From: a virus
Reading direction: 5' to 3' (one strand)
Length of the DNA stretch: 64,000 nt
Virus record (IMG/VR): IMGVR_UViG_3300020048_000018
Span: 1 to 64,000 of that record
Part shown: piece after piece, positions 1 to 64,000 of the stretch
How the letters are laid out: each line of letters opens with the position of its first letter
Position numbering within the stretch: position 1 is the first letter of the stretch
Notes under the pieces: model-generated
Seen by the model: the letters and a program-made list of their open reading frames with translations, nothing else
What the model was told of the DNA's origin: nothing
The model's database searches: none
Program-made: the position numbers and the translations under genes

Positions 1-150
1 TCCTGTAGCTTTTGTTATTGGAGGTTCATACACTCCCGTATGTAAGTGATTTCCTAATGCAAGAGTTCCTGCGATAGTTCCAGTAGCAAGGTTAAATCCT
101 GTAGCTTTTGTTATTGGAGGTTCATACACTCCCGTATGTAAGTGATTTCC
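1..150. repeat. 96-bp coding repeat (HxH-motif tail fibre repeat)
   Basis: tcctgtagcttttgttattggaggttcatacactcccgtatgtaagtgatttcc occurs at 1 and at 97. Confidence 0.9.
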
Positions 151-1485
151 TTCTGATACACTTCCACTTGTATTTCCAAAATCTTTATTGAAAGAAGTTT
201 TTTTAGTTTCTGTTACAAGTTTGAAAGTAGCTGTATCCCAAGTAACAACTCCACCATTAATAGGGGAGTCCTCTCTTGTTGCAATTGACTGCATTGAGCC
301 TTGCATACCACATTTGAAGGAGTCTGAAAGTTCCTCAAATACTATTCTATAGTTTAATTCATCACCACGTTCTACCTCGATGCCACTTACTAAAGAAGTT
401 GGAGGTGTTCCAGTTTGATTTTTATTGAGAGTAACAATATTATCCGCTATTAAAAGTTGTTCAGTATTTACCTGAGTAGTAGTTCCTGTAACCGTTAAAT
501 TTCCAACTACGGTTAAATCTTTAGTTGCAACTGGGGCGTTCATTGCAATTGTCTCTAATGAACTAAATGAAATTAAACCCCCTACAGATTGGTTGGTAAA
601 GTTTATGTTCTTAGATGGAGTATCTGAGGGAACTTTAAACTCTAAGCCACCTTTAGCAGTTGCACTAATTTGGTTATCACTTATTATAGCAGTTGAACCA
701 ATTCCCGTAGTTTTAATGTTTATTGACCTATCCTCTTCCGTAGAGAATGTCATAGTTTCACTTACATCTGAAATAACCTGTTTTCCATTTACAAACAAAG
801 AAGCCGCACCTACATGAACGTCATTTGCCCAAACATTTGCAAATCTGTGATTAGCATCACCTATATCTCGGGTTGACATAGACCCTGAGGCTCCTGTCAT
901 ATCAGGCATAATACTATTAACCGTAAAATTTCTAGTTTCTGAAATAGCCGCAAGAGTTTCAGTTTTTGAGTATGTACTGAGTTTGTCAGATTTTAGGCTA
1001 AGGGCTGTTTGTTGTAATACCGATACGGGTTTTTCTGAATCTGAAGTATTATCAACATTTGATACCATGTCAAGAACTTCCGTTTTTGAGAAAGTATTAA
1101 GTTTGTCAGATTTTAGGTTAAGAGCTGTTTGTTGTAATACCGATATAGGCTTTTCGGAATCTGATGTATTATCAACATTTGAAACCATAGAAAGAACTTC
1201 CGTTTTTGAGAAAGTACTGAGTTTGTCAGATTTTAGGTTAAGGGCTGTTTGTTGTAATACCGATACGGGTTTTTCGGTATCTAAAGTATTATTGATATTT
1301 GATACCATAGCAAAATCTGCTTTAGTATTTATTAGTATTGAAGATGCTTCAATTACTAAATCTTGTATACTCTTCATAGATATTTTTACATCATTGGTTG
1401 ATGAGCCTGTTCGACTTCCCATGATATAATCTGTAGTTTTTACTGCGGGTATTGCTAAGGGCAATTCATTGACTATATTTGACAT
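1..1485 (-). CDS. Tail fibre / tail-associated repeat protein (3' end runs off window)
   Basis: Not in the ORF track. ATG at 1485 (MSNIVNELPLAIP...), with a frame that reads open to base 1. Three 40-aa NVDNTSDSEKPVSVLQQTAL repeats typical of phage tail fibres, and 32-aa GNHLHTGVYEPPITKATG repeats. Confidence 0.75.
   Translation of the reverse strand, partial: MSNIVNELPLAIPAVKTTDYIMGSRTGSSTNDVKISMKSIQDLVIEASSILINTKADFAMVSNINNTLDTEKPVSVLQQTALNLKSDKLSTFSKTEVLSMVSNVDNTSDSEKPISVLQQTALNLKSDKLNTFSKTEVLDMVSNVDNTSDSEKPVSVLQQTALSLKSDKLSTYSKTETLAAISETRNFTVNSIMPDMTGASGSMSTRDIGDANHRFANVWANDVHVGAASLFVNGKQVISDVSETMTFSTEEDRSINIKTTGIGSTAIISDNQISATAKGGLEFKVPSDTPSKNINFTNQSVGGLISFSSLETIAMNAPVATKDLTVVGNLTVTGTTTQVNTEQLLIADNIVTLNKNQTGTPPTSLVSGIEVERGDELNYRIVFEELSDSFKCGMQGSMQSIATREDSPINGGVVTWDTATFKLVTETKKTSFNKDFGNTSGSVSEGNHLHTGVYEPPITKATGFNLATGTIAGTLALGNHLHTGVYEPPITKATG
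961..1320. repeat. Three tandem ~120-bp coding repeats in tail fibre gene
   Basis: Near-identical units start at 961, 1081 and 1201; the copy starting at 1201 diverges toward its end. Confidence 0.9.
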
Positions 1486-1527
1486 ATATTATTCCTCTTC
1501 CTATAGTTAGTTGAGGAATATTAATAA

Positions 1528-2085
1528 TTATGAAGTGGTATTATCTGGAAGAGTTGTTTCTACTTCTGACAAGGTTTCTTCTTCAATCTGTTTTTTTGCA
1601 GAAGAAGTAGCAAAAGAAATAAGCTTACTTAAAGCATCCATTCCCTGTAAAACCTCTTTAGTAGCACTTTGATTGGCATCTTTTAACGAGTTACCACTAA
1701 TAAGTGTAGGACTATTACCCGTTTGTATTTGTGCAGTTCTTTCAGCAGACTCAGCGGCTATTTGAGCTTGCTGTCTTGCAGTAGCCAGTTGAACCCAAGG
1801 ATTCATAGTTTTAGAAATCTTGTCTGCACTGTTTACACCTGCATTAGAAACAAGGGCTATGAGTTGGTTTTCGGAAAAATTATCTAGTCTTGTAAGAATG
1901 TGATCTTGAACTTTCTTACTGAATGAGAACTCAGCTCTTGTAACCTCAAAAGCATCATCAACAAAACGAGCTAAAGATTCCTCAACCTTATCCATTGGAT
2001 TGGGAGGTTCTTTAATAGTAGAAAGACCCTTTTGTAAGTTTTCTAGTATAAGTATATCCTCGTTTATTTTTTCATCTTCATTCAT
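1528..2085 (-). CDS. Hypothetical protein
   Basis: ORF track 1528-2115; ATG at 2085 (MNEDEK) follows an AGAAGGA RBS. Confidence 0.7.
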   Translation of the reverse strand: MNEDEKINEDILILENLQKGLSTIKEPPNPMDKVEESLARFVDDAFEVTRAEFSFSKKVQDHILTRLDNFSENQLIALVSNAGVNSADKISKTMNPWVQLATARQQAQIAAESAERTAQIQTGNSPTLISGNSLKDANQSATKEVLQGMDALSKLISFATSSAKKQIEEETLSEVETTLPDNTTS

Positions 2086-2087
2086 GA

Positions 2088-2258
2088 TTATCCTTCTTTT
2101 GGCAATAGAGAACAATGCTCGTAATAACTCTGGAGGGAGGCACTTATAGATTTTAGGGGATTTATTATCTTAGAGTCTTTAACTAAAATTGAGTCCTCAG
2201 ATAAAAGACTATTCATTTTTTCTAAAGCATTTAAGTCTATATCTACTTGCTCATTCAT
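2088..2258 (-). CDS. Small hypothetical protein
   Basis: MNEQVDID start overlaps the stop of the upstream gene (ATGA-type coupling). Confidence 0.5.
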   Translation of the reverse strand: MNEQVDIDLNALEKMNSLLSEDSILVKDSKIINPLKSISASLQSYYEHCSLLPKEG

Positions 2259-2733
2259 CCGTGTCCACCAATTCCTCAAATATATCATCTTCTAAGTTTG
2301 GTAGATTGTATCGTGAATTAGTTCTTTCACTTATATATTTTATAAATTTATTAAGCTGTTGTATTTTAATACCATACTTAACAGACTGTAACCTATCATC
2401 TTCTAATAATCCTTTTATGTCATCCCAAGATTTATTTCTAAACCTCTTGTAATAATAACATAACGCAATAGTTACATCTTCCTTTACCGACTCTTGTGTA
2501 GGAAACTTTAGGGTCTTTCCCGATAGTAATCCTATTATATCACAAAACTTTTCCAGACCTACTAAGTTGTACAATTCTACGAGAACTAAATTGTCCTCAT
2601 TCTTCTCAGCATTTTTATAAAGCTCTAATTGGAACACGTCCATAACTACGTTCTTGGTAGGGTCGTCATTCACAATTTCAGTTATCCTTTGCTGAAAGAT
2701 TGACTTAGGTTTCGTAAACATGCTATCTTTCAT
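2251..2733 (-). CDS. Mor/C-like transcriptional activator (tentative)
   Basis: ELYNLVGLEKFCDIIGLLSGKTLKFP resembles the Mor-family 'elvg.e....l....gG..i.iP' motif, followed by a helical HTH-like segment. Confidence 0.45.
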   Translation of the reverse strand: MKDSMFTKPKSIFQQRITEIVNDDPTKNVVMDVFQLELYKNAEKNEDNLVLVELYNLVGLEKFCDIIGLLSGKTLKFPTQESVKEDVTIALCYYYKRFRNKSWDDIKGLLEDDRLQSVKYGIKIQQLNKFIKYISERTNSRYNLPNLEDDIFEELVDTDE

Positions 2734-2811
2734 CTTTCAATCCTTTTCATTAAACGTTAATTAATTAGTTTTAACTATCAATAATGAAAAAGATTGAAAT
2801 TTTTTCACAGC

Positions 2812-3012
2812 TTATTTAGCAGGTTCTTCTTCCTTAACCTCTACAATACCATATTCAGCTATTGCAAGTTCTCTCGAATCAAAATATTTCCATCCATCAA
2901 CAGGATATTCATATTCATCTTTCTTTTCAATTAGCAAAGTGTAATCTTTGCTATACACATAGTTTGGTGCCTCAAGTAAAACACCCCCATCATTCTTATA
3001 AAAACCTATCAT
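2812..3012 (-). CDS. Small tail-associated hypothetical protein
   Basis: 66 aa, RBS AGGAGA; GFYKND...APNYV...YPVDGW pattern; lies directly after the adhesin gene. Confidence 0.6.
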   Translation of the reverse strand: MIGFYKNDGGVLLEAPNYVYSKDYTLLIEKKDEYEYPVDGWKYFDSRELAIAEYGIVEVKEEEPAK

Positions 3013-3036
3013 ACTATATATCTCCTATATAATTAG

Positions 3037-4965
3037 TTATCCAACAATTGACCAACCCTTATTTGTTGCAATTAATCTATCTCCTGCGGTTAATAAGCTT
3101 GCACCGTAATTTCCAGTAATCGTAATAGTTTGTCCAGTAACCGGAAAAAACAAATTAGTAAAAATATCAACCAATGCACTCTTACTTAAATTACAACTTG
3201 CATATGAAATTGTTTTGTTCGTGTTTAGTAAAGTTGCTTTCCCTAATGCAGTACAACTACTAAACATAGTAGAAAAGTTTGTTACTAATCTTGTATTGAG
3301 AAGTGGAATCATTTGTAATACAGTACATTGATAAAACATACCATAAAAGTTTGTACCCTTACTTGTATCGAGAAGTGGAATAGTTGGTAAGGAACGACAA
3401 CTACTAAACATAGAATTAAAGTTTGTACCTGAACTTGTATCAAGAAGTGGAACCGTTTGTAAGGCAGTACAATTATAAAACATCTGAGTAAAGTCTGTCC
3501 CCTTACTTGTATCAAAAAGTGGAATCGTTTGTAAGGCAGAACAATACGTAAACATATAAGAAAAGTTTGTACCTGAACTTGTATTAATAAGAGGTACCTT
3601 TTGTAAGGAATTACAATTACTAAACATCTGAGAAAAGTTTGTAGTTAAACTAGTATCAATAAGTGGAATAGTTTGTAAAGCAGTACAACCATTAAACATC
3701 ATAGTAAAGTTTGTACCTGAACTTGTATCAAAAAGTGGAATAGTTTGTAAAGCAGTACAACTATTAAACATATAAGAAAATGATGTACCATTACTCGTAT
3801 TGAGAAGTGGAATCGTTGGTAAGGCAGAACAATTCTGAAACATATTAGAAAAGTTTGTACCTAAGCTTGTGTCAAGAAGTGGAATCGTTTGTAATGAATA
3901 ACAATAACTAAACATATTAGAAAAGTCTGTTCCTTTATTTGTATCCAGAAGTGGAATCGTTTGTAAGGCAGTACAATTATAAAACATATTAGAAAAATTT
4001 GTACCTGAAATTGTATTGAGAAGTGGAATAGTTTGTAAGGCAGTACAACTACTAAACATCTGAGAAAAGCTTGTACCTAAACTTGTATCAAGAAGGGGAA
4101 TAGTTTGTAATGACTTACAATTATAAAACATCTGAGTAAAGTTTGTACCTAAACTTGTATCAAGAAGTGGAATCGTTTGTAAGGAATTACAACTACCAAA
4201 CATCTGATTAAATTCTGTTCCTGAACTTGTATCAAAAAGTGGAATCGTTTGTAATGCAGAACAAACCGAAAACATAGCATAAAAGTTTGTACCTTTACTA
4301 GTATCAATAAGTGGAATAGTTTGTAAAGCAGTACAACCATTAAACATCATAGTAAAGTTTGTAATATTATTTAATCCTAGACTAAAAGATTCTAACAACT
4401 TTAAGTTTTGAACATTAAACAATGTAATAAAACTTCCGTTTCCCGAAATCTCCAAAAAGGAATTATATTTACTAGGTGCTGAAGTATGAAATACATTTAA
4501 GTTAACCGAGGTTAAATTAAAAGTTTCTTGAGGTGTAATCGTAATTAAAACTTGCTTGTAACCTAAGGTTGAAAGATTAGAGCAAGTTGCATAATCATAT
4601 TTATGTTCAGCTTTAATTCCTGCTACGAAGTTTTCAGTAACCCCATCACCCCAGTCCACAGAGTAATTACCTGAAAGGGTAACTGCAACGAAATTTGAGT
4701 CATGGTCATAAATTGGATAGAGACCAATTACTTTTTGTTCAGATTCCAAAATTGTAGGAATTGTTAACCAATCAGCAGGTCTTTGATAACAATTGTATAC
4801 ATCTAACCACTCAGCCTCTGTCCATTCTTTTGGAGCTGTTCCATCGTCAAATTTCATGAGAGGGGCATAATCTCTTAAGGGGATATTTTCAGTTATTCCA
4901 AGTTTGGTTTTGAAAATCTCTTTCGTTTCAGTTAAATAATTCAATTTGTTCAATAATTCGCTCAT
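3037..4965 (-). CDS. BspA/DUF285-type leucine-rich-repeat adhesin, putative receptor-binding protein
   Basis: About 16 tandem 24-aa repeats (LQTIPLxDTSxGTxFxxMFxxC); N-terminal 'VDWGDG' PKD-like motif; C-terminal ITITGNYGA...IATNKGWSI cap; located in the tail block. Confidence 0.85.
   Translation of the reverse strand: MSELLNKLNYLTETKEIFKTKLGITENIPLRDYAPLMKFDDGTAPKEWTEAEWLDVYNCYQRPADWLTIPTILESEQKVIGLYPIYDHDSNFVAVTLSGNYSVDWGDGVTENFVAGIKAEHKYDYATCSNLSTLGYKQVLITITPQETFNLTSVNLNVFHTSAPSKYNSFLEISGNGSFITLFNVQNLKLLESFSLGLNNITNFTMMFNGCTALQTIPLIDTSKGTNFYAMFSVCSALQTIPLFDTSSGTEFNQMFGSCNSLQTIPLLDTSLGTNFTQMFYNCKSLQTIPLLDTSLGTSFSQMFSSCTALQTIPLLNTISGTNFSNMFYNCTALQTIPLLDTNKGTDFSNMFSYCYSLQTIPLLDTSLGTNFSNMFQNCSALPTIPLLNTSNGTSFSYMFNSCTALQTIPLFDTSSGTNFTMMFNGCTALQTIPLIDTSLTTNFSQMFSNCNSLQKVPLINTSSGTNFSYMFTYCSALQTIPLFDTSKGTDFTQMFYNCTALQTVPLLDTSSGTNFNSMFSSCRSLPTIPLLDTSKGTNFYGMFYQCTVLQMIPLLNTRLVTNFSTMFSSCTALGKATLLNTNKTISYASCNLSKSALVDIFTNLFFPVTGQTITITGNYGASLLTAGDRLIATNKGWSIVG
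3290..4365. repeat. 72-bp tandem coding repeats
   Basis: aagtggaat recurs at 3301, 3373, 3445 and onward with period 72. A 67-nt stretch is identical at 3649-3715 and 4297-4363. Confidence 0.9.
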
Positions 4966-5004
4966 TTATATAGTTTCCTTTATATTATTTAATTAGTAAG
5001 AAAA

Positions 5005-5042
5005 TAAAAAAGGATACTCAATTTAAGAGTACCCCTTTTTCT
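5005..5042 (-). terminator. Intrinsic terminator
   Basis: Minus strand reads aaaaggggtactc-ttaaatt-gagtatcc followed by a T-tract, just after the 5063 stop. Confidence 0.6.
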
Positions 5043-5062
5043 TACTTAAAAGTTTGTATATT

Positions 5063-5767
5063 CTACATTTCTCCAACAGCAGGGGTTCCGTAGTTAATAT
5101 CGTCTACCATTACTTCTGCATCAGCCTCTTCTTGAACAGAGGTTGTAAAAGTATAAGGGTAAGTGATAAAACCTTCGCTACCATTAATAAGGGTTATTAG
5201 AGCAACTGGATCAATCCAATCAGATTCAACTGCTGGAGCAGTTTCCCAATCTCTACTTACTTCCCCTGTGGTTGTCTCTACTCTACCATTAAAAGTAGTT
5301 ACTGCGGTAGGTACTACTTTTAGTGATGCCGTTGCATTCTGAAATACAACTGTTGCATACTTGTGGATTCTTAATTTAGAACCAAACAAACTTTTTAAGG
5401 AACAGTTATCAAGTATGAGTGTTGCACCATCATAAACTTCAAGGTTACATTGAGCTAAGGGGTCAACTAAAGAACTTGCCGTAAATCCTACGGTTAAATC
5501 TGCCGCAAGGTGTAGAGTAGCACCGCTAAGAATCTTTATTGTTCCATAGTTTTTGAATGGAGCACTAATTTTTAATGCACCACTTTGTACAATTAGGTCA
5601 TTGTCTTTTTCAAAAGTGTAAGGTAAAAGAATCTCATTGTCTTTATAAGACTCAATGTGAATTAATGCGGGGTTAAGAGCCATTTGTGTAAAACAGGATT
5701 CTACACCACCATCTTCTGAAGTAAATGAGTACTTTACTATAGTACCATTGTGATAAATCGTTTTCAT
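5063..5767 (-). CDS. Hypothetical (probable virion) protein
   Basis: 234-aa ORF with strong RBS, preceded by the ACTAATT motif; beta-rich. Confidence 0.7.
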   Translation of the reverse strand: MKTIYHNGTIVKYSFTSEDGGVESCFTQMALNPALIHIESYKDNEILLPYTFEKDNDLIVQSGALKISAPFKNYGTIKILSGATLHLAADLTVGFTASSLVDPLAQCNLEVYDGATLILDNCSLKSLFGSKLRIHKYATVVFQNATASLKVVPTAVTTFNGRVETTTGEVSRDWETAPAVESDWIDPVALITLINGSEGFITYPYTFTTSVQEEADAEVMVDDINYGTPAVGEM

Positions 5768-5820
5768 GTTGTTTCCTTTATATTCCTTTATCCTAAATTA
5801 GTTGACTTTATTTTAAAGTC

Positions 5821-6255
5821 TTAAAAAGATGTAGTAATGACAACACCATTTACAGATGCATCATCCCCAACTACCCCAGTCTTTGTTTCTTTAACTACCA
5901 CCCTTATTTTCCATTGTCTTTGTGGTTTATCTATTGCAACAGTACATGCTACCAACTCTATACTTGGAAACTGTTTCTTTGTTTCAGCAACAAGGTCGGA
6001 AGTTATTGTAGTAATAGAAGACTCATCAAAAGGATATCTATTCAAGTTGTTTTCACAAAAACCACCGAAACCGGGTCTTCTATGATAATCAGTAGAACCT
6101 GCTTGAAGCCACATCTTGTACTCATTAGTGATTGCTTTTCCATCCTTTGTTATGATGTCCTTTCCTGCTACTTTTTTATAAGCAATATCAACCCAATGAG
6201 AATCCTTAGTAAGCTCTACTTCCAGTCTTTGTATGTTTCTTGAAATTGTACTCAT
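5821..6255 (-). CDS. Baseplate wedge protein, gp25-like
   Basis: 144 aa; G..Y.RRPGFGG..E..L..YPFD...I...I...L......FP.IEL motif pattern of the gp25/GPW family. Confidence 0.55.
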   Translation of the reverse strand: MSTISRNIQRLEVELTKDSHWVDIAYKKVAGKDIITKDGKAITNEYKMWLQAGSTDYHRRPGFGGFCENNLNRYPFDESSITTITSDLVAETKKQFPSIELVACTVAIDKPQRQWKIRVVVKETKTGVVGDDASVNGVVITTSF

Positions 6256-6301
6256 TTAACTGTAGTCCTTTATCCTAGAATTTTATAATTAGTGTAAAAC
6301 T

Positions 6302-7117
6302 TTAACCAATTAGTCCTTCACCATTTAGTATCTGAGTTGTTGAAAGACCCATTCTTTGAAGTTCTCCACTCAATCCATTTGCATCCATTTCTGTTACCGG
6401 TGCCCATAGAACATTTGTTTTTGATGCATTTGCAGTAGCCGCAGTACGTCCAGCTACTCCCCCATTAGTTGCTATATTGTAGTTTACATTATATTTAAGG
6501 TTGCAGGATATAATGGAGTAATCTATTTTAAGTAAAGATTCCGATTGGGGTGAACCATATTTAAGAGATAGACCACCAAAGTTTTTTACTTGCATACCTC
6601 TAACATCAAGTCTAAGGATAGGTTCAATAACTGGAGTTACTTCACTGATACCTAACCCCCCTTCTCTTTGTCTTGTATGGAATAGAATTATTTTACAGCT
6701 TCTAAACTTACCTTTAGCACCATTAACTAGATAGTCACCTTTTTTATTATAGAAATGAGTAAGCCAGTCGAAGTGATATTTTTGTACAGAATGGTAGGCA
6801 TCTTCCAACCACATCAAAGAAATTGTTTTACTAAATTTAACTGATTTAAGAATTTCCATATTTAATTCATCATGGCTTTCATATTCTAATGAGGGGAGGG
6901 AAAAATCAACACCATGAACTCTATATGCTACATTGTCGAAAGTTCTAAAATCATCAGGTTTTGATAACTGTTCACCAAACTTTGCTACATAGAAGGAATT
7001 ATTTGAGCCACTTGGCATATCATAGATATAGTTTATTCCATCATACTCAAGGTTAGACATTTGACGCAAATCATCATTATTAAAGGATGCGTAAGCACTG
7101 TCAATTTTTTCTTCCAT
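6302..7117 (-). CDS. Tail tube-like / tube initiator protein (tentative)
   Basis: VHGVDFSLPSLEY...TISLMWLED...YHFDW... pattern resembles the gp19/gp48/gp54 tube fold; adjacent to the gp25-like gene. Confidence 0.4.
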   Translation of the reverse strand: MEEKIDSAYASFNNDDLRQMSNLEYDGINYIYDMPSGSNNSFYVAKFGEQLSKPDDFRTFDNVAYRVHGVDFSLPSLEYESHDELNMEILKSVKFSKTISLMWLEDAYHSVQKYHFDWLTHFYNKKGDYLVNGAKGKFRSCKIILFHTRQREGGLGISEVTPVIEPILRLDVRGMQVKNFGGLSLKYGSPQSESLLKIDYSIISCNLKYNVNYNIATNGGVAGRTAATANASKTNVLWAPVTEMDANGLSGELQRMGLSTTQILNGEGLIG

Positions 7118-10100
7118 TATTTACCCCCTGAGGAAAAATTGCTTTCAGATTTACTATTGTTGGATTGTGAGTTTGTATCCAAAGATGACAAGCTACTTGA
7201 TATAGGAACTTTAACACCCTGTACCATTTTGTACTGTTGAACTTCTTTAGAAACTTTAATTGCTACGTTTTGTTGTCTAACTAAGTTTTTCTGAGCTAAT
7301 TGAGAATCAAAACCTTTGTCTGAATTGTTTGAGTTCTGACCTTGGTTTACAACACTACTGGAATTAGTTAATCCCTTAGGGTTTACAATTTCTTGAATTT
7401 TAAAATCTTGTTTATTGGTTGATATAGTAGGACCTACTACATTTATTTTAATATCTGATTCCACAACCTTTTCTTTCATTTCACCCGTTACTTCTTCAAG
7501 AGAAGTTTTATAATTAGTGATAACTGTTTTAACTAACTCATCAAGTTTTTCATTTGTTGGTTGGCTTAGACTTGATTTGTTCATGCTTTCTGTTATTAAT
7601 CCACTTCTTATATCCTGTGAAGTTTTAGAAAGATTATAATTAGAGGCTATAGCTTCTTTTACTTCTGCAAGTTTTACAGTAGACTTAACCGTAAATAATT
7701 TAGAGGACTCTTCTGAGGCTGTTCCAAGTTGACTGGATATAGGAGTATTAGTTTTTGAAGCAGAATGCTGTGAATTAAAATCATTTTGAATAAGTTTTGT
7801 AGATGGTTGATTATAATCCTTATTTCCAATATATCCTGTAGTGCTTGATTCAGACGTTCCTGAGTGAGAATTAATATTTACTTTATAGGATCTTCTATAA
7901 ATAAACTCTGTATCAAAAGTAATCTTTGAGACATCAGACCTACTAAATTGGAGTTGTCCGTTTCCTAAGAATCTAACATCCTCAAAAACAAAATAAGGCT
8001 CAAGACCGGCGGCAATATTACCATCATTAAGTAAGATTGGTGAGAAGTTTCTTAATTTTACTAACATATCAAGTCTAGGTTTATTTCCAAGTCTGTCATT
8101 GTAAATACCATCTGACCAAGACTTTGAACAAAGGGAACCCAGTTGAACGGGTACAAAGTTTAACATATCATTTTTTTTCTCTTCGACTAAACCAAACTTC
8201 GAGGATGAATAATATTTCCCTGATAGTTTCATAAAAGAATCATACATAAACAAGTATTGGTCTGCTTCAATAGTAAGAGATTGTTTTTTACTAAGCGTTA
8301 CTTGAGGAACTACTTTAGTAACGGTTGTCCATAGATAGGGTATATCAACTGTCTGAGATTTAATCTCTGGAATATTTATACCTGCCGCTCTTACAGCGAG
8401 AAAAGATGAACCAAGTAAGTTCAAGATATATTCATTCTCATTAAAGGTTTTGTCGCCTTTTACTTTAGATGGCATAACTTCAAGTATAGGAGAACTTCCC
8501 CCTGCTTGAATTAAAATAAGATCATATTGATTTTTATATGCATCAGGTCCAGCAGATATTAATGCATCTACCGCAGGATTTACTCCAAGTTTTATTCTGC
8601 TTTTAGAAGAATCTGATAACATCCCACCAAGTATTTTTTCCCATATGTTGAAACTCATTCCAATTACTTCAGAAACGGTCGTACCCGTGGAAGTTAAAAC
8701 TTTGTACAAGTGGTCTGAGATTTCTTCCAGCATTGCAGTTAAATTACCCCAAGACAAATTAAGAGAAACTTCTTTCTCCCCAGTAAAAGTATTTTTTAGT
8801 GCAGTTTTAACAGTGTCTTCCAAAGAGGATACTTGACCTTGAGTTAGCTTAAACTCTCTGTCATTAATCGAAGATACAACTTCAATCTTATTCTGAATGT
8901 TTTCTAAAAGATTTGTTAAAGTCTTTTCCAAAGAAAACCCTAAATAGTTTTTATCAAACCCATTTATTGCTTCTACAATAAAATCTGTTACAGTCTCTTT
9001 AAGGTTAGTCATTAAGACTTCTTTAGCCCCTGACATAAAGTTTTCAGCGAAATCTGGTGGAGCACCAATGAAAGGTAAAGCACCAGAACTACCGGTATCT
9101 ATGGTAAATACGTTTTCAACAGCAAGTGTTGGAGATGAAAGATTTTCTTTTACTTTAGATATAAACTCTGAGGAGACAGAAACTTTTGAGGGTGTAGTAA
9201 AAAAGTTGTTTAAGTCTTTTGAAGTAATCGAGGTATTATTAATATGATTTGTGTCAACAACTATGTTAGAGTCAACCATAACTTCAATACCTGTATCTTC
9301 ATAAAACTTAGGTTCTGAATGGGAAAGAATAGTATTTTCTTTATTAATGTCTGAATTTACTTCTACAGATAAAACTTCATCTGTATAGATATTTGGTTCT
9401 AAGGTAAAAGATTCCGTTACATTTTTTTCTACCTTTGTGAGAAACTCAATTACCTGAGTATCATTTGTAAGAACAACAGGATCTAGTATTGTTTGTTCAT
9501 TGTTATCTGATAAGTCTATTTTCCCAACGGTTGAAATTACCTTGTTCTCGTTTGTAAGTGTAACAGGAACTTTAGTAATAACTGCTTGAGTATTCCCCAT
9601 ATCAGGAACTATCTTTATTTCTGAAACATTAGTGAGTTCTTTAGAAAGTGTTAATATCTTATCTTGTAGGGATATATCTTTAATATTAAAGTTTTCTACT
9701 TCCTTCATTACTTTAAACTTAAAGTTTTCATCTACTAAAGAAGAAAACGGTTCATTAAGTTTTAAGTCTAATTCTTGTCTTCCAACATGATTATTATCTG
9801 AGTCTATCTTAGGTGATAAATTAATTTCTGTTAATATATCTTGAGTAGAACCTTCTGAGATGATAGTGGATATGTCCTTTCCTTGTTCTTTAGCTATAAA
9901 CTCTTCTAAACCAAAGTTTGGTTCAATTCCTATAGGTTCAAGAGTTTCTTTGGTCAATTCAGGATGTACCGAAACTTGGAGAGGAGATTCTTGTTCTACT
10001 GAGGGATATACTGAAACATCACCTTTTTTCAAAAGTTCATAATTTTCCAATATTCGTTTTTTATTTATCTCACGAATATTCAACTTCTGAGAATTAAGTG

Positions 10101-10194
10101 ATAAGACATCTTTATTCTGTTCTGCAATATCAAGTATTGCTTTCTCTTGAACATTCAAAACTGAAGTATCAAGCTCTTCTTCGCCAAAAATCAT
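7117..10194 (-). CDS. Large tail/baseplate protein with internal tube-like domain
   Basis: 1025 aa. Acidic N-terminal half, then AVRAAGINIPEIKSQTVDIPY...SLTIEAD...F.DV.F....QFS...ITFDTEFIY, which is tube-fold-like; Ser/Asn-rich tail. Confidence 0.45.
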   Translation of the reverse strand: MIFGEEELDTSVLNVQEKAILDIAEQNKDVLSLNSQKLNIREINKKRILENYELLKKGDVSVYPSVEQESPLQVSVHPELTKETLEPIGIEPNFGLEEFIAKEQGKDISTIISEGSTQDILTEINLSPKIDSDNNHVGRQELDLKLNEPFSSLVDENFKFKVMKEVENFNIKDISLQDKILTLSKELTNVSEIKIVPDMGNTQAVITKVPVTLTNENKVISTVGKIDLSDNNEQTILDPVVLTNDTQVIEFLTKVEKNVTESFTLEPNIYTDEVLSVEVNSDINKENTILSHSEPKFYEDTGIEVMVDSNIVVDTNHINNTSITSKDLNNFFTTPSKVSVSSEFISKVKENLSSPTLAVENVFTIDTGSSGALPFIGAPPDFAENFMSGAKEVLMTNLKETVTDFIVEAINGFDKNYLGFSLEKTLTNLLENIQNKIEVVSSINDREFKLTQGQVSSLEDTVKTALKNTFTGEKEVSLNLSWGNLTAMLEEISDHLYKVLTSTGTTVSEVIGMSFNIWEKILGGMLSDSSKSRIKLGVNPAVDALISAGPDAYKNQYDLILIQAGGSSPILEVMPSKVKGDKTFNENEYILNLLGSSFLAVRAAGINIPEIKSQTVDIPYLWTTVTKVVPQVTLSKKQSLTIEADQYLFMYDSFMKLSGKYYSSSKFGLVEEKKNDMLNFVPVQLGSLCSKSWSDGIYNDRLGNKPRLDMLVKLRNFSPILLNDGNIAAGLEPYFVFEDVRFLGNGQLQFSRSDVSKITFDTEFIYRRSYKVNINSHSGTSESSTTGYIGNKDYNQPSTKLIQNDFNSQHSASKTNTPISSQLGTASEESSKLFTVKSTVKLAEVKEAIASNYNLSKTSQDIRSGLITESMNKSSLSQPTNEKLDELVKTVITNYKTSLEEVTGEMKEKVVESDIKINVVGPTISTNKQDFKIQEIVNPKGLTNSSSVVNQGQNSNNSDKGFDSQLAQKNLVRQQNVAIKVSKEVQQYKMVQGVKVPISSSLSSLDTNSQSNNSKSESNFSSGGK

Positions 10195-10256
10195 ATATTA
10201 AGAATCCTTTAAAAGTATTTATTAAATTAGTTGGATTATTGGAAGACTAATTATTT

Positions 10257-10742
10257 ATGGGTTCGTGGAAAGTAAATGATATAAAAGCAAGACTTCACCG
10301 ATTAGTCATTCTTCTTCCAGAAGAAATGAATAAGTATATTGACGAGATTGATGACATAAGTGAATTTAATAAACCTATCTACACTCCTATGACAAGTAAT
10401 GGAATAGTAAAAGGTAGTTATGATTCAATTGAGTTTGATTCTAAATGGGAAGCGGCTTTCTATATCTATTTCAAGGAAATCAAAGGATGTGTTGTAATTC
10501 GTAACACAGAGGATTTTTTATTTTATTTAGCTCCTGATGGGAAAGAACGAAAGTTCTATTATGACTTCACTGTAAATGGAGCTAAATTTGAAGTGAAGGG
10601 CAGGTTTCGTGAGTCAGATATAGAAAAGATGCAACAGTGTAGAGATGTAACTTTTTATTCTGCGGAGGAAATGAAGCCCATTTTTAAGGAAGTTATAAAA
10701 TTTAAGCCAAACTGGAAGTCTGAATACTTAGCAAAAATATAA
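10257..10742 (+). CDS. PD-(D/E)xK nuclease (T7 endonuclease I / gp4 head-completion-like)
   Basis: FDSKWEAAF...KFYYDFTVNGAKFEVKGRF motif. Confidence 0.65.
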   Translation: MGSWKVNDIKARLHRLVILLPEEMNKYIDEIDDISEFNKPIYTPMTSNGIVKGSYDSIEFDSKWEAAFYIYFKEIKGCVVIRNTEDFLFYLAPDGKERKFYYDFTVNGAKFEVKGRFRESDIEKMQQCRDVTFYSAEEMKPIFKEVIKFKPNWKSEYLAKI

Positions 10743-10761
10743 ACTTGTTAATATATAATGT

Positions 10762-11052
10762 ATGAATACATTGAAAGTTGTTGAAGTTCTTAATTATTAT
10801 GACTGTCCTTTGACGTTCACTGCTACAGATAAAAATAACAAATTATATCTCTGTGATTGGTTAGATGAAAACAGTACAAGCATTACTTACCGATGCACTC
10901 AAATAGAACCAGAGTTCCTAATAAAAGAAAACAACGATCTCAGCGGTGAAGTTAAAGAATTCCTATTTGAGAATTCTGAGTATATCTTCACCATAAATAC
11001 AAGAGTATTGGATACAAACAAAGAATTTATTATTGGAGGTGAACGTGAATAA
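10762..11052 (+). CDS. Hypothetical protein
   Basis: ORF track; follows a TTGTTAATATAT motif. Confidence 0.65.
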   Translation: MNTLKVVEVLNYYDCPLTFTATDKNNKLYLCDWLDENSTSITYRCTQIEPEFLIKENNDLSGEVKEFLFENSEYIFTINTRVLDTNKEFIIGGERE

Positions 11053-11079
11053 AAGTGTGTCTCCAAAAGGAGAAAATAA

Positions 11080-11862
11080 ATGAAAGAAAACTTGACAGAA
11101 CTCATAGTAGTTATGGATATGTCTGGAAGTATGGATGGGGTTAAGACCGATGCAATCGGTGGATTTAATTCATTCTTAGAATCTCAAAAAGCCTTAGAAG
11201 GTGAAGCCAACATGACTGTGGTTCTATTCAACTCGGTTGAGAAAGTTTACGTGGACAATAAACCCGTAAAGTCTGTTACACCTCTAAGTGAAAAAACATT
11301 CATCCCTGCTGGAATGACTGCAATGTATGATGCAGTAGGTGGTGCTATTGAGAGAGTAGGAACAAGACTATCTAACATGAATGAAGCTGATAGACCAAGT
11401 AAGGTTGTTGTTGCAATTCTTACAGATGGCGCAGAAAACTCTTCTACTAAGTTCACTCAGAACAAAGTATTTGAGATGATTGCAACTCAACGTGACACGT
11501 ATAGTTGGGAATTTATTTTCCTCGCCGCAGGACAAGAAGCTTTTGATGCAGGTAGAGGATTAGGTATGAGTCAGTCAAAGATGGCAATATTCTCAAACAC
11601 TTCTCAGGGAAACTCTGCCGCTTATGATTCTATGTGTATGTACACCTCCTCACTAAGGTCTTGTTCTTCTGATGATTTTGAAATGGTAAAATCCTCAAGT
11701 AACCTTCAATCATTTGTAGATTCTGCACTAACACAAAAACTTGGAACAGTATCAAGTGGAGTAATTCTTGATCCTAATGGAGCATCTATTATACCTACAA
11801 TTACTGCAAAGAAAAATAAGAAAAAAACAGGTGTAGTCTTTCACAAAGACTCAACTAATTAA
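11080..11862 (+). CDS. von Willebrand factor A domain protein (cytoplasmic, TerY-like)
   Basis: MIDAS motif DMSGSM, T-x-MYDA, ILTDGAEN. Confidence 0.9.
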   Translation: MKENLTELIVVMDMSGSMDGVKTDAIGGFNSFLESQKALEGEANMTVVLFNSVEKVYVDNKPVKSVTPLSEKTFIPAGMTAMYDAVGGAIERVGTRLSNMNEADRPSKVVVAILTDGAENSSTKFTQNKVFEMIATQRDTYSWEFIFLAAGQEAFDAGRGLGMSQSKMAIFSNTSQGNSAAYDSMCMYTSSLRSCSSDDFEMVKSSSNLQSFVDSALTQKLGTVSSGVILDPNGASIIPTITAKKNKKKTGVVFHKDSTN

Positions 11863-11943
11863 ATACTGCCGTTGTGCAGTTTAATAATAGTGACATAGTT
11901 CACAAAAAGAAAAGAGAGCCAAAGTGCTCAAAAGGAAATGTTT

Positions 11944-13308
11944 ATGGCAAAGTTTGACATGGTTGAAGATGAGGAATTCGTAGCTTTTACGAAAAACGTA
12001 AAAGAAGAAGAAGCTGAGAAAGAAGCTCGTAAAGCGAATGGTGGGAGTAATTATACTCCTGAAGATATTAAATGGGTAGGACTTGAACAAGAAAAGATGG
12101 CAATCGTTCGTCTTCTTGGAAAACCTCCCAGAGTATCCTCAGTATCTGGTATCTATGACATGCATGAAATCTTTACATCGGAAATCAAAGATGACGATGG
12201 CAAAGTAATGAAACTCAATCTCCCTATTCGTGAAGATACTCAAGAACAAGACCACTTTATGTGGCGTATGATCGACAGTGTTATGAAGGTAGCTTGGGTA
12301 AAAGACCCTGCTTCAAAAGAAGGAAAGAGTAAAAAAGTTTATGAAAACGAATTCAAGTTTCCAGAAATTTTTAACAAAGTTTCCAAAGGTGGATTTGACC
12401 CTGAAAAAGATAAGAATAAATATACTTATTCTAAGGGTATGATGGGTCAGAAAGTTCTTGTTGCAAATGCAATTGTTCGTTCAATGAATGCTTGGCACAA
12501 GGAACATAAGCACTCAGTACTTCTTTCAAAGAATGTAACCCTGAGTGATGATGGAACCAGAGAATATGCAAACATCGGTATTGCCTCCTATGGTTTTGTT
12601 GAAGGTCTTAGTGCCGTATCAACAAAGTATGGCTCACTTGAGAAGTATGATCTTGGTATTACTCGTACTGGACAAATGAATAATCCCTATAAGATTATCA
12701 ATGCTTCTCGAATGGTTGAAGCTGGGCTTACCGAGGAATTGGATAAGGATGCAATTGGTTTGGTAACAAGTGGCTCCCTTACTGAGGAAGAACTTAATTA
12801 CGACCGCTATGAAATTGGAAGACTTTTCAAACCAACCTCATACAGCAAACTTAAGAAACGACTTGGGAAGACCATTAAAATGGTTGACTCCGCACTCAAA
12901 ACAGTTTATTACGATGAACTTTGCAAGCTTTCAGAAATTGAAACTGCTGAGAATGTTGCAACAAAAGAAGCATCGAAAGAAGAAACTCCAGATAAGTTGA
13001 GTGAATCCGCACCTGCACCAGCCTCGGCTCCTGCACCCAAAGCTGAAACACCTGTACGTGCCAGAGCACCTTCTGTAAAAGCAGAAAGCACTGGTGCTAA
13101 GTTTGACACAACCGCTCTTAAAGGTTGGGAAATTCTTACTCCTGAACAGAAAGCAAAGATTCTTGATATTGAACTTGATGGTACGAAAGTAACCGCAATT
13201 CTTTATGACAATTCCGATGAAAGTGATTGGGAAGTTGCTTGCCCTGAATGTGGACTTGGTTCTCCTCAGTCTTTCTCTTCCTGTCCTAGCTGTGGTAAAG
13301 TGTTTTAA
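11944..13308 (+). CDS. Single-stranded DNA-binding protein (gp32-like) with C-terminal Zn ribbon
   Basis: Lies immediately upstream of loader and helicase; IVRLLG.PP N-terminal pattern; Ala/Pro linker; CPEC...CPSC terminus. Function is inferred from context. Confidence 0.55.
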   Translation: MAKFDMVEDEEFVAFTKNVKEEEAEKEARKANGGSNYTPEDIKWVGLEQEKMAIVRLLGKPPRVSSVSGIYDMHEIFTSEIKDDDGKVMKLNLPIREDTQEQDHFMWRMIDSVMKVAWVKDPASKEGKSKKVYENEFKFPEIFNKVSKGGFDPEKDKNKYTYSKGMMGQKVLVANAIVRSMNAWHKEHKHSVLLSKNVTLSDDGTREYANIGIASYGFVEGLSAVSTKYGSLEKYDLGITRTGQMNNPYKIINASRMVEAGLTEELDKDAIGLVTSGSLTEEELNYDRYEIGRLFKPTSYSKLKKRLGKTIKMVDSALKTVYYDELCKLSEIETAENVATKEASKEETPDKLSESAPAPASAPAPKAETPVRARAPSVKAESTGAKFDTTALKGWEILTPEQKAKILDIELDGTKVTAILYDNSDESDWEVACPECGLGSPQSFSSCPSCGKVF

Positions 13309-13319
13309 TTGACTTTACA

Positions 13320-13355
13320 AAAGCCCTAAGGATTAATAATCTTTAGGGCTTTTTT
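13320..13355 (+). terminator. Intrinsic terminator
   Basis: aaagccctaagga-ttaataa-tctttagggct-tttttt. Confidence 0.8.
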
Positions 13356-13380
13356 GTTAATATATCTTTAGGAGGTTATT

Positions 13381-14196
13381 TTGAAACATGAATTAATTTT
13401 TACGCCCTGTAGAAAGTGTATGGGAAAACCTCATCCTTTCATTAAAGGCTTTTGGGTAACACCTAAAGGTTATTATGATATCTATAATAGTTCAGGTCAA
13501 AGACTTTTAGTCGAATGCGAATGTCATAAAAAATTTATGAAAGATGTACGCAACTTCGATGTATATGAAAAAGCAAATATACCTTTTACATTTAAAAACT
13601 TTAATATTGACAAAGAATATAAAGGGAAGGATGTAAACAATAATATAAAAAAATTAAAAACCTATATTGATAAATTTGAAAGTTCTGAGTTTAGTTCTGC
13701 CATTCTTTATTTTTATGGTAGGTCTGGAACTCAAAAAACCTTTACAGCAAAATGGTTGGGAGCACAGATAATTAATAAAAGTAAAAAAGTTGCATATATA
13801 ACAATGCTTGACCTAATTTCTCTTTTACTTAAACCCTTCGATGATGTAAATGTTAAGAAGCCCGAGGATACTTATTCTGGTTTCTTAGATAAAGCCGACC
13901 TAGTTATTATTGATGATTCTTTTGATAAGTCAAGAGTAAGCGTTTGGAAAAGCGGTTATCAGTTACAATTCTTAGATTCCTTCTTAAGAAAAAGACTCGG
14001 TAATAAAAAAGGTCTGGTAATAATTTCAGAGTATTGCATAACTGATATAAGTTCTCAAGGTTTCTCCCCCTCTATTCAGGATTTAATTTCAAGGGAAGTA
14101 AATCTAAAAAAAACAGCTTTCGAGTTTACTGATAACTACGAAGTAAATATACTAGACCCCAAAGGATTGTTCGACGATGAAATCTACAACAATTGA
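13381..14196 (+). CDS. DnaC/IstB-like helicase loader ATPase
   Basis: N-terminal CxxC...CECH; Walker A-like GRSGTQKT; Walker B LVIIDD; overlaps dnaB. Confidence 0.7.
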   Translation: MKHELIFTPCRKCMGKPHPFIKGFWVTPKGYYDIYNSSGQRLLVECECHKKFMKDVRNFDVYEKANIPFTFKNFNIDKEYKGKDVNNNIKKLKTYIDKFESSEFSSAILYFYGRSGTQKTFTAKWLGAQIINKSKKVAYITMLDLISLLLKPFDDVNVKKPEDTYSGFLDKADLVIIDDSFDKSRVSVWKSGYQLQFLDSFLRKRLGNKKGLVIISEYCITDISSQGFSPSIQDLISREVNLKKTAFEFTDNYEVNILDPKGLFDDEIYNN

Positions 14197-15580
14197 TGCT
14201 TCAAAAGCAGTAATATATGCCGAGTATCGGCTATTAAATGCAATAATAAAAAATCCAAGTTTTCTTGAATCTGGAGAAGTATCTGACGATATCCTTATTC
14301 ATCAAACAGCTAAAAGTGTTTACGAGGCAATAACAAATCTTGTATCGGAAAATATTACTATTTCATCTCATTCCTTATTTCAAGCTTCTTCGGAAATAGA
14401 TCTTGGAATAACTATGGATACCATAGATAGTATTTTTAATTTCCCTGAGGAAAAGCTTGAAAAGATTACTGATATTACCACTACCTTAAAAGGTGCTTGT
14501 AAAAAACTTGAGATATCAAAAGAAATTGAAGAGGCTTCTGCTCAACTATTGTCAGCAAGTCCCTCGGATCTGGAAGAAGTAAAAGCGAAAATTAGAAAGG
14601 GTCTTGAAAAACTTGAGAGTTTTAATATATCAGAATCCGATGTTATGACAATGGAAGAATGGTTTGTTAAGTATCTCCCAGAGTTTAATTCAAGGAAGAG
14701 TGGTAAAAAATATCCCTTCCATGATGAGATACTTGATAAGATTATTATTAAGGGAGCGCAACCGGGGGATATTGGTCTTGTTGCTTCAAGTACTGGACAG
14801 GGAAAGTCAACCTACTGTCTAAACTTAATTAATAAATTTATCAATACCGATACCCCAAATATGTATTTCACTTTAGAAATGGGGCAAGTGGATACGATGG
14901 ATAGACTTTTATCTATAAGAACTGGAGTTCCTTTTAGAGCAATCGTTTCTCCAGTAGATGATGAGTTCGCTTCCGTACAAGAAAGGATAATGCTTGAGAG
15001 AAAGGAACTTGAATCACATACAAACTTTAGAATATGTGAAAGCCCTACACTTTCAATATCAGACCTGAAAGCCAGAATTAAAAAGTTTCAAATAGAAATA
15101 GGTCAAGAATATTGTATAATAGTTTTAGACCTTTTAACTCAGATTTCTGATTTTTGTAAAATTGGTTCCGGTACTCATAACATGGCTCAAATAATGGAAA
15201 TTGCAATTAACGTATTGCACTCTCTTGCTAAAGAATTGAAGATTCATATAATCGGAGTTGTTCAATTTGGTCGTGGTGCTGATTCTGCAAAAGTTATTGA
15301 CCTTGAGGATATCGAAAAACTTAGACCAAATAGAAATGATATTAAGAATGCTAATGCACTTACAGAACGTGCAAGATATGTATTGTCATTGTTTAGAAGA
15401 AAGTTTTATGCAGATATGTATTTGCCCGACTTAGAAGAAACAAAAAATATGGAAGATATCGTAGAATTAGGTTCATTAAAAATGAGTAATGGTGGTGTAG
15501 GTAGAAACCATCTCATCTTTCAACCTGACGTTTTCACTATGACACCCCTACAAGATAATTCGGATTCTACTGAAACCTAA
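14177..15580 (+). CDS. dnaB: Replicative DNA helicase, DnaB family
   Basis: Walker A STGQGKST, FTLEMG, IIVLDLL, LAKELKIHIIGVVQF motifs. Confidence 0.9.
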   Translation: MKSTTIDASKAVIYAEYRLLNAIIKNPSFLESGEVSDDILIHQTAKSVYEAITNLVSENITISSHSLFQASSEIDLGITMDTIDSIFNFPEEKLEKITDITTTLKGACKKLEISKEIEEASAQLLSASPSDLEEVKAKIRKGLEKLESFNISESDVMTMEEWFVKYLPEFNSRKSGKKYPFHDEILDKIIIKGAQPGDIGLVASSTGQGKSTYCLNLINKFINTDTPNMYFTLEMGQVDTMDRLLSIRTGVPFRAIVSPVDDEFASVQERIMLERKELESHTNFRICESPTLSISDLKARIKKFQIEIGQEYCIIVLDLLTQISDFCKIGSGTHNMAQIMEIAINVLHSLAKELKIHIIGVVQFGRGADSAKVIDLEDIEKLRPNRNDIKNANALTERARYVLSLFRRKFYADMYLPDLEETKNMEDIVELGSLKMSNGGVGRNHLIFQPDVFTMTPLQDNSDSTET

Positions 15581-15615
15581 TAGTTTCAACTAAAATATTA
15601 AAGGATAATGAAAAC

Positions 15616-17004
15616 TTGAAAAACATTTTTACAGACGACATGATAGAGACCCTTATTACATTCACAAGGGAAGGGAAGTCTACTTCACAGATAGTAGCTT
15701 CATTTAATAAGAAGTTTGGAACCCATTATAAAAGAAGGTCAATTACTGATAAGCTCTATGTAATGAGAAAATCAAACCACGGGAATAATGATTCAGTTAA
15801 TACTGAATCTCAACAGGGTCTTATGCCTGTTGTTATGGATGAACTCTCCGATGAGGATATTAAGAAACTTGCAAATGGCGAACAGAAAGAAGTACAAACT
15901 ACTTTTGATGTTAGAGAAGATTCTTTAGTTCACCACGTAATTAGAAAACCCTTAACTCCTGCACAGAAAGTTTCAAAGGATACCGTTCTAACTGCATTGG
16001 GTTTCGACCCTAATAATACAGAACTTAAACAATTCCGTGAATCATTTTGGCAGTCCTATACAAAATCTCAAGGTATAATTAATCTTAGTTCTATAAAATA
16101 TTCAGTAAATATGAATAAGGGTTTTTCCTATACAATGGATGAACTTACCAATTTTATTCAGAATATTAAATCTAATACTAAGGCTTTTAAAAGCATTGAT
16201 ATTAATTGTAAATCACAAAAAAAAGGTAACATGCTTTTGATTCCTGTAGCAGACCTTCATTATGGACTCTACTCCACAAGGTCAGCAACATCAGGCGATT
16301 ATAACATGGAGATTGCAGAAGAAAGATTCTTTAAAGTCATTAACGAATCTGTATCTAATGCAAAAAAATTAGCAGGAATAAATAAAATAGTATTAGTTCT
16401 GGGAAATGATTTCTTCAATGCAGATACTCTTAGCGGCACTACGGTTAAGGGCACACCACAAGACCAAGAAAACGGTGGACTTAAAGATATTTATCATCGT
16501 GGTGTAAACATGGTTATTAAGGGAATAGAGATGCTTGCAAAAGAAGCACCGGTAACTGTAATGTCCGTTCTCTCAAATCATGATGAATTTAGTGCTTGGG
16601 CAATGATGGTTACTTTGGATAAAGTTTATACCGATAAAGACTTTGGGAAAAATAAATCGGTTGAAGTTATTTATGGTGAAACACCTAGAACTTATCTTAC
16701 GTATGGTAATAGTCTTCTTGGTTTCACACATCATGCAAACTTGAAAGACGTACTACCTATTGTATCTACTGAACAGTCTAAGCAATGGGGTGTTGCTAAA
16801 CATAAGTTTTTCTTTATGGCACACTATCATCATGAATTAGATGTGGAGGACAAATTCGGACTTGTTATCCACCGACTACCTACAATAAGTGGAAAAAGTA
16901 AATGGGCTAATGGAATGGGTTATATTGGAAGTGAAGAAAAAAACAAGTCTTATCTTTTTTCAGAAGACGATGGAATGATTGCTTCTTTCTATGTGCATTC
17001 CTAA
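15616..17004 (+). CDS. Calcineurin-like metallophosphoesterase with N-terminal HTH
   Basis: ADLHYG, GNDFFN, SNHD, GFTHH, AHYHH motifs. Confidence 0.8.
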   Translation: MKNIFTDDMIETLITFTREGKSTSQIVASFNKKFGTHYKRRSITDKLYVMRKSNHGNNDSVNTESQQGLMPVVMDELSDEDIKKLANGEQKEVQTTFDVREDSLVHHVIRKPLTPAQKVSKDTVLTALGFDPNNTELKQFRESFWQSYTKSQGIINLSSIKYSVNMNKGFSYTMDELTNFIQNIKSNTKAFKSIDINCKSQKKGNMLLIPVADLHYGLYSTRSATSGDYNMEIAEERFFKVINESVSNAKKLAGINKIVLVLGNDFFNADTLSGTTVKGTPQDQENGGLKDIYHRGVNMVIKGIEMLAKEAPVTVMSVLSNHDEFSAWAMMVTLDKVYTDKDFGKNKSVEVIYGETPRTYLTYGNSLLGFTHHANLKDVLPIVSTEQSKQWGVAKHKFFFMAHYHHELDVEDKFGLVIHRLPTISGKSKWANGMGYIGSEEKNKSYLFSEDDGMIASFYVHS

Positions 17005-17030
17005 CTATCTAGTAATTAGAAATAATACTC

Positions 17031-17058
17031 GGGGGAATCATTAAACTGGTTCCCCTTT
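17031..17058 (+). terminator. Intrinsic terminator-like hairpin
   Basis: ggggaatca-ttaaac-tggttcccc-ttt. Confidence 0.55.
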
Positions 17059-17076
17059 CTATTAAAGGTCATTAAA

Positions 17077-17985
17077 ATTAAAAAAATAACAACCAGTGAA
17101 TTCATAGAGAAAGCCAAATTAGTTCATGGGGATAAATATGATTATTCTCAAGTTCACTATTCACACTCACTATCAAAAGTTAGTATTATTTGTCCAACAC
17201 ATGGGGTTTTCTCACAAGTTGCGTCCAATCATCTACAAGGTCAAGGTTGTAGATACTGTTACCAAGATAAGAATGTTGACTCCAAAGAAGATTTTCTATC
17301 AAAGGCAAAATTAGCTCATGGTGATAAATACGAGTATTCTTTAGTGAATTATGGTAATTCAAAATCAAAAGTTGAGATTATATGTAGCCAACATGGAAGT
17401 TTTTTTCAAATACCTAATAGTCATTTATTTGGTAAAGGTTGTCCAAAATGTGCAATAGAAAGTAGAGTTGAACAAAGAATATTTTCAAGAAATATTTTTA
17501 TAGAAAGAGCAAGTTTAAAACATGGTGACAAATATGATTATTCTCTTGTAGATTACAATGGGTCATCCTCCAAGGTTATTATTATCTGTATTAAACATGG
17601 AAGTTTTTCACAACAAGCAAAAAGTCACCTAAGTGGTAGGGGTTGTCCTAAATGTAAGTCCTCTCAGGGAGAAAAAGATATTAGAGATATTTTGGTATCT
17701 AAAAACTTAAAGTTTTTTGAGCAATATAGATTCAAAGACTGTAGAAACAGAAGACCTCTCCCTTTTGATTTTGCAATATTTAAAAACGAGGTGTTGACCT
17801 ACTTAATTGAATTTGATGGTAGACTACATTTCGACTCTGTAGACTATTTTGGAGGGGTTGATGCCCTTAATAAAACCAAAGAAAGGGATGAAATAAAAAC
17901 AAAGTATTGTTTAGATAACAATATTAAATTAATAAGAATAAAATATGATGAAGATATTAAATCCGTTTTAGACAAAATTTGTTAA
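17077..17985 (+). CDS. Free-standing EDxHD/Vsr-like (DUF559-type) homing endonuclease with three Zn-binding repeats; probable ATT start
   Basis: Frame is open from 17026 with no ATG/GTG/TTG until 17344. ATT at 17077 lies 8 nt after AAAGG and gives (M)KKITTSEFIEKAKLVHGDKYDYS. Three HGDKYxYS...C..HG.F.Q....HL.G.GC..C repeats; C-terminal FDF...IEFDGRLH. Confidence 0.8.
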   Translation: MKKITTSEFIEKAKLVHGDKYDYSQVHYSHSLSKVSIICPTHGVFSQVASNHLQGQGCRYCYQDKNVDSKEDFLSKAKLAHGDKYEYSLVNYGNSKSKVEIICSQHGSFFQIPNSHLFGKGCPKCAIESRVEQRIFSRNIFIERASLKHGDKYDYSLVDYNGSSSKVIIICIKHGSFSQQAKSHLSGRGCPKCKSSQGEKDIRDILVSKNLKFFEQYRFKDCRNRRPLPFDFAIFKNEVLTYLIEFDGRLHFDSVDYFGGVDALNKTKERDEIKTKYCLDNNIKLIRIKYDEDIKSVLDKIC

Positions 17986-18005
17986 TATATTATATGGAGA
18001 TTATT

Positions 18006-18683
18006 ATGGAACCACAAACATTACCTACGAGAACCTTACCTACGAGAACACCCAAGATAGAAACATCACCTGTTGCTTCACCTGTTGAGGTTGCAAGTAT
18101 ACCAAAAACAAAGTTTGAACTTGCTGAGGATGAACCAATCATTATTGATGTATCTCAGGAAGTATTCGAAAAAAAAGGTCAAGACCTTATTTCTTTTGTT
18201 GAAAAACAAATTTGCAAAATGAATGAATCTTTACTTTTTGATGGATCTCGACAACCCTCATTCTTTGAGCTTAATAGAGCACTATGTTCATTTGAACAAG
18301 TTTTATTATCTCTTATTGTGTTATATGAAGATCAAAGGTTTTTAGCTAAACAAGCCAAAGAGCTTTTTGATATTTGGTTTGCAGAAAAGTCAATTACAAT
18401 TAGGGACAGGGAAAATCTTAAAGACCTTGCGGCAACAAAATGGCTTTCCTCGAATGAAGTTGAAAGAAAAGTAATTGTAGAAAATAAAAAGGAATATTCT
18501 GGACATCGTGCTTCTATTATATTAGAAGAGTCTAAAGAAAGCACCCTACGCAGACTTATTGATGGATGGAACTCTTACCAGTTCATACTCTCTAATTTAA
18601 GTAAAAACGCACAAGCTGAGTTAGGGGCATCTATGCGAGGAGTTGATTCTGATGAAACAACATCTCTATCATCCTACAACTAA
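18006..18683 (+). CDS. Hypothetical helical protein (possibly UvsY-like recombination mediator)
   Basis: RBS GGAG before ATG 18006; long coiled-coil character; the UvsY resemblance is weak. Confidence 0.4.
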   Translation: MEPQTLPTRTLPTRTPKIETSPVASPVEVASIPKTKFELAEDEPIIIDVSQEVFEKKGQDLISFVEKQICKMNESLLFDGSRQPSFFELNRALCSFEQVLLSLIVLYEDQRFLAKQAKELFDIWFAEKSITIRDRENLKDLAATKWLSSNEVERKVIVENKKEYSGHRASIILEESKESTLRRLIDGWNSYQFILSNLSKNAQAELGASMRGVDSDETTSLSSYN

Positions 18684-18703
18684 CTTATAAAGAGGATAAT
18701 ACA

Positions 18704-19780
18704 ATGGATACAAAAGATGTAGTTATTAAGGGTTTGATAAAAGAAATATTTGAGAAGTTAATTGATAAACCTATTTTAGGAAATGATTTCTTTTGTGAAC
18801 TTGACCTTAATGAAAATTTTGAGGCAGTAAGTGCAGAAGCTTTGATACGTACAAGCAATGAAAAGGTTTCTTGGGAAAAAGATACTACTCAGTTTGGAGC
18901 TATGGAACCTAATTCTAGAGAAATCTCAAAGGACTCAGGGGTTTATACTCACATTGCACTTGACATAGATTCTGGAATAGATTTTTACTACTTTGCATCT
19001 CCCTCTGAAAATGATTCAGAAGATAAAATTCAGAAATGCAAAGAATACTTCCTAGATGAAGGTTATGATGCTTCAATCCTAATGACCAATGACCTTGAAA
19101 AAACGTTAAGATATATTCTTGACCATGTTGAAATTGTAAAAAATAGATTAGGGGATGCACCTAACTATACTTTTTCAGACCTTGAAGAAGCTGGGTTAAT
19201 TGATGATGAGTTTTACTCAGATACCAGAGTGGATCATTTAGATGAAAGTAGCTTTGACAGTAGATTTAGTAATAGTAATACTCTTCTTGTAAACATTGTA
19301 AATGATATTTACAGCCAAATAGACGATTTGATGCCTAATTATACACCTGAAGACTTTATAGAGGATTGGAATAAGTCTAGAAATCTTCCAGACGAATTGC
19401 TCTCAAAATATGTTATAAAAAATAAGGATATAGTTTCTGTTGATTTTGTTATAGAACATTCTTTTGAAATTACAAATATGTTGGAAGAAAAGTTTGAAAA
19501 TGTAGAACCTCTTCAAGAAAAAACAACTGTAGCTAAAAGAGAATACTCAGTAGAAACTATTGCAAAAAGTATTCATTCTCATGCTTCCTCAATAATGCCA
19601 AATTATTCTGCAAATGATTTCATAGAAGATACTGGTGATGAAGATAATTTAGAAGAACTTATGGATGAATACTATCAGAGTAAGATGTCTACAGATATTG
19701 ATGAATGTGATTTTATAGAAAAAAACTTCATAAGTATATATAATGCAGTTGAATCATTGTTTGAAGAAGATACAGAGTAA
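18704..19780 (+). CDS. Acidic hypothetical protein (possible internal virion protein)
   Basis: 358 aa, very Asp/Glu-rich, internal ~90-aa pseudo-repeat (MPNYxxxDFIED). Confidence 0.7.
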   Translation: MDTKDVVIKGLIKEIFEKLIDKPILGNDFFCELDLNENFEAVSAEALIRTSNEKVSWEKDTTQFGAMEPNSREISKDSGVYTHIALDIDSGIDFYYFASPSENDSEDKIQKCKEYFLDEGYDASILMTNDLEKTLRYILDHVEIVKNRLGDAPNYTFSDLEEAGLIDDEFYSDTRVDHLDESSFDSRFSNSNTLLVNIVNDIYSQIDDLMPNYTPEDFIEDWNKSRNLPDELLSKYVIKNKDIVSVDFVIEHSFEITNMLEEKFENVEPLQEKTTVAKREYSVETIAKSIHSHASSIMPNYSANDFIEDTGDEDNLEELMDEYYQSKMSTDIDECDFIEKNFISIYNAVESLFEEDTE

Positions 19781-20335
19781 ATGCAATATAGAGATTTTCA
19801 AGCCCGGCTCGGGGTTATACATGACCCTATGAGAAGAAAACTACTCGATAACACCATTGGACTTATTGGGACGCCTACAGATTGTATCAGAATTACAGTG
19901 AAGAAAAATGATGAAGGGGATAAACTTTCATCCAAGGTTGAAAAAGCAGATATTGTAAATATAGTTTTTCCACCCATGATTGATGTCCCTTACCGTTATA
20001 TAAAAAAAACAAATGCAGTAGGTGACAGGGATGCGTATCAAATAACATCTCTTGTAGCGGCTACTACAGATGAAGAACAAAAAAGTTATGAGGTATCCGC
20101 ACCTCACGGAGTTTCTTTGGATGTTGGAGATTTAATCTGTAGAGTTTTTATGGACAATGAGCAAACTATTCCGATAGTACTCGTACTTGAAATAACTGAA
20201 ATGCTTGGAACCTTTGGTAGTTCAGCAATTATTTCCCATAAATATAAATCAGTAATTCCTATTGATAAATTACCGGAAGCTGTTTCAGGGGTCATTGCAG
20301 AAATGGCTCAACGCCGATTAAATATAAGGTTTTAA
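19781..20335 (+). CDS. Hypothetical protein (possible neck/head-tail protein)
   Basis: ORF track; beta-rich; the function is a guess. Confidence 0.5.
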   Translation: MQYRDFQARLGVIHDPMRRKLLDNTIGLIGTPTDCIRITVKKNDEGDKLSSKVEKADIVNIVFPPMIDVPYRYIKKTNAVGDRDAYQITSLVAATTDEEQKSYEVSAPHGVSLDVGDLICRVFMDNEQTIPIVLVLEITEMLGTFGSSAIISHKYKSVIPIDKLPEAVSGVIAEMAQRRLNIRF

Positions 20336-20336
20336 T

Positions 20337-20987
20337 ATGAATGAACAATTTAAGAGAGTATATGAGAAATCTCATTTAACCGAAGCTTCCAAGAAAACAA
20401 TTGTGGAAGATATAAACAATGGTGTTGAAGTAAATAAGATTTTCCAACAATGGGATAATATTAAAACTAAAAAGCAACAAGACGCTTTTACTAAGAAAGT
20501 TGTAGATATTAAATTTGGAACTTATGGTCAACTAAACATTCTTGATATTATTGCAAAATTTAATCGTGGAAATGCAAATGAAGTTTCTATTGAAGCTTTT
20601 ATTAAAGAAGTTAAACAGGCTTATAAACAGACTGGACTGAAAGAAAATAAAAGAGAAGATCAGATAGATAACTTTCATTATACCCAAGACTTACTTTATG
20701 ATAAGCAACGATCCTATTTAACTGGATATGGAATTAAACTAATAAAAACCGTTGATGGATTCAAAGTTGTAGGTGATGGTACAAAACACACGGGATATAT
20801 TAAGCTTAAACATATAACCAATAGTAGTGACCATTATCGAGTCTATGTAAAAATTAATCTTGGTTCTCATGGAGTTCAAATTAATAACCAGTTTAGTTTT
20901 TCTAATACTGAGGGACACCTAGAAACAAAGGGAAAATTTGTTGCAAGGTTTTATATGAACCTTGAAAGAATTTTAGAAAAAATGTAA
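20337..20987 (+). CDS. Hypothetical protein (possible internal virion protein)
   Basis: N-terminal ...SHLTEA and internal GLKE, LxE-type motifs. Confidence 0.6.
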   Translation: MNEQFKRVYEKSHLTEASKKTIVEDINNGVEVNKIFQQWDNIKTKKQQDAFTKKVVDIKFGTYGQLNILDIIAKFNRGNANEVSIEAFIKEVKQAYKQTGLKENKREDQIDNFHYTQDLLYDKQRSYLTGYGIKLIKTVDGFKVVGDGTKHTGYIKLKHITNSSDHYRVYVKINLGSHGVQINNQFSFSNTEGHLETKGKFVARFYMNLERILEKM

Positions 20988-21088
20988 ATGCAAAAGGATG
21001 GACAAATCCTGTACATCCTACTAATAAATAAGAGCGTATTTAATACACCAAACACCTCTACAGTAACTACTAGAAATATGGAGCTTAA

Positions 21089-21745
21089 ATGAATTTTTTT
21101 AAACGGTTTTTTTCAGAAGTGATAGACTTCTTTGTAACAAAAGTTGTAAATTATCTTGCAATGATGTTGGTTTTAATCGCAGTACTTTGCAAGTTCTTTC
21201 CTACGCAGTATGGAGTTTTTGAGTCTAGTTCTATTATAATGTATATCATTATGGGGTTTACGGGACTCAGTATACTTTCAATAGTTATTTTTAGCATATA
21301 TGATTTTATTTTAGACTTAAGACTTTTTGTTTTTGTATCAACAGTAGGTATACAGATATCCTCTCTATTAAAAAGTATTAAATACTCACCTAAGGCAAAT
21401 AAAACAATAGAACTGGCAAAAAAATACTCTACAGATTTAAACACAATTAAATATTTAGAGAAAATAAGTATGGTAGCTACATTTGAAACTCTTGCCTTTG
21501 CTAATGTTCATTTCGGTTATTTATTGATACCGGCACTTCAAATCTTTGGATTAATAAACTTTACTTTCTTTAGTCCTTCTTCCTTTATAATGCTTATGTT
21601 TGGAAGTTTAACCAAGTTCTGTATAGTTGGCTTCTTTCTTAGATACATTATGCCATTTTATTTAACTATGAATCTATCCATTGTTTCAGAAAATTACAAC
21701 AAAGTTATTTATTTTTATCAAGTTATTCACTCTCCAAAGAAATAG
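21089..21745 (+). CDS. Multi-pass membrane protein
   Basis: Four or more hydrophobic segments. Confidence 0.7.
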   Translation: MNFFKRFFSEVIDFFVTKVVNYLAMMLVLIAVLCKFFPTQYGVFESSSIIMYIIMGFTGLSILSIVIFSIYDFILDLRLFVFVSTVGIQISSLLKSIKYSPKANKTIELAKKYSTDLNTIKYLEKISMVATFETLAFANVHFGYLLIPALQIFGLINFTFFSPSSFIMLMFGSLTKFCIVGFFLRYIMPFYLTMNLSIVSENYNKVIYFYQVIHSPKK

Positions 21746-21781
21746 CAACTAATTAAAAAACAACTATATGGAGAGTTTTAT

Positions 21782-22678
21782 ATGTCAACAAGTGCAATTT
21801 TCATAGTCCCTAACAACCAAAGTCAAGAGTTCTTGGTTACAAAAGCAAGGGAAGATGGTTTCCCTGAAGTAATTTTTCAGGACATAGGTAATTACAATAC
21901 TGAGCTTAAAGCAAGAGCATTATGTAGGATTAAAGAGTTTGAGAATCTTGAAAAAACAATTGAAGAAATTGAAATTCTACCTGATGGTTGTAAACATCAA
22001 AAAATAAAGTTCTCTTATGGATTTAGTGGACTTAGAACCCTTCTTAAACGAAAGGAGTTCGATAATCAAGATTATTATTACCTTTTCACTAAGGGTAGAT
22101 GGCTATGGTCAGATAATGCTGATGCAATTATTGCGTTCGTTAAAGATGGAAGTCTTACAATGGCAGATAGCTTTGTACAGTTATTTGAAAATGATTTTCT
22201 GGATTATGTCAGAGAAGGTCAAGTTGAAAACGAAATCGATTCCCCTGAACTCAATGCCTATAAAAAGGTTTTCTCTGAAAAAGCATTCGTGGAATATTTT
22301 CATAACAAACTTAAAGATTATAATTCTTATTTCGAGAAGTCACAATTATGTTTCTTCTACAAACCTTGGATAATTAAAAATGAAAGAGGTGTAGCATCGT
22401 CTATCCGTTTCAATATTCTAAAAACTCTCAAACGTATCAAACGTATGAAAGAAACTATGGAACCTAGAAAAAACAGAGCAGTCGAGGAAGATGAAAATGT
22501 TGAAGGTGAGTGTCCTACTTGTGGATGCAGAACTATTGATGGATGGACAACAGAGGAACTCGACTACACTTATCCACACTGTCCAGATTGTGGAAGTTCC
22601 CTAATGGACGGGGAAGAAGTTATTAACGGTTCAATTGTTAGTAAGGAAACTTCTAATAGGGTAAAATCTGGAAATTAA
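21782..22678 (+). CDS. Hypothetical protein with C-terminal Zn ribbon
   Basis: CPTCG...CPDCG; preceded by CAACTAATTA. Confidence 0.7.
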   Translation: MSTSAIFIVPNNQSQEFLVTKAREDGFPEVIFQDIGNYNTELKARALCRIKEFENLEKTIEEIEILPDGCKHQKIKFSYGFSGLRTLLKRKEFDNQDYYYLFTKGRWLWSDNADAIIAFVKDGSLTMADSFVQLFENDFLDYVREGQVENEIDSPELNAYKKVFSEKAFVEYFHNKLKDYNSYFEKSQLCFFYKPWIIKNERGVASSIRFNILKTLKRIKRMKETMEPRKNRAVEEDENVEGECPTCGCRTIDGWTTEELDYTYPHCPDCGSSLMDGEEVINGSIVSKETSNRVKSGN

Positions 22679-22692
22679 TACAAGGAAATAAT

Positions 22693-22980
22693 ATGTATAA
22701 GACATTTAGTAGAGATAAAGTTACACAATTCAGTGCTATTGACTTGGTACAAGAATTACAACTTTATTATAAAGGTCAAAGTGACACCAAGGTAAGTGAT
22801 TATTTAAGAACTTATGGTGAGTATGTTGGAATGAGGAATGATTCTTTCCAAGAAGCTACCTACATAACAGATCATTTTAGCTATGATTTTAAAAATGATA
22901 CGGATGAAGAGTTCCATGTAGCATCCGAATATCTAATAAAGAAATTTGGTCATTTTGACATTGTTTGGATTTCTTGGTAG
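22693..22980 (+). CDS. Hypothetical protein
   Basis: ORF track, RBS AAGGA. Confidence 0.65.
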   Translation: MYKTFSRDKVTQFSAIDLVQELQLYYKGQSDTKVSDYLRTYGEYVGMRNDSFQEATYITDHFSYDFKNDTDEEFHVASEYLIKKFGHFDIVWISW

Positions 22981-22983
22981 GTT

Positions 22984-23157
22984 CTAACTAAAGATTTGGT
23001 CTTCTTGTTTTCTTTTGGACTTGGTTTCAGAATTTTCTGTCTCTTTTGAAAATCTTTCCTGAAACCAATCCTCAAACGAAATATATGTACCATGAGATCC
23101 AAAAGCAATTGCATTATTCCAACACTCGTTCAATAATTCTTTTGTCCTAGCATCCAT
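22984..23157 (-). CDS. Small hypothetical protein (57 aa)
   Basis: Manual translation MDARTKELLNECWNN...; RBS GAGGAAG. Confidence 0.5.
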   Translation of the reverse strand: MDARTKELLNECWNNAIAFGSHGTYISFEDWFQERFSKETENSETKSKRKQEDQIFS

Positions 23158-23158
23158 G

Positions 23159-23311
23159 TTATTCTTCCTCAGTTTTTAGTATCAGTCCAAAAATATTAGC
23201 TTTAATAATACTGATTCCACATTCTTTGCAAAAATATATTGTATTTTCATAAAAAGAAAATATCATCAATTTATCATTGTATTTTCCACACCCCGCACAA
23301 GGGTACTCCAT
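23159..23311 (-). CDS. Small Zn-ribbon protein (50 aa)
   Basis: Manual translation MEYPCAGCGK...FCKECG; coupled to the upstream stop. Confidence 0.55.
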   Translation of the reverse strand: MEYPCAGCGKYNDKLMIFSFYENTIYFCKECGISIIKANIFGLILKTEEE

Positions 23312-24060
23312 CAATTCAGTCCCTTCAACATCTCATTAATTTGCCAATTAAGTTTGGCAATTTTTTCTATATACACTTTTGAGTTGTTATCATCCATGTA
23401 CAACTTCTTATTAATCTCAATCATAATACTACTCACGTTTTCATTTTTACGGTAGTACTTGATGGGAACCATTGTACCACCATAGGGAGTATTTATTTTA
23501 ACTGAATACCCCTTGTTCTTAAAATATCCTGTAACATAGTCTATCAGGTGTTTCGGGGTATGATAAAAATCTGTACCGATACAGATATCGGGGCGGTCTT
23601 TTGTCTCGACTGACTCAAATGGTAGAGGGTTATTATTAAAACTGTGGCAGTCAATAATTATTGCTATACCCGTTTCTTTCAATTTGGTTGTTACCATTTT
23701 GGTAAACTTTGCATGGTAGGGCTTGAAGTATTTTCGATACACGTAGGATTTAAGTGCCGTGTTTCTTATAACTTCTCCCTGACTATTCTTTGTATAAAAG
23801 TAGCCCCTCCCGATATCATCCATAGAATCTTTTTTGAATCTTTCAACATCACACCACAATCTACTGAAAGTAGAAACAAGTGATGTATAGGGAGTTTGAA
23901 AAATTATATTTGTGTGATGATCAGTACTTTGTTCAATATCCCTTTCAAGTATACTCTTGTCGAAATAGCTGAGTTTACCAAAAGGGAATTGAGTTCCACT
24001 ATGAGGGATATGCATAATTATGCTATCCTGTATTTCTGAACTAAAAATATTAACAACCAT
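23311..24060 (-). CDS. N-formylglutamate amidohydrolase family protein (HutG/FGase-like)
   Basis: HIPHSG, TD, SRLWCDVER, DCHSF, DICIG, PYGG and IEIN motifs. Confidence 0.9.
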   Translation of the reverse strand: MVVNIFSSEIQDSIIMHIPHSGTQFPFGKLSYFDKSILERDIEQSTDHHTNIIFQTPYTSLVSTFSRLWCDVERFKKDSMDDIGRGYFYTKNSQGEVIRNTALKSYVYRKYFKPYHAKFTKMVTTKLKETGIAIIIDCHSFNNNPLPFESVETKDRPDICIGTDFYHTPKHLIDYVTGYFKNKGYSVKINTPYGGTMVPIKYYRKNENVSSIMIEINKKLYMDDNNSKVYIEKIAKLNWQINEMLKGLN

Positions 24061-24079
24061 ACATACCCCCTTAGTTTAA

Positions 24080-24364
24080 TTAAGCACTCTCACTGTACTT
24101 GTTTTTTAAGTTTGAGTTATTCTTGAAATACTCCAAACACGCAGTAAAACCCTGAGAAGTTAAAGCCTCATATGCCTTACGATGATCTCCATTAAGGATG
24201 TAAAAATGTTGCATTTGACCGAGTACAAGTGCCGTAGTATCGCAACCATAAATATACTCATCATAATTATTATAGGACACATAGAATTCTTCAGAATCAA
24301 AACTTACAGAATTAGGAATTAACAGTGGAATTCCATTAAAGTTTTTGGTGCTAACAGTAGTCAT
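24080..24364 (-). CDS. Hypothetical protein
   Basis: Follows a conserved promoter copy and RBS AAGGAGA. Confidence 0.75.
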   Translation of the reverse strand: MTTVSTKNFNGIPLLIPNSVSFDSEEFYVSYNNYDEYIYGCDTTALVLGQMQHFYILNGDHRKAYEALTSQGFTACLEYFKNNSNLKNKYSESA

Positions 24365-24387
24365 ATTTTTTCTCCTTGTTTTACCCT

Positions 24388-24430
24388 ACATATATAATAT
24401 ATAGGGTTTTTATAAAAAGTTCAAAACTTT
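24388..24430 (-). promoter_or_regulatory. Conserved phage early promoter, copy 1
   Basis: AAAGTTTTGAACTTT-N-CCTATATATTATAT on the minus strand. Confidence 0.8.
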
Positions 24431-24440
24431 ATCAAGAAAC

Positions 24441-25157
24441 TTACGAAATCCGTTTAGAAGTTTTGTCTTCTTTCCCTGAAATCCGAGCTGTTTTCTGTAC
24501 AATTTTTAGGGGAGTATCCCACTTACCAATAGAGAGATTGACATAAAAATTGGTATCAAAATAATCTGTCTGAGAATCAGAATCATCATAGTTATAAGAA
24601 CTCACCATCTTATAAATATCCGACATTACGGATTTAGCATAATCGGTAAGAATCACACAATCCATTATATAATAGTGATTAACTTGACAACAACCCTGTG
24701 CTATAGTTTTTTTATAGTCATCTGACTCCCTTCCCCATTGGTCTACAGTTGGGACTTCTTCAGGAGACTTGAACATATTTACAGGAGCTTCCATCATGGA
24801 GATATGAATACTGTTGTAATCTGATTTAGAGATAGAAAACTTGAAGTTGGGATATACAAACTTTACATAATCTCTCATGATTTTGGTGATATCTTTAACC
24901 CGAAGGTTTCTATCATATCGTTCACCTTCCCAACCCTGCTGAGTATAGAAACTTCGTTTGTATTCAGTGGAAGTTTCAGTTGAAGTTGACTTGTACTGAG
25001 GGGCGTGTTTTAAGAAAATAAACACTTCGTCAAACTCTGCATTAATTTCCTGCATAGTCAAGGTGTCTCCACCTTTGTCTGGATGATTTAAAAGAGCTAG
25101 TGATTTATAGAGGGTTTTTGCCTCTTCGATGTTGGTTGCCTTGTTAAAATATTTCAT
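24441..25157 (-). CDS. J-domain (DnaJ-like) protein fused to LPD29-like polyvalent domain
   Basis: YKSLALLNHPDKGG...MQEINAEF J-domain; C-terminal SYNYDDSDSQTDYFDTNFY motif. Confidence 0.8.
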   Translation of the reverse strand: MKYFNKATNIEEAKTLYKSLALLNHPDKGGDTLTMQEINAEFDEVFIFLKHAPQYKSTSTETSTEYKRSFYTQQGWEGERYDRNLRVKDITKIMRDYVKFVYPNFKFSISKSDYNSIHISMMEAPVNMFKSPEEVPTVDQWGRESDDYKKTIAQGCCQVNHYYIMDCVILTDYAKSVMSDIYKMVSSYNYDDSDSQTDYFDTNFYVNLSIGKWDTPLKIVQKTARISGKEDKTSKRIS

Positions 25158-25178
25158 GTTTATCTCCTTTTAGTACCT

Positions 25179-25222
25179 TACATATATAATATATAGGAGT
25201 TTTCTAAAAAGTTCAAAACTTT
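25179..25222 (-). promoter_or_regulatory. Conserved phage early promoter, copy 2
   Basis: Same consensus, minus strand. Confidence 0.8.
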
Positions 25223-25249
25223 ATCAAGAATTCGTTCATTTTTCAAGAC

Positions 25250-25852
25250 TTATGCAGTTAATTCTTCGGATTGGATATCTTCTTTTGGGATTGGTGCAGT
25301 TTTATATCGTCTATATATAACTTCAGATTTCCCATAAACACTGGCAAATATTCCATTTGGGTCATACATAGGGTTATACGGGTCTCTTTTATACTCAATA
25401 AAGCCAGTTTTTTCATATAAAGTGGATAAAAACCCATCAAAATGGTCTAAATACTTGGCTCCTTCGATAATTGCACTATCTACAAGTTCATGCCCGATTC
25501 CACTGATAGAACTGGCATTATGAACGGCAACCAGTTCACTTATTTCACCATTAAACTCTTTTAATGCAAAACCTATGTCATAATCCTGCAATTTAAACGT
25601 CTTCATTTGCTTGAAGTCTTCTATAGTATAGGGGGTTAACATCATGGCATGTTTGGCTTTTTTAAAAGAATGATAAAAACTTGTTGGGTCAGTATCCCAA
25701 TCTCCAAACTTTAACTTCTTAATAATATCATGACGGGCTTTCTCGGTCTCTTTATCTCCAATTTTCTCAGTTAAACTTGTGGAAAACAGTTGAGTCATTT
25801 GAAAAGTGGATTCTGCAATTAAAGCATATTTATTCTGTGTTGTTATTATCAT
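25250..25852 (-). CDS. Hypothetical protein with GNAT-like C-terminal domain
   Basis: ELVAVHN...GIGHELVDSAI..GA..LD.FDGFLSTLYEKTGF pattern; preceded by CAACTAATTT. Confidence 0.5.
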   Translation of the reverse strand: MIITTQNKYALIAESTFQMTQLFSTSLTEKIGDKETEKARHDIIKKLKFGDWDTDPTSFYHSFKKAKHAMMLTPYTIEDFKQMKTFKLQDYDIGFALKEFNGEISELVAVHNASSISGIGHELVDSAIIEGAKYLDHFDGFLSTLYEKTGFIEYKRDPYNPMYDPNGIFASVYGKSEVIYRRYKTAPIPKEDIQSEELTA

Positions 25853-25903
25853 TTTAAATTAGTTGAAATGTTAATATATGTTTAGACACAGGAGTATTAG
25901 AAA

Positions 25904-26413
25904 ATGAAAGTATCAATTCATTGTCCCATTGGGATATCAGGAAGCGGTAAATCCTATTTAGGAAAGAAACTTGCAGAAACAGTAGAAAATATGGTTATAG
26001 TTTGTCCAGATGATGAACGTAAACGACTGACAGGCAACATATCAGATCAATCTCAAAATGATAAAGTTTTTTCAAATTGCTATGGACAAGTTAAAGATGC
26101 CCTGAGAAATAACAAGGATGTTTATTTCAGCGCATTAAACCTATCTCACAAAGACAGAAAAATGCTTTTTCTTATTGCCAGTACACTTAAAGCAGATGTT
26201 ATTGCCTATGTATTGGAAGACTCTTTCGACCCAGACCTTTGTTTAGCCCGAGTAAATAAAGACCTTAAAAAAGGGGTGGAGAGATCAAATACCGCTACTA
26301 TTATTGAGGGAGAATCAATTGTGTATCGTCAGCACAAAAAGTTTATGGCATACTATGCCAATATTAAAAATGATAAGTTTGCAGATATAATTATCGTTAG
26401 GAGCAAGGTATGA
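25904..26413 (+). CDS. AAA_33 / polynucleotide-kinase-like P-loop protein
   Basis: GISGSGKS, VCPDDER, CLARV. Confidence 0.8.
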   Translation: MKVSIHCPIGISGSGKSYLGKKLAETVENMVIVCPDDERKRLTGNISDQSQNDKVFSNCYGQVKDALRNNKDVYFSALNLSHKDRKMLFLIASTLKADVIAYVLEDSFDPDLCLARVNKDLKKGVERSNTATIIEGESIVYRQHKKFMAYYANIKNDKFADIIIVRSKV

Positions 26414-26592
26414 TAGTGGTAACATGGTATGATTCCAGTAGAGAAGGGTATTTTCCTAACATGACTTTCCTTGAAGAATACACTTTTATACCTCGAAATG
26501 AAAATGAATTTGCAGAGATTCAACAAACTCTTTGCGTGAAAATGTACAATGATGAAGCAAAAATAGTGGATTTTAAGCTAATTAGTAGCTAA
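26410..26592 (+). CDS. Small hypothetical protein
   Basis: ORF track; ATGA overlap with the previous gene. Confidence 0.55.
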   Translation: MIVVTWYDSSREGYFPNMTFLEEYTFIPRNENEFAEIQQTLCVKMYNDEAKIVDFKLISS

Positions 26593-26611
26593 AACCCCAT
26601 ATTTAGCGTAT

Positions 26612-26652
26612 AAAGTTTTGAACTTTTCCTGTAAGTCCTATATATTATATGT
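26612..26652 (+). promoter_or_regulatory. Conserved phage early promoter, copy 3
   Basis: Consensus match upstream of rIIA. Confidence 0.8.
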
Positions 26653-26675
26653 AACAAGGGGTTTTTAATACTAAT

Positions 26676-29270
26676 ATGATTACTACTATAGAAACGACTA
26701 AAATAACAACAAACCTGACAAATAAGAAGAAATTTTCTATAGCGGAATCTCCGAAAGCCTATGAAATTCTATCTAAGCTGTTATATAAAAATCCTGTGAG
26801 GGCGGTTATTAGGGAACTCTCCTGTAATGCCATTGACGCAAATGTGGATGGTAACTCCACTACACCCTTTAAGATTCATCTTCCCTCAGAGGTATATCCC
26901 GAGTTTTATGTAGAAGATTCTGGTATTGGTATGACAGAGGAAGAAGTAAATACTATCTATAAGACCTACTTTGCTTCCAGTAAAAATGGGTCAAATACAA
27001 CTATTGGAGGACTTGGACTTGGTTCAAAATCCCCCTTTTCCCTTGTTAGTCTTTTTAACATTCGTACAACCAAACAAGGAATAACCTCAAACTATGTAGC
27101 TTTTAAGGATGAGGAAGGAATCCCTTCCTGTTCTAAAGTAAACGAATATGAAGCAAAAGAGGGTGAATGTGGAACTCGAATTTCGTTTTCAATTGAAAAT
27201 AAATTAATTGATAGTTTTGCGAACGAAGCCTTTATTGTTATTTGTTCCTTGAAAGAATTACCCACTATTGTAAATGGCAAAGAAAAAATGATAAGTCGCC
27301 AGTTCAATAGCAGTACTAAAAAGTTTGAAACCTTCCACAAAGAAATATACTCGGTTCTTACACAAGAGCATATTACCCCAGAGCATTCAAACTTAATCTC
27401 TAAATGGTATGGGTCTTCAGGAGAAACCTTTGTAAATATGGGAGGGGTTGTTTATCCAGTAGACTTTTCCTTCTTGTTTGATACCGAAAATTTTCTAAGG
27501 AGAAACACTTTTGATAAAGAGTTCTTGAAATCTTTTATTAATCAATGGAAGGGAAAAAACTCTATAATAATGTTACAAGCAGATATTGGCTCATTGAATA
27601 TTCAACCCTCTAGGGAAGAACTTTCTTATGACTCTAAAACCATAGAACTTATTTTAGACAAAGTTTTTGTTCTTATAAGAGACTATGTAAATACAAACCT
27701 AACTACGTCATCTAGGAAGCTCTCGACAGAAGCCTTTTTGAGATTTCTTAAGCATACAAACATTTATAGACAGTATGAAAAACTTGGGGCTAATTCTGGA
27801 TATTTTTCAAAACTACTAACTGAGGAGTTTTCAAAGGAAGTTTGCAGAATACAAGAAATAGACTCTTTTAATAGTAAAGACTTTATTCAGGATAAAGATT
27901 TTCTCTACCTGAAAACAGGGTTTGAGAAAGAGGTATTTAGAAGATCCTATGGTACCAGAAAACACATAATGTATTCTGTAGGTTCCTTTAAGGATGCGTT
28001 GTATCCCTCTGAAGTTCAGATAGTCCCGATAATCCTTGATTCTAAAAAGTTTTTAAAGCTCTTAAGAAATACAAATGGTTATAATGACTATGCTAATAGT
28101 GAATTCACGCTTACTTACAAAGAGTTTAAGGAAAAGTTTAAGACACTCATGACCGAAGATATGTGCAAAAAATATAACATATCCTATCCTGAGATTTCTG
28201 AAACCACCCTCATACTATTGAATGAGGATTGGGAAACAAGAACATCTCTCAGGGATTATTTTTCAAACGTGGGAATTAATACTATCCTAAAGTTTAGTGA
28301 ACTTGAAAATATATATAAGAAGGTAAAACCTGTTTCTGAAAAAAAGAAAAAGGATTTAACTCCACATTCCAAGAAAGAAGAACTAAGTATTATGTATGTT
28401 TCCCCAAAACTTGATGATAAACTTTCAAAATCAAAAATTTCTCATAGTCATTGCTCTGTTTCTCAGTTGGAATCTGTGTTAGATATTGGTGAAAAAGTAT
28501 ACTTCATTGTAAGTTCGGGTAACAAGGAAGTGTATATAAAACCCAGTCTTAGGGTCAAGACTACCCGTATTGCAGAAGTAGAGCAAGTGTCATCCTCGAA
28601 TGACTATTATAGTAAGCTTCATTTTAGTAGGATTAGGGATCTTGTTGACTCCGAGGGAGAGGTTTACTCTCTGATAGTAAAAATACCATTTTACTTTTAC
28701 AAGGGTGAAAAGTTGTTTAATAATACAAACTTTGTAGATTATTATGACAACGTTGTTGATATGTATTCTAAGAAGTTGGAGGATGCAACAATCATGTATA
28801 AGTCTAGTATTAATCATCTTCATCTGGAAAACATTATTGGAACAACCTCAGATATAAGACTAAAAATACTAAAGTTGTTTGAGAAATACACCAATTTTCA
28901 AGAGTCTCCTTTTTATACTAGGATTGAATCTTTTGATATAGAGAATATCAATAAATCAAAAGATGTCATTTGCAAGGTTTTTGACTCGGATAGCCAGCAA
29001 GTACTTCACAGAATCTATAAGATAAAGTATCATGAAAATGAAAAGAAGCTATCTTCTTTTGATAAAATTATCAGTAAGGCAAAAAAAATAAATAGCACTT
29101 ATGTGTTAGATGGCTCGAAAGAACTCTCCGAACACTATCCAATGCTAAAGTATTTCAATGCATCCAAACCCGGTTGTGCCTCCCATAAGTCTATCCCTGA
29201 AAAAGATAGATTTATAGAAGACATAGTTCATTACATAGCCACTATTGACAATCTAAAATTGATTGTCTAA
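26676..29270 (+). CDS. rIIA: rIIA-like protein (GHKL/HSP90-type ATPase N-terminus)
   Basis: IRELSCNAIDA, VEDSGIGMT, SSK...IGGLGLGSKSPFS, GTRISF; followed by an rIIB-like gene. Confidence 0.9.
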   Translation: MITTIETTKITTNLTNKKKFSIAESPKAYEILSKLLYKNPVRAVIRELSCNAIDANVDGNSTTPFKIHLPSEVYPEFYVEDSGIGMTEEEVNTIYKTYFASSKNGSNTTIGGLGLGSKSPFSLVSLFNIRTTKQGITSNYVAFKDEEGIPSCSKVNEYEAKEGECGTRISFSIENKLIDSFANEAFIVICSLKELPTIVNGKEKMISRQFNSSTKKFETFHKEIYSVLTQEHITPEHSNLISKWYGSSGETFVNMGGVVYPVDFSFLFDTENFLRRNTFDKEFLKSFINQWKGKNSIIMLQADIGSLNIQPSREELSYDSKTIELILDKVFVLIRDYVNTNLTTSSRKLSTEAFLRFLKHTNIYRQYEKLGANSGYFSKLLTEEFSKEVCRIQEIDSFNSKDFIQDKDFLYLKTGFEKEVFRRSYGTRKHIMYSVGSFKDALYPSEVQIVPIILDSKKFLKLLRNTNGYNDYANSEFTLTYKEFKEKFKTLMTEDMCKKYNISYPEISETTLILLNEDWETRTSLRDYFSNVGINTILKFSELENIYKKVKPVSEKKKKDLTPHSKKEELSIMYVSPKLDDKLSKSKISHSHCSVSQLESVLDIGEKVYFIVSSGNKEVYIKPSLRVKTTRIAEVEQVSSSNDYYSKLHFSRIRDLVDSEGEVYSLIVKIPFYFYKGEKLFNNTNFVDYYDNVVDMYSKKLEDATIMYKSSINHLHLENIIGTTSDIRLKILKLFEKYTNFQESPFYTRIESFDIENINKSKDVICKVFDSDSQQVLHRIYKIKYHENEKKLSSFDKIISKAKKINSTYVLDGSKELSEHYPMLKYFNASKPGCASHKSIPEKDRFIEDIVHYIATIDNLKLIV

Positions 29271-29297
29271 GTGTAGAAAAAGTACGGAGGAACAGTT

Positions 29298-30401
29298 ATG
29301 TCAGCATCATTTATTATGACAACAAATGGTATCAGTTTGTTTTGCAAAAACAAGTCATATGCCATCAACCGTGATCACGTCAATTATGATTTGATCGTAG
29401 AAGCAATTAAGGATAACGCCAGCGAAGATGACCTTTACCCTCTTGTTGACCTTAAAGCCTTGATTGTGAAAAAAACTTATGGAGATACAGAAAACTATTT
29501 CTTCTTTAAAGAAGAAAATGATTCTTCTATCTACCTTAAGCTGGGGTATCTTGAAGATGATATCTTGCTCGATGGTTCACTCGCAAAACGTTTGATTATT
29601 ATGATCAAGCATCAGATGCCAGTAGAAAATCTTCTTGAATTTGTTAAGAAGTTGTATAAAAACCCTTCTTACACTTCGGTACACCAACTCTTCGGGTTTC
29701 TTGAAAAGAACAAGTTACCTATCACGGCATCAGGAAACTTCCTTGCCTACAAGAAAGTAGGGTATGATTACAAAGACCTTTACTCAGGGAATTTTGATAA
29801 TTCAATTGGAACGTCCCCAAGGATGAACAGAAATGAAGTTGAAGATAATCCTCAGGTAACTTGTTCCTTTGGTCTTCATGCATGTTCTTTCGAGTATCTT
29901 GAACACTTTGGGTCTAACTCTTCGGATGAAAACGAAAACTTCTTTAATCGAGTTATGGTTGTTGAGGTTGACCCTTCAAATGTTGTTTCCGTCCCAGAAG
30001 ATTACAACAACGCAAAGATTCGAACCTGTGGGTATACCGTTATTGATGAAATCCCTAATGATATTGAGGGTAAAATCTCTGACTGGTTCTATGGTAAACA
30101 TGAAGAGGGTTGGATTATGAAAACTTTCACAAAAGTCTCGGAATTCTACACCTCGTTTTACGAGTCAAAGAGAATTAAAGACTTTGATCAGTTACCTGAA
30201 TCAGTTATTAAAGGTGAGGATATTACCTCAGCCCTGATTGAAAGGTTTGTAATCCTTGCAAAAAAGACTTTCCCAGAGATTACACCAATTGGTCCCCTCA
30301 CTCAGGCATCTATTGATTCAGCTTTAATGAGTTCCATTGATTCTCCCAAGACATTGATGGGACTTCTATCTCAGGTAGACACCAAAGTTTTGGTTAACTG
30401 A
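29298..30401 (+). CDS. rIIB: rIIB-like protein
   Basis: LYKNPS...QLFGFL...LPIT..G.FLAYKKV...YKD.YSG...N..G....M.RN.V.D.....CS.GLH.C...Y...F....R...V.VDP..VVSVP.DY...K.R.C.Y. Confidence 0.9.
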   Translation: MSASFIMTTNGISLFCKNKSYAINRDHVNYDLIVEAIKDNASEDDLYPLVDLKALIVKKTYGDTENYFFFKEENDSSIYLKLGYLEDDILLDGSLAKRLIIMIKHQMPVENLLEFVKKLYKNPSYTSVHQLFGFLEKNKLPITASGNFLAYKKVGYDYKDLYSGNFDNSIGTSPRMNRNEVEDNPQVTCSFGLHACSFEYLEHFGSNSSDENENFFNRVMVVEVDPSNVVSVPEDYNNAKIRTCGYTVIDEIPNDIEGKISDWFYGKHEEGWIMKTFTKVSEFYTSFYESKRIKDFDQLPESVIKGEDITSALIERFVILAKKTFPEITPIGPLTQASIDSALMSSIDSPKTLMGLLSQVDTKVLVN

Positions 30402-30402
30402 A

Positions 30403-30435
30403 AATAGGGTAAGGGAGAGATTCCTTGCCTTATTT
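30403..30435 (+). terminator. 14-bp stem with GAGA tetraloop after rIIB
   Basis: aatagggtaaggga-gaga-ttccttgccttatt, directly before promoter copy 4. Confidence 0.6.
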
Positions 30436-30439
30436 CAAC

Positions 30440-30480
30440 AAAGTTTTGAACTTTTTAATATTCTCCTATATATTATGTAT
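30440..30480 (+). promoter_or_regulatory. Conserved phage early promoter, copy 4
   Basis: Consensus match. Confidence 0.8.
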
Positions 30481-30496
30481 AGGAGGATTTAGAAAA

Positions 30497-30766
30497 ATGT
30501 GTGAAAAGAAATGTTTCAGTTACAGGGGGGCTACAGAGCATTTAGTAGGTCTTAAACACCTTACAGGTCTTGATGAGCTTCCTAAGTTCATCTACTATTG
30601 TGAAGAACACCATACATATCATGTAACAAGAAGCCCACCTGATTGGAATGTGAAAAGGATTAGGGGTGTGAAAGTAAAGTTAATGGCTGAACTTAGAAAC
30701 CACAAGCAGAAGAAATATGAATTAGATTATGAAGAAAACCTGTCGCTGTTAGCGACAATGAATTAA
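30497..30766 (+). CDS. Hypothetical protein
   Basis: True start is probably MCEKK after AGGAGG; the ORF-track extension runs through the promoter. Confidence 0.65.
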   Translation: MCEKKCFSYRGATEHLVGLKHLTGLDELPKFIYYCEEHHTYHVTRSPPDWNVKRIRGVKVKLMAELRNHKQKKYELDYEENLSLLATMN

Positions 30767-30789
30767 AGAAATAAGGAAAATAAAAGAAA

Positions 30790-31092
30790 ATGAATTACAT
30801 TGCAATCATGGATTTTTCTAAGGTACCAAATAGTTGTGAAATTAAAATGGTACGATCCAAGTCAGAAGCTTTTGAGGCTATTGGGACAGTCGAGAATGGA
30901 CACCGAAACATAGCAGTTGAGGAATCCACTTTGGAAAAACCCTATCTGTGTAAAATAGCAGATAAGAGGTTTGGATGTATAGTCCCCAAGAACTTCCATG
31001 AAAATCCTACGGAATATGTAAATGCAGTTATGCTTAAAATTGAAAAGAAATATAACCTTACCTTCAAGGGTGAAGAGGGTATGTACGAGTAA
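30790..31092 (+). CDS. Hypothetical protein
   Basis: ORF track, RBS. Confidence 0.65.
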   Translation: MNYIAIMDFSKVPNSCEIKMVRSKSEAFEAIGTVENGHRNIAVEESTLEKPYLCKIADKRFGCIVPKNFHENPTEYVNAVMLKIEKKYNLTFKGEEGMYE

Positions 31093-31126
31093 TTTTTGAG
31101 TTTAAGATATCGTTACTAATTCTTTA

Positions 31127-31501
31127 ATGAAAGAACTTCAAAAAGAACAGTATGTTATCTATGAACCATACCTTAAAAAGGTATACGAAAATCCGGTAAA
31201 CTTCAATGTCTCTTATGGTGTTGATTTTTATTTTAAGTTTCCAGACCTTGTTGATATGAAGCAATGTTGCTTTAATCAGGAAAAGTCTGCTTTACGAAAG
31301 TTGAGAAAATTACGGTCAGCGTATCTTGAAGGAAACCGTAATAGACAAACTTACAGGAGCAGAATTTTTGTAGGAGAAGATTCTCCTGAGGGATTGCATA
31401 GACCCAATCAACAAGAGTTTGAAACTGAATTGCTATCTATATTTGATAGACACTATGTAGTTAGAAAAGTTTTAACTACAATACAAATACTAGATGAATA
31501 A
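31127..31501 (+). CDS. Hypothetical protein
   Basis: ORF track. Confidence 0.6.
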   Translation: MKELQKEQYVIYEPYLKKVYENPVNFNVSYGVDFYFKFPDLVDMKQCCFNQEKSALRKLRKLRSAYLEGNRNRQTYRSRIFVGEDSPEGLHRPNQQEFETELLSIFDRHYVVRKVLTTIQILDE

Positions 31502-31518
31502 AAGAATTGGAGGTTTAT

Positions 31519-31935
31519 ATGAGATATCTCGAAAAACAGGGCGACCTTTTTGCTGAGGAAAATACTATGTTAGCTCATTGTATTTCAGCAGATTATGCTC
31601 TTGGTGCAGGAATAGCAGTACCCTTTGACAGAAAATACAATATGAAGGAAAAACTGAATATTGTAGGAACTCACAAGTTCCCTGATGTCATTATGATAGA
31701 CGAGGTTTTCAATCTCGTTACAAAGGATAAGTGTTATCACAAACCCACTTACCAAGACCTTCAATCTACTCTCATTCAAATGAGAAAAATGATTCTGGAA
31801 TTGGGTGTTCCCAACCTTGCAATCCCAAAGATAGGGTGTGGTATCGACGGGCTTGATTGGGGTAAAGTTTCTGAAATGATAAAAGAAACTTTCAAGAACG
31901 TGGATATTTCCATTACGGTATGTACCATAGATTAA
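31519..31935 (+). CDS. Macrodomain protein, TARG1/Poa1p/DarG-like ADP-ribosyl hydrolase
   Basis: GDLF, AHCISADYALGAGIA, FNLVTK...KPTY, LAIPKIGCGIDGLDW. Confidence 0.9.
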   Translation: MRYLEKQGDLFAEENTMLAHCISADYALGAGIAVPFDRKYNMKEKLNIVGTHKFPDVIMIDEVFNLVTKDKCYHKPTYQDLQSTLIQMRKMILELGVPNLAIPKIGCGIDGLDWGKVSEMIKETFKNVDISITVCTID

Positions 31936-32047
31936 TTAGGTTTCTCCAAAATTAAAAAAGCTTTTGTTAATATATAATTAGCAAAAGCTTTTTAAATTTA
32001 AATAGAAAATGAATTAAAAGGAACTAAATAATTATTAGGAGCTACAT

Positions 32048-32287
32048 ATGTCAAACAATATTATAGAACATTTTGAGGATACTACAGGAATTGAGTATTC
32101 GCTATTTAAGTCTGAAGTTTTTGAGATGCTTACGGAACTGTTTCAGACAGGGATGAAGGATGAAGAGTATTATGAAGAATGTTCTCAGATGGTTCAAGAC
32201 TTTATTGGAAACCAAATTTCAGTTGATTATGACCAATTGAATGAACTTTCGTCCTTTATGGTAGTGCAATTCTTCTCAGAAGATTAA
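32048..32287 (+). CDS. Small acidic hypothetical protein
   Basis: ORF track, RBS AGGAG. Confidence 0.65.
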   Translation: MSNNIIEHFEDTTGIEYSLFKSEVFEMLTELFQTGMKDEEYYEECSQMVQDFIGNQISVDYDQLNELSSFMVVQFFSED

Positions 32288-32307
32288 TTTTCTTCTAAAT
32301 TCCCTAA

Positions 32308-32348
32308 AAAGTTTTGAACTTTTCTGAAATATCCTATATATTATATAG
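32308..32348 (+). promoter_or_regulatory. Conserved phage early promoter, copy 5
   Basis: TTGAAC at 32314-19, 17-nt spacer, TATATT at 32337-42. Confidence 0.8.
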
Positions 32349-32356
32349 GAAAGGGT

Positions 32357-32504
32357 AGAAGTTTGGCACAGGTTGCCAGACGTTTTTTGGAGAAAAATAT
32401 GTGGAGTAAAATCCACTACTAGGGTTCAAATCCCTGAACAAGTGGTCGGCACTTGGGTTAATTACCCCTAAAAAACTTGTTGGGTTCGAGTCCCAAAGCT
32501 TCTA
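32357..32504 (+). ncRNA. Atypical tRNA-like structured RNA (~148 nt)
   Basis: 7-bp acceptor-like stem AGAAGTT(32357-63)/AGCTTCT(32497-503); D-arm-like TGGCA-CAGGT-TGCCA; two T-arms (AGGG-TTCAAAT-CCCT and TTGGG-TTCGAGT-CCCAA); additional hairpins; no encoded CCA. Confidence 0.55.
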
Positions 32505-32533
32505 AAGAACTGATAAGATTGGAGGTTAGTAGT

Positions 32534-33859
32534 ATGGAAAAGAAAGCTATGGAAATTTGCAAAACACTCCAAAACTCAGGACATCAAGCACTGTTTGTAG
32601 GTGGTTTTGTTCGGGATAAATTACTTGGAAAAAAAGCTCACGACATTGATATTTGTACAGATGCTCTCCCCACTCAAATAGAAAACCTTTTTTGGAAAAC
32701 TGTTGGAGTAGGAAAAGAGTTTGGTACAATTGTAGTCCCTATGAAGGAGTTTTCTTTCGAGGTTACTACATTCAGAGCAGACTCAAAATCCTCAGATGGT
32801 CGAAGACCTGACAGAGTAGACTTCTCAAAATCTTTTTCCGAGGATTCTTCTCGAAGGGACTTAACCATCAATGCAATTGGGTTTGACCCTATCAAGGATA
32901 CCTTGTTTGACCTCCATGGTGGAGAGTCAGATATAAAAAACAAAGTTATCCGTTTTGTGGGTAATCCCTCAGACCGGCTTGCAGAAGATCGGCTCAGAGC
33001 TTTAAGAGCTATTCGTTTTTCTGCCCAACTTGGTTTTACCATTGAAGAAAACTCTTGGAAAGCCATTTGCGAAATCGGACACGATGATTCTGCCTTGAAA
33101 AATCTTTCATGGGAGAGGATTCGTGATGAGATGATGAAGATTCTCGTTTCAGACTTTCCTGCAAAAGGAATATTCCTTCTTAAGGAATCTGGACACCTTC
33201 ACCATATTCTCCCTGAGTTCGACAACATGTGGTGTTGTCACCAGAGCAAGAGATGGCACAGTGAGGGAACTGCCGCAATCCATACACTTTCTGTTTTGTC
33301 AAAATGTCTTACGAATACCTTTGTTGACAGAATGGCTTGTTTGCTCCATGACATTGGTAAACCCAACTGCTTAGAACTTAAAGATACAGAAGATGGATGG
33401 TGGAAAATCACAAACAAATGCCATGACATCGTGGGTCATTCCATTGCGGAAGTCATTTGTTCAAGATTGAAAATTCCTTCGGCTGAATCCGAAGCAATCT
33501 GTGATGCAGTAAGGTTTCACATGGATGCCCATCACTTGACCGAGATTAAAAAGGTTTGGAAGGTAAGACGATTCATCGGGAAAAAACATTTTTCCACGAT
33601 CATGAATCTCGCCCTCGCAGACGAGCTTGGTTCGATGTCAAAGGAACCCTATGAGTCTTTGACTGTTTTTGTGGATGCACAAAGGGCTTTGTTTCCTGTT
33701 ATGCTTCCGAAGCCTTTTATTACTGGGGATATGCTTATTGCTTCTGGCAAAAAGCCAAGCCCCGAGTTCAAGGCTATTTTGGAAGATGCCTTTAATAAAC
33801 AACTCAGTGGTTCTTCGGAAGAAGAATTAGTAAGAAGATTTTGTAAGAGGAGTAACTAA
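32534..33859 (+). CDS. cca: CCA-adding tRNA nucleotidyltransferase with HD domain
   Basis: VGGFVRD, DIDI, RRDLTINA, EDRLRALRA, ERIRDE, H...LLHDIGK; RBS GGAGG before ATG 32534. Confidence 0.9.
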   Translation: MEKKAMEICKTLQNSGHQALFVGGFVRDKLLGKKAHDIDICTDALPTQIENLFWKTVGVGKEFGTIVVPMKEFSFEVTTFRADSKSSDGRRPDRVDFSKSFSEDSSRRDLTINAIGFDPIKDTLFDLHGGESDIKNKVIRFVGNPSDRLAEDRLRALRAIRFSAQLGFTIEENSWKAICEIGHDDSALKNLSWERIRDEMMKILVSDFPAKGIFLLKESGHLHHILPEFDNMWCCHQSKRWHSEGTAAIHTLSVLSKCLTNTFVDRMACLLHDIGKPNCLELKDTEDGWWKITNKCHDIVGHSIAEVICSRLKIPSAESEAICDAVRFHMDAHHLTEIKKVWKVRRFIGKKHFSTIMNLALADELGSMSKEPYESLTVFVDAQRALFPVMLPKPFITGDMLIASGKKPSPEFKAILEDAFNKQLSGSSEEELVRRFCKRSN

Positions 33860-34032
33860 TGCACAAACACAATTTTATTGTTATGAATGAGTTTTCTACC
33901 GACAGTCAAGCCGAACAACTTTGTTCAATGGGTCTAAGACCTAATACATGGACTTCGTTTTCAAAGAAGTATATTACCGATTTCAAGTGTACTATCTGTA
34001 ATAAGATGATACGCAAAATAGTAAAGAGTTAA
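33859..34032 (+). CDS. Small hypothetical protein (57 aa)
   Basis: Manual translation MHKHNFIV...CTICNK; coupled to the cca stop. Confidence 0.5.
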   Translation: MHKHNFIVMNEFSTDSQAEQLCSMGLRPNTWTSFSKKYITDFKCTICNKMIRKIVKS

Positions 34033-34046
34033 GAAGGGGGAACCAT

Positions 34047-34229
34047 ATGAATATCTCAGTGAAAATTACCCCCATAAAGGGTAGAAGTATCGAGAAGGTT
34101 TGTGGAGATGTTAAAGAACTTTCTGAGTTCCTAAAGTCGGAAATTGTTTTCGAGTTTAATGGTGTTCCCATAACCACTGAAAATAAATCCATCAACGAAA
34201 TGGTTTTAAGTTATTCAACTGCCAGATAA
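34047..34229 (+). CDS. Small hypothetical protein
   Basis: ORF track, RBS. Confidence 0.55.
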   Translation: MNISVKITPIKGRSIEKVCGDVKELSEFLKSEIVFEFNGVPITTENKSINEMVLSYSTAR

Positions 34230-34238
34230 GAGGAACTT

Positions 34239-34508
34239 ATGTATTGTTCTAACTGTAAAGAACTAACACATTTAAATCATGAGCCTATGAGATACACGAG
34301 TATCCAAGCTCATGAAAGAAATATGAATTATCAATCAGACTTTCAAGGTCTGAGAGAAGTGGTTATTGAAAAGTTTAAACAGGAATGTCTCAGAAAAGAT
34401 GTAATCTGGTCTAAGTTATTTGAGGAAAAATCTGGTGAGATAGTTGCCAGTTTTTTTAAGGAAGGAACCCAATGGTCATTCAAAACCTATATTCTGGGGG
34501 AATATTAA
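34239..34508 (+). CDS. Hypothetical protein
   Basis: ORF track, RBS GAGGA; N-terminal CxxC. Confidence 0.6.
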   Translation: MYCSNCKELTHLNHEPMRYTSIQAHERNMNYQSDFQGLREVVIEKFKQECLRKDVIWSKLFEEKSGEIVASFFKEGTQWSFKTYILGEY

Positions 34509-34727
34509 ATGGTAGGAAAAATACGATCTTGGGTTGAAGCCCCGAAATGGGCAAATGTTTCTAATTTCATAAAGAACCTTGCTTGGGAACTTGGACTGGA
34601 ATGTACCGTCGAAGTTGACAAGGGTTGGATACGGGAAACAGTAAGATATGTTGTTGAAGGTGAAGAAGCCAAATTACGAACATTCAAGGATAAACTTTTA
34701 TCCACAGCCCGAGCGTACAACAATTAA
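34509..34727 (+). CDS. Hypothetical protein
   Basis: ORF track. Confidence 0.65.
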   Translation: MVGKIRSWVEAPKWANVSNFIKNLAWELGLECTVEVDKGWIRETVRYVVEGEEAKLRTFKDKLLSTARAYNN

Positions 34728-34743
34728 TCTAACTAGGAAATAT

Positions 34744-35031
34744 ATGAAGTTTATAAATCTTATCAATGAAGAAATAAGTTTAGCTCTTAAGTCAGGAAGT
34801 GCAAACATTACCGGACTATTCAGGGCTAGAGAAATTTATATAAATTCCAAATCCGAATTGGAAGAAGTGAAACATTTTGAGCTTGACACCAAAAAAATTT
34901 CCTCTACAATATTTAAAAGCTCTGCGGGAGTATTAGGATGGGACGGAACAATTCTTCCAATAATATCTTCTGCACTAAAAACAGAAATTGAGTCTCAAGT
35001 TCAAAAATATCTTGAAACATTCAACAGGTAA
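34744..35031 (+). CDS. Hypothetical protein (MKFINLINEEI..., possible virion protein)
   Basis: ATG 34744 follows AGGA. Confidence 0.55.
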   Translation: MKFINLINEEISLALKSGSANITGLFRAREIYINSKSELEEVKHFELDTKKISSTIFKSSAGVLGWDGTILPIISSALKTEIESQVQKYLETFNR

Positions 35032-35158
35032 TACCTAAAAAGTAAATGTGTAATGTAAGCAATTGTGTACATTAAGTATCAGTATTTAAGATAATATACT
35101 CAATTGTTTACATTATAAAAATCTATTCAACTTTAAGTTTTAAGTTAATATATTATCT

Positions 35159-35902
35159 ATGAATACTATTAAAACCATTAAAGTAAAATCCTTGAAACAG
35201 TTGTCGAGGATTAAGTCAATTGACAACCCAACTATTTTAGACCTAACTCAGCTAAAGGAAAGCAAGCTTAGCAAGGAGTGTTTTCCCAGATCAAAAGTAG
35301 GTCTAGTAAAAATTATATTCCAAAACAGTTTGGAATATATTGATACACGTCTTTGTGAAAATGCAATAAATCTTGAGACGGTAGAAAATCTCCCAATGCT
35401 CAAGTTTATCGGTGACGAGGCTTTTCTTAATTGTAGTAAATTGGTAAGTTTCCCTTTTTCTCCTTCAATAAATTATATTGGAGTTTCAGCTTTTCAATTC
35501 TGCACCTCCTTAAAGGGGATATCTCTTTGGAATGTACCTTTAGTTTCTAAGAGCTGTTTTGATTATTGTAATTCCGTAGAAAAGATTGTTATGTATGGAG
35601 TAAAGGTTATAGACCATCATGCGTTTGCTTGCAATCTAAAGTTAAAAGAAATATATCTTCCTGAAACTGTAGAAAAGATTTCAAACTTAGCTTTTCAAGC
35701 AGGAATAAATACTGAACGATTAACCTCTATGGCTTCTGTTCCCCCTCAGATTTGTCAAGAGTCATTTACTTGTTGCAGTTTCAAGAAGATTCTTGTTAAA
35801 AAAGAATCTTTAGAATTATACAAGACAGCAAAAAATTGGGAAAAGTATTCCTCCATTATGGTAGGTTTTGATGATACAAGTATTGAGGAAGTAATAAAAT
35901 GA
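35159..35902 (+). CDS. Leucine-rich repeat protein, BspA/TpLRR (LRR_5) type
   Basis: Repeats of the IGxxAFxxCxxLxxIxxP type (FIGDEAFLNCSKL, YIGVSAFQFCTSL, VIDHHAFACNLKLKEIYLPETVEKI). Confidence 0.85.
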   Translation: MNTIKTIKVKSLKQLSRIKSIDNPTILDLTQLKESKLSKECFPRSKVGLVKIIFQNSLEYIDTRLCENAINLETVENLPMLKFIGDEAFLNCSKLVSFPFSPSINYIGVSAFQFCTSLKGISLWNVPLVSKSCFDYCNSVEKIVMYGVKVIDHHAFACNLKLKEIYLPETVEKISNLAFQAGINTERLTSMASVPPQICQESFTCCSFKKILVKKESLELYKTAKNWEKYSSIMVGFDDTSIEEVIK

Positions 35903-36063
35903 TACGGGATTCAATTATATATCGAGTAGCAATATGTGAGTGTAATAATATGATTGTGTATATTCCAGCAACACAAGCCTTGCCAAATTTTTGCCCCAAA
36001 TGTGGCAGGGGAAACGAAGCCCCAGTTACACAGCCTACAGTAACTCCAAATAAGGATAGTTAA
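35899..36063 (+). CDS. Small Zn-ribbon protein (54 aa)
   Basis: Manual translation; CEC...FCPKCG. Confidence 0.55.
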   Translation: MIRDSIIYRVAICECNNMIVYIPATQALPNFCPKCGRGNEAPVTQPTVTPNKDS

Positions 36064-36064
36064 T

Positions 36065-36802
36065 ATGGAAGTTAGAAGATGCTCAACACCCTTAAGTGTA
36101 AGTGAACCAAAACCAATATTAATAGTAGATGGGAATAATGTTCTTCATGCTTGTTTTTTCAAAACCGAGTTTTTTTCAGAAGACCTTAGAGCACAAGAGA
36201 CCCTTCGGTTGTTTAAGGAAAGAGTAATTGGTTTTGTAAGAAAGCTTCATCCAAGTAAAACGTATGTTGCATGGGATTCAGATAATGCAACAGCATGGAG
36301 GAAATCAATTTTTCCAAACTACAAAGGTACAAGACCCGAGAAACATGTAGCATTAAGAGAAGCTCTAAGCGAAGCAACCAATATTAATTTTAACAATGTT
36401 AAAGTTGACATGGCTGAGGGTGATGATACCATTTATGCACTCTGTAAAATATTTGAGGGTAAAGATATTACAATTGTTTCCAGTGACAAGGACTTCCTTC
36501 AAATCCCACAAGAACAAAAAAAGGTAAGGATTTTTAATTTATTAAAAAATGACTACAGGGAAATTCCTGAATATGATGTAGCATTGATGAAGTCCCTTTC
36601 TGGGGATACTTCGGATAATTTAACTGCGTTGGTAGGTATCGGGGAAAAGAAAGCTCTAAAGCTTATGGAATCCAATTTAACAACTCTTACCCCAGAGCAA
36701 CACGAAATAGTAGAAAAACATTTACAGGTAATTAAGTTTAGCAAAAATCCAAATGTGGAACAGTTTAAGAAAAGTGTTGCAGAAGTTATTTCAAAGTACT
36801 AA
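36065..36802 (+). CDS. 5'-3' exonuclease (Pol I N-terminal / T4 RNase H family)
   Basis: IVDGNN, AWD, WRK.IFPNYKGTR, EGDD, VSSDKDFLQ, GDTSDN...GIGEKKA. Confidence 0.9.
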   Translation: MEVRRCSTPLSVSEPKPILIVDGNNVLHACFFKTEFFSEDLRAQETLRLFKERVIGFVRKLHPSKTYVAWDSDNATAWRKSIFPNYKGTRPEKHVALREALSEATNINFNNVKVDMAEGDDTIYALCKIFEGKDITIVSSDKDFLQIPQEQKKVRIFNLLKNDYREIPEYDVALMKSLSGDTSDNLTALVGIGEKKALKLMESNLTTLTPEQHEIVEKHLQVIKFSKNPNVEQFKKSVAEVISKY

Positions 36803-36813
36803 AGGAGTATAAG

Positions 36814-37695
36814 ATGAAAGGATTAAATAAAATTGTTAAGGGTATTACACAGACTTTTCTGTCAAGATTTGTTTCAAAAAAAGAATTGGAAAACAAAAAA
36901 TTGGTAGAAGTTTCTGCTGGTGATTACTTTAAGATTCTAAAGGATAAAAAGCAGAAGATAACAGATGGATCACTTACTACAATCTATGATAACTGTCTTG
37001 TTCTCCTAGATAAATATGACCGAACAGGTCAAATAGATGCTATGAAAAAACTTATGTTCCATCTTGAGACAATTGAAAAAGAACGTGAGGTTTTAAATGC
37101 AGGATTAGACACTTTTGTGTATCTAAATGATGTGAAACAGTATGTTGAAAAAGTTCAAGAAAGAGTTGTTAAAATAATCGAACTGGAAAAGTATGAACGT
37201 GAAATTCCAGATGACGTAATAGCAACTTATGAAAAGGTTAAACACCTTTTCTCAAAGTTCTTTGTAGTGTTCACTGATTTCACAAAAGAACATACTAAAA
37301 AAATTGAGAAAGAACGTGATCCAATATTGTTTGGTATGTTCCAAGATAAAGCCTCAGGCTCAAACTGTGAAAGACTTTATTTTATAGGTGATTGGGAAGA
37401 TGAGTTTTGTGACCTTACACTAGATCGTCTTATATCCGAAATGAAACCCCAACATGAAAAAGAACAAATCGAGTTTAATATTCGAGAACCAAAATCTTTA
37501 GAAGAACTGAGACAAAAGTTGGTGGACCTTGAAAATGAAAATAAGACTTCAAGAATAAATAATAACAATAATAGTTATTATATTATGAACACAAATTCAA
37601 CCTCTGGAACATTATCAACACCTATAGTATCTGTAATTCAAACAGAACCGGAAAAGAAAAAATCTACTTCTAAGAAATCAGAAGTAAAGAAATAA
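36814..37695 (+). CDS. Hypothetical protein
   Basis: 293 aa; RDPILFG...RLYFIGDWEDEFCDLTLD block. Confidence 0.75.
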   Translation: MKGLNKIVKGITQTFLSRFVSKKELENKKLVEVSAGDYFKILKDKKQKITDGSLTTIYDNCLVLLDKYDRTGQIDAMKKLMFHLETIEKEREVLNAGLDTFVYLNDVKQYVEKVQERVVKIIELEKYEREIPDDVIATYEKVKHLFSKFFVVFTDFTKEHTKKIEKERDPILFGMFQDKASGSNCERLYFIGDWEDEFCDLTLDRLISEMKPQHEKEQIEFNIREPKSLEELRQKLVDLENENKTSRINNNNNSYYIMNTNSTSGTLSTPIVSVIQTEPEKKKSTSKKSEVKK

Positions 37696-37699
37696 TTCT

Positions 37700-38080
37700 A
37701 TGGCTAATATGGATGATATTGATTTAACAAGAGGTAGAATCTTTAGCCAAAATATGTCTCAAGTCAGACCTACTCAGGGAACCCTGTTAGACCAAGTAAG
37801 ATTTGATCTTGATGAAATTCTTGGTAAAGGAAAACTTTTAGATGATTTTAATGAGTTATTTTGGTCTTGGGATAAAAAAGAGGATTCCTTTCTAATAAGT
37901 CAGTTCTTTAATTTCCATGTTAAAGATCCTTATGACTTTTATACAGGGAATTGTTTTAGATGTGGGAAGTCCTTAGTAATATGGGACACTGAAACTGATT
38001 TATGCAATGAGTGCAAAGAAAGAAGAAACCTAGGGGATGTAAGGTTTTATAAATCCGAAACAAAAAATATGAAACTTTAA
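37700..38080 (+). CDS. Hypothetical protein with C-terminal Zn finger
   Basis: CFRCG...LCNEC. Confidence 0.65.
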   Translation: MANMDDIDLTRGRIFSQNMSQVRPTQGTLLDQVRFDLDEILGKGKLLDDFNELFWSWDKKEDSFLISQFFNFHVKDPYDFYTGNCFRCGKSLVIWDTETDLCNECKERRNLGDVRFYKSETKNMKL

Positions 38081-38089
38081 GGAAGATAA

Positions 38090-38476
38090 TTGAAAACCTC
38101 CTATTTTTCCATGCTAGATTTAATTGACTACCCCATAGCTATATGTGGAAAAGTCCCCGACTTCTATTTAGATCGGGGATTACCCACATGTAAAAAGCTT
38201 GCACCTAAAATAGGTTTTTTCAAGGATTGGAAAAATGGAATCATTGATAATAATGGGTATATTGTAGAATATAAAAAACAAGTTCTAGACCTTCTAAATC
38301 CAAAAGAAGTGTTTAAGGAACTCTGTGAGATATATCCTAACGTAGATGATTCCAAAATAATGTTAATATGTTATGAGTCCACTCGTGGTGGAAAAGATAA
38401 AGTATTTTGTCATAGAAACTTAGTAGCCTCTTGGTTAAGGGATAATGGTTTCCCCTGTGAAGAGTTTAAGCCTTAG
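38090..38476 (+). CDS. DUF488-family protein
   Basis: TSYF, KLAP, Y..EY...VL, LICYE...FCHRNLVASWL. Confidence 0.75.
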   Translation: MKTSYFSMLDLIDYPIAICGKVPDFYLDRGLPTCKKLAPKIGFFKDWKNGIIDNNGYIVEYKKQVLDLLNPKEVFKELCEIYPNVDDSKIMLICYESTRGGKDKVFCHRNLVASWLRDNGFPCEEFKP

Positions 38477-38506
38477 TTGTAATATCTAGTTAGTAACTAA
38501 CTAATA

Positions 38507-39280
38507 ATGGATAGTATTATTAGTTTTTGTGAACCTCATTTAACTCGTTATAAAAATTTTTTAAACTCAAGACCTTTAAGAGACTTAAAAAAAGAATCTG
38601 GTTTTAATATACACCATATTATACCTACTAGCTTAGGTGGTGGAAACCTACCTGATAACTTAATTAAACTAACCATAAGAGAGCACTATATTGCTCATAT
38701 GATACTTTGGAAAGGTTGTGGTGGAAAAATGTCCTATGCGTTTAAGCGTATGATTAACTCAGCTTCTATAAGATTTGGTTTAACCTCTAGGCAAGTCTAC
38801 CACCTTAGGAAGAGTCTTTTTGTTTCAAAAGAAACAAGGGAAAAGATTTCTAAGACTATGACAGGTCGTAAATACTCCTTAGAACTAAGAGAGAAACTTT
38901 CACTTTCCCATATAGGTAAAAAACTATCTGAGGAAACTAAAGAGAAACAAAGAACTTATCATAGGAATAATCCAAATGTCTTCTCTGAAAGTACTAGAGA
39001 TAAAATTTCAAAGGGTCTTACAGGAAGGAAACTTACGGATGAGTCAAGACAAAAAATGAGTAATGCACAGAAGGGACACCCAAACTTAGCTCTTTCTAAG
39101 CCAGTTTTATGTATAACAACAGGGGAAGTCTATCAAAGTGCCTCCGTTGTGAAGAGAGATACCGGAGTTAGTGTAAGTAATTGCTGTATAGGTAAAACAA
39201 AAACGGCTGGAGGTCAAGAATGGAAATATATTTCTAAGATAGAATATTCAAGTTTTGTCTCAAATAAATTACCTTCTTAA
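38507..39280 (+). CDS. HNH homing endonuclease with NUMOD3 repeats and NUMOD1 domain
   Basis: HHIIPTSLGGGN...NLIKLTIREHYIAH; repeated SxETREKIS...GRK; KPVLCITTGEVYQSAS...GGQEWKY. Confidence 0.9.
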   Translation: MDSIISFCEPHLTRYKNFLNSRPLRDLKKESGFNIHHIIPTSLGGGNLPDNLIKLTIREHYIAHMILWKGCGGKMSYAFKRMINSASIRFGLTSRQVYHLRKSLFVSKETREKISKTMTGRKYSLELREKLSLSHIGKKLSEETKEKQRTYHRNNPNVFSESTRDKISKGLTGRKLTDESRQKMSNAQKGHPNLALSKPVLCITTGEVYQSASVVKRDTGVSVSNCCIGKTKTAGGQEWKYISKIEYSSFVSNKLPS

Positions 39281-39392
39281 TAGGTTACTATAGAGGGAGA
39301 GAATATATTGATGATGTTGCTTCTTTTTGTAATGAGTTTCATCCAACAATGAATCCTTACAATCTCTTAAATGTTAAACTAAAGGATTAACT

Positions 39393-39653
39393 ATGAATGA
39401 TATAGATGACGATGGAACAATAAGATTTAAGTTTGATTGGGAATGGTGCGATCACTGTAGAGTTATGATGGTTATTTGTCCTAAATGCGGAAATAATTGT
39501 TGTAATGCAGGATATGGTCCGAATACGGGAAATCCAGAAACAGATGAAAAATGTGATGTGTGTAGTCTTGCTTATCAGTATCAAGACCTCGCATATAAAA
39601 CTCATAATGTTCCTATCCATATTGAAGGAGAAACTCAAAATGACCCTCACTAA
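39393..39653 (+). CDS. Cys-rich hypothetical protein
   Basis: CDHC, CPKCG, CC, CDVC. Confidence 0.65.
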   Translation: MNDIDDDGTIRFKFDWEWCDHCRVMMVICPKCGNNCCNAGYGPNTGNPETDEKCDVCSLAYQYQDLAYKTHNVPIHIEGETQNDPH

Positions 39654-39852
39654 ACAAGAACGAGAGGAAATTTATTTCAGTATTTCTTGTCGTCTGGGTA
39701 TTATTGAAACGGGAACTAATATGAGAGCTGTCGATGCAATAAATTGTGGCAAAAAACATTTGGTGAAAATACTCACCTCAGATCAATATCCTCTCGTATT
39801 GAGTTTAGAGAATCTGATGATGAGAATGCTTCAGGAAAAGGACTCAGAATGA
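39640..39852 (+). CDS. Hypothetical protein
   Basis: ATG 39640 follows AAGGAG. Confidence 0.6.
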   Translation: MTLTKQEREEIYFSISCRLGIIETGTNMRAVDAINCGKKHLVKILTSDQYPLVLSLENLMMRMLQEKDSE

Positions 39853-40001
39853 GCGTTATTATTTTTATTGGCTTTGTAGTGTTTACACTATTTGTAAGTG
39901 GCAGTATGAATCTTTTAGACTTTCTGAAAACTTATAATTTGGAAGGTAATTATTTCACAGAAGAGGAGTTTGAAAATGTATATTCAAGTAATGTTGACTA
40001 A
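39849..40001 (+). CDS. Small membrane protein
   Basis: Hydrophobic N-terminus; ATGA coupling. Confidence 0.5.
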   Translation: MSVIIFIGFVVFTLFVSGSMNLLDFLKTYNLEGNYFTEEEFENVYSSNVD

Positions 40002-40164
40002 AGAGGAATCCCAAATGGTAGCATGGGTAGAAAAAGACAAACGACTTAAAGAGGGTGTTAAACTTACCCTTAAAGATGTCGAAGGTAAGTGGACAGTTGA
40101 AAAACTTTACACCCGAGAGCTAGAAACTCCTTATGTTAGAAATGCGATAAAGGAACTTCTATGA
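39970..40164 (+). CDS. Small hypothetical protein
   Basis: ORF track. Confidence 0.55.
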   Translation: MKMYIQVMLTKEESQMVAWVEKDKRLKEGVKLTLKDVEGKWTVEKLYTRELETPYVRNAIKELL

Positions 40165-40370
40165 AATGCGACAGATTGATGTGTGGTAAGGAAGCAATAA
40201 CCTTTCATGGAATATTTGCTACCACTCATGGATATTGTGAAGAGCATAGATGCTGTGCTAAGTGTGGACTTAAAATAAATTCAGAAAAAGAATCCGTTAG
40301 TCCCTCCTGTAAATGTGAAAAGCCAACAGAAAGAAAGGATTACTTAAATTGGAAAAAGACCCAAATCTAA
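40161..40370 (+). CDS. Cys-rich small protein
   Basis: Multiple Cys pairs. Confidence 0.6.
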   Translation: MKCDRLMCGKEAITFHGIFATTHGYCEEHRCCAKCGLKINSEKESVSPSCKCEKPTERKDYLNWKKTQI

Positions 40371-40375
40371 AAAGA

Positions 40376-41005
40376 ATGGCTATAGGTGATATCCACGGAA
40401 AAAAGAACTGGAAAGATTACTTGAAAGAAGACTTTACTGAGTTTTATTTTGTTGGAGACTATTTTGATAACTATGAGGAAACTCCTGCGGTAAGTCAGAT
40501 TAGAAACTTTTTAGCAATTGTTAAAGAAGCAAGACGAGACCCAAGAATAAGACTATGTTGTGGCAACCATGATTACCAGTATCTACGAGGACTTGACAGA
40601 TCAGAAAAATATTCTGGATTTCAGAATTATGCTTATATGGATATTCAAATAGCGTTAGAGTCATCAATGGATATTATTAAGCCGGTATATGTAACTGAAG
40701 ATAATATTATTATTTCCCATGCAGGTGTTACAAAAACATTTTTGAGAGACTGTAGTTTGGAAAACCCTGAAGACATTAATAACAGATTCATAGAATACCG
40801 AATGAGTTTGGCTTTTAACGGATTCAACCCCTATGGAGATGACCCCAGAAATGGACCTCTTTGGGTAAGACCTGATTCACTAATAAAAGATAAACTTGAA
40901 GGTTACAAACAAATTGTAGGTCATACCAAAATGGAAAAAATAACTACAATTGAGGGAATAACTTTTATTGATCTTGATACCTGTCAAGAAGTTTATTGGT
41001 TTTAA
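40376..41005 (+). CDS. Calcineurin-like metallophosphoesterase
   Basis: GDIHG, GDYFD, GNHD, SHAG, GPLWVRP, VGHT. Confidence 0.9.
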   Translation: MAIGDIHGKKNWKDYLKEDFTEFYFVGDYFDNYEETPAVSQIRNFLAIVKEARRDPRIRLCCGNHDYQYLRGLDRSEKYSGFQNYAYMDIQIALESSMDIIKPVYVTEDNIIISHAGVTKTFLRDCSLENPEDINNRFIEYRMSLAFNGFNPYGDDPRNGPLWVRPDSLIKDKLEGYKQIVGHTKMEKITTIEGITFIDLDTCQEVYWF

Positions 41006-41049
41006 ACTCTTCTAATAATCTTAGACTAAATTATCAGGAGATAATTGAA

Positions 41050-41316
41050 ATGACTATAGAAGCAAAATATGAAGTACTTATGAATGCTATGCATTTAATT
41101 AACGGTAGAATATATTCAATTAAAAATGAATATGATAAAGGCGTGAAAGGCTACTCTAATACAGATAAACAAACTTGTTTGTATTTGGATGAACTTTCCA
41201 ATATGATTTGTGATACCACAAATAGAATTGCTGAAAGCAAAGACTGCCCTTTCGATACTCAGATAGACTTGTTAGCTGAACAAGAATATATCGAAGAAAT
41301 TGTATCAAAGGTCTAA
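41050..41316 (+). CDS. Hypothetical protein
   Basis: ATG after AGGAG. Confidence 0.55.
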   Translation: MTIEAKYEVLMNAMHLINGRIYSIKNEYDKGVKGYSNTDKQTCLYLDELSNMICDTTNRIAESKDCPFDTQIDLLAEQEYIEEIVSKV

Positions 41317-41327
41317 AAGGATAACTA

Positions 41328-42326
41328 ATGAAGTTTATTGAACCTTCTGTAGAAGAGATAACCTTTACGGAATATGGAAAGAAAATAGAATATGCAGGAC
41401 GTATATGCTATAAGTCTCAGGATAAAATTGAGGACTCTTCTCATATTTCATTTATTAACAGTATTGCTAAGAGGGGACATCTCTCGGTTATAGAACATGA
41501 GAAGTTTTCTCTCTTAGTAAAAATAAGGGTTTATACTGATATTAAGTTTATTTTTGAATCAAAAGAGTTTACTAATATGTTTTTTGATATATCTTTTCCA
41601 AGAAATGATAGAGATCATATTGTTATAACAGGAAATATACGGGCATGGAAAGAACTCCTTTCACAGGTTTTTGAAAATGAGCTATGTGTACAATTAACCT
41701 TTACAAAATACTTTGGGGCTATTTCTAATTTCTTGCATACGAGATATGGGGATTTATTTAATATAGTTTCTTTGGAACATGGATATAAATTAGAGGATTT
41801 TGCTTGTGAAGCAAAAGACTATTGGCTAATAGAAAACTTGAGTAAAGAAAATGTAATTAAACATATTTACAAAACGTTTCATATTACTACAGACAGGGCA
41901 GTTACTCATCAATTTGTGAGACATAGAAGAAACTCCTTTTCTCAAGAAAGTCAGAGGTATTGCAACTATACTATAGGTAAGTTTGATTCTTCAATTCGAT
42001 TTATCATACCCAGTGGATTTGAAGATGCAGTACAGTTATTAAAAGAAAATAATGCTTACAACTTATATACAACTAATTATCCAGACATTGAAGCAATAAA
42101 AGTTTTCTTTGATGCCTGTAAATATTCAGAAGATGCGTACTTTAAGTTAATAGATAAAAAGATTAAACCCGAGGTTGCCCGTTCTGTGCTTCCAAATTGT
42201 ACCGCAACTGAAATTATTTCTACGGCTAATATTGAACAGTGGAACAGATTTTTAGGTCTTAGATGCGATAGTCATGCACAGGCAGACATCAGAAAAATTG
42301 CAGAGATGATCAAAAGTTTAATTTAA
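41328..42326 (+). CDS. thyX: FAD-dependent thymidylate synthase
   Basis: AGRICYKS, GHLSVIEH, RAVTHQFVRHR..SFSQESQRY, ARSVLP, AQADIR. Confidence 0.92.
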   Translation: MKFIEPSVEEITFTEYGKKIEYAGRICYKSQDKIEDSSHISFINSIAKRGHLSVIEHEKFSLLVKIRVYTDIKFIFESKEFTNMFFDISFPRNDRDHIVITGNIRAWKELLSQVFENELCVQLTFTKYFGAISNFLHTRYGDLFNIVSLEHGYKLEDFACEAKDYWLIENLSKENVIKHIYKTFHITTDRAVTHQFVRHRRNSFSQESQRYCNYTIGKFDSSIRFIIPSGFEDAVQLLKENNAYNLYTTNYPDIEAIKVFFDACKYSEDAYFKLIDKKIKPEVARSVLPNCTATEIISTANIEQWNRFLGLRCDSHAQADIRKIAEMIKSLI

Positions 42327-42334
42327 TATTTATA

Positions 42335-42375
42335 AAAGTTTTGAACTTTTTGAAAATATTCTATATATTATATGT
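42335..42375 (+). promoter_or_regulatory. Conserved phage early promoter, copy 6
   Basis: Consensus match. Confidence 0.8.
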
Positions 42376-42391
42376 GTAAGGAGATAAAGAA

Positions 42392-42670
42392 ATGAAATTA
42401 AAAGAACTTCAACTAGGGGATACTAATCTATACCTTCGTGGATTTGATCGTGACCAGAACGGAAACTCTATAATTCAACTTGCTTTTGATGGTGAACGGG
42501 GTTTCAGCATTCAGATCAATAACCCGGGGTTTTTCAAGTTCACATACCCCTGCCGTGGTTATGCTCTCAAGGAACTGTCTGAAGAACAGATTGCAGGTAT
42601 TTCAAGCGAGGTTATTTCTCATATAAAAAAATATGATAACTCCCGATCAGGTAAACTTATCGAGTATTAA
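42392..42670 (+). CDS. Hypothetical protein
   Basis: Follows promoter and RBS. Confidence 0.7.
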   Translation: MKLKELQLGDTNLYLRGFDRDQNGNSIIQLAFDGERGFSIQINNPGFFKFTYPCRGYALKELSEEQIAGISSEVISHIKKYDNSRSGKLIEY

Positions 42671-42691
42671 AACTCGACCGATTTTCCAATA

Positions 42692-42718
42692 AAAACTTGC
42701 AGAAATGCAAGTTTTTTC
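42692..42718 (+). terminator. Intrinsic terminator-like hairpin
   Basis: aaaacttgca-gaaa-tgcaagtttttt. Confidence 0.65.
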
Positions 42719-42730
42719 ATTTTAAATGAT

Positions 42731-42772
42731 AAAGTTTTGAACTTTTCTAAAACTTCCTATATATTATATATG
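42731..42772 (+). promoter_or_regulatory. Conserved phage early promoter, copy 7
   Basis: Consensus match. Confidence 0.8.
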
Positions 42773-42794
42773 TAAGGAAAAGGTGGGTGTAATT

Positions 42795-43046
42795 ATGGAC
42801 AAATACGAAGGAAAAGACAATTCAGGTAAGCCAAAAACAGAATACCTTGAAACTTTGAAGCTTATGTCAGAAGAAACCCTCATAAGGGAAACCAAGGACA
42901 AGATTTGGCTTTCTGCCTATGCGAACAATAACCCTCGGTCTGATTATCATTGGCATGTAGATGCCTGTTATGATGAACTTAAAACAAGAACCGGCAAGAC
43001 GGATCTTTATTCAATGTGCTACAAGAATGTAGTTAACGGAGTTTAA
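42795..43046 (+). CDS. Hypothetical protein
   Basis: Follows promoter. Confidence 0.7.
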   Translation: MDKYEGKDNSGKPKTEYLETLKLMSEETLIRETKDKIWLSAYANNNPRSDYHWHVDACYDELKTRTGKTDLYSMCYKNVVNGV

Positions 43047-43059
43047 AAGGAGACTTAAT

Positions 43060-43377
43060 ATGGTACTATTAGCAATTCTTAAAAAGGTTGATGGAAAGTG
43101 GGATTTTAAGGTTTCTGAAAAAAACATGGTAGTTCCAGCGGGGGAAAAGCCTTGGGTCTCCCTTGGAGCTTTGACAGCTTCCTTTTTGGCTCCTTTAGGA
43201 ACAAACCCTAAGTACATGAAACATCGTTTGATTAATGCCATTGAAGAGGCTTTGGTTAAAGAGGCAGAACGCATCGAAGGTTTGGTTGAAGAACTCGAAG
43301 CTTTCGTGAAAAACCCTTCTTTTGTGGAAGACCCAAAAGACTACATGCCTGATACCAACAGCACCCTTCTACACTAA
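43060..43377 (+). CDS. Hypothetical protein
   Basis: RBS AGGAGA. Confidence 0.7.
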   Translation: MVLLAILKKVDGKWDFKVSEKNMVVPAGEKPWVSLGALTASFLAPLGTNPKYMKHRLINAIEEALVKEAERIEGLVEELEAFVKNPSFVEDPKDYMPDTNSTLLH

Positions 43378-43400
43378 AAAACGATTATTGGAGGAATAGA

Positions 43401-43766
43401 ATGAATCTTGTTAAAATTTGTTGTAATTATAATGGGGTAACGGGCAAGTTAGACCTAACCGTGTATCAGTTACCCGAGTATACGGAAACAAAAAATAGTT
43501 ACACTTGGAAAGGAAAACGTATTGCAAAAGATCAGATTGGGGTTATAGACAGGATTTGTTATAATTCCTCACTGGAATCTCAATTCTATTATGTTTTTTC
43601 GCTTTCCTGTGAAACTGATATTTCCATGAATAAGTCCCTGATAAAGGAGTTTATGTTAAAGAAACTTCTTGGTATGATAAGTGACCAGAAAAAACTTATC
43701 CTAACAGCAGAAACTCTTCTGAGTAATCCTGTTTGGAAGGAAACTGAACGTCCCTATGATTATTAG
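43401..43766 (+). CDS. Hypothetical protein
   Basis: RBS GGAGG. Confidence 0.7.
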   Translation: MNLVKICCNYNGVTGKLDLTVYQLPEYTETKNSYTWKGKRIAKDQIGVIDRICYNSSLESQFYYVFSLSCETDISMNKSLIKEFMLKKLLGMISDQKKLILTAETLLSNPVWKETERPYDY

Positions 43767-43796
43767 CTAAATACTTTAAGTTAAAAGGAAAATAAC

Positions 43797-44279
43797 ATGG
43801 AAATGAAATATGACGGATACTACAAAAAAGAGATTCCCTATAAGATGACTCTTGAAGAACTTTTTGAGAGATCAACAATAAAAGAGGATTATTTCTATAT
43901 GTGTCATGAGGATATTTTAGCCTATATTCGGGAAAGGGGTGAAAACTTCACCTGTATGGCACATGCAACCGTCCCCGAAAATATGATGCACCTCCCTTTT
44001 GGTATGGGATGTATCTCCTCGGGGGAAAAAGAACTGGTGCCATGTCGCATAGTTTTATCTGATGACGAACTCTACAATCCTCTGCATGAAGGTAATGATA
44101 CCTTCCACAAAAACCATTGGCATCACCCTTACAAAATAAAATTCACCCCGATTGAATTTAAGGGTTGTATTGAGAGAATGTATGTATCAGATTTCTGTGG
44201 TCATATTCAAAAGGGCTACATTATTCTCACAGAACTTGATATTCCTGATTCTGCACGATTTCCAGAAGAATCCGCATAA
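43797..44279 (+). CDS. Hypothetical protein
   Basis: ORF track, RBS. Confidence 0.7.
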   Translation: MEMKYDGYYKKEIPYKMTLEELFERSTIKEDYFYMCHEDILAYIRERGENFTCMAHATVPENMMHLPFGMGCISSGEKELVPCRIVLSDDELYNPLHEGNDTFHKNHWHHPYKIKFTPIEFKGCIERMYVSDFCGHIQKGYIILTELDIPDSARFPEESA

Positions 44280-44318
44280 AGTTTTGAACTTTTTCAGAAT
44301 CTCCTATATATTATATAG
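44278..44318 (+). promoter_or_regulatory. Conserved phage early promoter, copy 8
   Basis: Consensus match. Confidence 0.8.
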
Positions 44319-44338
44319 GTAAGATAAAGGAGTCCTAA

Positions 44339-44755
44339 ATGACAGTTTTACAGGGAATCGCTCAAAATGTGGAAGATATTTCACTGGTGGTTTCCAAAAA
44401 TATTTCCTCAGCAAGATTAGCCGTAGTTGAGTATATCGAATCGGATATTCTCCCCAGTGGTTCAGGTTTTGATAATGGAACCAAGATTGATTGGGAAAGG
44501 AGTACTTCCGAAAAAGTTGTCCTTACCTTTGGATTTCATCACATGGACGAGATGGGAGGATACACGGGATGGACTCAGCATACTGCTATCATAACTCCAT
44601 CATTGTGTTTCGATTATCATCTCAAGATCACCTGTGGAAAGCTTCCAAAAAATAAAAAGTACATCCTTGAAGAGTTTCATGACACTCTACGAGAAGTTCT
44701 TTCCTCTGAACTTGATGGAACCAAAATTGGGGACATTTTCAGGAGTTACCAATAA
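44339..44755 (+). CDS. Hypothetical phage protein
   Basis: Follows promoter and RBS; LPSGSGFDNG motif. Confidence 0.75.
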   Translation: MTVLQGIAQNVEDISLVVSKNISSARLAVVEYIESDILPSGSGFDNGTKIDWERSTSEKVVLTFGFHHMDEMGGYTGWTQHTAIITPSLCFDYHLKITCGKLPKNKKYILEEFHDTLREVLSSELDGTKIGDIFRSYQ

Positions 44756-45366
44756 TGTCGGATAACTACAGGATTGTTGGAGAATTGGTTATCAATCAAC
44801 GTGATGACGTTGTGGCTAAATTTATTCTCAATCCTTTGGGAGAAAAAGCCAGAAGGGATGAAAGTTTCAATGACCTTTCAACATTGATAGGAAGTTTTTC
44901 TGTTGATACCCTCTATGATATTATTCATAACTTTGTAAGGGTTTGTGAAAAAACTTCCGAGTACGACAAAACAGGTCAGTCCTATTACAGGGCAAAAAAC
45001 TGGTTGAAAGAATATGACCAGTCCCATGAACTCAGTTGCTATTCAACGGATGACAATGAGGATGAAGACGAAACTGATTACACCGGACTCCCCATCCTAA
45101 CCAGTAGCTTTTTGGATAACTTCATGGAAGCCCCAGAAGCCTTGATACTGGTAGAAGATGGACACACCTATGTTTGTAACAACGGAAGCATTTTCATCGT
45201 TGAAAAAACAAAGAATCAGTCCCTTCAATACAAGTTCAAGGTAAAGACCTCCATCAATTGTTCAAATGATACTGAAGTGTGGGACATCCACGGGAAAGCA
45301 TATCATGATGATTGTGGATACAACTTTGTAAGAGAAATCATACAGAGGGAAGAGGATCTTGGATGA
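44755..45366 (+). CDS. Hypothetical protein
   Basis: ORF track. Confidence 0.7.
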   Translation: MSDNYRIVGELVINQRDDVVAKFILNPLGEKARRDESFNDLSTLIGSFSVDTLYDIIHNFVRVCEKTSEYDKTGQSYYRAKNWLKEYDQSHELSCYSTDDNEDEDETDYTGLPILTSSFLDNFMEAPEALILVEDGHTYVCNNGSIFIVEKTKNQSLQYKFKVKTSINCSNDTEVWDIHGKAYHDDCGYNFVREIIQREEDLG

Positions 45367-45512
45367 AAAAGAATTATTGTACAAAGTGTTTGCCAAAGAA
45401 AGTTGAAATGGTTAAAACCCAAACTTCAAAAAAGTATGACTTCATGGCAGACTGGGTTCAGTATGTTTACACCTGTCCTAAATGTGGACACAGCTTTGAG
45501 AGAAATAAATAG
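45363..45512 (+). CDS. Small Zn-ribbon protein
   Basis: CTKC...YTCPKCG; ATGA coupling. Confidence 0.6.
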   Translation: MKKNYCTKCLPKKVEMVKTQTSKKYDFMADWVQYVYTCPKCGHSFERNK

Positions 45513-45524
45513 GAAGGTTTGAAA

Positions 45525-45671
45525 ATGAAATGTCCTAAATGTGATGAAAATACTACCCTTGGAATTTCGGAATGCCCTCATTGTGGTTGGTCTTTTGATT
45601 TAGATAATACTTGGAACGAGGATGACTTTGTTAGAGAAGACATCGATTCTCTTAATGAGAAATTGGGATGA
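45525..45671 (+). CDS. Small Zn-ribbon protein (48 aa)
   Basis: Manual translation MKCPKCD...ECPHCGW. Confidence 0.6.
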   Translation: MKCPKCDENTTLGISECPHCGWSFDLDNTWNEDDFVREDIDSLNEKLG

Positions 45672-45844
45672 TTTTCTTACAAGCTTTCAGTGGTCTTATT
45701 GGAATACTTTTAGGGTGTTTCCTTGTTACATTTATGCTCCTTCTCATAAAGAATCGAGTTATTTTACTTATTATTAATGGAACAGTAATCCTTGCAATTA
45801 TACTGTGGTGTACCTATTATCTTAATAAATATGGGGTGTTCTAA
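45668..45844 (+). CDS. Small two-helix membrane protein (58 aa)
   Basis: Manual translation MIFLQAFSGLIGILLG...; ATGA coupling. Confidence 0.55.
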   Translation: MIFLQAFSGLIGILLGCFLVTFMLLLIKNRVILLIINGTVILAIILWCTYYLNKYGVF

Positions 45845-46107
45845 TGAAAGATAAAAAAAGATCTATTATGAATTGGTACAACAGGTACAGGGGTATTAAG
45901 TCTGGACAAAAATTATTTTACGTGTATTCCTTGGACAGACTATCTTTAGCTAGTTCCCTCTCTCAGTTAAAGTTGAAAACAAGGGGACATGAAAACAACT
46001 CGGTAGAGGTAAAGTCTATTTTTAATAAACTTGTGTTTATTATCTGGAATAAAGTAGTTATGGTTCTTCCTTCCGAAGCATCCAATACTTGTGTTCTTAA
46101 TAGTTAG
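45844..46107 (+). CDS. Hypothetical protein
   Basis: ORF track. Confidence 0.5.
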   Translation: MKDKKRSIMNWYNRYRGIKSGQKLFYVYSLDRLSLASSLSQLKLKTRGHENNSVEVKSIFNKLVFIIWNKVVMVLPSEASNTCVLNS

Positions 46108-46120
46108 GGAGTAAGGAAAA

Positions 46121-46447
46121 ATGAAAGCAACAATGGAAAATTATGCAGGAAGAAAAGTAATCCACTTAGTAGCGGAAACTCCTGAGGAACAATTGGAGCT
46201 TAATTCCTTTGAGGTACTAACCAATAATGGGTTTGAGGTTTTTGACCGAAATGGGGTTTTGTATACAGGATTAAATGCAATTCGTCTTAACGGTGTTAGT
46301 ATTTCTGATTCAAGTCATTGCTCATCCCTTTGCATTGAATCTGTTACTGACAGTGAATCAAAACAGGCTATTTATACAAAGAGCCTAGAAATAAAACTGA
46401 AATCCAAGAAGTGGTATCAGTTCTGGAGAAAAAATGAAATCTTTTGA
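46121..46447 (+). CDS. Hypothetical protein
   Basis: RBS; C-terminal KKWYQFW motif. Confidence 0.65.
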   Translation: MKATMENYAGRKVIHLVAETPEEQLELNSFEVLTNNGFEVFDRNGVLYTGLNAIRLNGVSISDSSHCSSLCIESVTDSESKQAIYTKSLEIKLKSKKWYQFWRKNEIF

Positions 46448-47024
46448 CACTATCCTTTCGGCTATCCTTGCTTCGGCAGGATTTCTTTTTTCCTTGATTC
46501 TTTTCGAGTTTGGGATAATTGCTTCTGTGATAATTGGAGGTTTGTTTTTTGTAGCAGGTTATTTCCTGTTCGAGGCAAAAACCAAAATTGAAGAGGACAA
46601 AGAGTTTGCAATGGAAGAAGCCTTGAAAATGGGGAACTCAAAGCTCTCAGAAATCAAGTCCTTGGGCAAAGCAATTAAACAGCAAAATCTTAAAGAAAAG
46701 ATCACAAAGATTTGTGAAATTACGGAAAAGATTCTTGCGGAGGTGAAACGAGACCCCTCAGACTTGAAACGAGCAAAACAGTTTCTTAACTATTATCTTG
46801 ATTCTACAATAAAGATAGTTAGCACCTATGTTAAGTTGGCAACCACTGAGGTTAACGACAAAAGCATAAAGGACTACATGGTTAAGATTGAAACCATGCT
46901 TGATACTTTGGCACAAGCTTTTGATAAGCAACTTGCAATGCTTCTTTCAAATGACGTTATGGATTTGGATGTAGAGCTTTCCCTTCTTGAGTCTATGATT
47001 AAATCAGAAAACTTGGGAAATTAG
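46434..47024 (+). CDS. xpaC: XpaC / 5-bromo-4-chloroindolyl phosphate hydrolysis family membrane protein
   Basis: Two N-terminal TM helices; FLNYYLDSTIKIVSTY and DVMDLDVELSLL motifs; directly upstream of telA, as in bacterial xpaC-telA/yaaN pairs. Confidence 0.8.
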   Translation: MKSFDTILSAILASAGFLFSLILFEFGIIASVIIGGLFFVAGYFLFEAKTKIEEDKEFAMEEALKMGNSKLSEIKSLGKAIKQQNLKEKITKICEITEKILAEVKRDPSDLKRAKQFLNYYLDSTIKIVSTYVKLATTEVNDKSIKDYMVKIETMLDTLAQAFDKQLAMLLSNDVMDLDVELSLLESMIKSENLGN

Positions 47025-47063
47025 CTTAAAATATTTTTAGAGAAAAATAACTAAGGAGTTATC

Positions 47064-48104
47064 ATGAACGAATTGAGTTTGGCAAATCCAACTACGGTAG
47101 ATTTGGTTAAAGCCAAAAGTGTTGCTGACGGAATATCAAGCACCGATTCTCAGGCACTAATAATGTATGGTGTTAGCGCACAAACAAAGATTTCGGGATT
47201 TGCAGACACCATGCTTACCCAGATTCGTAACAAAGATTCTGGTACGGTAGGGGAATCCCTTACTGACTTGATGTTCAAAATCAAGGATGTAAAGGTTGAT
47301 ACTCTTACTTCTGGAAAGCAGGGATTTATAGCTGGTCTTATGAACAGCGTAACTCGCTTCATGGCTCGATATGAAAAAATTGAAAGCCAGATGGAAAAGA
47401 TTATTGACGAACTGTCAAAATCAAAGATGAACATGAGTCGGGACATTGTTATGCTCGACCAGCTATATGCAAAGAATTTGGAATACCTCGGAGACCTTGA
47501 CCTTTTCATTGTGGGTGGACAGATGAAGATTGATGAGCTAAAAGCCACAGTACTCATCGAACTTGAGGAATTGGTAAAAACATCAACAGACCCTTCCGAC
47601 ACTCAGAAGCTGAATGACTTCAATCAGTTCCTGAACCGCTTCGAGAAAAAGATTTACGACCTCAAGTTGTCTCGGATGATTTCCATCCAGTCGGCACCCC
47701 AGATTCGTCTTATCCAGAACAATGACATTGCTCTGGTAGATAAGATTCAGAGTTCAATCATGACTACTATCCCACTGTGGAAGAGTCAGATTGTTATCGC
47801 AATCTCCCTGCTTCGCCAGAAAAATGCTCTGGGTGTACAGAAAGCCGTTACCGATGCCACCAATGACCTTCTCACCAAAAACTCTGACATGCTCAAGCAA
47901 GGAACAATTGCAGTAGCAACGGAAATGGAACGAGGGATTGTTGAAATCGAAACCTTGAAAAAAGTCAATGATGACCTTATTGCTACCATTGATGAAACCA
48001 TCCGTATCCAGACCGAAGGAAAGGCAAAGCGTCTTGCCGCAGAAACAGAATTGGTTAAGCTTGAAGCTGACCTTAAAACAAAACTTTTGAGTGTTAAAGC
48101 TTAA
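47064..48104 (+). CDS. telA: Toxic anion resistance protein TelA family
   Basis: LYAKNLEYL, KKIYDLKLSRMISIQSAPQIRLIQNND..LVDKIQSS...TIPLWKSQ, RGIVEIETLKKVN. Confidence 0.92.
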   Translation: MNELSLANPTTVDLVKAKSVADGISSTDSQALIMYGVSAQTKISGFADTMLTQIRNKDSGTVGESLTDLMFKIKDVKVDTLTSGKQGFIAGLMNSVTRFMARYEKIESQMEKIIDELSKSKMNMSRDIVMLDQLYAKNLEYLGDLDLFIVGGQMKIDELKATVLIELEELVKTSTDPSDTQKLNDFNQFLNRFEKKIYDLKLSRMISIQSAPQIRLIQNNDIALVDKIQSSIMTTIPLWKSQIVIAISLLRQKNALGVQKAVTDATNDLLTKNSDMLKQGTIAVATEMERGIVEIETLKKVNDDLIATIDETIRIQTEGKAKRLAAETELVKLEADLKTKLLSVKA

Positions 48105-48123
48105 AGTTTAAGGGAGTACTTTT

Positions 48124-48249
48124 ATGAAATACTTAGGAAAAGGAATTGTAATTTTTGCTTTTCTGTACATGATTCTAATAACTGTACTGTTTACAGACGA
48201 AATAAGAAATCGTGTGGGTACTCTTTTAAGTACTCTCTTTATCGCATAA
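48124..48249 (+). CDS. Small hydrophobic peptide (41 aa)
   Basis: Manual translation MKYLGKGIVIFAFLYMILITVLF...; RBS GGGAG. Confidence 0.5.
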   Translation: MKYLGKGIVIFAFLYMILITVLFTDEIRNRVGTLLSTLFIA

Positions 48250-48265
48250 TTTTGGAGGTATTAGT

Positions 48266-49924
48266 ATGAAACGTATTTTTATTGGAATTGCAATCGTAGT
48301 TGTTGCACTTGGACTGGGAATTGGTTACAAGATGACCTTGGGGGGAACTTCAACTTCCACATCGGCAAAAAAAGATGCAGGCGGTTACACCTTCGCAAAA
48401 GCTGAACCCCTTACCGTTACAGGGGTTGGTGGCTACCAGCTTTCCTCCGTAGACCTTGGTGATGGACAGGTTCCCCTCATTCAGATTCCTCTGGACACAT
48501 GGGGTGGATACGCTTCTCTGTTTGCGGCAAACGGAGGTTCAAAGCCCAACAAGGATTCACTCTTTTACAAGAAGGGTAAATTTGCAGTAGAACTTATTAA
48601 TGAGGAAAGTGCTTCTGCACAGCTCTCAGGATATTCCTCTGGTCGCTATCCTATTATTTGGGCACCCATGGACAGCCTTCCCCTTTTGTTTGATGCATTT
48701 CGTTCCGACAAGCGCATTGCTCCAAAAGTGCTTGGACTCTTTGATTGGTCTTCTGGTGGGGATGGTATTATCGTTCGTAACTCAATCAAGAATCCTGCGG
48801 ATCTCAAAGGTAAGATTGTACTCACATCGAGCAATACTCCTTACAGCTTCCTTCTTCTCTGGTACTTGTCGCAGGTAGGTCTTGCTGGGACGGACGTAAA
48901 GGTTGTATGGGTGGACGATGGTGACAAAGCCTTGAAGATGTTCAAGGAAGATGAAAATATTTCAGCTTGGGTTTCATGGACACCTTACATTAATGATGTG
49001 GTGAACTCTACCTCAGAAAGTCATATTCCAAATACCCGTCTCCTTATTTCTTCCAAGGATGCAAATCAGCTTATCGCTGATACGTTCATCGTTCGGAATG
49101 ACCTTTTTCAGGACAAGCCTGATATGATGGTTGCTTTTGTTGAAGCAGTAGTTGAAGGTACTCAGATGATTGATACTACCACCTACAATGCCATGGCAAC
49201 TTTTTATAAACTGAAAAGTGCTGGGGAAGCAAAAGCAATGCTTGATGATGTTCATCTTGCAAACTTTACAGAAATGAAAATGTTCTTCGAGGATACAAAC
49301 CCTATTGGTGCTTACAAAGTATTTCTTCTCTCACAGGAATACTACAAGCAGATGGGTGTTATTGCTCCTGCAAACTCTTATGACCCTGAGCGTGTTCTTA
49401 CAAATACAATCATGGCTAAGATTGATGCAACTGGTGCTTACAAGAACCAGAAGAATATGATGATTGACTCTTTCAACAAAAAAGCCGCATTTGATATTTC
49501 TGACCTTGAAAATCAGCGTGTTGTTTTGACGAATGATGTTAAATTGTTCTTTGAAGCCCAGAAGCTTGAGTTTGACCTTAACTCGGGCACCCCAGAAATG
49601 ATTGAAAATAAAAGAATGCTGAACACCGTTTCTGAGCAGACAAAGTTCCTTGCTACCACCGTAGTAAAACTTATCGGACATCTCGATACTGCAAAAGTTG
49701 AGGAGTTCAAGTCAGCAGGAAATCAGAAGTTTATTGAAGCTTCCGCTCAGGCTAAATTGGTATCCAAGAAACGTGCAGAGTATGTCAAAAAACTTCTTGT
49801 AGAAACATATGGTGTTGACCCTGAACGTATCATTACTGAAGGTCGTGGATGGAGTGATCCAATTGAAGGTGGTGAGCCAGAAGCAAACCGCCGAGTAGTA
49901 GTCCAGTTTATTTCATTGGAGTAG
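48266..49924 (+). CDS. NitT/TauT (PBP2) substrate-binding domain fused to C-terminal OmpA-like peptidoglycan-binding domain
   Basis: N-terminal TM/signal; DWSSGGDGIIVR..IK..ADLKGK, W.PY, IAD....R; C-terminal RAEYVK..L...YGVDPERI...GRG...P...NRRV. Confidence 0.85.
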   Translation: MKRIFIGIAIVVVALGLGIGYKMTLGGTSTSTSAKKDAGGYTFAKAEPLTVTGVGGYQLSSVDLGDGQVPLIQIPLDTWGGYASLFAANGGSKPNKDSLFYKKGKFAVELINEESASAQLSGYSSGRYPIIWAPMDSLPLLFDAFRSDKRIAPKVLGLFDWSSGGDGIIVRNSIKNPADLKGKIVLTSSNTPYSFLLLWYLSQVGLAGTDVKVVWVDDGDKALKMFKEDENISAWVSWTPYINDVVNSTSESHIPNTRLLISSKDANQLIADTFIVRNDLFQDKPDMMVAFVEAVVEGTQMIDTTTYNAMATFYKLKSAGEAKAMLDDVHLANFTEMKMFFEDTNPIGAYKVFLLSQEYYKQMGVIAPANSYDPERVLTNTIMAKIDATGAYKNQKNMMIDSFNKKAAFDISDLENQRVVLTNDVKLFFEAQKLEFDLNSGTPEMIENKRMLNTVSEQTKFLATTVVKLIGHLDTAKVEEFKSAGNQKFIEASAQAKLVSKKRAEYVKKLLVETYGVDPERIITEGRGWSDPIEGGEPEANRRVVVQFISLE

Positions 49925-49927
49925 CAC

Positions 49928-50731
49928 TTGAAAAAAATATTTTTCATTCTTCTTGCAATGCTTTTGGTTGTTGGTTGTGAAAAAGCCCCGTCAGGGGTTT
50001 CCACAGGGACTTCTATTAAGGCAGTAAAAGTAAAGAAAGCCGGTTATGAGCTTCAGTTTTCTGACTCATTTAATGTAGGTATGAACCGAGTAGATGACTT
50101 CGGGATTTCGGTATCCCTCATTGTGGATGTTTCTGGTTCAATGAATGAATCTCCCAGAAGTGGAGGAAACAAAAAGTCTATCCAAGCTACTGATGCTTTG
50201 TTGACGATCATTGAATATATTGAGTCCATTTCAGAAAAACAGAAAGACCTGAAAATAAATGTTTCAGTTCTTAAGTTTGGAAGCTATGTAAACGAGGTGT
50301 ATCCTCTTACTACAATGACAAAAGAAGAGTTCCTTAAACTTAAGGGTTTGTGTACGTATAAGATGTTCGCCCCTTCAGATGGTACTGCAATTGGTAAAGC
50401 CTTGGAAAAAGGTAGTGAGGTTCTTGCTCAGTCAGGAACCATACTAAACAGTATGATACTTATTTCTGATGGTGAAAACTCCGTAGGGATTTCTCCTGAA
50501 CCCGTACTTCAAGGAATCTATGCAGATAATAACAATAAGAGTACCCCTGATTTTGTGGTTAATACTTCAACTCAGCTTATTAGCTTTATAGGTTTCGATG
50601 TAGGGTCAAATGTGTTCGACGGTATCAAACAATATGGTGCAAGAGTAAGTTCCGCAGGGAATCAGATAGAGCTTGAAGAAAGCCTCAAGGCATTGCTCGA
50701 AGCCGATATAACAAAACTCGAAAGCAACTAG
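49928..50731 (+). CDS. vWA-domain lipoprotein
   Basis: Lipobox LVVG-C; DVSGSM, GTAIG.AL, LISDGEN, IGFD. Confidence 0.85.
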   Translation: MKKIFFILLAMLLVVGCEKAPSGVSTGTSIKAVKVKKAGYELQFSDSFNVGMNRVDDFGISVSLIVDVSGSMNESPRSGGNKKSIQATDALLTIIEYIESISEKQKDLKINVSVLKFGSYVNEVYPLTTMTKEEFLKLKGLCTYKMFAPSDGTAIGKALEKGSEVLAQSGTILNSMILISDGENSVGISPEPVLQGIYADNNNKSTPDFVVNTSTQLISFIGFDVGSNVFDGIKQYGARVSSAGNQIELEESLKALLEADITKLESN

Positions 50732-50821
50732 CTTTCTTGTGAGTCCCTATTCCAGATTTGGCTGGCATCAATCTTTCGAGGGATTGGTGGGGTATAAACT
50801 TTAAGATTAAAGGAAAATAAT

Positions 50822-51442
50822 ATGGGAAGAAACTCTTACTATGGACATCAAAGAAGTGGAATGAAAAGGAAGTACTGGATTATAATTGCTGTTTCATTAA
50901 TAACTATTTGTACTCTTTCCTTTCTTGGGTTTCATACAACAGAGGGGAAATTGGCGGTTGTTTCAAAAAATTGGAATAGAACAATTGTAATTCAAAAATA
51001 TGATTGGGTTCATTATTCTCGTGAAAGTTCATTTGTACCGGATGGTGCAATTAATGTCCGTAAATGGACTGAAAGGGAAGTATCCCATTATACCGACTCA
51101 AATGGAAAAAGAAAATCAAGAACACACTATAATAATCATGTGTCTTATGATGTTCAGGAATGGTGCTTTTCTAGGGAAGTTTCTTCATCAGGTACACAAG
51201 ATACAGACCCATTTTGGGGAGCCTATATTTTGGCTAAAAATCCTCCCGAAAGAGAGGGGATAAAAGAACAGAAATACACAATCAACTTTCAACTGCAAGA
51301 AAGTATAAAAACAAAGGTTTATAAAACCAAGTCTTTCGAGGAGTATTCTTCTTTAAGCCTTGATAGGAATTATGTTTGCTCTATCAATGGATTTGGTTTT
51401 ATTACCAAAGTAAAAGATTTGTCTTTTGAGTGGAAGTACTAA
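50822..51442 (+). CDS. Membrane-anchored hypothetical protein
   Basis: One N-terminal TM helix followed by a beta-rich domain. Confidence 0.7.
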   Translation: MGRNSYYGHQRSGMKRKYWIIIAVSLITICTLSFLGFHTTEGKLAVVSKNWNRTIVIQKYDWVHYSRESSFVPDGAINVRKWTEREVSHYTDSNGKRKSRTHYNNHVSYDVQEWCFSREVSSSGTQDTDPFWGAYILAKNPPEREGIKEQKYTINFQLQESIKTKVYKTKSFEEYSSLSLDRNYVCSINGFGFITKVKDLSFEWKY

Positions 51443-51703
51443 ATGAAACATATTTTAGTTATCTGTATATTTTGTCTTCTGTTTGTTTCCTGTGAAAAAC
51501 GTACCCCTGATGAGTTAGTAGGCACCTATGTGTATACCTATGGAAAACCTGCTGAGGTGCATATGTATAAGGGATCTTGGGAATCTAAGGAATACATCTT
51601 TTATAAGGATGGTACAAAGGTTTCTATAACCTACCAAAAAGGCTTGAGAGGTTGGTATGTTCATGAGCTTGATATTGTGAACAATTATTATATAGAAAGG
51701 TAG
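51443..51703 (+). CDS. Small lipoprotein
   Basis: Lipobox LFVS-C. Confidence 0.65.
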   Translation: MKHILVICIFCLLFVSCEKRTPDELVGTYVYTYGKPAEVHMYKGSWESKEYIFYKDGTKVSITYQKGLRGWYVHELDIVNNYYIER

Positions 51704-51705
51704 AG

Positions 51706-51746
51706 AAAGTTTTGAACTTTTCCTTAAACTCCTATATATTATATAG
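51706..51746 (+). promoter_or_regulatory. Conserved phage early promoter, copy 9
   Basis: Consensus match. Confidence 0.8.
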
Positions 51747-51763
51747 GAGGAAACAAGGAAATT

Positions 51764-52189
51764 ATGCTGTTTTATCGGGTTGAAACCATAAACAATGAAG
51801 GTCCGTATATCAACACCTGTGAACTTAAGCTGATGGATTGGCTTGAGATGGAGGGTGTGACGGATAATTATGGAAGTTTATATGAAAAATATATGAGAGA
51901 TCACCCGTCTCCTTTGGGAGATGATAGAGAACTCTATAATAGTTTCTATAAAGATCATACTATGATCAATGACTATATTTATGGATTCAAGTCCTTGGAA
52001 CAACTAAACGCATGGTTTAATCTAAAGGAAGAAAAAGAATATCTTAAACATTACAATTTTTTTATCTCAACTTATAAGATTAAGACTTTACAGGATTCCT
52101 TCTTTTCCTCTACCTTCCAAATGGTAGCAAAAAAAGAGAGTTTGAATTTAGTTATGAGAGAAAAAATCTGGTTTTATAAAACTTGGTGA
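51764..52189 (+). CDS. Hypothetical phage protein
   Basis: Follows promoter. Confidence 0.75.
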   Translation: MLFYRVETINNEGPYINTCELKLMDWLEMEGVTDNYGSLYEKYMRDHPSPLGDDRELYNSFYKDHTMINDYIYGFKSLEQLNAWFNLKEEKEYLKHYNFFISTYKIKTLQDSFFSSTFQMVAKKESLNLVMREKIWFYKTW

Positions 52190-52219
52190 TTTTCAAGAAA
52201 TTTTTGGAGGGATAGAGAT

Positions 52220-52507
52220 ATGGAAACTTTTATTTTAGAGGTAATTGAAGCAATAAAATGCCAGATAGTTGTTGCACTGGTAATACTGTGGAAAATTTTT
52301 TATGCTATTGTAGTTTACATATTATTATCTCTTTGTCTTGGAGGTCTTGCATCTCTGGTTACTTGGGATATAACTTACTTAAAATCGGTTCTATTCATCT
52401 GGATATCTCCAAAAGAATATCCCTTTCATATACAATTGATTGTGGTACGAGTTATTTTTTGGATAGGTTCTATCTGTGTGGCACTCGAAGATGAAACCTT
52501 AGTTTAA
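52220..52507 (+). CDS. Membrane protein
   Basis: Hydrophobic segments; RBS GGAGG. Confidence 0.65.
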   Translation: METFILEVIEAIKCQIVVALVILWKIFYAIVVYILLSLCLGGLASLVTWDITYLKSVLFIWISPKEYPFHIQLIVVRVIFWIGSICVALEDETLV

Positions 52508-52535
52508 GACTAGAACATTATGTAAGGGGATACTT

Positions 52536-52841
52536 ATGGAAAATATAGACGATCTGCTAATAGAAAAAGAAACCATTGAAACTCGGTTGGGTTCTCTTTA
52601 CAAGATAGATATCGAGTTAAACAAACTTTACCTGCCTGATGAATATGACGTAAGAGAAAGCCTATACCTATTAGACTTGGAAAAATCTAAGCTTGAATCC
52701 CGTCTAAACGTGGTCAACAGCGGTATTTTTAGGTTTCAAAATCTTTGTTCGCACACGCCTCTTTACTTTGGCTCTGATGGAATCAGTGTTCTTTCCATCT
52801 GTAAAATATGCTCAAAACATTCCGTGGAGAAACGAATATGA
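52536..52841 (+). CDS. Hypothetical protein
   Basis: ORF track. Confidence 0.65.
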   Translation: MENIDDLLIEKETIETRLGSLYKIDIELNKLYLPDEYDVRESLYLLDLEKSKLESRLNVVNSGIFRFQNLCSHTPLYFGSDGISVLSICKICSKHSVEKRI

Positions 52842-53419
52842 GATCCCTTTTATACATAGGACAACAACCAAAGAATACGGGGGAAAATTGCCCTCTTTAC
52901 AAATGTATTTTTTGTGGGGACGAAACAAGTCAGAATAAAGGCTCTTGCATCTGCAAAGAATCTGTAGAGTTTTTAACTATGCCTGAAAGTGAAGCAACTG
53001 CCTTTAAGGAATTACATCAAAAGTTTTTTGTTGCAAAATTTGGAAAAAAGAATATTCAAGTTTTTTCTGATAAGGATGCCTACATGCTCTTTGTAGCTGT
53101 CAATGTAGAAAGACTTAAACTCGAAAGGGAGAGACAGGAAAACCAAGCCCGAGTAGATAGAATACGGTATGAAGAATATCGTATAGCTTCAGAACTTAGA
53201 CATAAAGAATATATAGAGTCTGAAAGGTTGAGGAGTATTAAGAGTAAAGAAGTTCTGGTAGCTTCCAGTATCAAAGAACTTCTTTCCTATCTTGTACACT
53301 TTATAGATAAATGTCAGTCCACCGGAAACTATGGAGAAGTTCCTACGGAAGAAAACTTCAAGGAATATGCAAACATGGAGGAAGTAATCGCATATGTTAC
53401 CTCAGAATATTTGGAGTAG
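52838..53419 (+). CDS. Hypothetical protein (Cys cluster + coiled coil)
   Basis: ATG 52838 follows GGAG. Confidence 0.65.
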   Translation: MRSLLYIGQQPKNTGENCPLYKCIFCGDETSQNKGSCICKESVEFLTMPESEATAFKELHQKFFVAKFGKKNIQVFSDKDAYMLFVAVNVERLKLERERQENQARVDRIRYEEYRIASELRHKEYIESERLRSIKSKEVLVASSIKELLSYLVHFIDKCQSTGNYGEVPTEENFKEYANMEEVIAYVTSEYLE

Positions 53420-53422
53420 TTT

Positions 53423-53746
53423 ATGAAAAAGATAATTGGAAAGTCTATTTGTCCTTTTTGCCACGGATGTAAAATAACCCCCTTCGTAGGGGGTCTTTCA
53501 CAGAACTGTAGTTCCTGTGATGATAAGGGTATGATAGACAATAAATGGCTGTATGATCATGATTTGGAGGATTGGATAACCGATAAGTCAAACATAATAA
53601 TTATGCCTAAGGTTGTAGGAAAAGAAGACATTAAAGAAATACGGAACCTTGCCCTCTCTATTATTGAATCCTCGGATAAGTACAAGGTGGTTTCCATACT
53701 TGCAAAGAGTATTATAACTCTCTGTGAAAAAGAACTTACATGCTAA
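53423..53746 (+). CDS. Hypothetical protein with DnaJ-type Zn-finger-like motif
   Basis: CPFCHG...CSSCDDKG. Confidence 0.6.
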   Translation: MKKIIGKSICPFCHGCKITPFVGGLSQNCSSCDDKGMIDNKWLYDHDLEDWITDKSNIIIMPKVVGKEDIKEIRNLALSIIESSDKYKVVSILAKSIITLCEKELTC

Positions 53747-53967
53747 TTTCTTTTTGGAAGAACTTTTGTAAAGTGTTTTGGAGAAGGCTAGGTCGTTGTG
53801 ATGGATGCGGTTCAAACTGTAAAAACTTTGGAGCTACCAGAAGAAGAATGAATACCGCATATACAAATGAAGAATCAAACTTTGCATTTGTTTGTGAAGA
53901 TTGTTATAAAGAAATTTATGACCATTATGAAGAAATGTGGAAAGATTACTATGGAGGATTATTATAA
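53740..53967 (+). CDS. Small Zn-finger protein
   Basis: CDGCG...VCEDC. Confidence 0.6.
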   Translation: MLISFWKNFCKVFWRRLGRCDGCGSNCKNFGATRRRMNTAYTNEESNFAFVCEDCYKEIYDHYEEMWKDYYGGLL

Positions 53968-54366
53968 ATGAAAACTATTCATGTAGAAGACTCTACTTTT
54001 GAAATAGAGGACTGCAAATATAATGTGGGACTTCAATTAGCTTTTGCTTATGCAACAGACAAAACAAACAAGCAAGAGTTTGCTCTTTCGAGAACACAAG
54101 TACAAGAACTCCTTAAGGAAATAAACTGGTACAATGATATTCTTCAAAAGGCTAAGATATTTCCAATATTTAAGTCTCAAAAATTGAGAGATTCCAAATT
54201 GATTGATACCATACACTCCCATCCTCAGGCAGTTGAAAGGTATAGGAAAGGGGATATACTTATGGCTACCCAAGACGTTGCAGAAAATCCTTCCTATGGT
54301 TTTGGAGAAATGGACGATTATGGTTTCTTTGAGTTTCCTCTTTATTTTTTGGAGGCATTGGCATGA
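53968..54366 (+). CDS. Hypothetical protein
   Basis: ORF track. Confidence 0.65.
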   Translation: MKTIHVEDSTFEIEDCKYNVGLQLAFAYATDKTNKQEFALSRTQVQELLKEINWYNDILQKAKIFPIFKSQKLRDSKLIDTIHSHPQAVERYRKGDILMATQDVAENPSYGFGEMDDYGFFEFPLYFLEALA

Positions 54367-54653
54367 TAAGTGACAGAATTGAACAGCTTCAAAAAGAACT
54401 AAGAGAAGAAGAAAGAAAGATGTCTCAGTGCAAACATACTTTCACCCCACCTGTCTATGACGCTGAAATACGGAAAGTAGGTTATGGAAACAGGTTTGTA
54501 CAATTAGGCTCTGACTCCTACACTGACTTCGATGGATTTGAGGATAAGGAATTTCCAAGGTGGTCGAGGAAATGTAGCAAGTGTGGTTTTAAGGAATATA
54601 CTTCAAAGAAAATTGCTATCGTATCTTCCTATGAACCAGACTTTAGAAAATGA
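54363..54653 (+). CDS. Hypothetical protein
   Basis: C.H...CSKCG. Confidence 0.65.
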   Translation: MISDRIEQLQKELREEERKMSQCKHTFTPPVYDAEIRKVGYGNRFVQLGSDSYTDFDGFEDKEFPRWSRKCSKCGFKEYTSKKIAIVSSYEPDFRK

Positions 54654-54868
54654 AAAAGGTCTCTCTTTCAAATTTGGTTTTTATAAAAACGTCCTCTAGC
54701 CGTTTCGACAATGAAATGTCTCATGCTATTGTTGATCAGGTGAAAAAGAAATCTGGACTTATTGTAGCAATGTTGGAAGACGGTAGCACAATCCCCTTCG
54801 GAGAACTTACTGAAAAGAAATGTTCACAAATGACTTGTAGTAATTGTGAGTACCATAATAAGGAATAG
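54650..54868 (+). CDS. Hypothetical protein
   Basis: ORF track. Confidence 0.6.
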   Translation: MKKVSLSNLVFIKTSSSRFDNEMSHAIVDQVKKKSGLIVAMLEDGSTIPFGELTEKKCSQMTCSNCEYHNKE

Positions 54869-54870
54869 AT

Positions 54871-55053
54871 ATGAGAATACTTGGTGACGCATCTAAAGAT
54901 ATAGAGAAGAAAAAAATTTGTAAAAACTGTGGTACAATAATTGGATATCTTCCTATAGATGTAAAAGAACACATTGCGAAAGATTATGGCGGTGGAAGTG
55001 ATTTGATACGATATATCAAATGCCCTAAATGCTCAGTAACTATAGAACTATAA
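54871..55053 (+). CDS. Small Zn-ribbon protein
   Basis: CKNCG...KCPKC. Confidence 0.65.
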   Translation: MRILGDASKDIEKKKICKNCGTIIGYLPIDVKEHIAKDYGGGSDLIRYIKCPKCSVTIEL

Positions 55054-55068
55054 AAAGGAAATTAAATA

Positions 55069-55227
55069 ATGGAAAATAAATTGTATAATACAAGCCTTGA
55101 TATTCAGAACGATTTTGAAACAGAGACTAATCGAGATTGTTTCCCAAGTAGTTGCTTTTCGGATATATATGTGGCTTGGCTTGAGAATAAAATAATAAAG
55201 CTTACCCATGAACAGGGACTTAAATGA
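55069..55227 (+). CDS. Small hypothetical protein (52 aa)
   Basis: Manual translation MENKLYN...; RBS AAGGA. Confidence 0.5.
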   Translation: MENKLYNTSLDIQNDFETETNRDCFPSSCFSDIYVAWLENKIIKLTHEQGLK

Positions 55228-55607
55228 AATGTGATATATTATATTTTTCTGATAGACTAGGATTTGAGGATGATGTTTATTTATTTAAGAAAATACTTGA
55301 ACATGCTGAGTTCACTCCTACCTCTTTGATTCATACCTATGACGTAATATATCAGGACGATGTTTCTGGTAAAGACTTAATATTTTTAGACTATGGTGGA
55401 TTATCAAAGGGTCAGGAATATTTTAAGATGGTAAGGCATTATCATAAACTAATAATCGAAAACCAAGAGAAGCAATTTATCATTGCTCTCACCATGCCAA
55501 AATGGTTTTACGAAAGCGAAGAAATCTTTTCTGAACCTAATGTATTATGTTTTGATAGATTTGATAATAGCTCGTATGAAAAACTTTTCAAACCCTACAA
55601 GGAGTAA
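55224..55607 (+). CDS. Hypothetical protein
   Basis: ORF track. Confidence 0.65.
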   Translation: MKCDILYFSDRLGFEDDVYLFKKILEHAEFTPTSLIHTYDVIYQDDVSGKDLIFLDYGGLSKGQEYFKMVRHYHKLIIENQEKQFIIALTMPKWFYESEEIFSEPNVLCFDRFDNSSYEKLFKPYKE

Positions 55608-55609
55608 TT

Positions 55610-55825
55610 ATGAAATGTGTATGTGGTTACTTTCATTTAGAAGACTGGGAGATTAAAGATCAACCCGAACTTGAATCTACCAATGGAAAAGAAAAATTTG
55701 AGAGTTTCTCACTTGTTGGTACGGGTGAAGTATACCATCCACGAGGATCTTTTTCGGGAGCCGTGGAAAAAACTTTCCACATCTGTCCTGTATGTGGTAC
55801 AGTACAATGTAAGAAGTGGTGTTGA
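55610..55825 (+). CDS. Small Zn-ribbon protein
   Basis: CVCG...CPVCG. Confidence 0.65.
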   Translation: MKCVCGYFHLEDWEIKDQPELESTNGKEKFESFSLVGTGEVYHPRGSFSGAVEKTFHICPVCGTVQCKKWC

Positions 55826-55826
55826 T

Positions 55827-56045
55827 ATGTTTTATATATTTAGTGGAATGATCTACTTGGTAATTTCAACTCTTGATGGAATACATGATTATGATATTTG
55901 GACATATCTATGGATGACAACAGGTATACTTTTCATAATCTTAGGGGTTGTTAAAAATGAAAAGGAACTTAAAGTTTTGAGAAGAAAAGATTTTTTCAGA
56001 ACTGAATTAGAAAAGTCTCAAGCTAAAGTTGAAAATAGGAGATAG
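55827..56045 (+). CDS. Small membrane protein
   Basis: Two hydrophobic segments from MFYIF. Confidence 0.55.
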   Translation: MFYIFSGMIYLVISTLDGIHDYDIWTYLWMTTGILFIILGVVKNEKELKVLRRKDFFRTELEKSQAKVENRR

Positions 56046-56050
56046 GAAGT

Positions 56051-56503
56051 ATGAAAACAATTGCAGAATTGAACAAGGAACGTTTGACTATTCGTACAAC
56101 GAATCCTGTAAGGGCAAAAGCTCTTATGATGTTGATTGATGGTGCAACTAAAAAAGCAAAATCAGAAAACCGTGAAGTTACAGAACAAGATATTCTGGAA
56201 ACCGCAAAGATGTTTGCATCTCAGGCAACAAAGGATATTAATGAAATCAAAGAAAAGCGTATCAAGTTTAATATTACTACGCCGGTTGATTTCTCTTCGT
56301 ATGAAGAAGATATAAAGTTCTATAAGGAGTTTCTTCCCGCAGAAGTAGAGCCTTTGTCTGTTGAAGAAATGAAAGCTGTATTAGCTTCGACAGGTATCGA
56401 ACTTGTAAAAAGTAATCGGGGAAGGATTTCTGGTGCAGTAAAAAACATTCCCCGAGTAAATATGAAGGAAATGGCAAACTTGCTGAATGAGATTTTAACC
56501 TAA
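56051..56503 (+). CDS. GatB/YqeY-domain protein
   Basis: K..NREVTEQDIL...K....EE.I.FYKEFLP...LS.EE...V...G...A.K...RVNMK......L pattern. Confidence 0.7.
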   Translation: MKTIAELNKERLTIRTTNPVRAKALMMLIDGATKKAKSENREVTEQDILETAKMFASQATKDINEIKEKRIKFNITTPVDFSSYEEDIKFYKEFLPAEVEPLSVEEMKAVLASTGIELVKSNRGRISGAVKNIPRVNMKEMANLLNEILT

Positions 56504-56829
56504 TGTCTGAATTAATAAATTCCCCAATAGGTGAATATGATTTTCAGAAACAATGGGATTTGGCATATCCTAACTTCAAGAAGCTTTTTGATCTTGACTC
56601 AAGATCACTTGTTGAAAAAGTCAAGGATATTTGTGTGAGCCTACCAAAAGACTTTATTACAGGTAAATGGAAGGTGAAAAAAGTTATTCAGGATGATATA
56701 CCTTGGGAAATAACCCTTGAATTTTATGATTCCATTTGGATTACTCCTTTTGGTATTAAACTTAAAGAAGAATATGGTTACACAAAGGATTTGTATACTT
56801 ATTCCCAACTAGCTGATTTAAGTCTTTAA
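56503..56829 (+). CDS. Hypothetical protein
   Basis: ORF track. Confidence 0.65.
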   Translation: MSELINSPIGEYDFQKQWDLAYPNFKKLFDLDSRSLVEKVKDICVSLPKDFITGKWKVKKVIQDDIPWEITLEFYDSIWITPFGIKLKEEYGYTKDLYTYSQLADLSL

Positions 56830-56838
56830 TTACCTCCC

Positions 56839-56866
56839 TAATACCCCTTTTTAGGGGTATTTTTAT
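56839..56866 (+). terminator. Intrinsic terminator
   Basis: aatacccct-tttt-aggggtatt-ttt. Confidence 0.75.
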
Positions 56867-56874
56867 TTTTAAAT

Positions 56875-56916
56875 AAAGTTTTGAACTTTTCTTGAAAATC
56901 CTATATATTATATATG
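56875..56916 (+). promoter_or_regulatory. Conserved phage early promoter, copy 10
   Basis: Consensus match. Confidence 0.8.
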
Positions 56917-56951
56917 TAGAGACAAAGAGTAGGTGAAAAAGGAAGGAACGT

Positions 56952-57143
56952 ATGAAGCCAGTAGATAAACTTAAGATTATGACCTATTGTAATGATATGG
57001 TTAGTTCTCTTAAAAAAACTTCAACCACTCTTAATCCTGATAATCCTCCCTATGTTAATTTACTTAAGAATTCCGAGCTATATGGTCAGGGTAAAGCTTA
57101 CGCAGATATCCTTGTCAAACTAGCAGATGGAACCTTCAACTGA
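56952..57143 (+). CDS. Small hypothetical protein
   Basis: Follows promoter and RBS. Confidence 0.7.
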   Translation: MKPVDKLKIMTYCNDMVSSLKKTSTTLNPDNPPYVNLLKNSELYGQGKAYADILVKLADGTFN

Positions 57144-57311
57144 AGTAAGCACTATAGGAGAAATAATGCATTATCATTAGCTATGTGAACCTGTTTGCAA
57201 GTGAATAATCTTGATGCTACAAAAATCTTCAACTAAGAAAGGAATGCCATTATGACGTATACCTAGTACGGAGTTCCCTCCAAACTAATAAATGAAATAA
57301 TTTAATTCGGT

Positions 57312-57343
57312 CAAGACCCTCCTATTGGAGGGTCTTTTTTTTT
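57312..57343 (+). terminator. Intrinsic terminator
   Basis: aagaccctcc-tatt-ggagggtctt-ttttttt. Confidence 0.85.
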
Positions 57344-57357
57344 CAATTATTTTCAAG

Positions 57358-57400
57358 AAAGTTTTGAACTTTTTCTGAATATCCTATATATTATATATGT
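57358..57400 (+). promoter_or_regulatory. Conserved phage early promoter, copy 11
   Basis: Consensus match. Confidence 0.8.
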
Positions 57401-57417
57401 AAGGAAAAAGGGAGTTA

Positions 57418-57603
57418 ATGATGGACAATATTCAGGAGTACTACAACTATAATGCGCTGATCTCTGCATTCTTTCTTCTTATCTGGGTTCTTTTGATATC
57501 AATAGCGGGAATTGTTGTTGATAAGCTGGATAAAAAGTATTCTTGGAACCTTGAACAGAAACTTGATTTGTTTGTCTCAAAGTTGATAAAACATGGAAAC
57601 TAA
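57418..57603 (+). CDS. Small membrane protein
   Basis: One TM helix; follows promoter. Confidence 0.65.
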   Translation: MMDNIQEYYNYNALISAFFLLIWVLLISIAGIVVDKLDKKYSWNLEQKLDLFVSKLIKHGN

Positions 57604-57796
57604 GAGGGTAGTAGTTAAAGCCAAGAAGGTTTTCTCCACCAGAATCCAATGTACAGTCAATGGCAAAAGAGTATCTGTTACAGTTTGGGACAATGTGTAT
57701 AATAATACCATTGCCGAGGAACTTGTTAAAAAGTCCTTTGGACCCGGTGCAAAGGACTTGGTTATCTCAAACATCGAATTAGAAAATCATTTTTAG
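57593..57796 (+). CDS. Hypothetical protein
   Basis: ORF track. Confidence 0.6.
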   Translation: METKRVVVKAKKVFSTRIQCTVNGKRVSVTVWDNVYNNTIAEELVKKSFGPGAKDLVISNIELENHF

Positions 57797-57803
57797 AAAA
57801 AAG

Positions 57804-58157
57804 TTGTCAACTTTTATTAAGAAAATCTTAAGCATAAACAATCAACTACGGAGTAATTTAATGGATCATCTTGTGTCAGACCGAATTTTAATAAATGAAG
57901 AACAACTTGCAGAAGCAATCGTGTTCTTTGACAAACACTCAAAGATACATAATGTTCAGGTACTTAAAGCTAACTGGGCAGATACCTCAAAATGCTGTGT
58001 AAAGTTTGTTGCTGACTCAAAGAGGTCTATGCTAAAGTTTATTGAAAGCATAAAACATACGAGTTTTATTGAAAGTATTCCCGATTGGAAATCCATCGGG
58101 TTTTTTGTTATGTCTTTGAGTGAAATCGAAGGCGAACCTTTTTTCGAGGTTAATTAA
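57804..58157 (+). CDS. Hypothetical protein
   Basis: ORF track; the true start may be ATG 57861. Confidence 0.55.
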   Translation: MSTFIKKILSINNQLRSNLMDHLVSDRILINEEQLAEAIVFFDKHSKIHNVQVLKANWADTSKCCVKFVADSKRSMLKFIESIKHTSFIESIPDWKSIGFFVMSLSEIEGEPFFEVN

Positions 58158-58421
58158 ATGAAAAGTGAAAGAGTTGAAAAGCTTATAAAGCAAGTCGATG
58201 AGGGATTTTCACTTACCCATTTGGAAGGACAGTCTCTTGCATTCTATATCAGAACCCTTGAAAAAGAAAAAGCAGATATGAAAACAGATTTCTGGAATGT
58301 AGTTGGAAACTATTGGTACACCTTACGGGGTTGGTTAGGTAAATGTGAACTACTCGAAGTAGAATATAAACAACATGAAAAGTGTTGTAAGGATATTATG
58401 TCAAAGTACAACTTCTTTTGA
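58158..58421 (+). CDS. Hypothetical protein
   Basis: ORF track. Confidence 0.65.
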   Translation: MKSERVEKLIKQVDEGFSLTHLEGQSLAFYIRTLEKEKADMKTDFWNVVGNYWYTLRGWLGKCELLEVEYKQHEKCCKDIMSKYNFF

Positions 58422-58446
58422 AACTATCTTTTAAGGGGGACGAAAA

Positions 58447-59223
58447 ATGAATGAGATTTCAAACATCAACCTGTACAATACCCGAATGGCAAAGTCAATG
58501 CTTGACAAACTATTCTTCCTTGACATGGCAGTCGGAGTGGAAAAAATGCTAGACTTCGGTTGTGCAGATGGAACTCTCCTCCAATATGTAAAGATGTTCT
58601 GCCCCGACATGAAACTCTTTGGATATGATATGTCTGAGGAGATGGTAAAAATTGCAACTGAAAAAAACAGTGATGCAAAGTTTTACTCCAACTTCGAGTT
58701 CTCCCGTGACACTATTTTCCAAGAGGGAAAAGAGAACTCTCTTCTTAATTTGAGTTCAATTATCCATGAGGTATACTCGTATTCCAGTGCAACAGAAATT
58801 GATACTTTCTGGGAAAGGGTTTTTTATTCTGGATTCAAATACATTGCTGTCCGTGACATGATGACAAATGAAACCGCAAATCGAACTACCCCTATGCGAG
58901 ACGAAATGCGAGTGAGAACAAAGAGATCAGTGGAAAAACAGTTGGAAGATTTTGAGAAAATCTTTGGCACCATTGCCAATAATAAAAACTTCCTTCACTT
59001 CCTTTTGAAATACAAATATGTGGAAAACTGGGGTAGGGAACTTTATGAAAACTATCTCCCAATTTCTACAACTCGATTTTTTAAGATGATGCCTGATACA
59101 TATGAGGTAGTATTCTATAGCTCTTACACGCTTCCCTATCTGGCATATACAGTAAAGGAAGATTTTGGAATTGAGCTTGCTGATAATACCCATGTTAAAA
59201 TTCTACTTCGGAGAAAACAGTAG
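58447..59223 (+). CDS. Class I SAM-dependent methyltransferase
   Basis: MLDFGCADG, GYDMSEEMV, LSSIIHEVYSY. Confidence 0.85.
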   Translation: MNEISNINLYNTRMAKSMLDKLFFLDMAVGVEKMLDFGCADGTLLQYVKMFCPDMKLFGYDMSEEMVKIATEKNSDAKFYSNFEFSRDTIFQEGKENSLLNLSSIIHEVYSYSSATEIDTFWERVFYSGFKYIAVRDMMTNETANRTTPMRDEMRVRTKRSVEKQLEDFEKIFGTIANNKNFLHFLLKYKYVENWGRELYENYLPISTTRFFKMMPDTYEVVFYSSYTLPYLAYTVKEDFGIELADNTHVKILLRRKQ

Positions 59224-59276
59224 ACTTACTGCTTTTCAACTAAGATAGTATAATAAAATACTTACTCGGAGGTTGT

Positions 59277-59543
59277 GTGAAATTATATCTTGACCCTGAA
59301 TACCACTCAGTTTCATTAGCAAATAAGTGGTCAATGAAACTTATTCCTTTTTATGAACTTTTAATTATGGAGTTTCTTAAAGAAGTACAAGATTATAGTT
59401 CCAGTATAATAACTAAGAACTCTAAGATAAAACAACTTGAAGAATCAAATGCAAGTTTACGTAATGTAATAAATGAATATGAAAAACTTTGTGTTCTATT
59501 AAAAGGGAATCAGAATGAAACTATTGAAATTACGATTAACTAA
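59277..59543 (+). CDS. Hypothetical coiled-coil protein
   Basis: RBS GGAGG, GTG start. Confidence 0.55.
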   Translation: MKLYLDPEYHSVSLANKWSMKLIPFYELLIMEFLKEVQDYSSSIITKNSKIKQLEESNASLRNVINEYEKLCVLLKGNQNETIEITIN

Positions 59544-59940
59544 AGAGTTTAAAACAAACTTTATTATTCTAAATATATTTTGTATAGCATTACTTACATT
59601 CACAATAATCACAGGAATAAACTCCCTGTCGGTTGTTGATAAGATTTCTTGTGGTCTTTTCTCCCTATTTCCTTTGTACGGAAATATAACTCTCTTTTCT
59701 CGGTATAAGCATAGAAGAATTGATAGAAACAAAGATTTGATTAAAGCTAGAAAATCTGAGGGTAAAATTAAGTTTGATTCGGTGAAACCTGATTCAATAA
59801 AAATAATTGATTCTGGTTTTTTACTTAATTGCACTTATAATAAAATAGAATCCCAAACTCTCTTTAGGTTTATCGATATGATGAATAATGAGGTTTGTAA
59901 TATTGATGGAAAAAAGTTTATTGAGGTTTACAGAAAATGA
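59515..59940 (+). CDS. Membrane protein
   Basis: Two TM helices. Confidence 0.6.
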   Translation: MKLLKLRLTKEFKTNFIILNIFCIALLTFTIITGINSLSVVDKISCGLFSLFPLYGNITLFSRYKHRRIDRNKDLIKARKSEGKIKFDSVKPDSIKIIDSGFLLNCTYNKIESQTLFRFIDMMNNEVCNIDGKKFIEVYRK

Positions 59941-60203
59941 TTGATGAAAAAGAAGTTTACCCTTGGATAAGGGTAGAGGATTCTCTCCCTCTTAAAGATG
60001 AAGTAGTTGATATTTGGTTTGATAACAAAAGATGTACAAATTATAAATATACCAGAGACTATGCAGGACGGACAGGGAATGATTTTTTTGAGCCTACTAT
60101 ATCTGGGTACTCGTGTGTTAGACTTGCAACCCACTGGATGAGGCTCCCTAAACCTCCAATAAAAAAAGAGTGGGAAGCAAAGGAGTCGAAGCTATGGGAT
60201 TAA
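59937..60203 (+). CDS. DUF551-like phage protein
   Basis: WIRVEDSLP...ATHWMRLPKPP. Confidence 0.75.
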   Translation: MIDEKEVYPWIRVEDSLPLKDEVVDIWFDNKRCTNYKYTRDYAGRTGNDFFEPTISGYSCVRLATHWMRLPKPPIKKEWEAKESKLWD

Positions 60204-60391
60204 ATCCAGATAAAGATCATGTAAATAAAATACTTGAAGCTCTGAAAAAGAATGGTGGATACTGTCCCTGTGTGTTCACAAAGTCACCAGACACCATTTG
60301 CAAATGTAAGGAATACAGGGAAACAAAAGTTTGCCACTGTGGTTTATTCATGGATAGATCAGAATGTGAAAACCCTAAAACCGGAGAGTGA
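60194..60391 (+). CDS. Ferredoxin:thioredoxin reductase catalytic-subunit-like miniprotein
   Basis: GYCPC...ICKC...VCHCGLF, resembling the FTR CPC/CPC/CHC motifs. Confidence 0.75.
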   Translation: MGLNPDKDHVNKILEALKKNGGYCPCVFTKSPDTICKCKEYRETKVCHCGLFMDRSECENPKTGE

Positions 60392-60395
60392 ACTT

Positions 60396-60710
60396 ATGAC
60401 TTGTACATTTGAGTACTTTGATGGATCACCTGACAAGAAAGGGATTGGAATTTGTGATATTGAGCATGTTGAACTTCTTAATTCCTTATGGATTTATCTT
60501 CCTCCACCAAACAAACAAGGTGTAAGGACTTTAGTTTCAAGGTCTCATGGGTCACTTAGTGTTAAATCTATAGTTTTGTCCTTTAATGGTGAAAACGTTT
60601 GGAAGCAACTTAGTAATGGAAAAATAGTATCTAAAGGGATATTTCTAAAAAATGGAAACCCTGTTGATATTCGTGTAGAGAATCTTGAAATAAACAATAA
60701 GTTTGACTAG
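60396..60710 (+). CDS. Degenerate HNH-like protein
   Basis: C-terminal FLKNGNPVDIRVENLEI aligns to H.NG..LDNR..NL.. but lacks the His and first Asn. Confidence 0.45.
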   Translation: MTCTFEYFDGSPDKKGIGICDIEHVELLNSLWIYLPPPNKQGVRTLVSRSHGSLSVKSIVLSFNGENVWKQLSNGKIVSKGIFLKNGNPVDIRVENLEINNKFD

Positions 60711-60785
60711 GAATCATGCAATAAAATCCTGAGATTTACAATCGAAAGATTTTAAGAATAAGTCTGCTGTTCCTCTATTTATAGC

Positions 60786-60854
60786 TACGGGAACATTCTT
60801 GAGGGCGGCAGTCTGCAAAACTGTTATTCGTGGGTTCAAATCCCACTTCCGTCT
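60786..60854 (+). tRNA. tRNA-Cys(GCA), degenerate D-arm, no encoded CCA (possible pseudo-tRNA)
   Basis: Anticodon arm GCAGT-CTGCAAA-ACTGT; T-arm GTGGG-TTCAAAT-CCCAC; acceptor ACGGGA/TTCCGT with a 1:72 mismatch. Confidence 0.65.
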
Positions 60855-60870
60855 TTAGAAAAATCGGTAA

Positions 60871-60912
60871 AAAGTTTTGAACTTTTTGAAAATATCCTAT
60901 ATATTATATATG
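60871..60912 (+). promoter_or_regulatory. Conserved phage early promoter, copy 12
   Basis: Consensus match. Confidence 0.8.
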
Positions 60913-60934
60913 TAAGGAAAAAAAGGGGTACAAA

Positions 60935-61093
60935 ATGGAAGATAAAGCCTATTTACTTGAACAGGAAGTTTGTATTATCGTGAATGGTATCGAAAGAAAA
61001 TACTTGGTAGCCAACTTTCATGTAGACAGTAGCTTGGTGAAGCTATTAGAAAACTCAATCCTAAACCTGCAAGGTGTGAAGAGAGTTAAGTAA
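60935..61093 (+). CDS. Small hypothetical protein (52 aa)
   Basis: Manual translation MEDKAYLLE...; follows promoter. Confidence 0.6.
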   Translation: MEDKAYLLEQEVCIIVNGIERKYLVANFHVDSSLVKLLENSILNLQGVKRVK

Positions 61094-61119
61094 ACCAATC
61101 TTTTTAGGAGAAAATAAAA

Positions 61120-61383
61120 ATGAGTAATTGGACAAAAGATATGCCTAAAGAAGAAGGTTGCTTTTGGTTTTTTGGTGAACCTTTTTGGGGTGTAATGAAT
61201 CGCCCCCCAAAAGAATACTTCAAACCAAAAATGTATGTGGTACAAGTGATGTCTTTACCAAATGACTTCATGTATGTTACCGATGGTGCATTCATGAACT
61301 CCAAATGCCATGGTCTTTGGAACACTGAAAAAATTATCCTCCCAGAAAACCCCTCACTCGATCTCCCAGAATCTAATGGCTAA
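61120..61383 (+). CDS. Hypothetical phage protein
   Basis: WTKDMPKEEGCFWF motif; RBS. Confidence 0.7.
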   Translation: MSNWTKDMPKEEGCFWFFGEPFWGVMNRPPKEYFKPKMYVVQVMSLPNDFMYVTDGAFMNSKCHGLWNTEKIILPENPSLDLPESNG

Positions 61384-61396
61384 AAGGAAAAATAAT

Positions 61397-61828
61397 ATGG
61401 AAAAGATTTACAATCTCTCAGAAACCTTCACAAATAGCAAGGGTTTAGAATTCAAGCTAACTCGAATCTACTCAGGAGTCGAAGACTATAAAAAGATAAT
61501 AATTTTCAAGCATACTTCACTTTCTGTTTTGGTAGAAACACCCGACACTCGTTTTGACTCACCCTTATCTACCTTCTGCGAGAATGTTGTAGTTGAAGAT
61601 TTGGTAGAGGAGACAACCTTAAAAAGAATTTCCTTCGACAAGACTGCATATTTCAAAAGGATTAAAACAGCCTGTCCGATATACAAAAAAGGGTTGTTCA
61701 GAAAAATTACAAATTATAAAGTTACTGAGTGGGAATATTACTGGAAAACCGCAAAGGTTAGTTACCTGACAAATAGCTATATCATACAGGAACCTAAAGA
61801 ATACAATCAAACAATCGTGGTAGGATAA
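61397..61828 (+). CDS. Hypothetical protein
   Basis: ATG 61397 follows AAGGA. Confidence 0.65.
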   Translation: MEKIYNLSETFTNSKGLEFKLTRIYSGVEDYKKIIIFKHTSLSVLVETPDTRFDSPLSTFCENVVVEDLVEETTLKRISFDKTAYFKRIKTACPIYKKGLFRKITNYKVTEWEYYWKTAKVSYLTNSYIIQEPKEYNQTIVVG

Positions 61829-61832
61829 TTAC

Positions 61833-62312
61833 ATGACATTACAGGATTTAGAGGAATTAGCTAATAAAAGCGAAGCCTATCTTGAGACAGAAGACTATAT
61901 CGATAATATCAACTCCGACCGGTCACATTACACGAGTTTTGAAAAGGGTAAAATCCCTTTTTGTATCTGTGCAAAAGAAATTGTAAGGGGATATACTGGT
62001 GGAAGCTATCACTCTGATAGTTATTGCCATCCCTTTACTGACAGTGATGCAGAAACTAAAGTTCAATATGATATTGATAATGCCCTAAACCTTGTCCTTG
62101 AGAAGATTTGTTCTACTATTACTTTACTGCAATACAACAGAGTCTACAGGGATTTGATTCAAGAAACTGAGTATACAGAAACTGAGTATTATGGAAATGA
62201 TTCGGTACACTGTATTAAATATTTTGTTTTCGAGGAATTATTCAAAAGACTTTTAACCGAAGGTTTAGTAGAGTATGATTCCTATACAAAGTTTATCGAG
62301 GAGTTCATGTAA
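61833..62312 (+). CDS. Hypothetical protein
   Basis: ORF track. Confidence 0.7.
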   Translation: MTLQDLEELANKSEAYLETEDYIDNINSDRSHYTSFEKGKIPFCICAKEIVRGYTGGSYHSDSYCHPFTDSDAETKVQYDIDNALNLVLEKICSTITLLQYNRVYRDLIQETEYTETEYYGNDSVHCIKYFVFEELFKRLLTEGLVEYDSYTKFIEEFM

Positions 62313-62689
62313 TGAAAGTTTTGTGTATTGTTGGTTTACCTGCTTCTGGAAAAACTACTCTCATAGAAACCCTGAGGACTCCTGATGATTACGTTATTGA
62401 TGATTTTTCTACTTACAAGAAAATGGAAGAAGCCCTAACCTCAGGTCGTGAAAGATTAATTCTTTCTGACCCCTATATGTGCGACCCAGATATATTTCTC
62501 AAGATTGTAGAGTTTCTTAAAAGCTTTAAGTTTGTACATCTTGAGTTTATATTTTTTGAGAATGATGGTGAACAGTGTTTAATTAATGCTAAGAATAGAC
62601 CCGAGAAACAAGTGTCTGGATTCATTAAATATTTAACAAAAGTATATAACCCCCCTCGGGTAGATAAAAAAGTATACAAGGAAGTGTAA
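62312..62689 (+). CDS. Small P-loop kinase / AAA-family protein
   Basis: VGLPASGKTT, VIDDF, CLINAKNRP. Confidence 0.8.
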   Translation: MKVLCIVGLPASGKTTLIETLRTPDDYVIDDFSTYKKMEEALTSGRERLILSDPYMCDPDIFLKIVEFLKSFKFVHLEFIFFENDGEQCLINAKNRPEKQVSGFIKYLTKVYNPPRVDKKVYKEV

Positions 62690-63018
62690 TGAGTTTTTTT
62701 AATTTGACCAAAGTAAAGATGGAACGAAGATTTACATATCTTGACAGTGAGATAACAGATGAAAATCCTGAAATATATCTCAGGACAAAAGAACTCTTGA
62801 AACTTATTTTACCTAAGCTTCATTTTTCCGTGTTCCCTTTTATCGGACTCACTAACGAGGGTCAGGTTATTGCTGAATGGCATAACTCAATGGGGCATTG
62901 CTACAGCTACCTTATGCCAGTCTCGGAGAATGTAATTAATTATAAAATTGTTGACATCGGAAAGAGTATTGTATATCAAACCTTCACTTTGGAAACTATA
63001 GACCAGTTAAAACTTTAA
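62689..63018 (+). CDS. Hypothetical protein
   Basis: ORF track. Confidence 0.6.
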   Translation: MSFFNLTKVKMERRFTYLDSEITDENPEIYLRTKELLKLILPKLHFSVFPFIGLTNEGQVIAEWHNSMGHCYSYLMPVSENVINYKIVDIGKSIVYQTFTLETIDQLKL

Positions 63019-63030
63019 GGAAAAAGAAAA

Positions 63031-63231
63031 TTGAACACCCTCAATGAACTCGATATAGTGAAAAACTTTTTAGATAAGATGCCACAAAGTTATAGAAAAT
63101 ATAATATGAACCGAGTAGTAGTTCATGATATTCTTATGAACAGAACACGAACCGCAGGTAGCACAAGCTGTGACGAAAAATGCTACGAGCTTGGTATTAA
63201 TCCTCATGCATATACCTTAGGAGATACTTAA
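63031..63231 (+). CDS. Hypothetical protein
   Basis: ORF track. Confidence 0.55.
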   Translation: MNTLNELDIVKNFLDKMPQSYRKYNMNRVVVHDILMNRTRTAGSTSCDEKCYELGINPHAYTLGDT

Positions 63232-63232
63232 A

Positions 63233-63391
63233 ATGGATATCAGAAATTGCTGGTTTAGGCATTGTCATGTTTGTGGGGATTCTCAGTGCTCTTTCTTTAT
63301 AAAAAAATATACTCCCTGTGTAACGGGAATTATCACATTAACCTTTGAGGAAATAGATTCCTATCTCGCTTTGACAGGTGGATGGGTTTAA
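63233..63391 (+). CDS. Small Cys-containing protein (52 aa)
   Basis: Manual translation MDIRNCWFRHCHVCG... Confidence 0.45.
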   Translation: MDIRNCWFRHCHVCGDSQCSFFIKKYTPCVTGIITLTFEEIDSYLALTGGWV

Positions 63392-63604
63392 ATGATAACC
63401 AAGAAAAAAAGAAAACCTCGGGGAATTAAATTGAATGGGAGACGGTCACAGAATCTATGTCCCCATTGTTTTTCTTTCCAATGTGACCCTTGCACTATGT
63501 CCAAAAAGTTTTCAGAAAAAATAAGAAAACGATTGGAAGCAGGACTATGTGGTGCGTGTGGACATAACCCCTGCACCTGCAAATCAAGTTTAGATATTAA
63601 ATAG
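63392..63604 (+). CDS. Small basic Cys-rich protein
   Basis: CPHC..C.PC...CGACG...CTC. Confidence 0.6.
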   Translation: MITKKKRKPRGIKLNGRRSQNLCPHCFSFQCDPCTMSKKFSEKIRKRLEAGLCGACGHNPCTCKSSLDIK

Positions 63605-63613
63605 GAAGTTTTT

Positions 63614-64000
63614 ATGGAAATAATTTACTTAGTTTTTCTTTTGTCATTCCTTGTTTTAATTGTATGTGGAATCATGATAGCAGTAGGTTCCTCAGAACTT
63701 AAAGATAATTATTCAAGACACTGTAATTCTATTTTAAAAAGTGAGTACACTTACAGATATGGGGATTTCTCCGACTTCTTATTTCTTATAAGTTATTTTA
63801 GAAAGGAATTAACTGTACAGTCTGTTAGTTCCGAACCATACCTTGCATCAAAAACTTTTGAATTGAGTAAGAATATGTTTTACAAACACTATGTTCGTTA
63901 TGATACCATTATCTTTAATAATATTCACTTTATGTTTATTAATGCTAATGAGTTTGGAGAATATACTTCGTGGTTTTCAAAGTTTTCTAAACTTGAAAAC
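63614..64000 (+). CDS. Membrane-anchored hypothetical protein (partial, runs off window)
   Basis: Open to the window end; N-terminal TM helix. Confidence 0.6.
   Translation, partial: MEIIYLVFLLSFLVLIVCGIMIAVGSSELKDNYSRHCNSILKSEYTYRYGDFSDFLFLISYFRKELTVQSVSSEPYLASKTFELSKNMFYKHYVRYDTIIFNNIHFMFINANEFGEYTSWFSKFSKLEN

Follow-up and report, generated by a model that had tools for sequence, protein, structure and literature searches.

What is the tRNA-like element of 148 nucleotides (nt) that lies in the leader of a phage gene for a CCA-adding enzyme: a tRNA gene carrying an insert, the scar of a disrupted one, a non-decoding mimic, or a regulatory leader? The element is found in the window, that is, the first 64 kb of the 178-kb IMG/VR virus record IMGVR_UViG_3300020048_000018 (34% G+C, estimated to be 69% complete). 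The record contains 26 near-identical copies of a 43-nt promoter motif, AAAGTTTTGAAC-N12-CCTATATATTATATATGT (for example, at 24388 on the minus strand, 26612, 30440, 32308, 42335, and 60871 of the window), and the copy considered here would start transcription at about 32349. The element begins ~8 nt past that point, as a first-pass annotation of this DNA had proposed on the basis of the same promoter copy (TTGAAC, 17 nt, TATATT). The remaining copies have an SD sequence and an ATG downstream, nearly all within a few tens of nucleotides, except for two (128026 and 172576) that lack a nearby start. Directly behind this strong, repeated promoter, the element precedes the cca gene, the product of which combines a PolyA_pol head, an RNA-binding domain, and an HD domain.

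Anatomy of the element

The features of the locus, all on the plus strand, are as follows.

32314-32342 (+), promoter copy: -35 box TTGAAC (32314-19), 17-nt spacer, -10 box TATATT (32337-42)
32357-32363 (+), acceptor 5' strand AGAAGUU, followed by U8 at 32364
32361-32388 (+), terminator-like 8-bp hairpin GUUUGGCA-CAGGU-UGCCAGAC (32361-81) followed by GUUUUUU; extends the D-like hairpin and competes with the acceptor stem
32365-32377 (+), D-like hairpin GGCA-CAGGU-UGCC: 5-nt loop with GG; 4 nt, rather than 1, to the next stem
32382-32398 (+), anticodon arm GUUUU-UUGGAGA-AAAAU, from ARAGORN structures: anticodon GGA at 32389-91, U33, G37
32392-32469 (+), alternative 78-nt insert, enclosed in the minimum free energy (MFE) fold by the stem 32382-90/32468-76
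32401-32416 (+), hairpin GUGGA-GUAAAA-UCCAC: class II variable arm or, in the 78-nt reading, first hairpin of the insert
32420-32436 (+), internal T-arm (T1) UAGGG-UUCAAAU-CCCUG: pair probability 0.81-0.97
32437-32481 (+), domain closed by the 7-bp complementarity AACAAGU/ACUUGUU, continuous with the T1 3' strand
32480-32496 (+), T-arm (T2) UUGGG-UUCGAGU-CCCAA, adjoining the acceptor 3' strand
32497-32504 (+), acceptor 3' strand AGCUUCU and discriminator A, from sequence reading
32521-33859 (+), SD GGAGG (32521-25) and the cca gene (ATG at 32534), encoding a CCA-adding enzyme with an HD domain

Each helix consists of standard pairs without a mismatch, and the loops of both T1 and T2 are canonical. 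Reading of the sequence and folding of 32357-32504 confirmed the ~148-nt element of the first-pass annotation, with its 7-bp acceptor-like stem (32357-63/32497-503, including one G-U pair) and TTCGAGT T-arm, and located exactly the D-like hairpin with GG, the second T-arm (TTCAAAT), and the AACAAGT/ACTTGTT domain. As also noted previously, CCA is not encoded in the element, because A32504 is followed by AAG, and the cca ATG (32534) lies 30 nt 3' of this discriminator. One assignment has to be revised: the hairpin GTGGA-GTAAAA-TCCAC, which had been taken for the anticodon arm, is indeed present but sits at the position of a class II variable arm, whereas the real anticodon arm (32382-98, with U33, GGA, and G37) was overlooked.

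Several canonical tRNA features are thus found in the element, namely, a 7-bp acceptor stem, U8, a 5-bp anticodon stem with a 7-nt loop (U33, purine at 37), and a 5-bp T-stem with a UUCRANY loop at the acceptor 3' strand. The latter is T2, which, because it adjoins that strand, is the T-arm of the outer tRNA. The D-arm geometry is nonstandard: the D-loop has 5 nt, position 9 is absent, and 4 nt separate the D and anticodon stems. Bacterial tRNA-Ser usually have G1-C72 and G73; the element has A1-U72 and A73 instead. Within 32437-32481, pairing of AACAAGU (32437-43) with its complement ACUUGUU (32475-81) competes with a local fold that consists of hairpins at 32439-55 (loop GUCGG) and 32456-66.

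In silico deletion of internal segments restores a tRNA with a GGA anticodon

The first-pass description of a tRNA-derived element with two T-arms, too long for a tRNA, is in agreement with the response of standard tools to the intact sequence. ARAGORN at default settings predicted 0 genes, Rfam families at gathering thresholds (including RF00005) gave no match, and Rfam searches at E<=10 yielded only weak alignments, the best being tRNA-Sec (15 bits) and mascRNA (18 bits). The element is not a tmRNA either, as previously stated: ARAGORN -m detected none even when relaxed, and the third acceptor pair is A3-U70, not G3-U70. The relaxed ARAGORN call of a 'tRNA-Gly(ACC) with 72-nt intron' was rejected, as position 37 of its loop is not a purine.

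We removed in silico all possible segments of 30-99 nt and reran ARAGORN at default stringency. Altogether, 759 variants were called as tRNAs, 581 of these as tRNA-Ser(GGA). Deletion of 60 nt, either 32437-96 (keeping T1) or 32420-79 (keeping T2), produced a clean class II tRNA-Ser(GGA) of 87-90 nt, with 32401-16 as the long variable arm. Deletion of 78 nt (32392-32469), right after the anticodon, produced a 72-nt tRNA(GGA) with the loop UUGGAAA and the stem GUUUU/AAAAC, in agreement with the MFE fold, in which four hairpins lie inside a 9-bp stem (32382-90/32468-76). Because such deletions restore a valid tRNA, we interpret the element as a tRNA(GGA) gene interrupted by an insert that bears a T-arm. 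The insert is located between the anticodon and the acceptor-adjoining T-arm. The 60-nt reading, with the insert outside the anticodon loop, is as valid to ARAGORN as the 78-nt reading, with the insert after A36; we slightly favor the former because a serine anticodon would hardly be combined by coincidence with a hairpin where a class II variable arm belongs. Most likely, the outer gene is derived from a tRNA-Ser of class II. With UCU and UCC making up 43% of its serine codons, the phage would benefit from a GGA decoder, although codon usage does not discriminate between the readings.

The predicted fold of 32357-32504 (MFE -46.7 kcal/mol, z = -3.1) and the 759 deletion variants called as tRNAs point to structure beyond chance. 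Three candidate folds, with the cis anticodon arm, the 32382-90/32468-76 stem, or the AACAAGU/ACUUGUU stem, are mutually exclusive and lie within ~5 kcal/mol of each other; the 7-bp AACAAGU/ACUUGUU stem has zero probability in the RNAfold ensemble, and in RNAfold predictions for the full leader, the acceptor stem is not favored. The ends of the 78-nt insert (GAAAAAU.../...ACCCCU) are unpaired and not complementary. No strand 5' of T1 pairs with AACAAGU, so the insert is not tRNA-shaped and has no acceptor stem of its own. As read from the sequence, T1 stacked on AACAAGU/ACUUGUU would form a closed minihelix of 5+7 bp.

The element is absent from the leaders of related cca genes

We identified one 100% identical copy of the CCA enzyme (L125), on a Logan contig that is identical to the record over 7.3 kb and thus represents the same phage. 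The phage is also contained in the sequencing run SRR7760394. The next relatives of the enzyme are 48-55% identical. Five of these (L120, L121, L122, L126, and L130) share synteny and the TATATTAT promoter with the studied phage, and in 5/5 the promoter is followed directly by the SD and cca, with the element absent, which marks it as an insertion specific to this lineage, in a leader that is otherwise short, rather than a conserved cca leader. The insertion site is bracketed by GAUAAG, which is located just 5' of the SD in both L120 and the studied phage. The 15-16-kb neighborhoods from three of the five relatives contain no tRNA or T-arm motif. Homologs 5' of cca in related phages, which the first-pass annotation had proposed to collect, were not found among these loci.

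More distant sequences gave the same picture. Among 80 IMG/VR phage cca loci, a tRNA lies within 2.5 kb of cca in only 3, and none contains a homolog of the element. No homolog was detected by blastn or megablast against phage records, by a CCA-protein-guided scan of IMG/VR, by nhmmer on 118 + 80 + 20 + 11 loci, or in JGI metagenomes; the 5' part of the element had no match in GTDB genomes, pattern scans found no uninterrupted copy, and no second copy of the insert was found in the same genome. A single-sequence covariance model (R1) retrieved only generic tRNA or T-arm matches of <=30 bits, which are nonspecific. Among phage records, IMG/VR, JGI metagenomes, GTDB genomes, and the loci of the relatives, the element is a singleton, apart from the identical copy in L125, the same phage.

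These comparisons bear on the possibility that the element is a cis-acting leader that tunes cca expression, either by attenuation at the hairpin 32361-81 and the adjacent U-run or by masking of the SD. The hairpin followed by GUUUUUU is terminator-like and lies ~12-40 nt past the transcript start, and in the MFE fold of the whole leader, AGCUUCUAA is able to pair with the SD-containing UUGGAGGUU. Yet, regional terminator-like matches are not far above the shuffled expectation, and 61.5% of shuffles match the SD pairing, so that masking of the SD by the acceptor 3' strand was rejected as being at chance level. Furthermore, the relatives express cca off the same promoter without any such leader element. 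Hence the autoregulatory or conserved leader that had been suggested earlier is not borne out, and we consider regulation in cis to be very improbable.

Two-T-arm loci in other phages and the origin of the insert

When IMG/VR was scanned for pairs of T-loop motifs separated by 35-60 nt, at least 118 loci matched. About 45 of the 118 matches listed are ordinary tRNAs followed by a 3' fragment (att-site type). The same deletion scan was run on the 73 loci without an ARAGORN call among the matches listed: in 18 of these 73, at least 200 variants restore a tRNA that starts 5' of T1 and ends just past T2, compared to 1/73 in a control with shuffled 5' flanks. Some of the 18 consist of a complete tRNA and a truncated neighbor, for example, L078. 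A perfect outer acceptor stem together with an internal T-arm was found in L053, L061, L091, L052, L018, L023, L093, L083/L036, and L047/L033, and between L047 and L033 the internal T-stem covaries (CAGGG/CCCUG vs CUAGG/CCUAG). Similar two-T-arm tRNA genes are thus present in other uncultured phages. The perfect-acceptor loci, along with L003/L041, are oversized phage tRNA-like genes of 105-185 nt that default ARAGORN does not call.

The closest published description is that of the 'enigmatic' introns of 79-114 nt in tRNAs of Lak megaphages, among which one 'itself may encode a tRNA' (Devoto et al. 2019; PMC6784885). Each of the Lak inserts in Table S6 of that work has, toward its 5' side, a small hairpin whose loop is A-rich, and also a T-arm inside an acceptor-like stem (PMC6784885). 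As in the Lak cases (Table S6 and Fig. 4 of PMC6784885), the element resembles an oversized phage tRNA with a short, non-group-I insert that carries a T-arm-like hairpin, has a small hairpin, with a loop that is A-rich and of the RUAAA type, close to the insert's 5' end, belongs to no Rfam family, and yields the host tRNA upon deletion of the insert. However, the Lak inserts lie directly after the anticodon and are closed by their own acceptor-like stem of 7-8 bp (for example, CUACAUA...UAUGUAG), whereas the ends of the insert in the element are unpaired, T1 lacks a partner strand on its 5' side, and it is just as valid to place the insert between the variable arm and the T-arm. By analogy, the element appears to belong with the interrupted or nested tRNA genes that large phages carry, a kind that is known but poorly understood, and is atypical among them because its insert is not closed by an acceptor stem of its own.

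In its A-rich loop, the hairpin GUGGA-GUAAAA-UCCAC is similar to hairpins of the Lak and L018 inserts; chance alone yields such hairpins in ~3% of comparable regions. As a family hallmark, the RUAAA-loop hairpin was rejected: among the 73 listed loci it occurs only in L018, compared with 2.2/73 in shuffles, and is thus weak. In L018, the insert of a tRNA-Leu(UAA) begins with the 17-mer UUARCAGAGUAAACUGU (6407-6423), a small hairpin and a near match to the beginning of the published tRNA-Phe intron of Lak; this 17-mer is also found in five other phage contigs (L233-L237), outside any recognizable tRNA.

The att-site type invites a different account, namely, that the element is a non-functional scar, a tRNA-Ser(GGA) gene disrupted by rearrangement and passively carried in the cca leader, with an origin such as the remnant of T-loop-targeted integration or excision, or the fusion of two tRNA genes, which the first-pass annotation had offered as its alternative. 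Like a tRNA with a duplicated 3' fragment at an att site (PMC9897764), the element has two T-arms within ~60 nt, one of which is followed by a non-matching acceptor-like strand; the order of T1 and a 3'-acceptor-like strand that mismatches the 5' strand is the layout expected at an att-type junction, and such plain tRNA-plus-fragment duplications make up the ~45 of the 118 listed two-T-arm IMG/VR loci mentioned above. The singleton status of the element and its absence from all relatives, the aberrant D region, and a second, degenerate tRNA-like element at 60786-60856 are also compatible with a scar. In the att-site type, however, the complete tRNA comes first and the fragment follows downstream, whereas here only the downstream T-arm and strand complete a tRNA, and neither an integrase nor an element body is present. 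Moreover, the helices have no mismatches, and the two T-loops are canonical; a perfect 7-bp AACAAGU/ACUUGUU stem lies exactly between the two T-arms; and the site directly behind a strong promoter matches the position of a tRNA gene. On balance, we regard a scar as possible but doubtful.

Proposed expression and processing of an insert-bearing tRNA-like RNA

The explanation that we prefer, with moderate confidence, is that the element gives rise to an expressed and processed, insert-bearing tRNA-like RNA, which would derive from a tRNA(GGA) gene with a structured insert of 60-78 nt containing the second T-arm. The outer shell, which comprises the acceptor, U8, the GG-bearing D-like hairpin, the anticodon loop, T2, and A73, is valid to ARAGORN once the insert is removed in silico; the 581 tRNA-Ser(GGA) variants, the standard-pair helices, the promoter context, the insertion site, and the 43% share of UCU and UCC all fit. 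So do the 18/73 listed IMG/VR loci, against 1/73 after shuffling, and the T-arm hairpins of the Lak introns (PMC6784885). Against this reading stand the singleton status, the aberrant D region, the A1-U72 pair and A73 that are atypical for tRNA-Ser, the three exclusive folds within ~5 kcal/mol along with an acceptor stem that is not favored in the full leader, and the degenerate tRNA-Cys-like element of the same genome, which indicates that tRNA decay does occur there.

The phage encodes proteins that could act on such an RNA. Beyond the window, we identified genes for a Thg1-like protein (genome C1 65537-66004, 88.8 bits) and for an RNA ligase similar to T4 Rnl1 (genome C1 89606-90196, 60.2 bits), which, together with the CCA-adding enzyme and its HD domain, form a putative tRNA repair and maturation set and are in line with a processed RNA. 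No RtcB, protein splicing endonuclease, or Ro60 was found in the 178-kb record, which is estimated to be 69% complete. In the order of events that we envisage, the 5' part of the cca mRNA would contain the element; RNase P would free it by cutting at 32356/57 and a 3' nuclease by cutting after A32504, whereupon the co-transcribed enzyme would add CCA, as it presumably does for the tRNA-Cys of the phage, which must obtain CCA from the enzyme because its gene does not encode it. If the insert is removed, the Rnl1-like ligase of the phage could reseal the nick in the anticodon loop; if the insert stays, the product would be an oversized tRNA-like RNA with two T-loop/GG-loop 'elbows'. Retention is slightly favored because the insert has no self-contained tRNA shape, which is thought to guide excision in other cases.

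In several respects, the preferred arrangement resembles that of T4-type tRNA genes, which are co-transcribed and matured by phage or host enzymes: the element is promoter-proximal, has a short 5' leader, does not encode CCA, and belongs to a phage that encodes a repair set comprising an Rnl1-like ligase and the CCA enzyme. In contrast to the T4 tRNAs, which are canonical cloverleaves, the element has 148 nt and two T-arms.

An alternative fate would be that of an unspliced, non-decoding tRNA mimic, which might sequester, as a decoy or sponge, host nucleases that target tRNAs or factors that bind elbows or minihelices, or might be a dedicated substrate of the CCA/HD enzyme. Two T-loops and two GG loops are consistent with such a role, as are the closed 5+7-bp minihelix that T1 and AACAAGU/ACUUGUU would give, the tRNA-repair gene set, and the location of cca immediately 3' of an element that does not encode CCA. 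However, the element is not conserved, no defense context was identified, and the 7-bp stem is unpopulated in the predicted ensemble. Y RNAs of the YrlA type from bacteria and phages (PMC4201824) similarly join a foreign structured module to a phage-encoded shell that is tRNA-like in its D and T arms and its acceptor-like stem. The YrlA check proposed in the first-pass annotation came out negative, with no Rfam match at E<=10 and no TROVE/Ro60 gene in the 178-kb record (69% complete), and the element, unlike YrlA (PMC4201824), has an intact anticodon arm. We therefore deem a mimic unlikely, and a tRNA(GGA) gene bearing an insert accounts for the anatomy better than the novel mimic or decoy initially suggested.

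A bolder version, to which we also assign a low probability, is a functional 'two-headed' tRNA, in which an open acceptor/T2 minihelix would be given CCA by the co-transcribed enzyme while a closed 12-bp T1/AACAAGU-ACUUGUU minihelix would carry its own GG loop. Such an RNA would represent a new class, with a phage tRNA insert outside the anticodon loop, and might serve as a decoy against tRNA-targeting host defenses or be spliced via the Rnl1-like ligase.

To our knowledge, the literature mentions interrupted or nested tRNA genes in large phages essentially once, as 'enigmatic', and we know of no demonstration of how, or whether, such phage tRNA inserts are removed. The copy described here has peculiarities that would constrain any model, its insert having no acceptor stem of its own and possibly lying outside the anticodon loop. 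The element is also physically coupled to the gene for a CCA-adding enzyme, in a genome that has an Rnl1-like ligase and a Thg1-like enzyme as well. If expressed and processed, it would be a compact test substrate, with one promoter, one RNA, and one enzyme; if a scar, it would record the way in which phage leaders acquire such inserts or tRNA genes.

Other tRNA-related features of the phage and its relatives

The one good tRNA of the phage is a canonical tRNA-Cys(GCA) at genome positions 79375-79447, in which CCA is not encoded. An ARAGORN prediction of tRNA-Pro at 133578 was judged to be a false positive, with mismatched stems and an apparent location inside a coding sequence. The second tRNA-like element of the window (60786-60856, plus strand), just 5' of the promoter copy at 60871, has the anticodon GCA and intact anticodon and T arms, scores 27 bits with the Rfam tRNA model (cutoff 29), and shows a U1:C72 mismatch and no proper D-stem.

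About 800 nt past the cca gene of another phage (L135, 4587-4783) lie the genes for two tRNAs of unusual length, a 91-nt Ile(AAU) and a 96-nt Arg(ACG). In the syntenic relatives L238, L239, and L240, rIIB is followed by small genes, cca, and NADAR/TelA, with G+C contents that range from 30% to 57%, and a TnpB/Cas12f-like gene is located at the end of L240.

Follow-up and report, generated by a model that had tools for sequence, protein, structure and literature searches.

Does the tightly packed run of envelope genes carried by this phage form one functional unit and, if so, where did it come from and what might it do during infection? The run lies in the window, the 64,000-nt stretch of DNA analysed here, which corresponds to positions 1 to 64,000 of IMG/VR record IMGVR_UViG_3300020048_000018. 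The record is 178 kb long and is classed as viral, and the window encodes the phage marker genes rIIA/rIIB, a DnaB-like helicase and a CCA-adding enzyme. Thus, the phage assignment stands, the source being a large uncultured T4-like phage. The original prediction had placed seven open reading frames (ORFs) at 46434-51703, and all seven are present there, co-directional and tightly packed (Table 1). Each ORF is full length rather than pseudogenised, and each is preceded by a Shine-Dalgarno sequence. When the region was scanned for promoter and terminator consensus sites, their number did not exceed that in shuffled sequence.

Table 1. ORFs of the envelope gene run in the phage record.
Feature	Coordinates	Strand	Sequence evidence
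XpaC-like membrane protein, first cassette gene	46434..47024	+	PF10112, E 2.6e-34
TelA, cytoplasmic, all-helical, toxic-anion-resistance family	47064..48104	+	PF05816, E 1.2e-110
41-aa single-TM ORF, phage-specific, reality uncertain	48124..48249	+	Shine-Dalgarno AAGGGAG upstream
Binding protein (PBP-OmpA): TauA/SsuA-type binding domain with C-terminal OmpA-like domain, predicted inner-membrane-anchored	48266..49924	+	NMT1 and OmpA Pfam matches
vWA lipoprotein, last conserved cassette gene	49928..50731	+	TTG start, VVGC lipobox, MIDAS
206-aa TM-anchored type-II membrane protein, phage ORFan	50822..51442	+	No Pfam match
86-aa lipoprotein, phage-specific, abuts the 206-aa gene	51443..51703	+	FVSC lipobox

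The protein families predicted for these genes (PF05816, PF10112, NMT1/OmpA and VWA) were all recovered, either above the Pfam cut-offs or in the genes named. XpaC matches PF10112 (Halogen_Hydrol) with 119 bits against a cut-off of 29.8; its N-terminal hydrophobic hairpin (approximately residues 7-47) is followed by a helical cytoplasmic domain, and it is 38-51% identical to the gene product at the same position in spirochaete operons. TelA matches PF05816 with 370 bits (cut-off 30), residues 19-342 covering profile positions 3-331 of 332, and it also matches phrog_5890 (E 1.7e-61). Its identity is 61-75% to spirochaete TelA and at most 49% to Firmicute-type TelA sequences from the phage database. 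The AF2 model of TelA, which is of low confidence (pLDDT 57), is all-alpha with helices of up to about 100 residues.

The binding protein, 61-73% identical to its spirochaete orthologues, matches both NMT1 (29.1 bits, cut-off 20.5) and OmpA PF00691 (38 bits, cut-off 27.2). Its AF2 model (pLDDT 81.8) comprises a TM helix at residues 4-19, a periplasmic binding domain at residues 45-400 and a separate OmpA-like domain at residues 418-552. Foldseek returned E. coli TauA (6ssy, E 2e-14) and SsuA as the best matches to this model, with a target TM-score of about 0.71; as modelled, the binding domain has the class II periplasmic binding fold of the NMT1/SsuA/TauA type. In the OmpA motifs, D474 of GHLD(T), R503 of KKRA and R542/R543 of NRRV are invariant across 24 sequences, and peptidoglycan binding is predicted for this domain from the HMM match together with the conserved Asp and Arg residues. 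The vWA protein matches Pfam VWA_2 (41 bits) and VWA and shares 47-59% identity with the spirochaete orthologues that occupy the equivalent position. Its MIDAS is intact, as had been claimed: the DxSGS...T...D residues are present (DVSGS, GTAIG, SDGEN), with conservation of at least 95% across 44 homologues.

These four genes, occupying 46434-50731 in the phage, constitute the conserved unit. About 22 Spirochaetota species carry a chromosomal XpaC-TelA-PBP/OmpA-vWA operon, whose flanks vary between genomes and consist of housekeeping genes. All of the loci found in species-representative genomes belong to Spirochaetota (55/55); XpaC-TelA lies directly upstream in 22 of them, and 17 have all four genes in the phage order. 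The nearest PBP-OmpA homologues (50-73% identity) are likewise all from Spirochaetota, several of them on megabase-scale contigs. The phylogeny was based on quick trees complemented by AU tests; TelA and PBP-OmpA gave congruent trees, each of which nested the phage copy within a Treponemataceae-type clade. The occurrence of the same operon in many Spirochaetota chromosomes, with the phage copy nested among them, bears out the proposal that the phage captured a complete bacterial envelope gene set.

The cassette was also complete in three further IMG/VR phage contigs (L010-L012), whose copies come from a different bacterial branch. The cluster therefore recurs entire in other phages, and the neighbourhood survey suggested by the original prediction, comparing phage with bacterial genomes, found the cassette conserved as a cluster in Spirochaetota and in other phages. 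No match was obtained when the region was compared by megablast with 50,697 phage records, or when viral contigs were scanned with a single protein; the copies were found by an alignment-based scan, and their number is a minimum since the viral-contig scan used only two peptide patterns. One of these contigs, G001, carries a Gp23-type (T4-type) capsid gene (E 9e-71), and G003 carries Thg1-like and RNA ligase genes. AU tests rejected a single phage clade (p 5e-4 for TelA and ~0 for PBP-OmpA); the clade put to the test had been picked post hoc, with the tree already in view. The cassette was captured independently by a second phage lineage. Its GC3 (0.34-0.45) has shifted far from that of the bacterial homologues (0.70-0.90) toward the phage's own background (0.285), and dN/dS between two phage copies is 0.05-0.13, indicating purifying selection. 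Judged from the donor lineage alone, the host of the phage is probably also a Treponemataceae-like spirochaete; the GC content of the phage, 34% versus 50-65% in the nearest bacterial homologues, argues against this assignment.

What might the cassette do? Superinfection exclusion, lysis timing and resistance to membrane-depolarising defences are candidate roles named in the original prediction. Operons that combine PspA/Snf7, an AAA+ protein, an ABC ATPase/permease and PBP/OmpA have been described by Ravi et al. 2024 (mSystems, PMC11237479). At two distant loci (L083 and L087), PBP-OmpA directly follows PspA and is accompanied by a permease, an ATPase and an AAA+ gene. The spirochaete operons designated Form C have an added ABC permease and ATPase, and their permease/ATPase/AAA+ layout is also that of the PSP-type operons. 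XpaC is present in all three spirochaete operon forms, and a comparison of the 297-aa protein of L087 with XpaC was not significant. Since PspA stands in the place of TelA in sister operons, we infer that TelA with XpaC may be PspA-like. Because the TelA model is poor and its best fold matches, Vipp1/PspA, are not significant (E 0.08-0.3), this analogy is one of gene position alone. The phage records contain no match to PspA_IM30, and there is no AAA+ gene in the cassette.

In the mechanism that we propose, a single TM helix would hold the binding protein in the inner membrane and the OmpA domain would attach it to peptidoglycan, with the TauA/SsuA-like cleft facing the periplasm. The vWA lipoprotein would be its periplasmic partner, making contact through the MIDAS site. 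XpaC would cross the inner membrane and link to cytoplasmic TelA, and the two may serve, in the manner of PspA, as a helical scaffold beneath the cytoplasmic membrane, stabilising or remodelling it under the control of the periplasmic sensor pair. By expressing the set, the phage would keep the membrane of the infected cell intact and energised through a long infection. Taken as a whole, we hold with moderate confidence to an explanation in which a Treponemataceae-like spirochaete was the source of the four-gene operon, the phage took it up in a single piece and retained it, and phages reuse it during infection as a form of PSP-type membrane maintenance based on TelA. The independent capture by another phage lineage suggests that the cassette probably helps phages to manage the membrane of the infected cell. 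A bolder version, which we put forward only tentatively, is that TelA and XpaC functionally replace PspA/ESCRT-III in a family of peptidoglycan-tethered sensors, and that large spirochaete phages repeatedly took up the whole trans-envelope unit so that the inner membrane of the infected cell stays intact or shuts out rival phages.

Superinfection exclusion, with TelA beneath the membrane and PBP-OmpA and vWA in the periplasm blocking DNA entry by competing phages, seems to us unlikely as the explanation, even though such a role has been proposed for the TelA/Ter genes of jumbo phages (PMC7824862), TelA is encoded in 158 phage records, and capture on two independent occasions suggests a benefit specific to phages. 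In spirochaetes, however, the operon is chromosomal and flanked by housekeeping genes rather than placed in defence islands, and none of the six proteins compared with PADLOC defence models gave a match at E <= 0.01. A reading of the locus as a defence system thus found no support in PADLOC. Exclusion overlaps with membrane maintenance, and both may hold.

A role in nutrient uptake is less probable still. The binding protein would pass a sulfonate-, taurine- or nitrate-like solute to an ABC importer of the host, leaving TelA, XpaC and vWA as passengers. This would fit the TauA/SsuA-type fold and the fact that deep-branching spirochaete operons, distant relatives and phage G all have a BPD_transp_1 permease and an ABC ATPase as neighbours of PBP-OmpA. 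However, BPD_transp_1 has no match anywhere in the 178-kb phage record (G000), upholding the claim that no ABC permease accompanies the binding protein, nor in G001 or G003. A cognate permease and ATPase are likewise missing from the approximately 22 Form A bacterial operons and occur only in Form C and the distant relatives. Furthermore, a domain tied to both membrane and peptidoglycan, as predicted here, would be ill-suited to solute shuttling, and all four genes, not just that of the binding protein, are intact and under selection in phages, with congruent TelA and PBP-OmpA trees.

The original prediction counted all seven ORFs as one module; on such a reading, the 41-aa, 206-aa and 86-aa products would be phage-added subunits. 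XpaC, TelA, PBP-OmpA and vWA are indeed conserved together; for the other three, neither the bacterial nor the viral copies of the cassette contain a homologue, and their products are phage-specific and outside it. The GC3 of all three is at the level of the phage background. Their orientation, tight packing and membrane or lipoprotein character would suit a seven-gene module, which we nevertheless consider improbable. The 41-aa ORF, with one TM segment, has a phage-like GC3 (0.24) and is missing from all other copies, in which the gap between TelA and PBP is 0-90 nt. The 206-aa gene is separated from vWA by a 90-nt gap and has the GC3 of the phage background (0.275); its product, searched against 5.8 billion proteins, matched only itself, and at the related loci neither it nor the 86-aa protein has a homologue. 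In layout, a bitopic protein followed by a small lipoprotein, and in the lipobox, the 206-aa and 86-aa proteins may fit a spanin pair. The 86-aa protein has only a weak match to the Rz-like spanin family phrog_812 (E 1.7e-4); no lysis genes were found near the pair, and no coiled coil is evident in its sequence.

Finally, an assembly chimera or recent functionless passenger DNA, a concern raised with the original prediction and one that would suit genes of cellular origin in the most GC-rich region of the window, is very improbable, because the GC3 of the cassette is intermediate and phage ORFans border it at both ends, one of them overlapped by 14 nt by the XpaC start; in addition, no bacterial protein exceeds 75% identity, and the cassette recurs in other phages under purifying selection.

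TelA is widespread, linked to nisin and daptomycin tolerance and common in large phages. That it is positionally interchangeable with PspA beside the same PBP-OmpA sensor provides a concrete, testable hypothesis for how it may act. The capture of the whole operon twice independently, together with purifying selection, argues for joint action of the four proteins and for a benefit during infection, and it goes beyond the stand-alone phage TelA genes noted so far. Should TelA and XpaC prove to replace PspA/ESCRT-III, the cassette would be the first envelope-stress system known in complete form from a phage and a natural handle on the mechanism of TelA. A probable spirochaete host can also be assigned to several uncultured large T4-like phages, spirochaetes being hosts for which very few phages are known.

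How does the cassette compare with known systems? Huge phages encode NMT1-OmpA fusions (Bacillus phage G gp249/gp250 and Lak megaphages; phrog_25518) with the same full-length two-domain architecture at 22-24% identity. Phage G, which lacks TelA, has these fusions beside an ABC permease and ATPase, whereas in Lak-A1 TelA lies about 85 kb from the NMT1-OmpA gene; neither was accepted as a holder of the same cluster. Comparison of phage G gp247 with PspA was not significant (E 0.29). Like the phage studied here, jumbo phages encode TelA (phrog_5890), for which Iyer et al. 2021 (PMC7824862) reported stand-alone genes and short Ter operons and proposed superinfection exclusion. There, TelA occurs alone or with TerD, TerC and TerF, whereas here it sits within a four-gene spirochaete operon. 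The suggested kinship with Ter-associated loci was not borne out: TerD was found neither in the phage records nor among the Pfam matches of the module, and we rejected this reading. The Firmicute xpaC-telA (yaaN) pairs of B. subtilis, Listeria (lmo1966-67) and E. faecium consist of neighbouring genes of these two Pfam families, arranged as in the cassette, and have been connected with tolerance to membrane-active antimicrobials. In E. faecium, XpaC and TelA affect daptomycin binding and phospholipid microdomains (PMC6811118), and a Listeria TelA mutant is nisin-sensitive according to work cited in PMC12791056. Unlike the cassette, these pairs stand alone, without PBP-OmpA or vWA, and the phage TelA is nearer to its spirochaete counterparts. 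Of the systems described so far, the PspA/Snf7-ABC-PBP/OmpA operons known from work on PSP come closest. In PMC11237479, TelA, XpaC and vWA go unmentioned and no phage copy is described. In those operons as in the cassette, a binding domain-OmpA fusion is encoded beside a coiled-coil protein of the cytoplasm linked to membrane stress. The cassette differs in having XpaC and TelA instead of PspA/Snf7 and in its additional vWA lipoprotein, and neither the phage nor Form A has the ABC and AAA+ genes.

The region predicted to form a single envelope module (46434-51703) does contain seven closely spaced ORFs in one direction, as borne out by ORF listing, translation and Pfam matches. Four of them, encoding XpaC, TelA, PBP-OmpA and a vWA lipoprotein and each preceded by a Shine-Dalgarno sequence, constitute the cassette. 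The window derives from a 178-kb IMG/VR virus record (CheckV completeness 69%) that carries rIIA/rIIB, a DnaB-like helicase, an exonuclease and a CCA-adding enzyme. The absence of an ABC permease accompanying the binding protein, noted at first for the window, holds across the whole 178-kb record.

Locations of the cassette genes and of neighbouring or related features
Feature	Location	Match or content
XpaC	window 46434-47024	Pfam PF10112, E 2.6e-34
TelA	window 47064-48104	Pfam PF05816, E 1.2e-110
PBP-OmpA	window 48266-49924	Pfam NMT1 and OmpA, each above gathering score
vWA lipoprotein	window 49928-50731	Pfam VWA and VWA_2
Small ORFs just 5' of cassette	window 45366-45840	two tiny ORFs with paired CxxC motifs (zinc-ribbon-like), small hydrophobic ORF
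Pair after cassette	window 50822-51703	206-aa ORFan, 86-aa lipoprotein
vWA-tail ORF	L004 13952-14176	74 aa
Form C AAA+ gene after vWA	L057 10294-12219	641-aa AAA+ ATPase
PBP-OmpA fusion after PspA_IM30	L083, region 5215-7815	
PBP-OmpA fusion after PspA_IM30	L087, region 5151-12338	
Bacillus phage G run	L002, 171.5-178.6 kb	ABC permease gp243, ABC ATPase gp245, gp246, gp247, gp248, NMT1-OmpA gp249 and gp250
Side locus L082	G001 26783-28144	
Side loci L076-L078	G003	

In agreement with the proposed NitT/TauT-type binding domain fused to an OmpA-like domain, and with the Pfam matches, the AlphaFold model of PBP-OmpA (pLDDT 81.8) has a TM helix at residues 4-19 and, beyond a disordered linker, a binding domain of two lobes (45-400) followed by an OmpA-like domain (418-552). 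The closest folds to the binding domain found by Foldseek were E. coli TauA and SsuA (target TM-score ~0.71). The description of the vWA protein as a lipoprotein with an intact MIDAS also held, given its VVGC lipobox and MIDAS residues that are almost invariant among 44 homologues. On one bacterial chromosome (L004), an ORF ~3.5 kb 3' of the operon duplicates the C-terminal 48 residues of vWA at 69% identity. From sequence and model, PBP-OmpA is predicted to be anchored to both the inner membrane and peptidoglycan, the vWA lipoprotein to be periplasmic, XpaC to insert in the membrane as a hairpin, with its helical domain in the cytoplasm, and TelA to be cytoplasmic and all-helical.

A search of 5.8 billion proteins found 173 PBP-OmpA homologues. 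Among the 120 matches listed, identity was 50-73%, every named homologue belonged to Spirochaetota (Treponemataceae, Rectinemataceae), and several lay on contigs of 0.5-3.2 Mb. The spirochaete neighbourhoods hold the identical four genes in the same order, with unrelated housekeeping genes on either side. When one genome per species was scanned, all 55 loci recovered were from Spirochaetota; XpaC-TelA was immediately upstream in 22, and 17 of these had the complete set, whereas contig ends truncate some of the other five. Identity between spirochaete and phage proteins was 38-51% for XpaC, 61-75% for TelA, 61-73% for PBP-OmpA and 47-59% for vWA. Three single spirochaete MAGs have two paralogous PBP-OmpA loci each (L026/L032, L021/L035, L025/L045). 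One of each pair has XpaC-TelA upstream; near the other, none of XpaC, TelA and vWA was detected. None of these spirochaete loci had a counterpart of the 41-aa ORF, the 206-aa protein or the 86-aa lipoprotein, nor of the upstream and downstream ORFs, and a word-index search of 5.8 billion proteins returned zero relatives of the 206-aa protein. The conserved unit is therefore the four genes at 46434-50731; judging from sequence comparison, the 41-aa ORF and the trailing genes fall outside it. The original prediction is partly supported: it stands as to a captured bacterial envelope operon whose four genes are conserved together, but not as to its seven-ORF extent. The cassette is a genuine, intact, host-derived four-gene envelope operon within a phage.

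An assembly chimera, the concern attached to the original prediction, is very unlikely: GC3 of the cassette genes is 0.34-0.45, versus 0.70-0.90 for the nearest bacterial homologues and a mean of 0.285 (sd 0.065) for 29 other phage ORFs, and both flanks are phage ORFans, the preceding one overlapping the XpaC start by 14 nt. The 41-aa and 206-aa ORFs have phage-like values (0.24 and 0.275). These features are consistent with acquisition long ago, after which base composition would have drifted most of the distance towards the phage's own. None of the small ORFs just 5' of the cassette had a PHROG match. On the other side, the 206-aa ORFan is a type-II membrane protein whose stop abuts the start of the 86-aa lipoprotein, a spanin-like layout; the lipoprotein has only a weak Rz-like PHROG match (E 1.7e-4), and lysis genes are absent nearby.

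The cluster is not confined to the window: its four-gene order recurs in other phages as it does in Spirochaetota. An alignment-based scan found the entire cassette in three further IMG/VR viral contigs (L010 in G001, 114 kb; L011/L012 in G002/G003). These contigs are large T4-like phages: G001 has, at a distance of ~13 kb, a gene for a T4-type (Gp23-type) major capsid protein (E 9e-71), and the products of G003 include a Thg1-like enzyme, RNA ligases (Rnl1/Rnl2-like), a nicotinamide phosphoribosyltransferase-like protein and a phosphoesterase. Outside the cassette, the window's phage shares only ~5-6 auxiliary genes with them, 26-55% identical. Quick maximum-likelihood trees, one of PBP-OmpA and one of TelA, each placed the window's copy in a clade with L033, L013-L019 and related loci; the remaining viral copies fell into another clade, as sisters of L029 (and L063). 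AU tests, applied to a group chosen only after the tree was seen, rejected a single phage clade for TelA (log-likelihood difference 63, p 5e-4) and PBP-OmpA (127, p ~0). Since the two trees agree and gene order is kept, the cassette appears from these sequences to have been acquired by phages as one unit at least twice. Comparison of the two other phage lineages with each other gave dN/dS values of 0.05 for TelA, 0.06 for PBP-OmpA and 0.13 for vWA, figures that are approximate because dS is near saturation.

Spirochaetes have three arrangements: Form A, that of the phage (XpaC - TelA - PBP/OmpA - vWA); Form B (PBP/OmpA - vWA - XpaC-like), without TelA; and, in Brevinematales-like MAGs, Form C (lipoprotein SBP - PBP/OmpA - BPD_transp_1 permease - ABC ATPase - vWA). 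XpaC, TelA or both are nearby in several Form C loci, and one (L057) has an AAA+ gene; its product, encoded after vWA, has a weak TerB-like N-terminal region. A full HMMER search across 1.84 billion representatives recovered 1,362 relatives, many of them full-length PBP-OmpA fusions at 25-33% identity. In two of six sampled contexts of distant relatives the fusion is directly 3' of PspA_IM30. These fusions (L083, L087) are distant, at 30-32% identity, and the one in L087 is followed by genes for a permease and an ATPase, then for a coiled-coil membrane protein (297 aa, helical, two TM segments) and an AAA+ ATPase.

As TelA-XpaC and PspA alternate in position beside a common sensor, we infer a PspA-like job for TelA-XpaC, which would stabilise or remodel the cytoplasmic membrane as directed by the periplasmic pair. 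A TelA-dependent effect of E. faecium XpaC on daptomycin binding and phospholipid microdomains (PMC6811118) and the nisin sensitivity of a Listeria telA mutant, as cited in PMC12791056, fit such a role. A direct structural comparison did not bear out the TelA-PspA analogy: top Vipp1/PspA matches to the TelA model (pLDDT 57) were not significant. Neither TerD nor PspA was found in the phage records. By analogy, the cassette may serve as a membrane-maintenance system, the likeliest benefit being that the infected cell's membrane would be kept intact and energised over a long infection. The main rival reading, which may coexist with membrane maintenance, is exclusion of rival phages, as proposed for phage TelA by Iyer et al. 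2021 (PMC7824862), although no PADLOC model matches the cassette proteins. A role of PBP-OmpA in solute transport is unlikely because no permease is encoded.

The PspA/Snf7-AAA+-ABC-PBP/OmpA arrangement has been published by Ravi et al. 2024 (PMC11237479), who proposed membrane remodelling linked with solute transport and did not mention TelA, XpaC or vWA. In Bacillus phage G, two NMT1-OmpA fusions accompany a permease and an ATPase, as in PSP-type operons, but TelA, unlike in the cassette, is absent; this run resembles a transporter operon of the PSP-type PBP/OmpA kind within a jumbo phage. Its gp247 has an N-terminal TM segment and a long coiled coil, and aligns end to end with a PspA at 20% identity, which is not significant. 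Lak-A1 has TelA and the fusion gene but, unlike in the cassette, 85 kb apart. The phage cassette is a TelA-based variant of the published PSP-type operon class.
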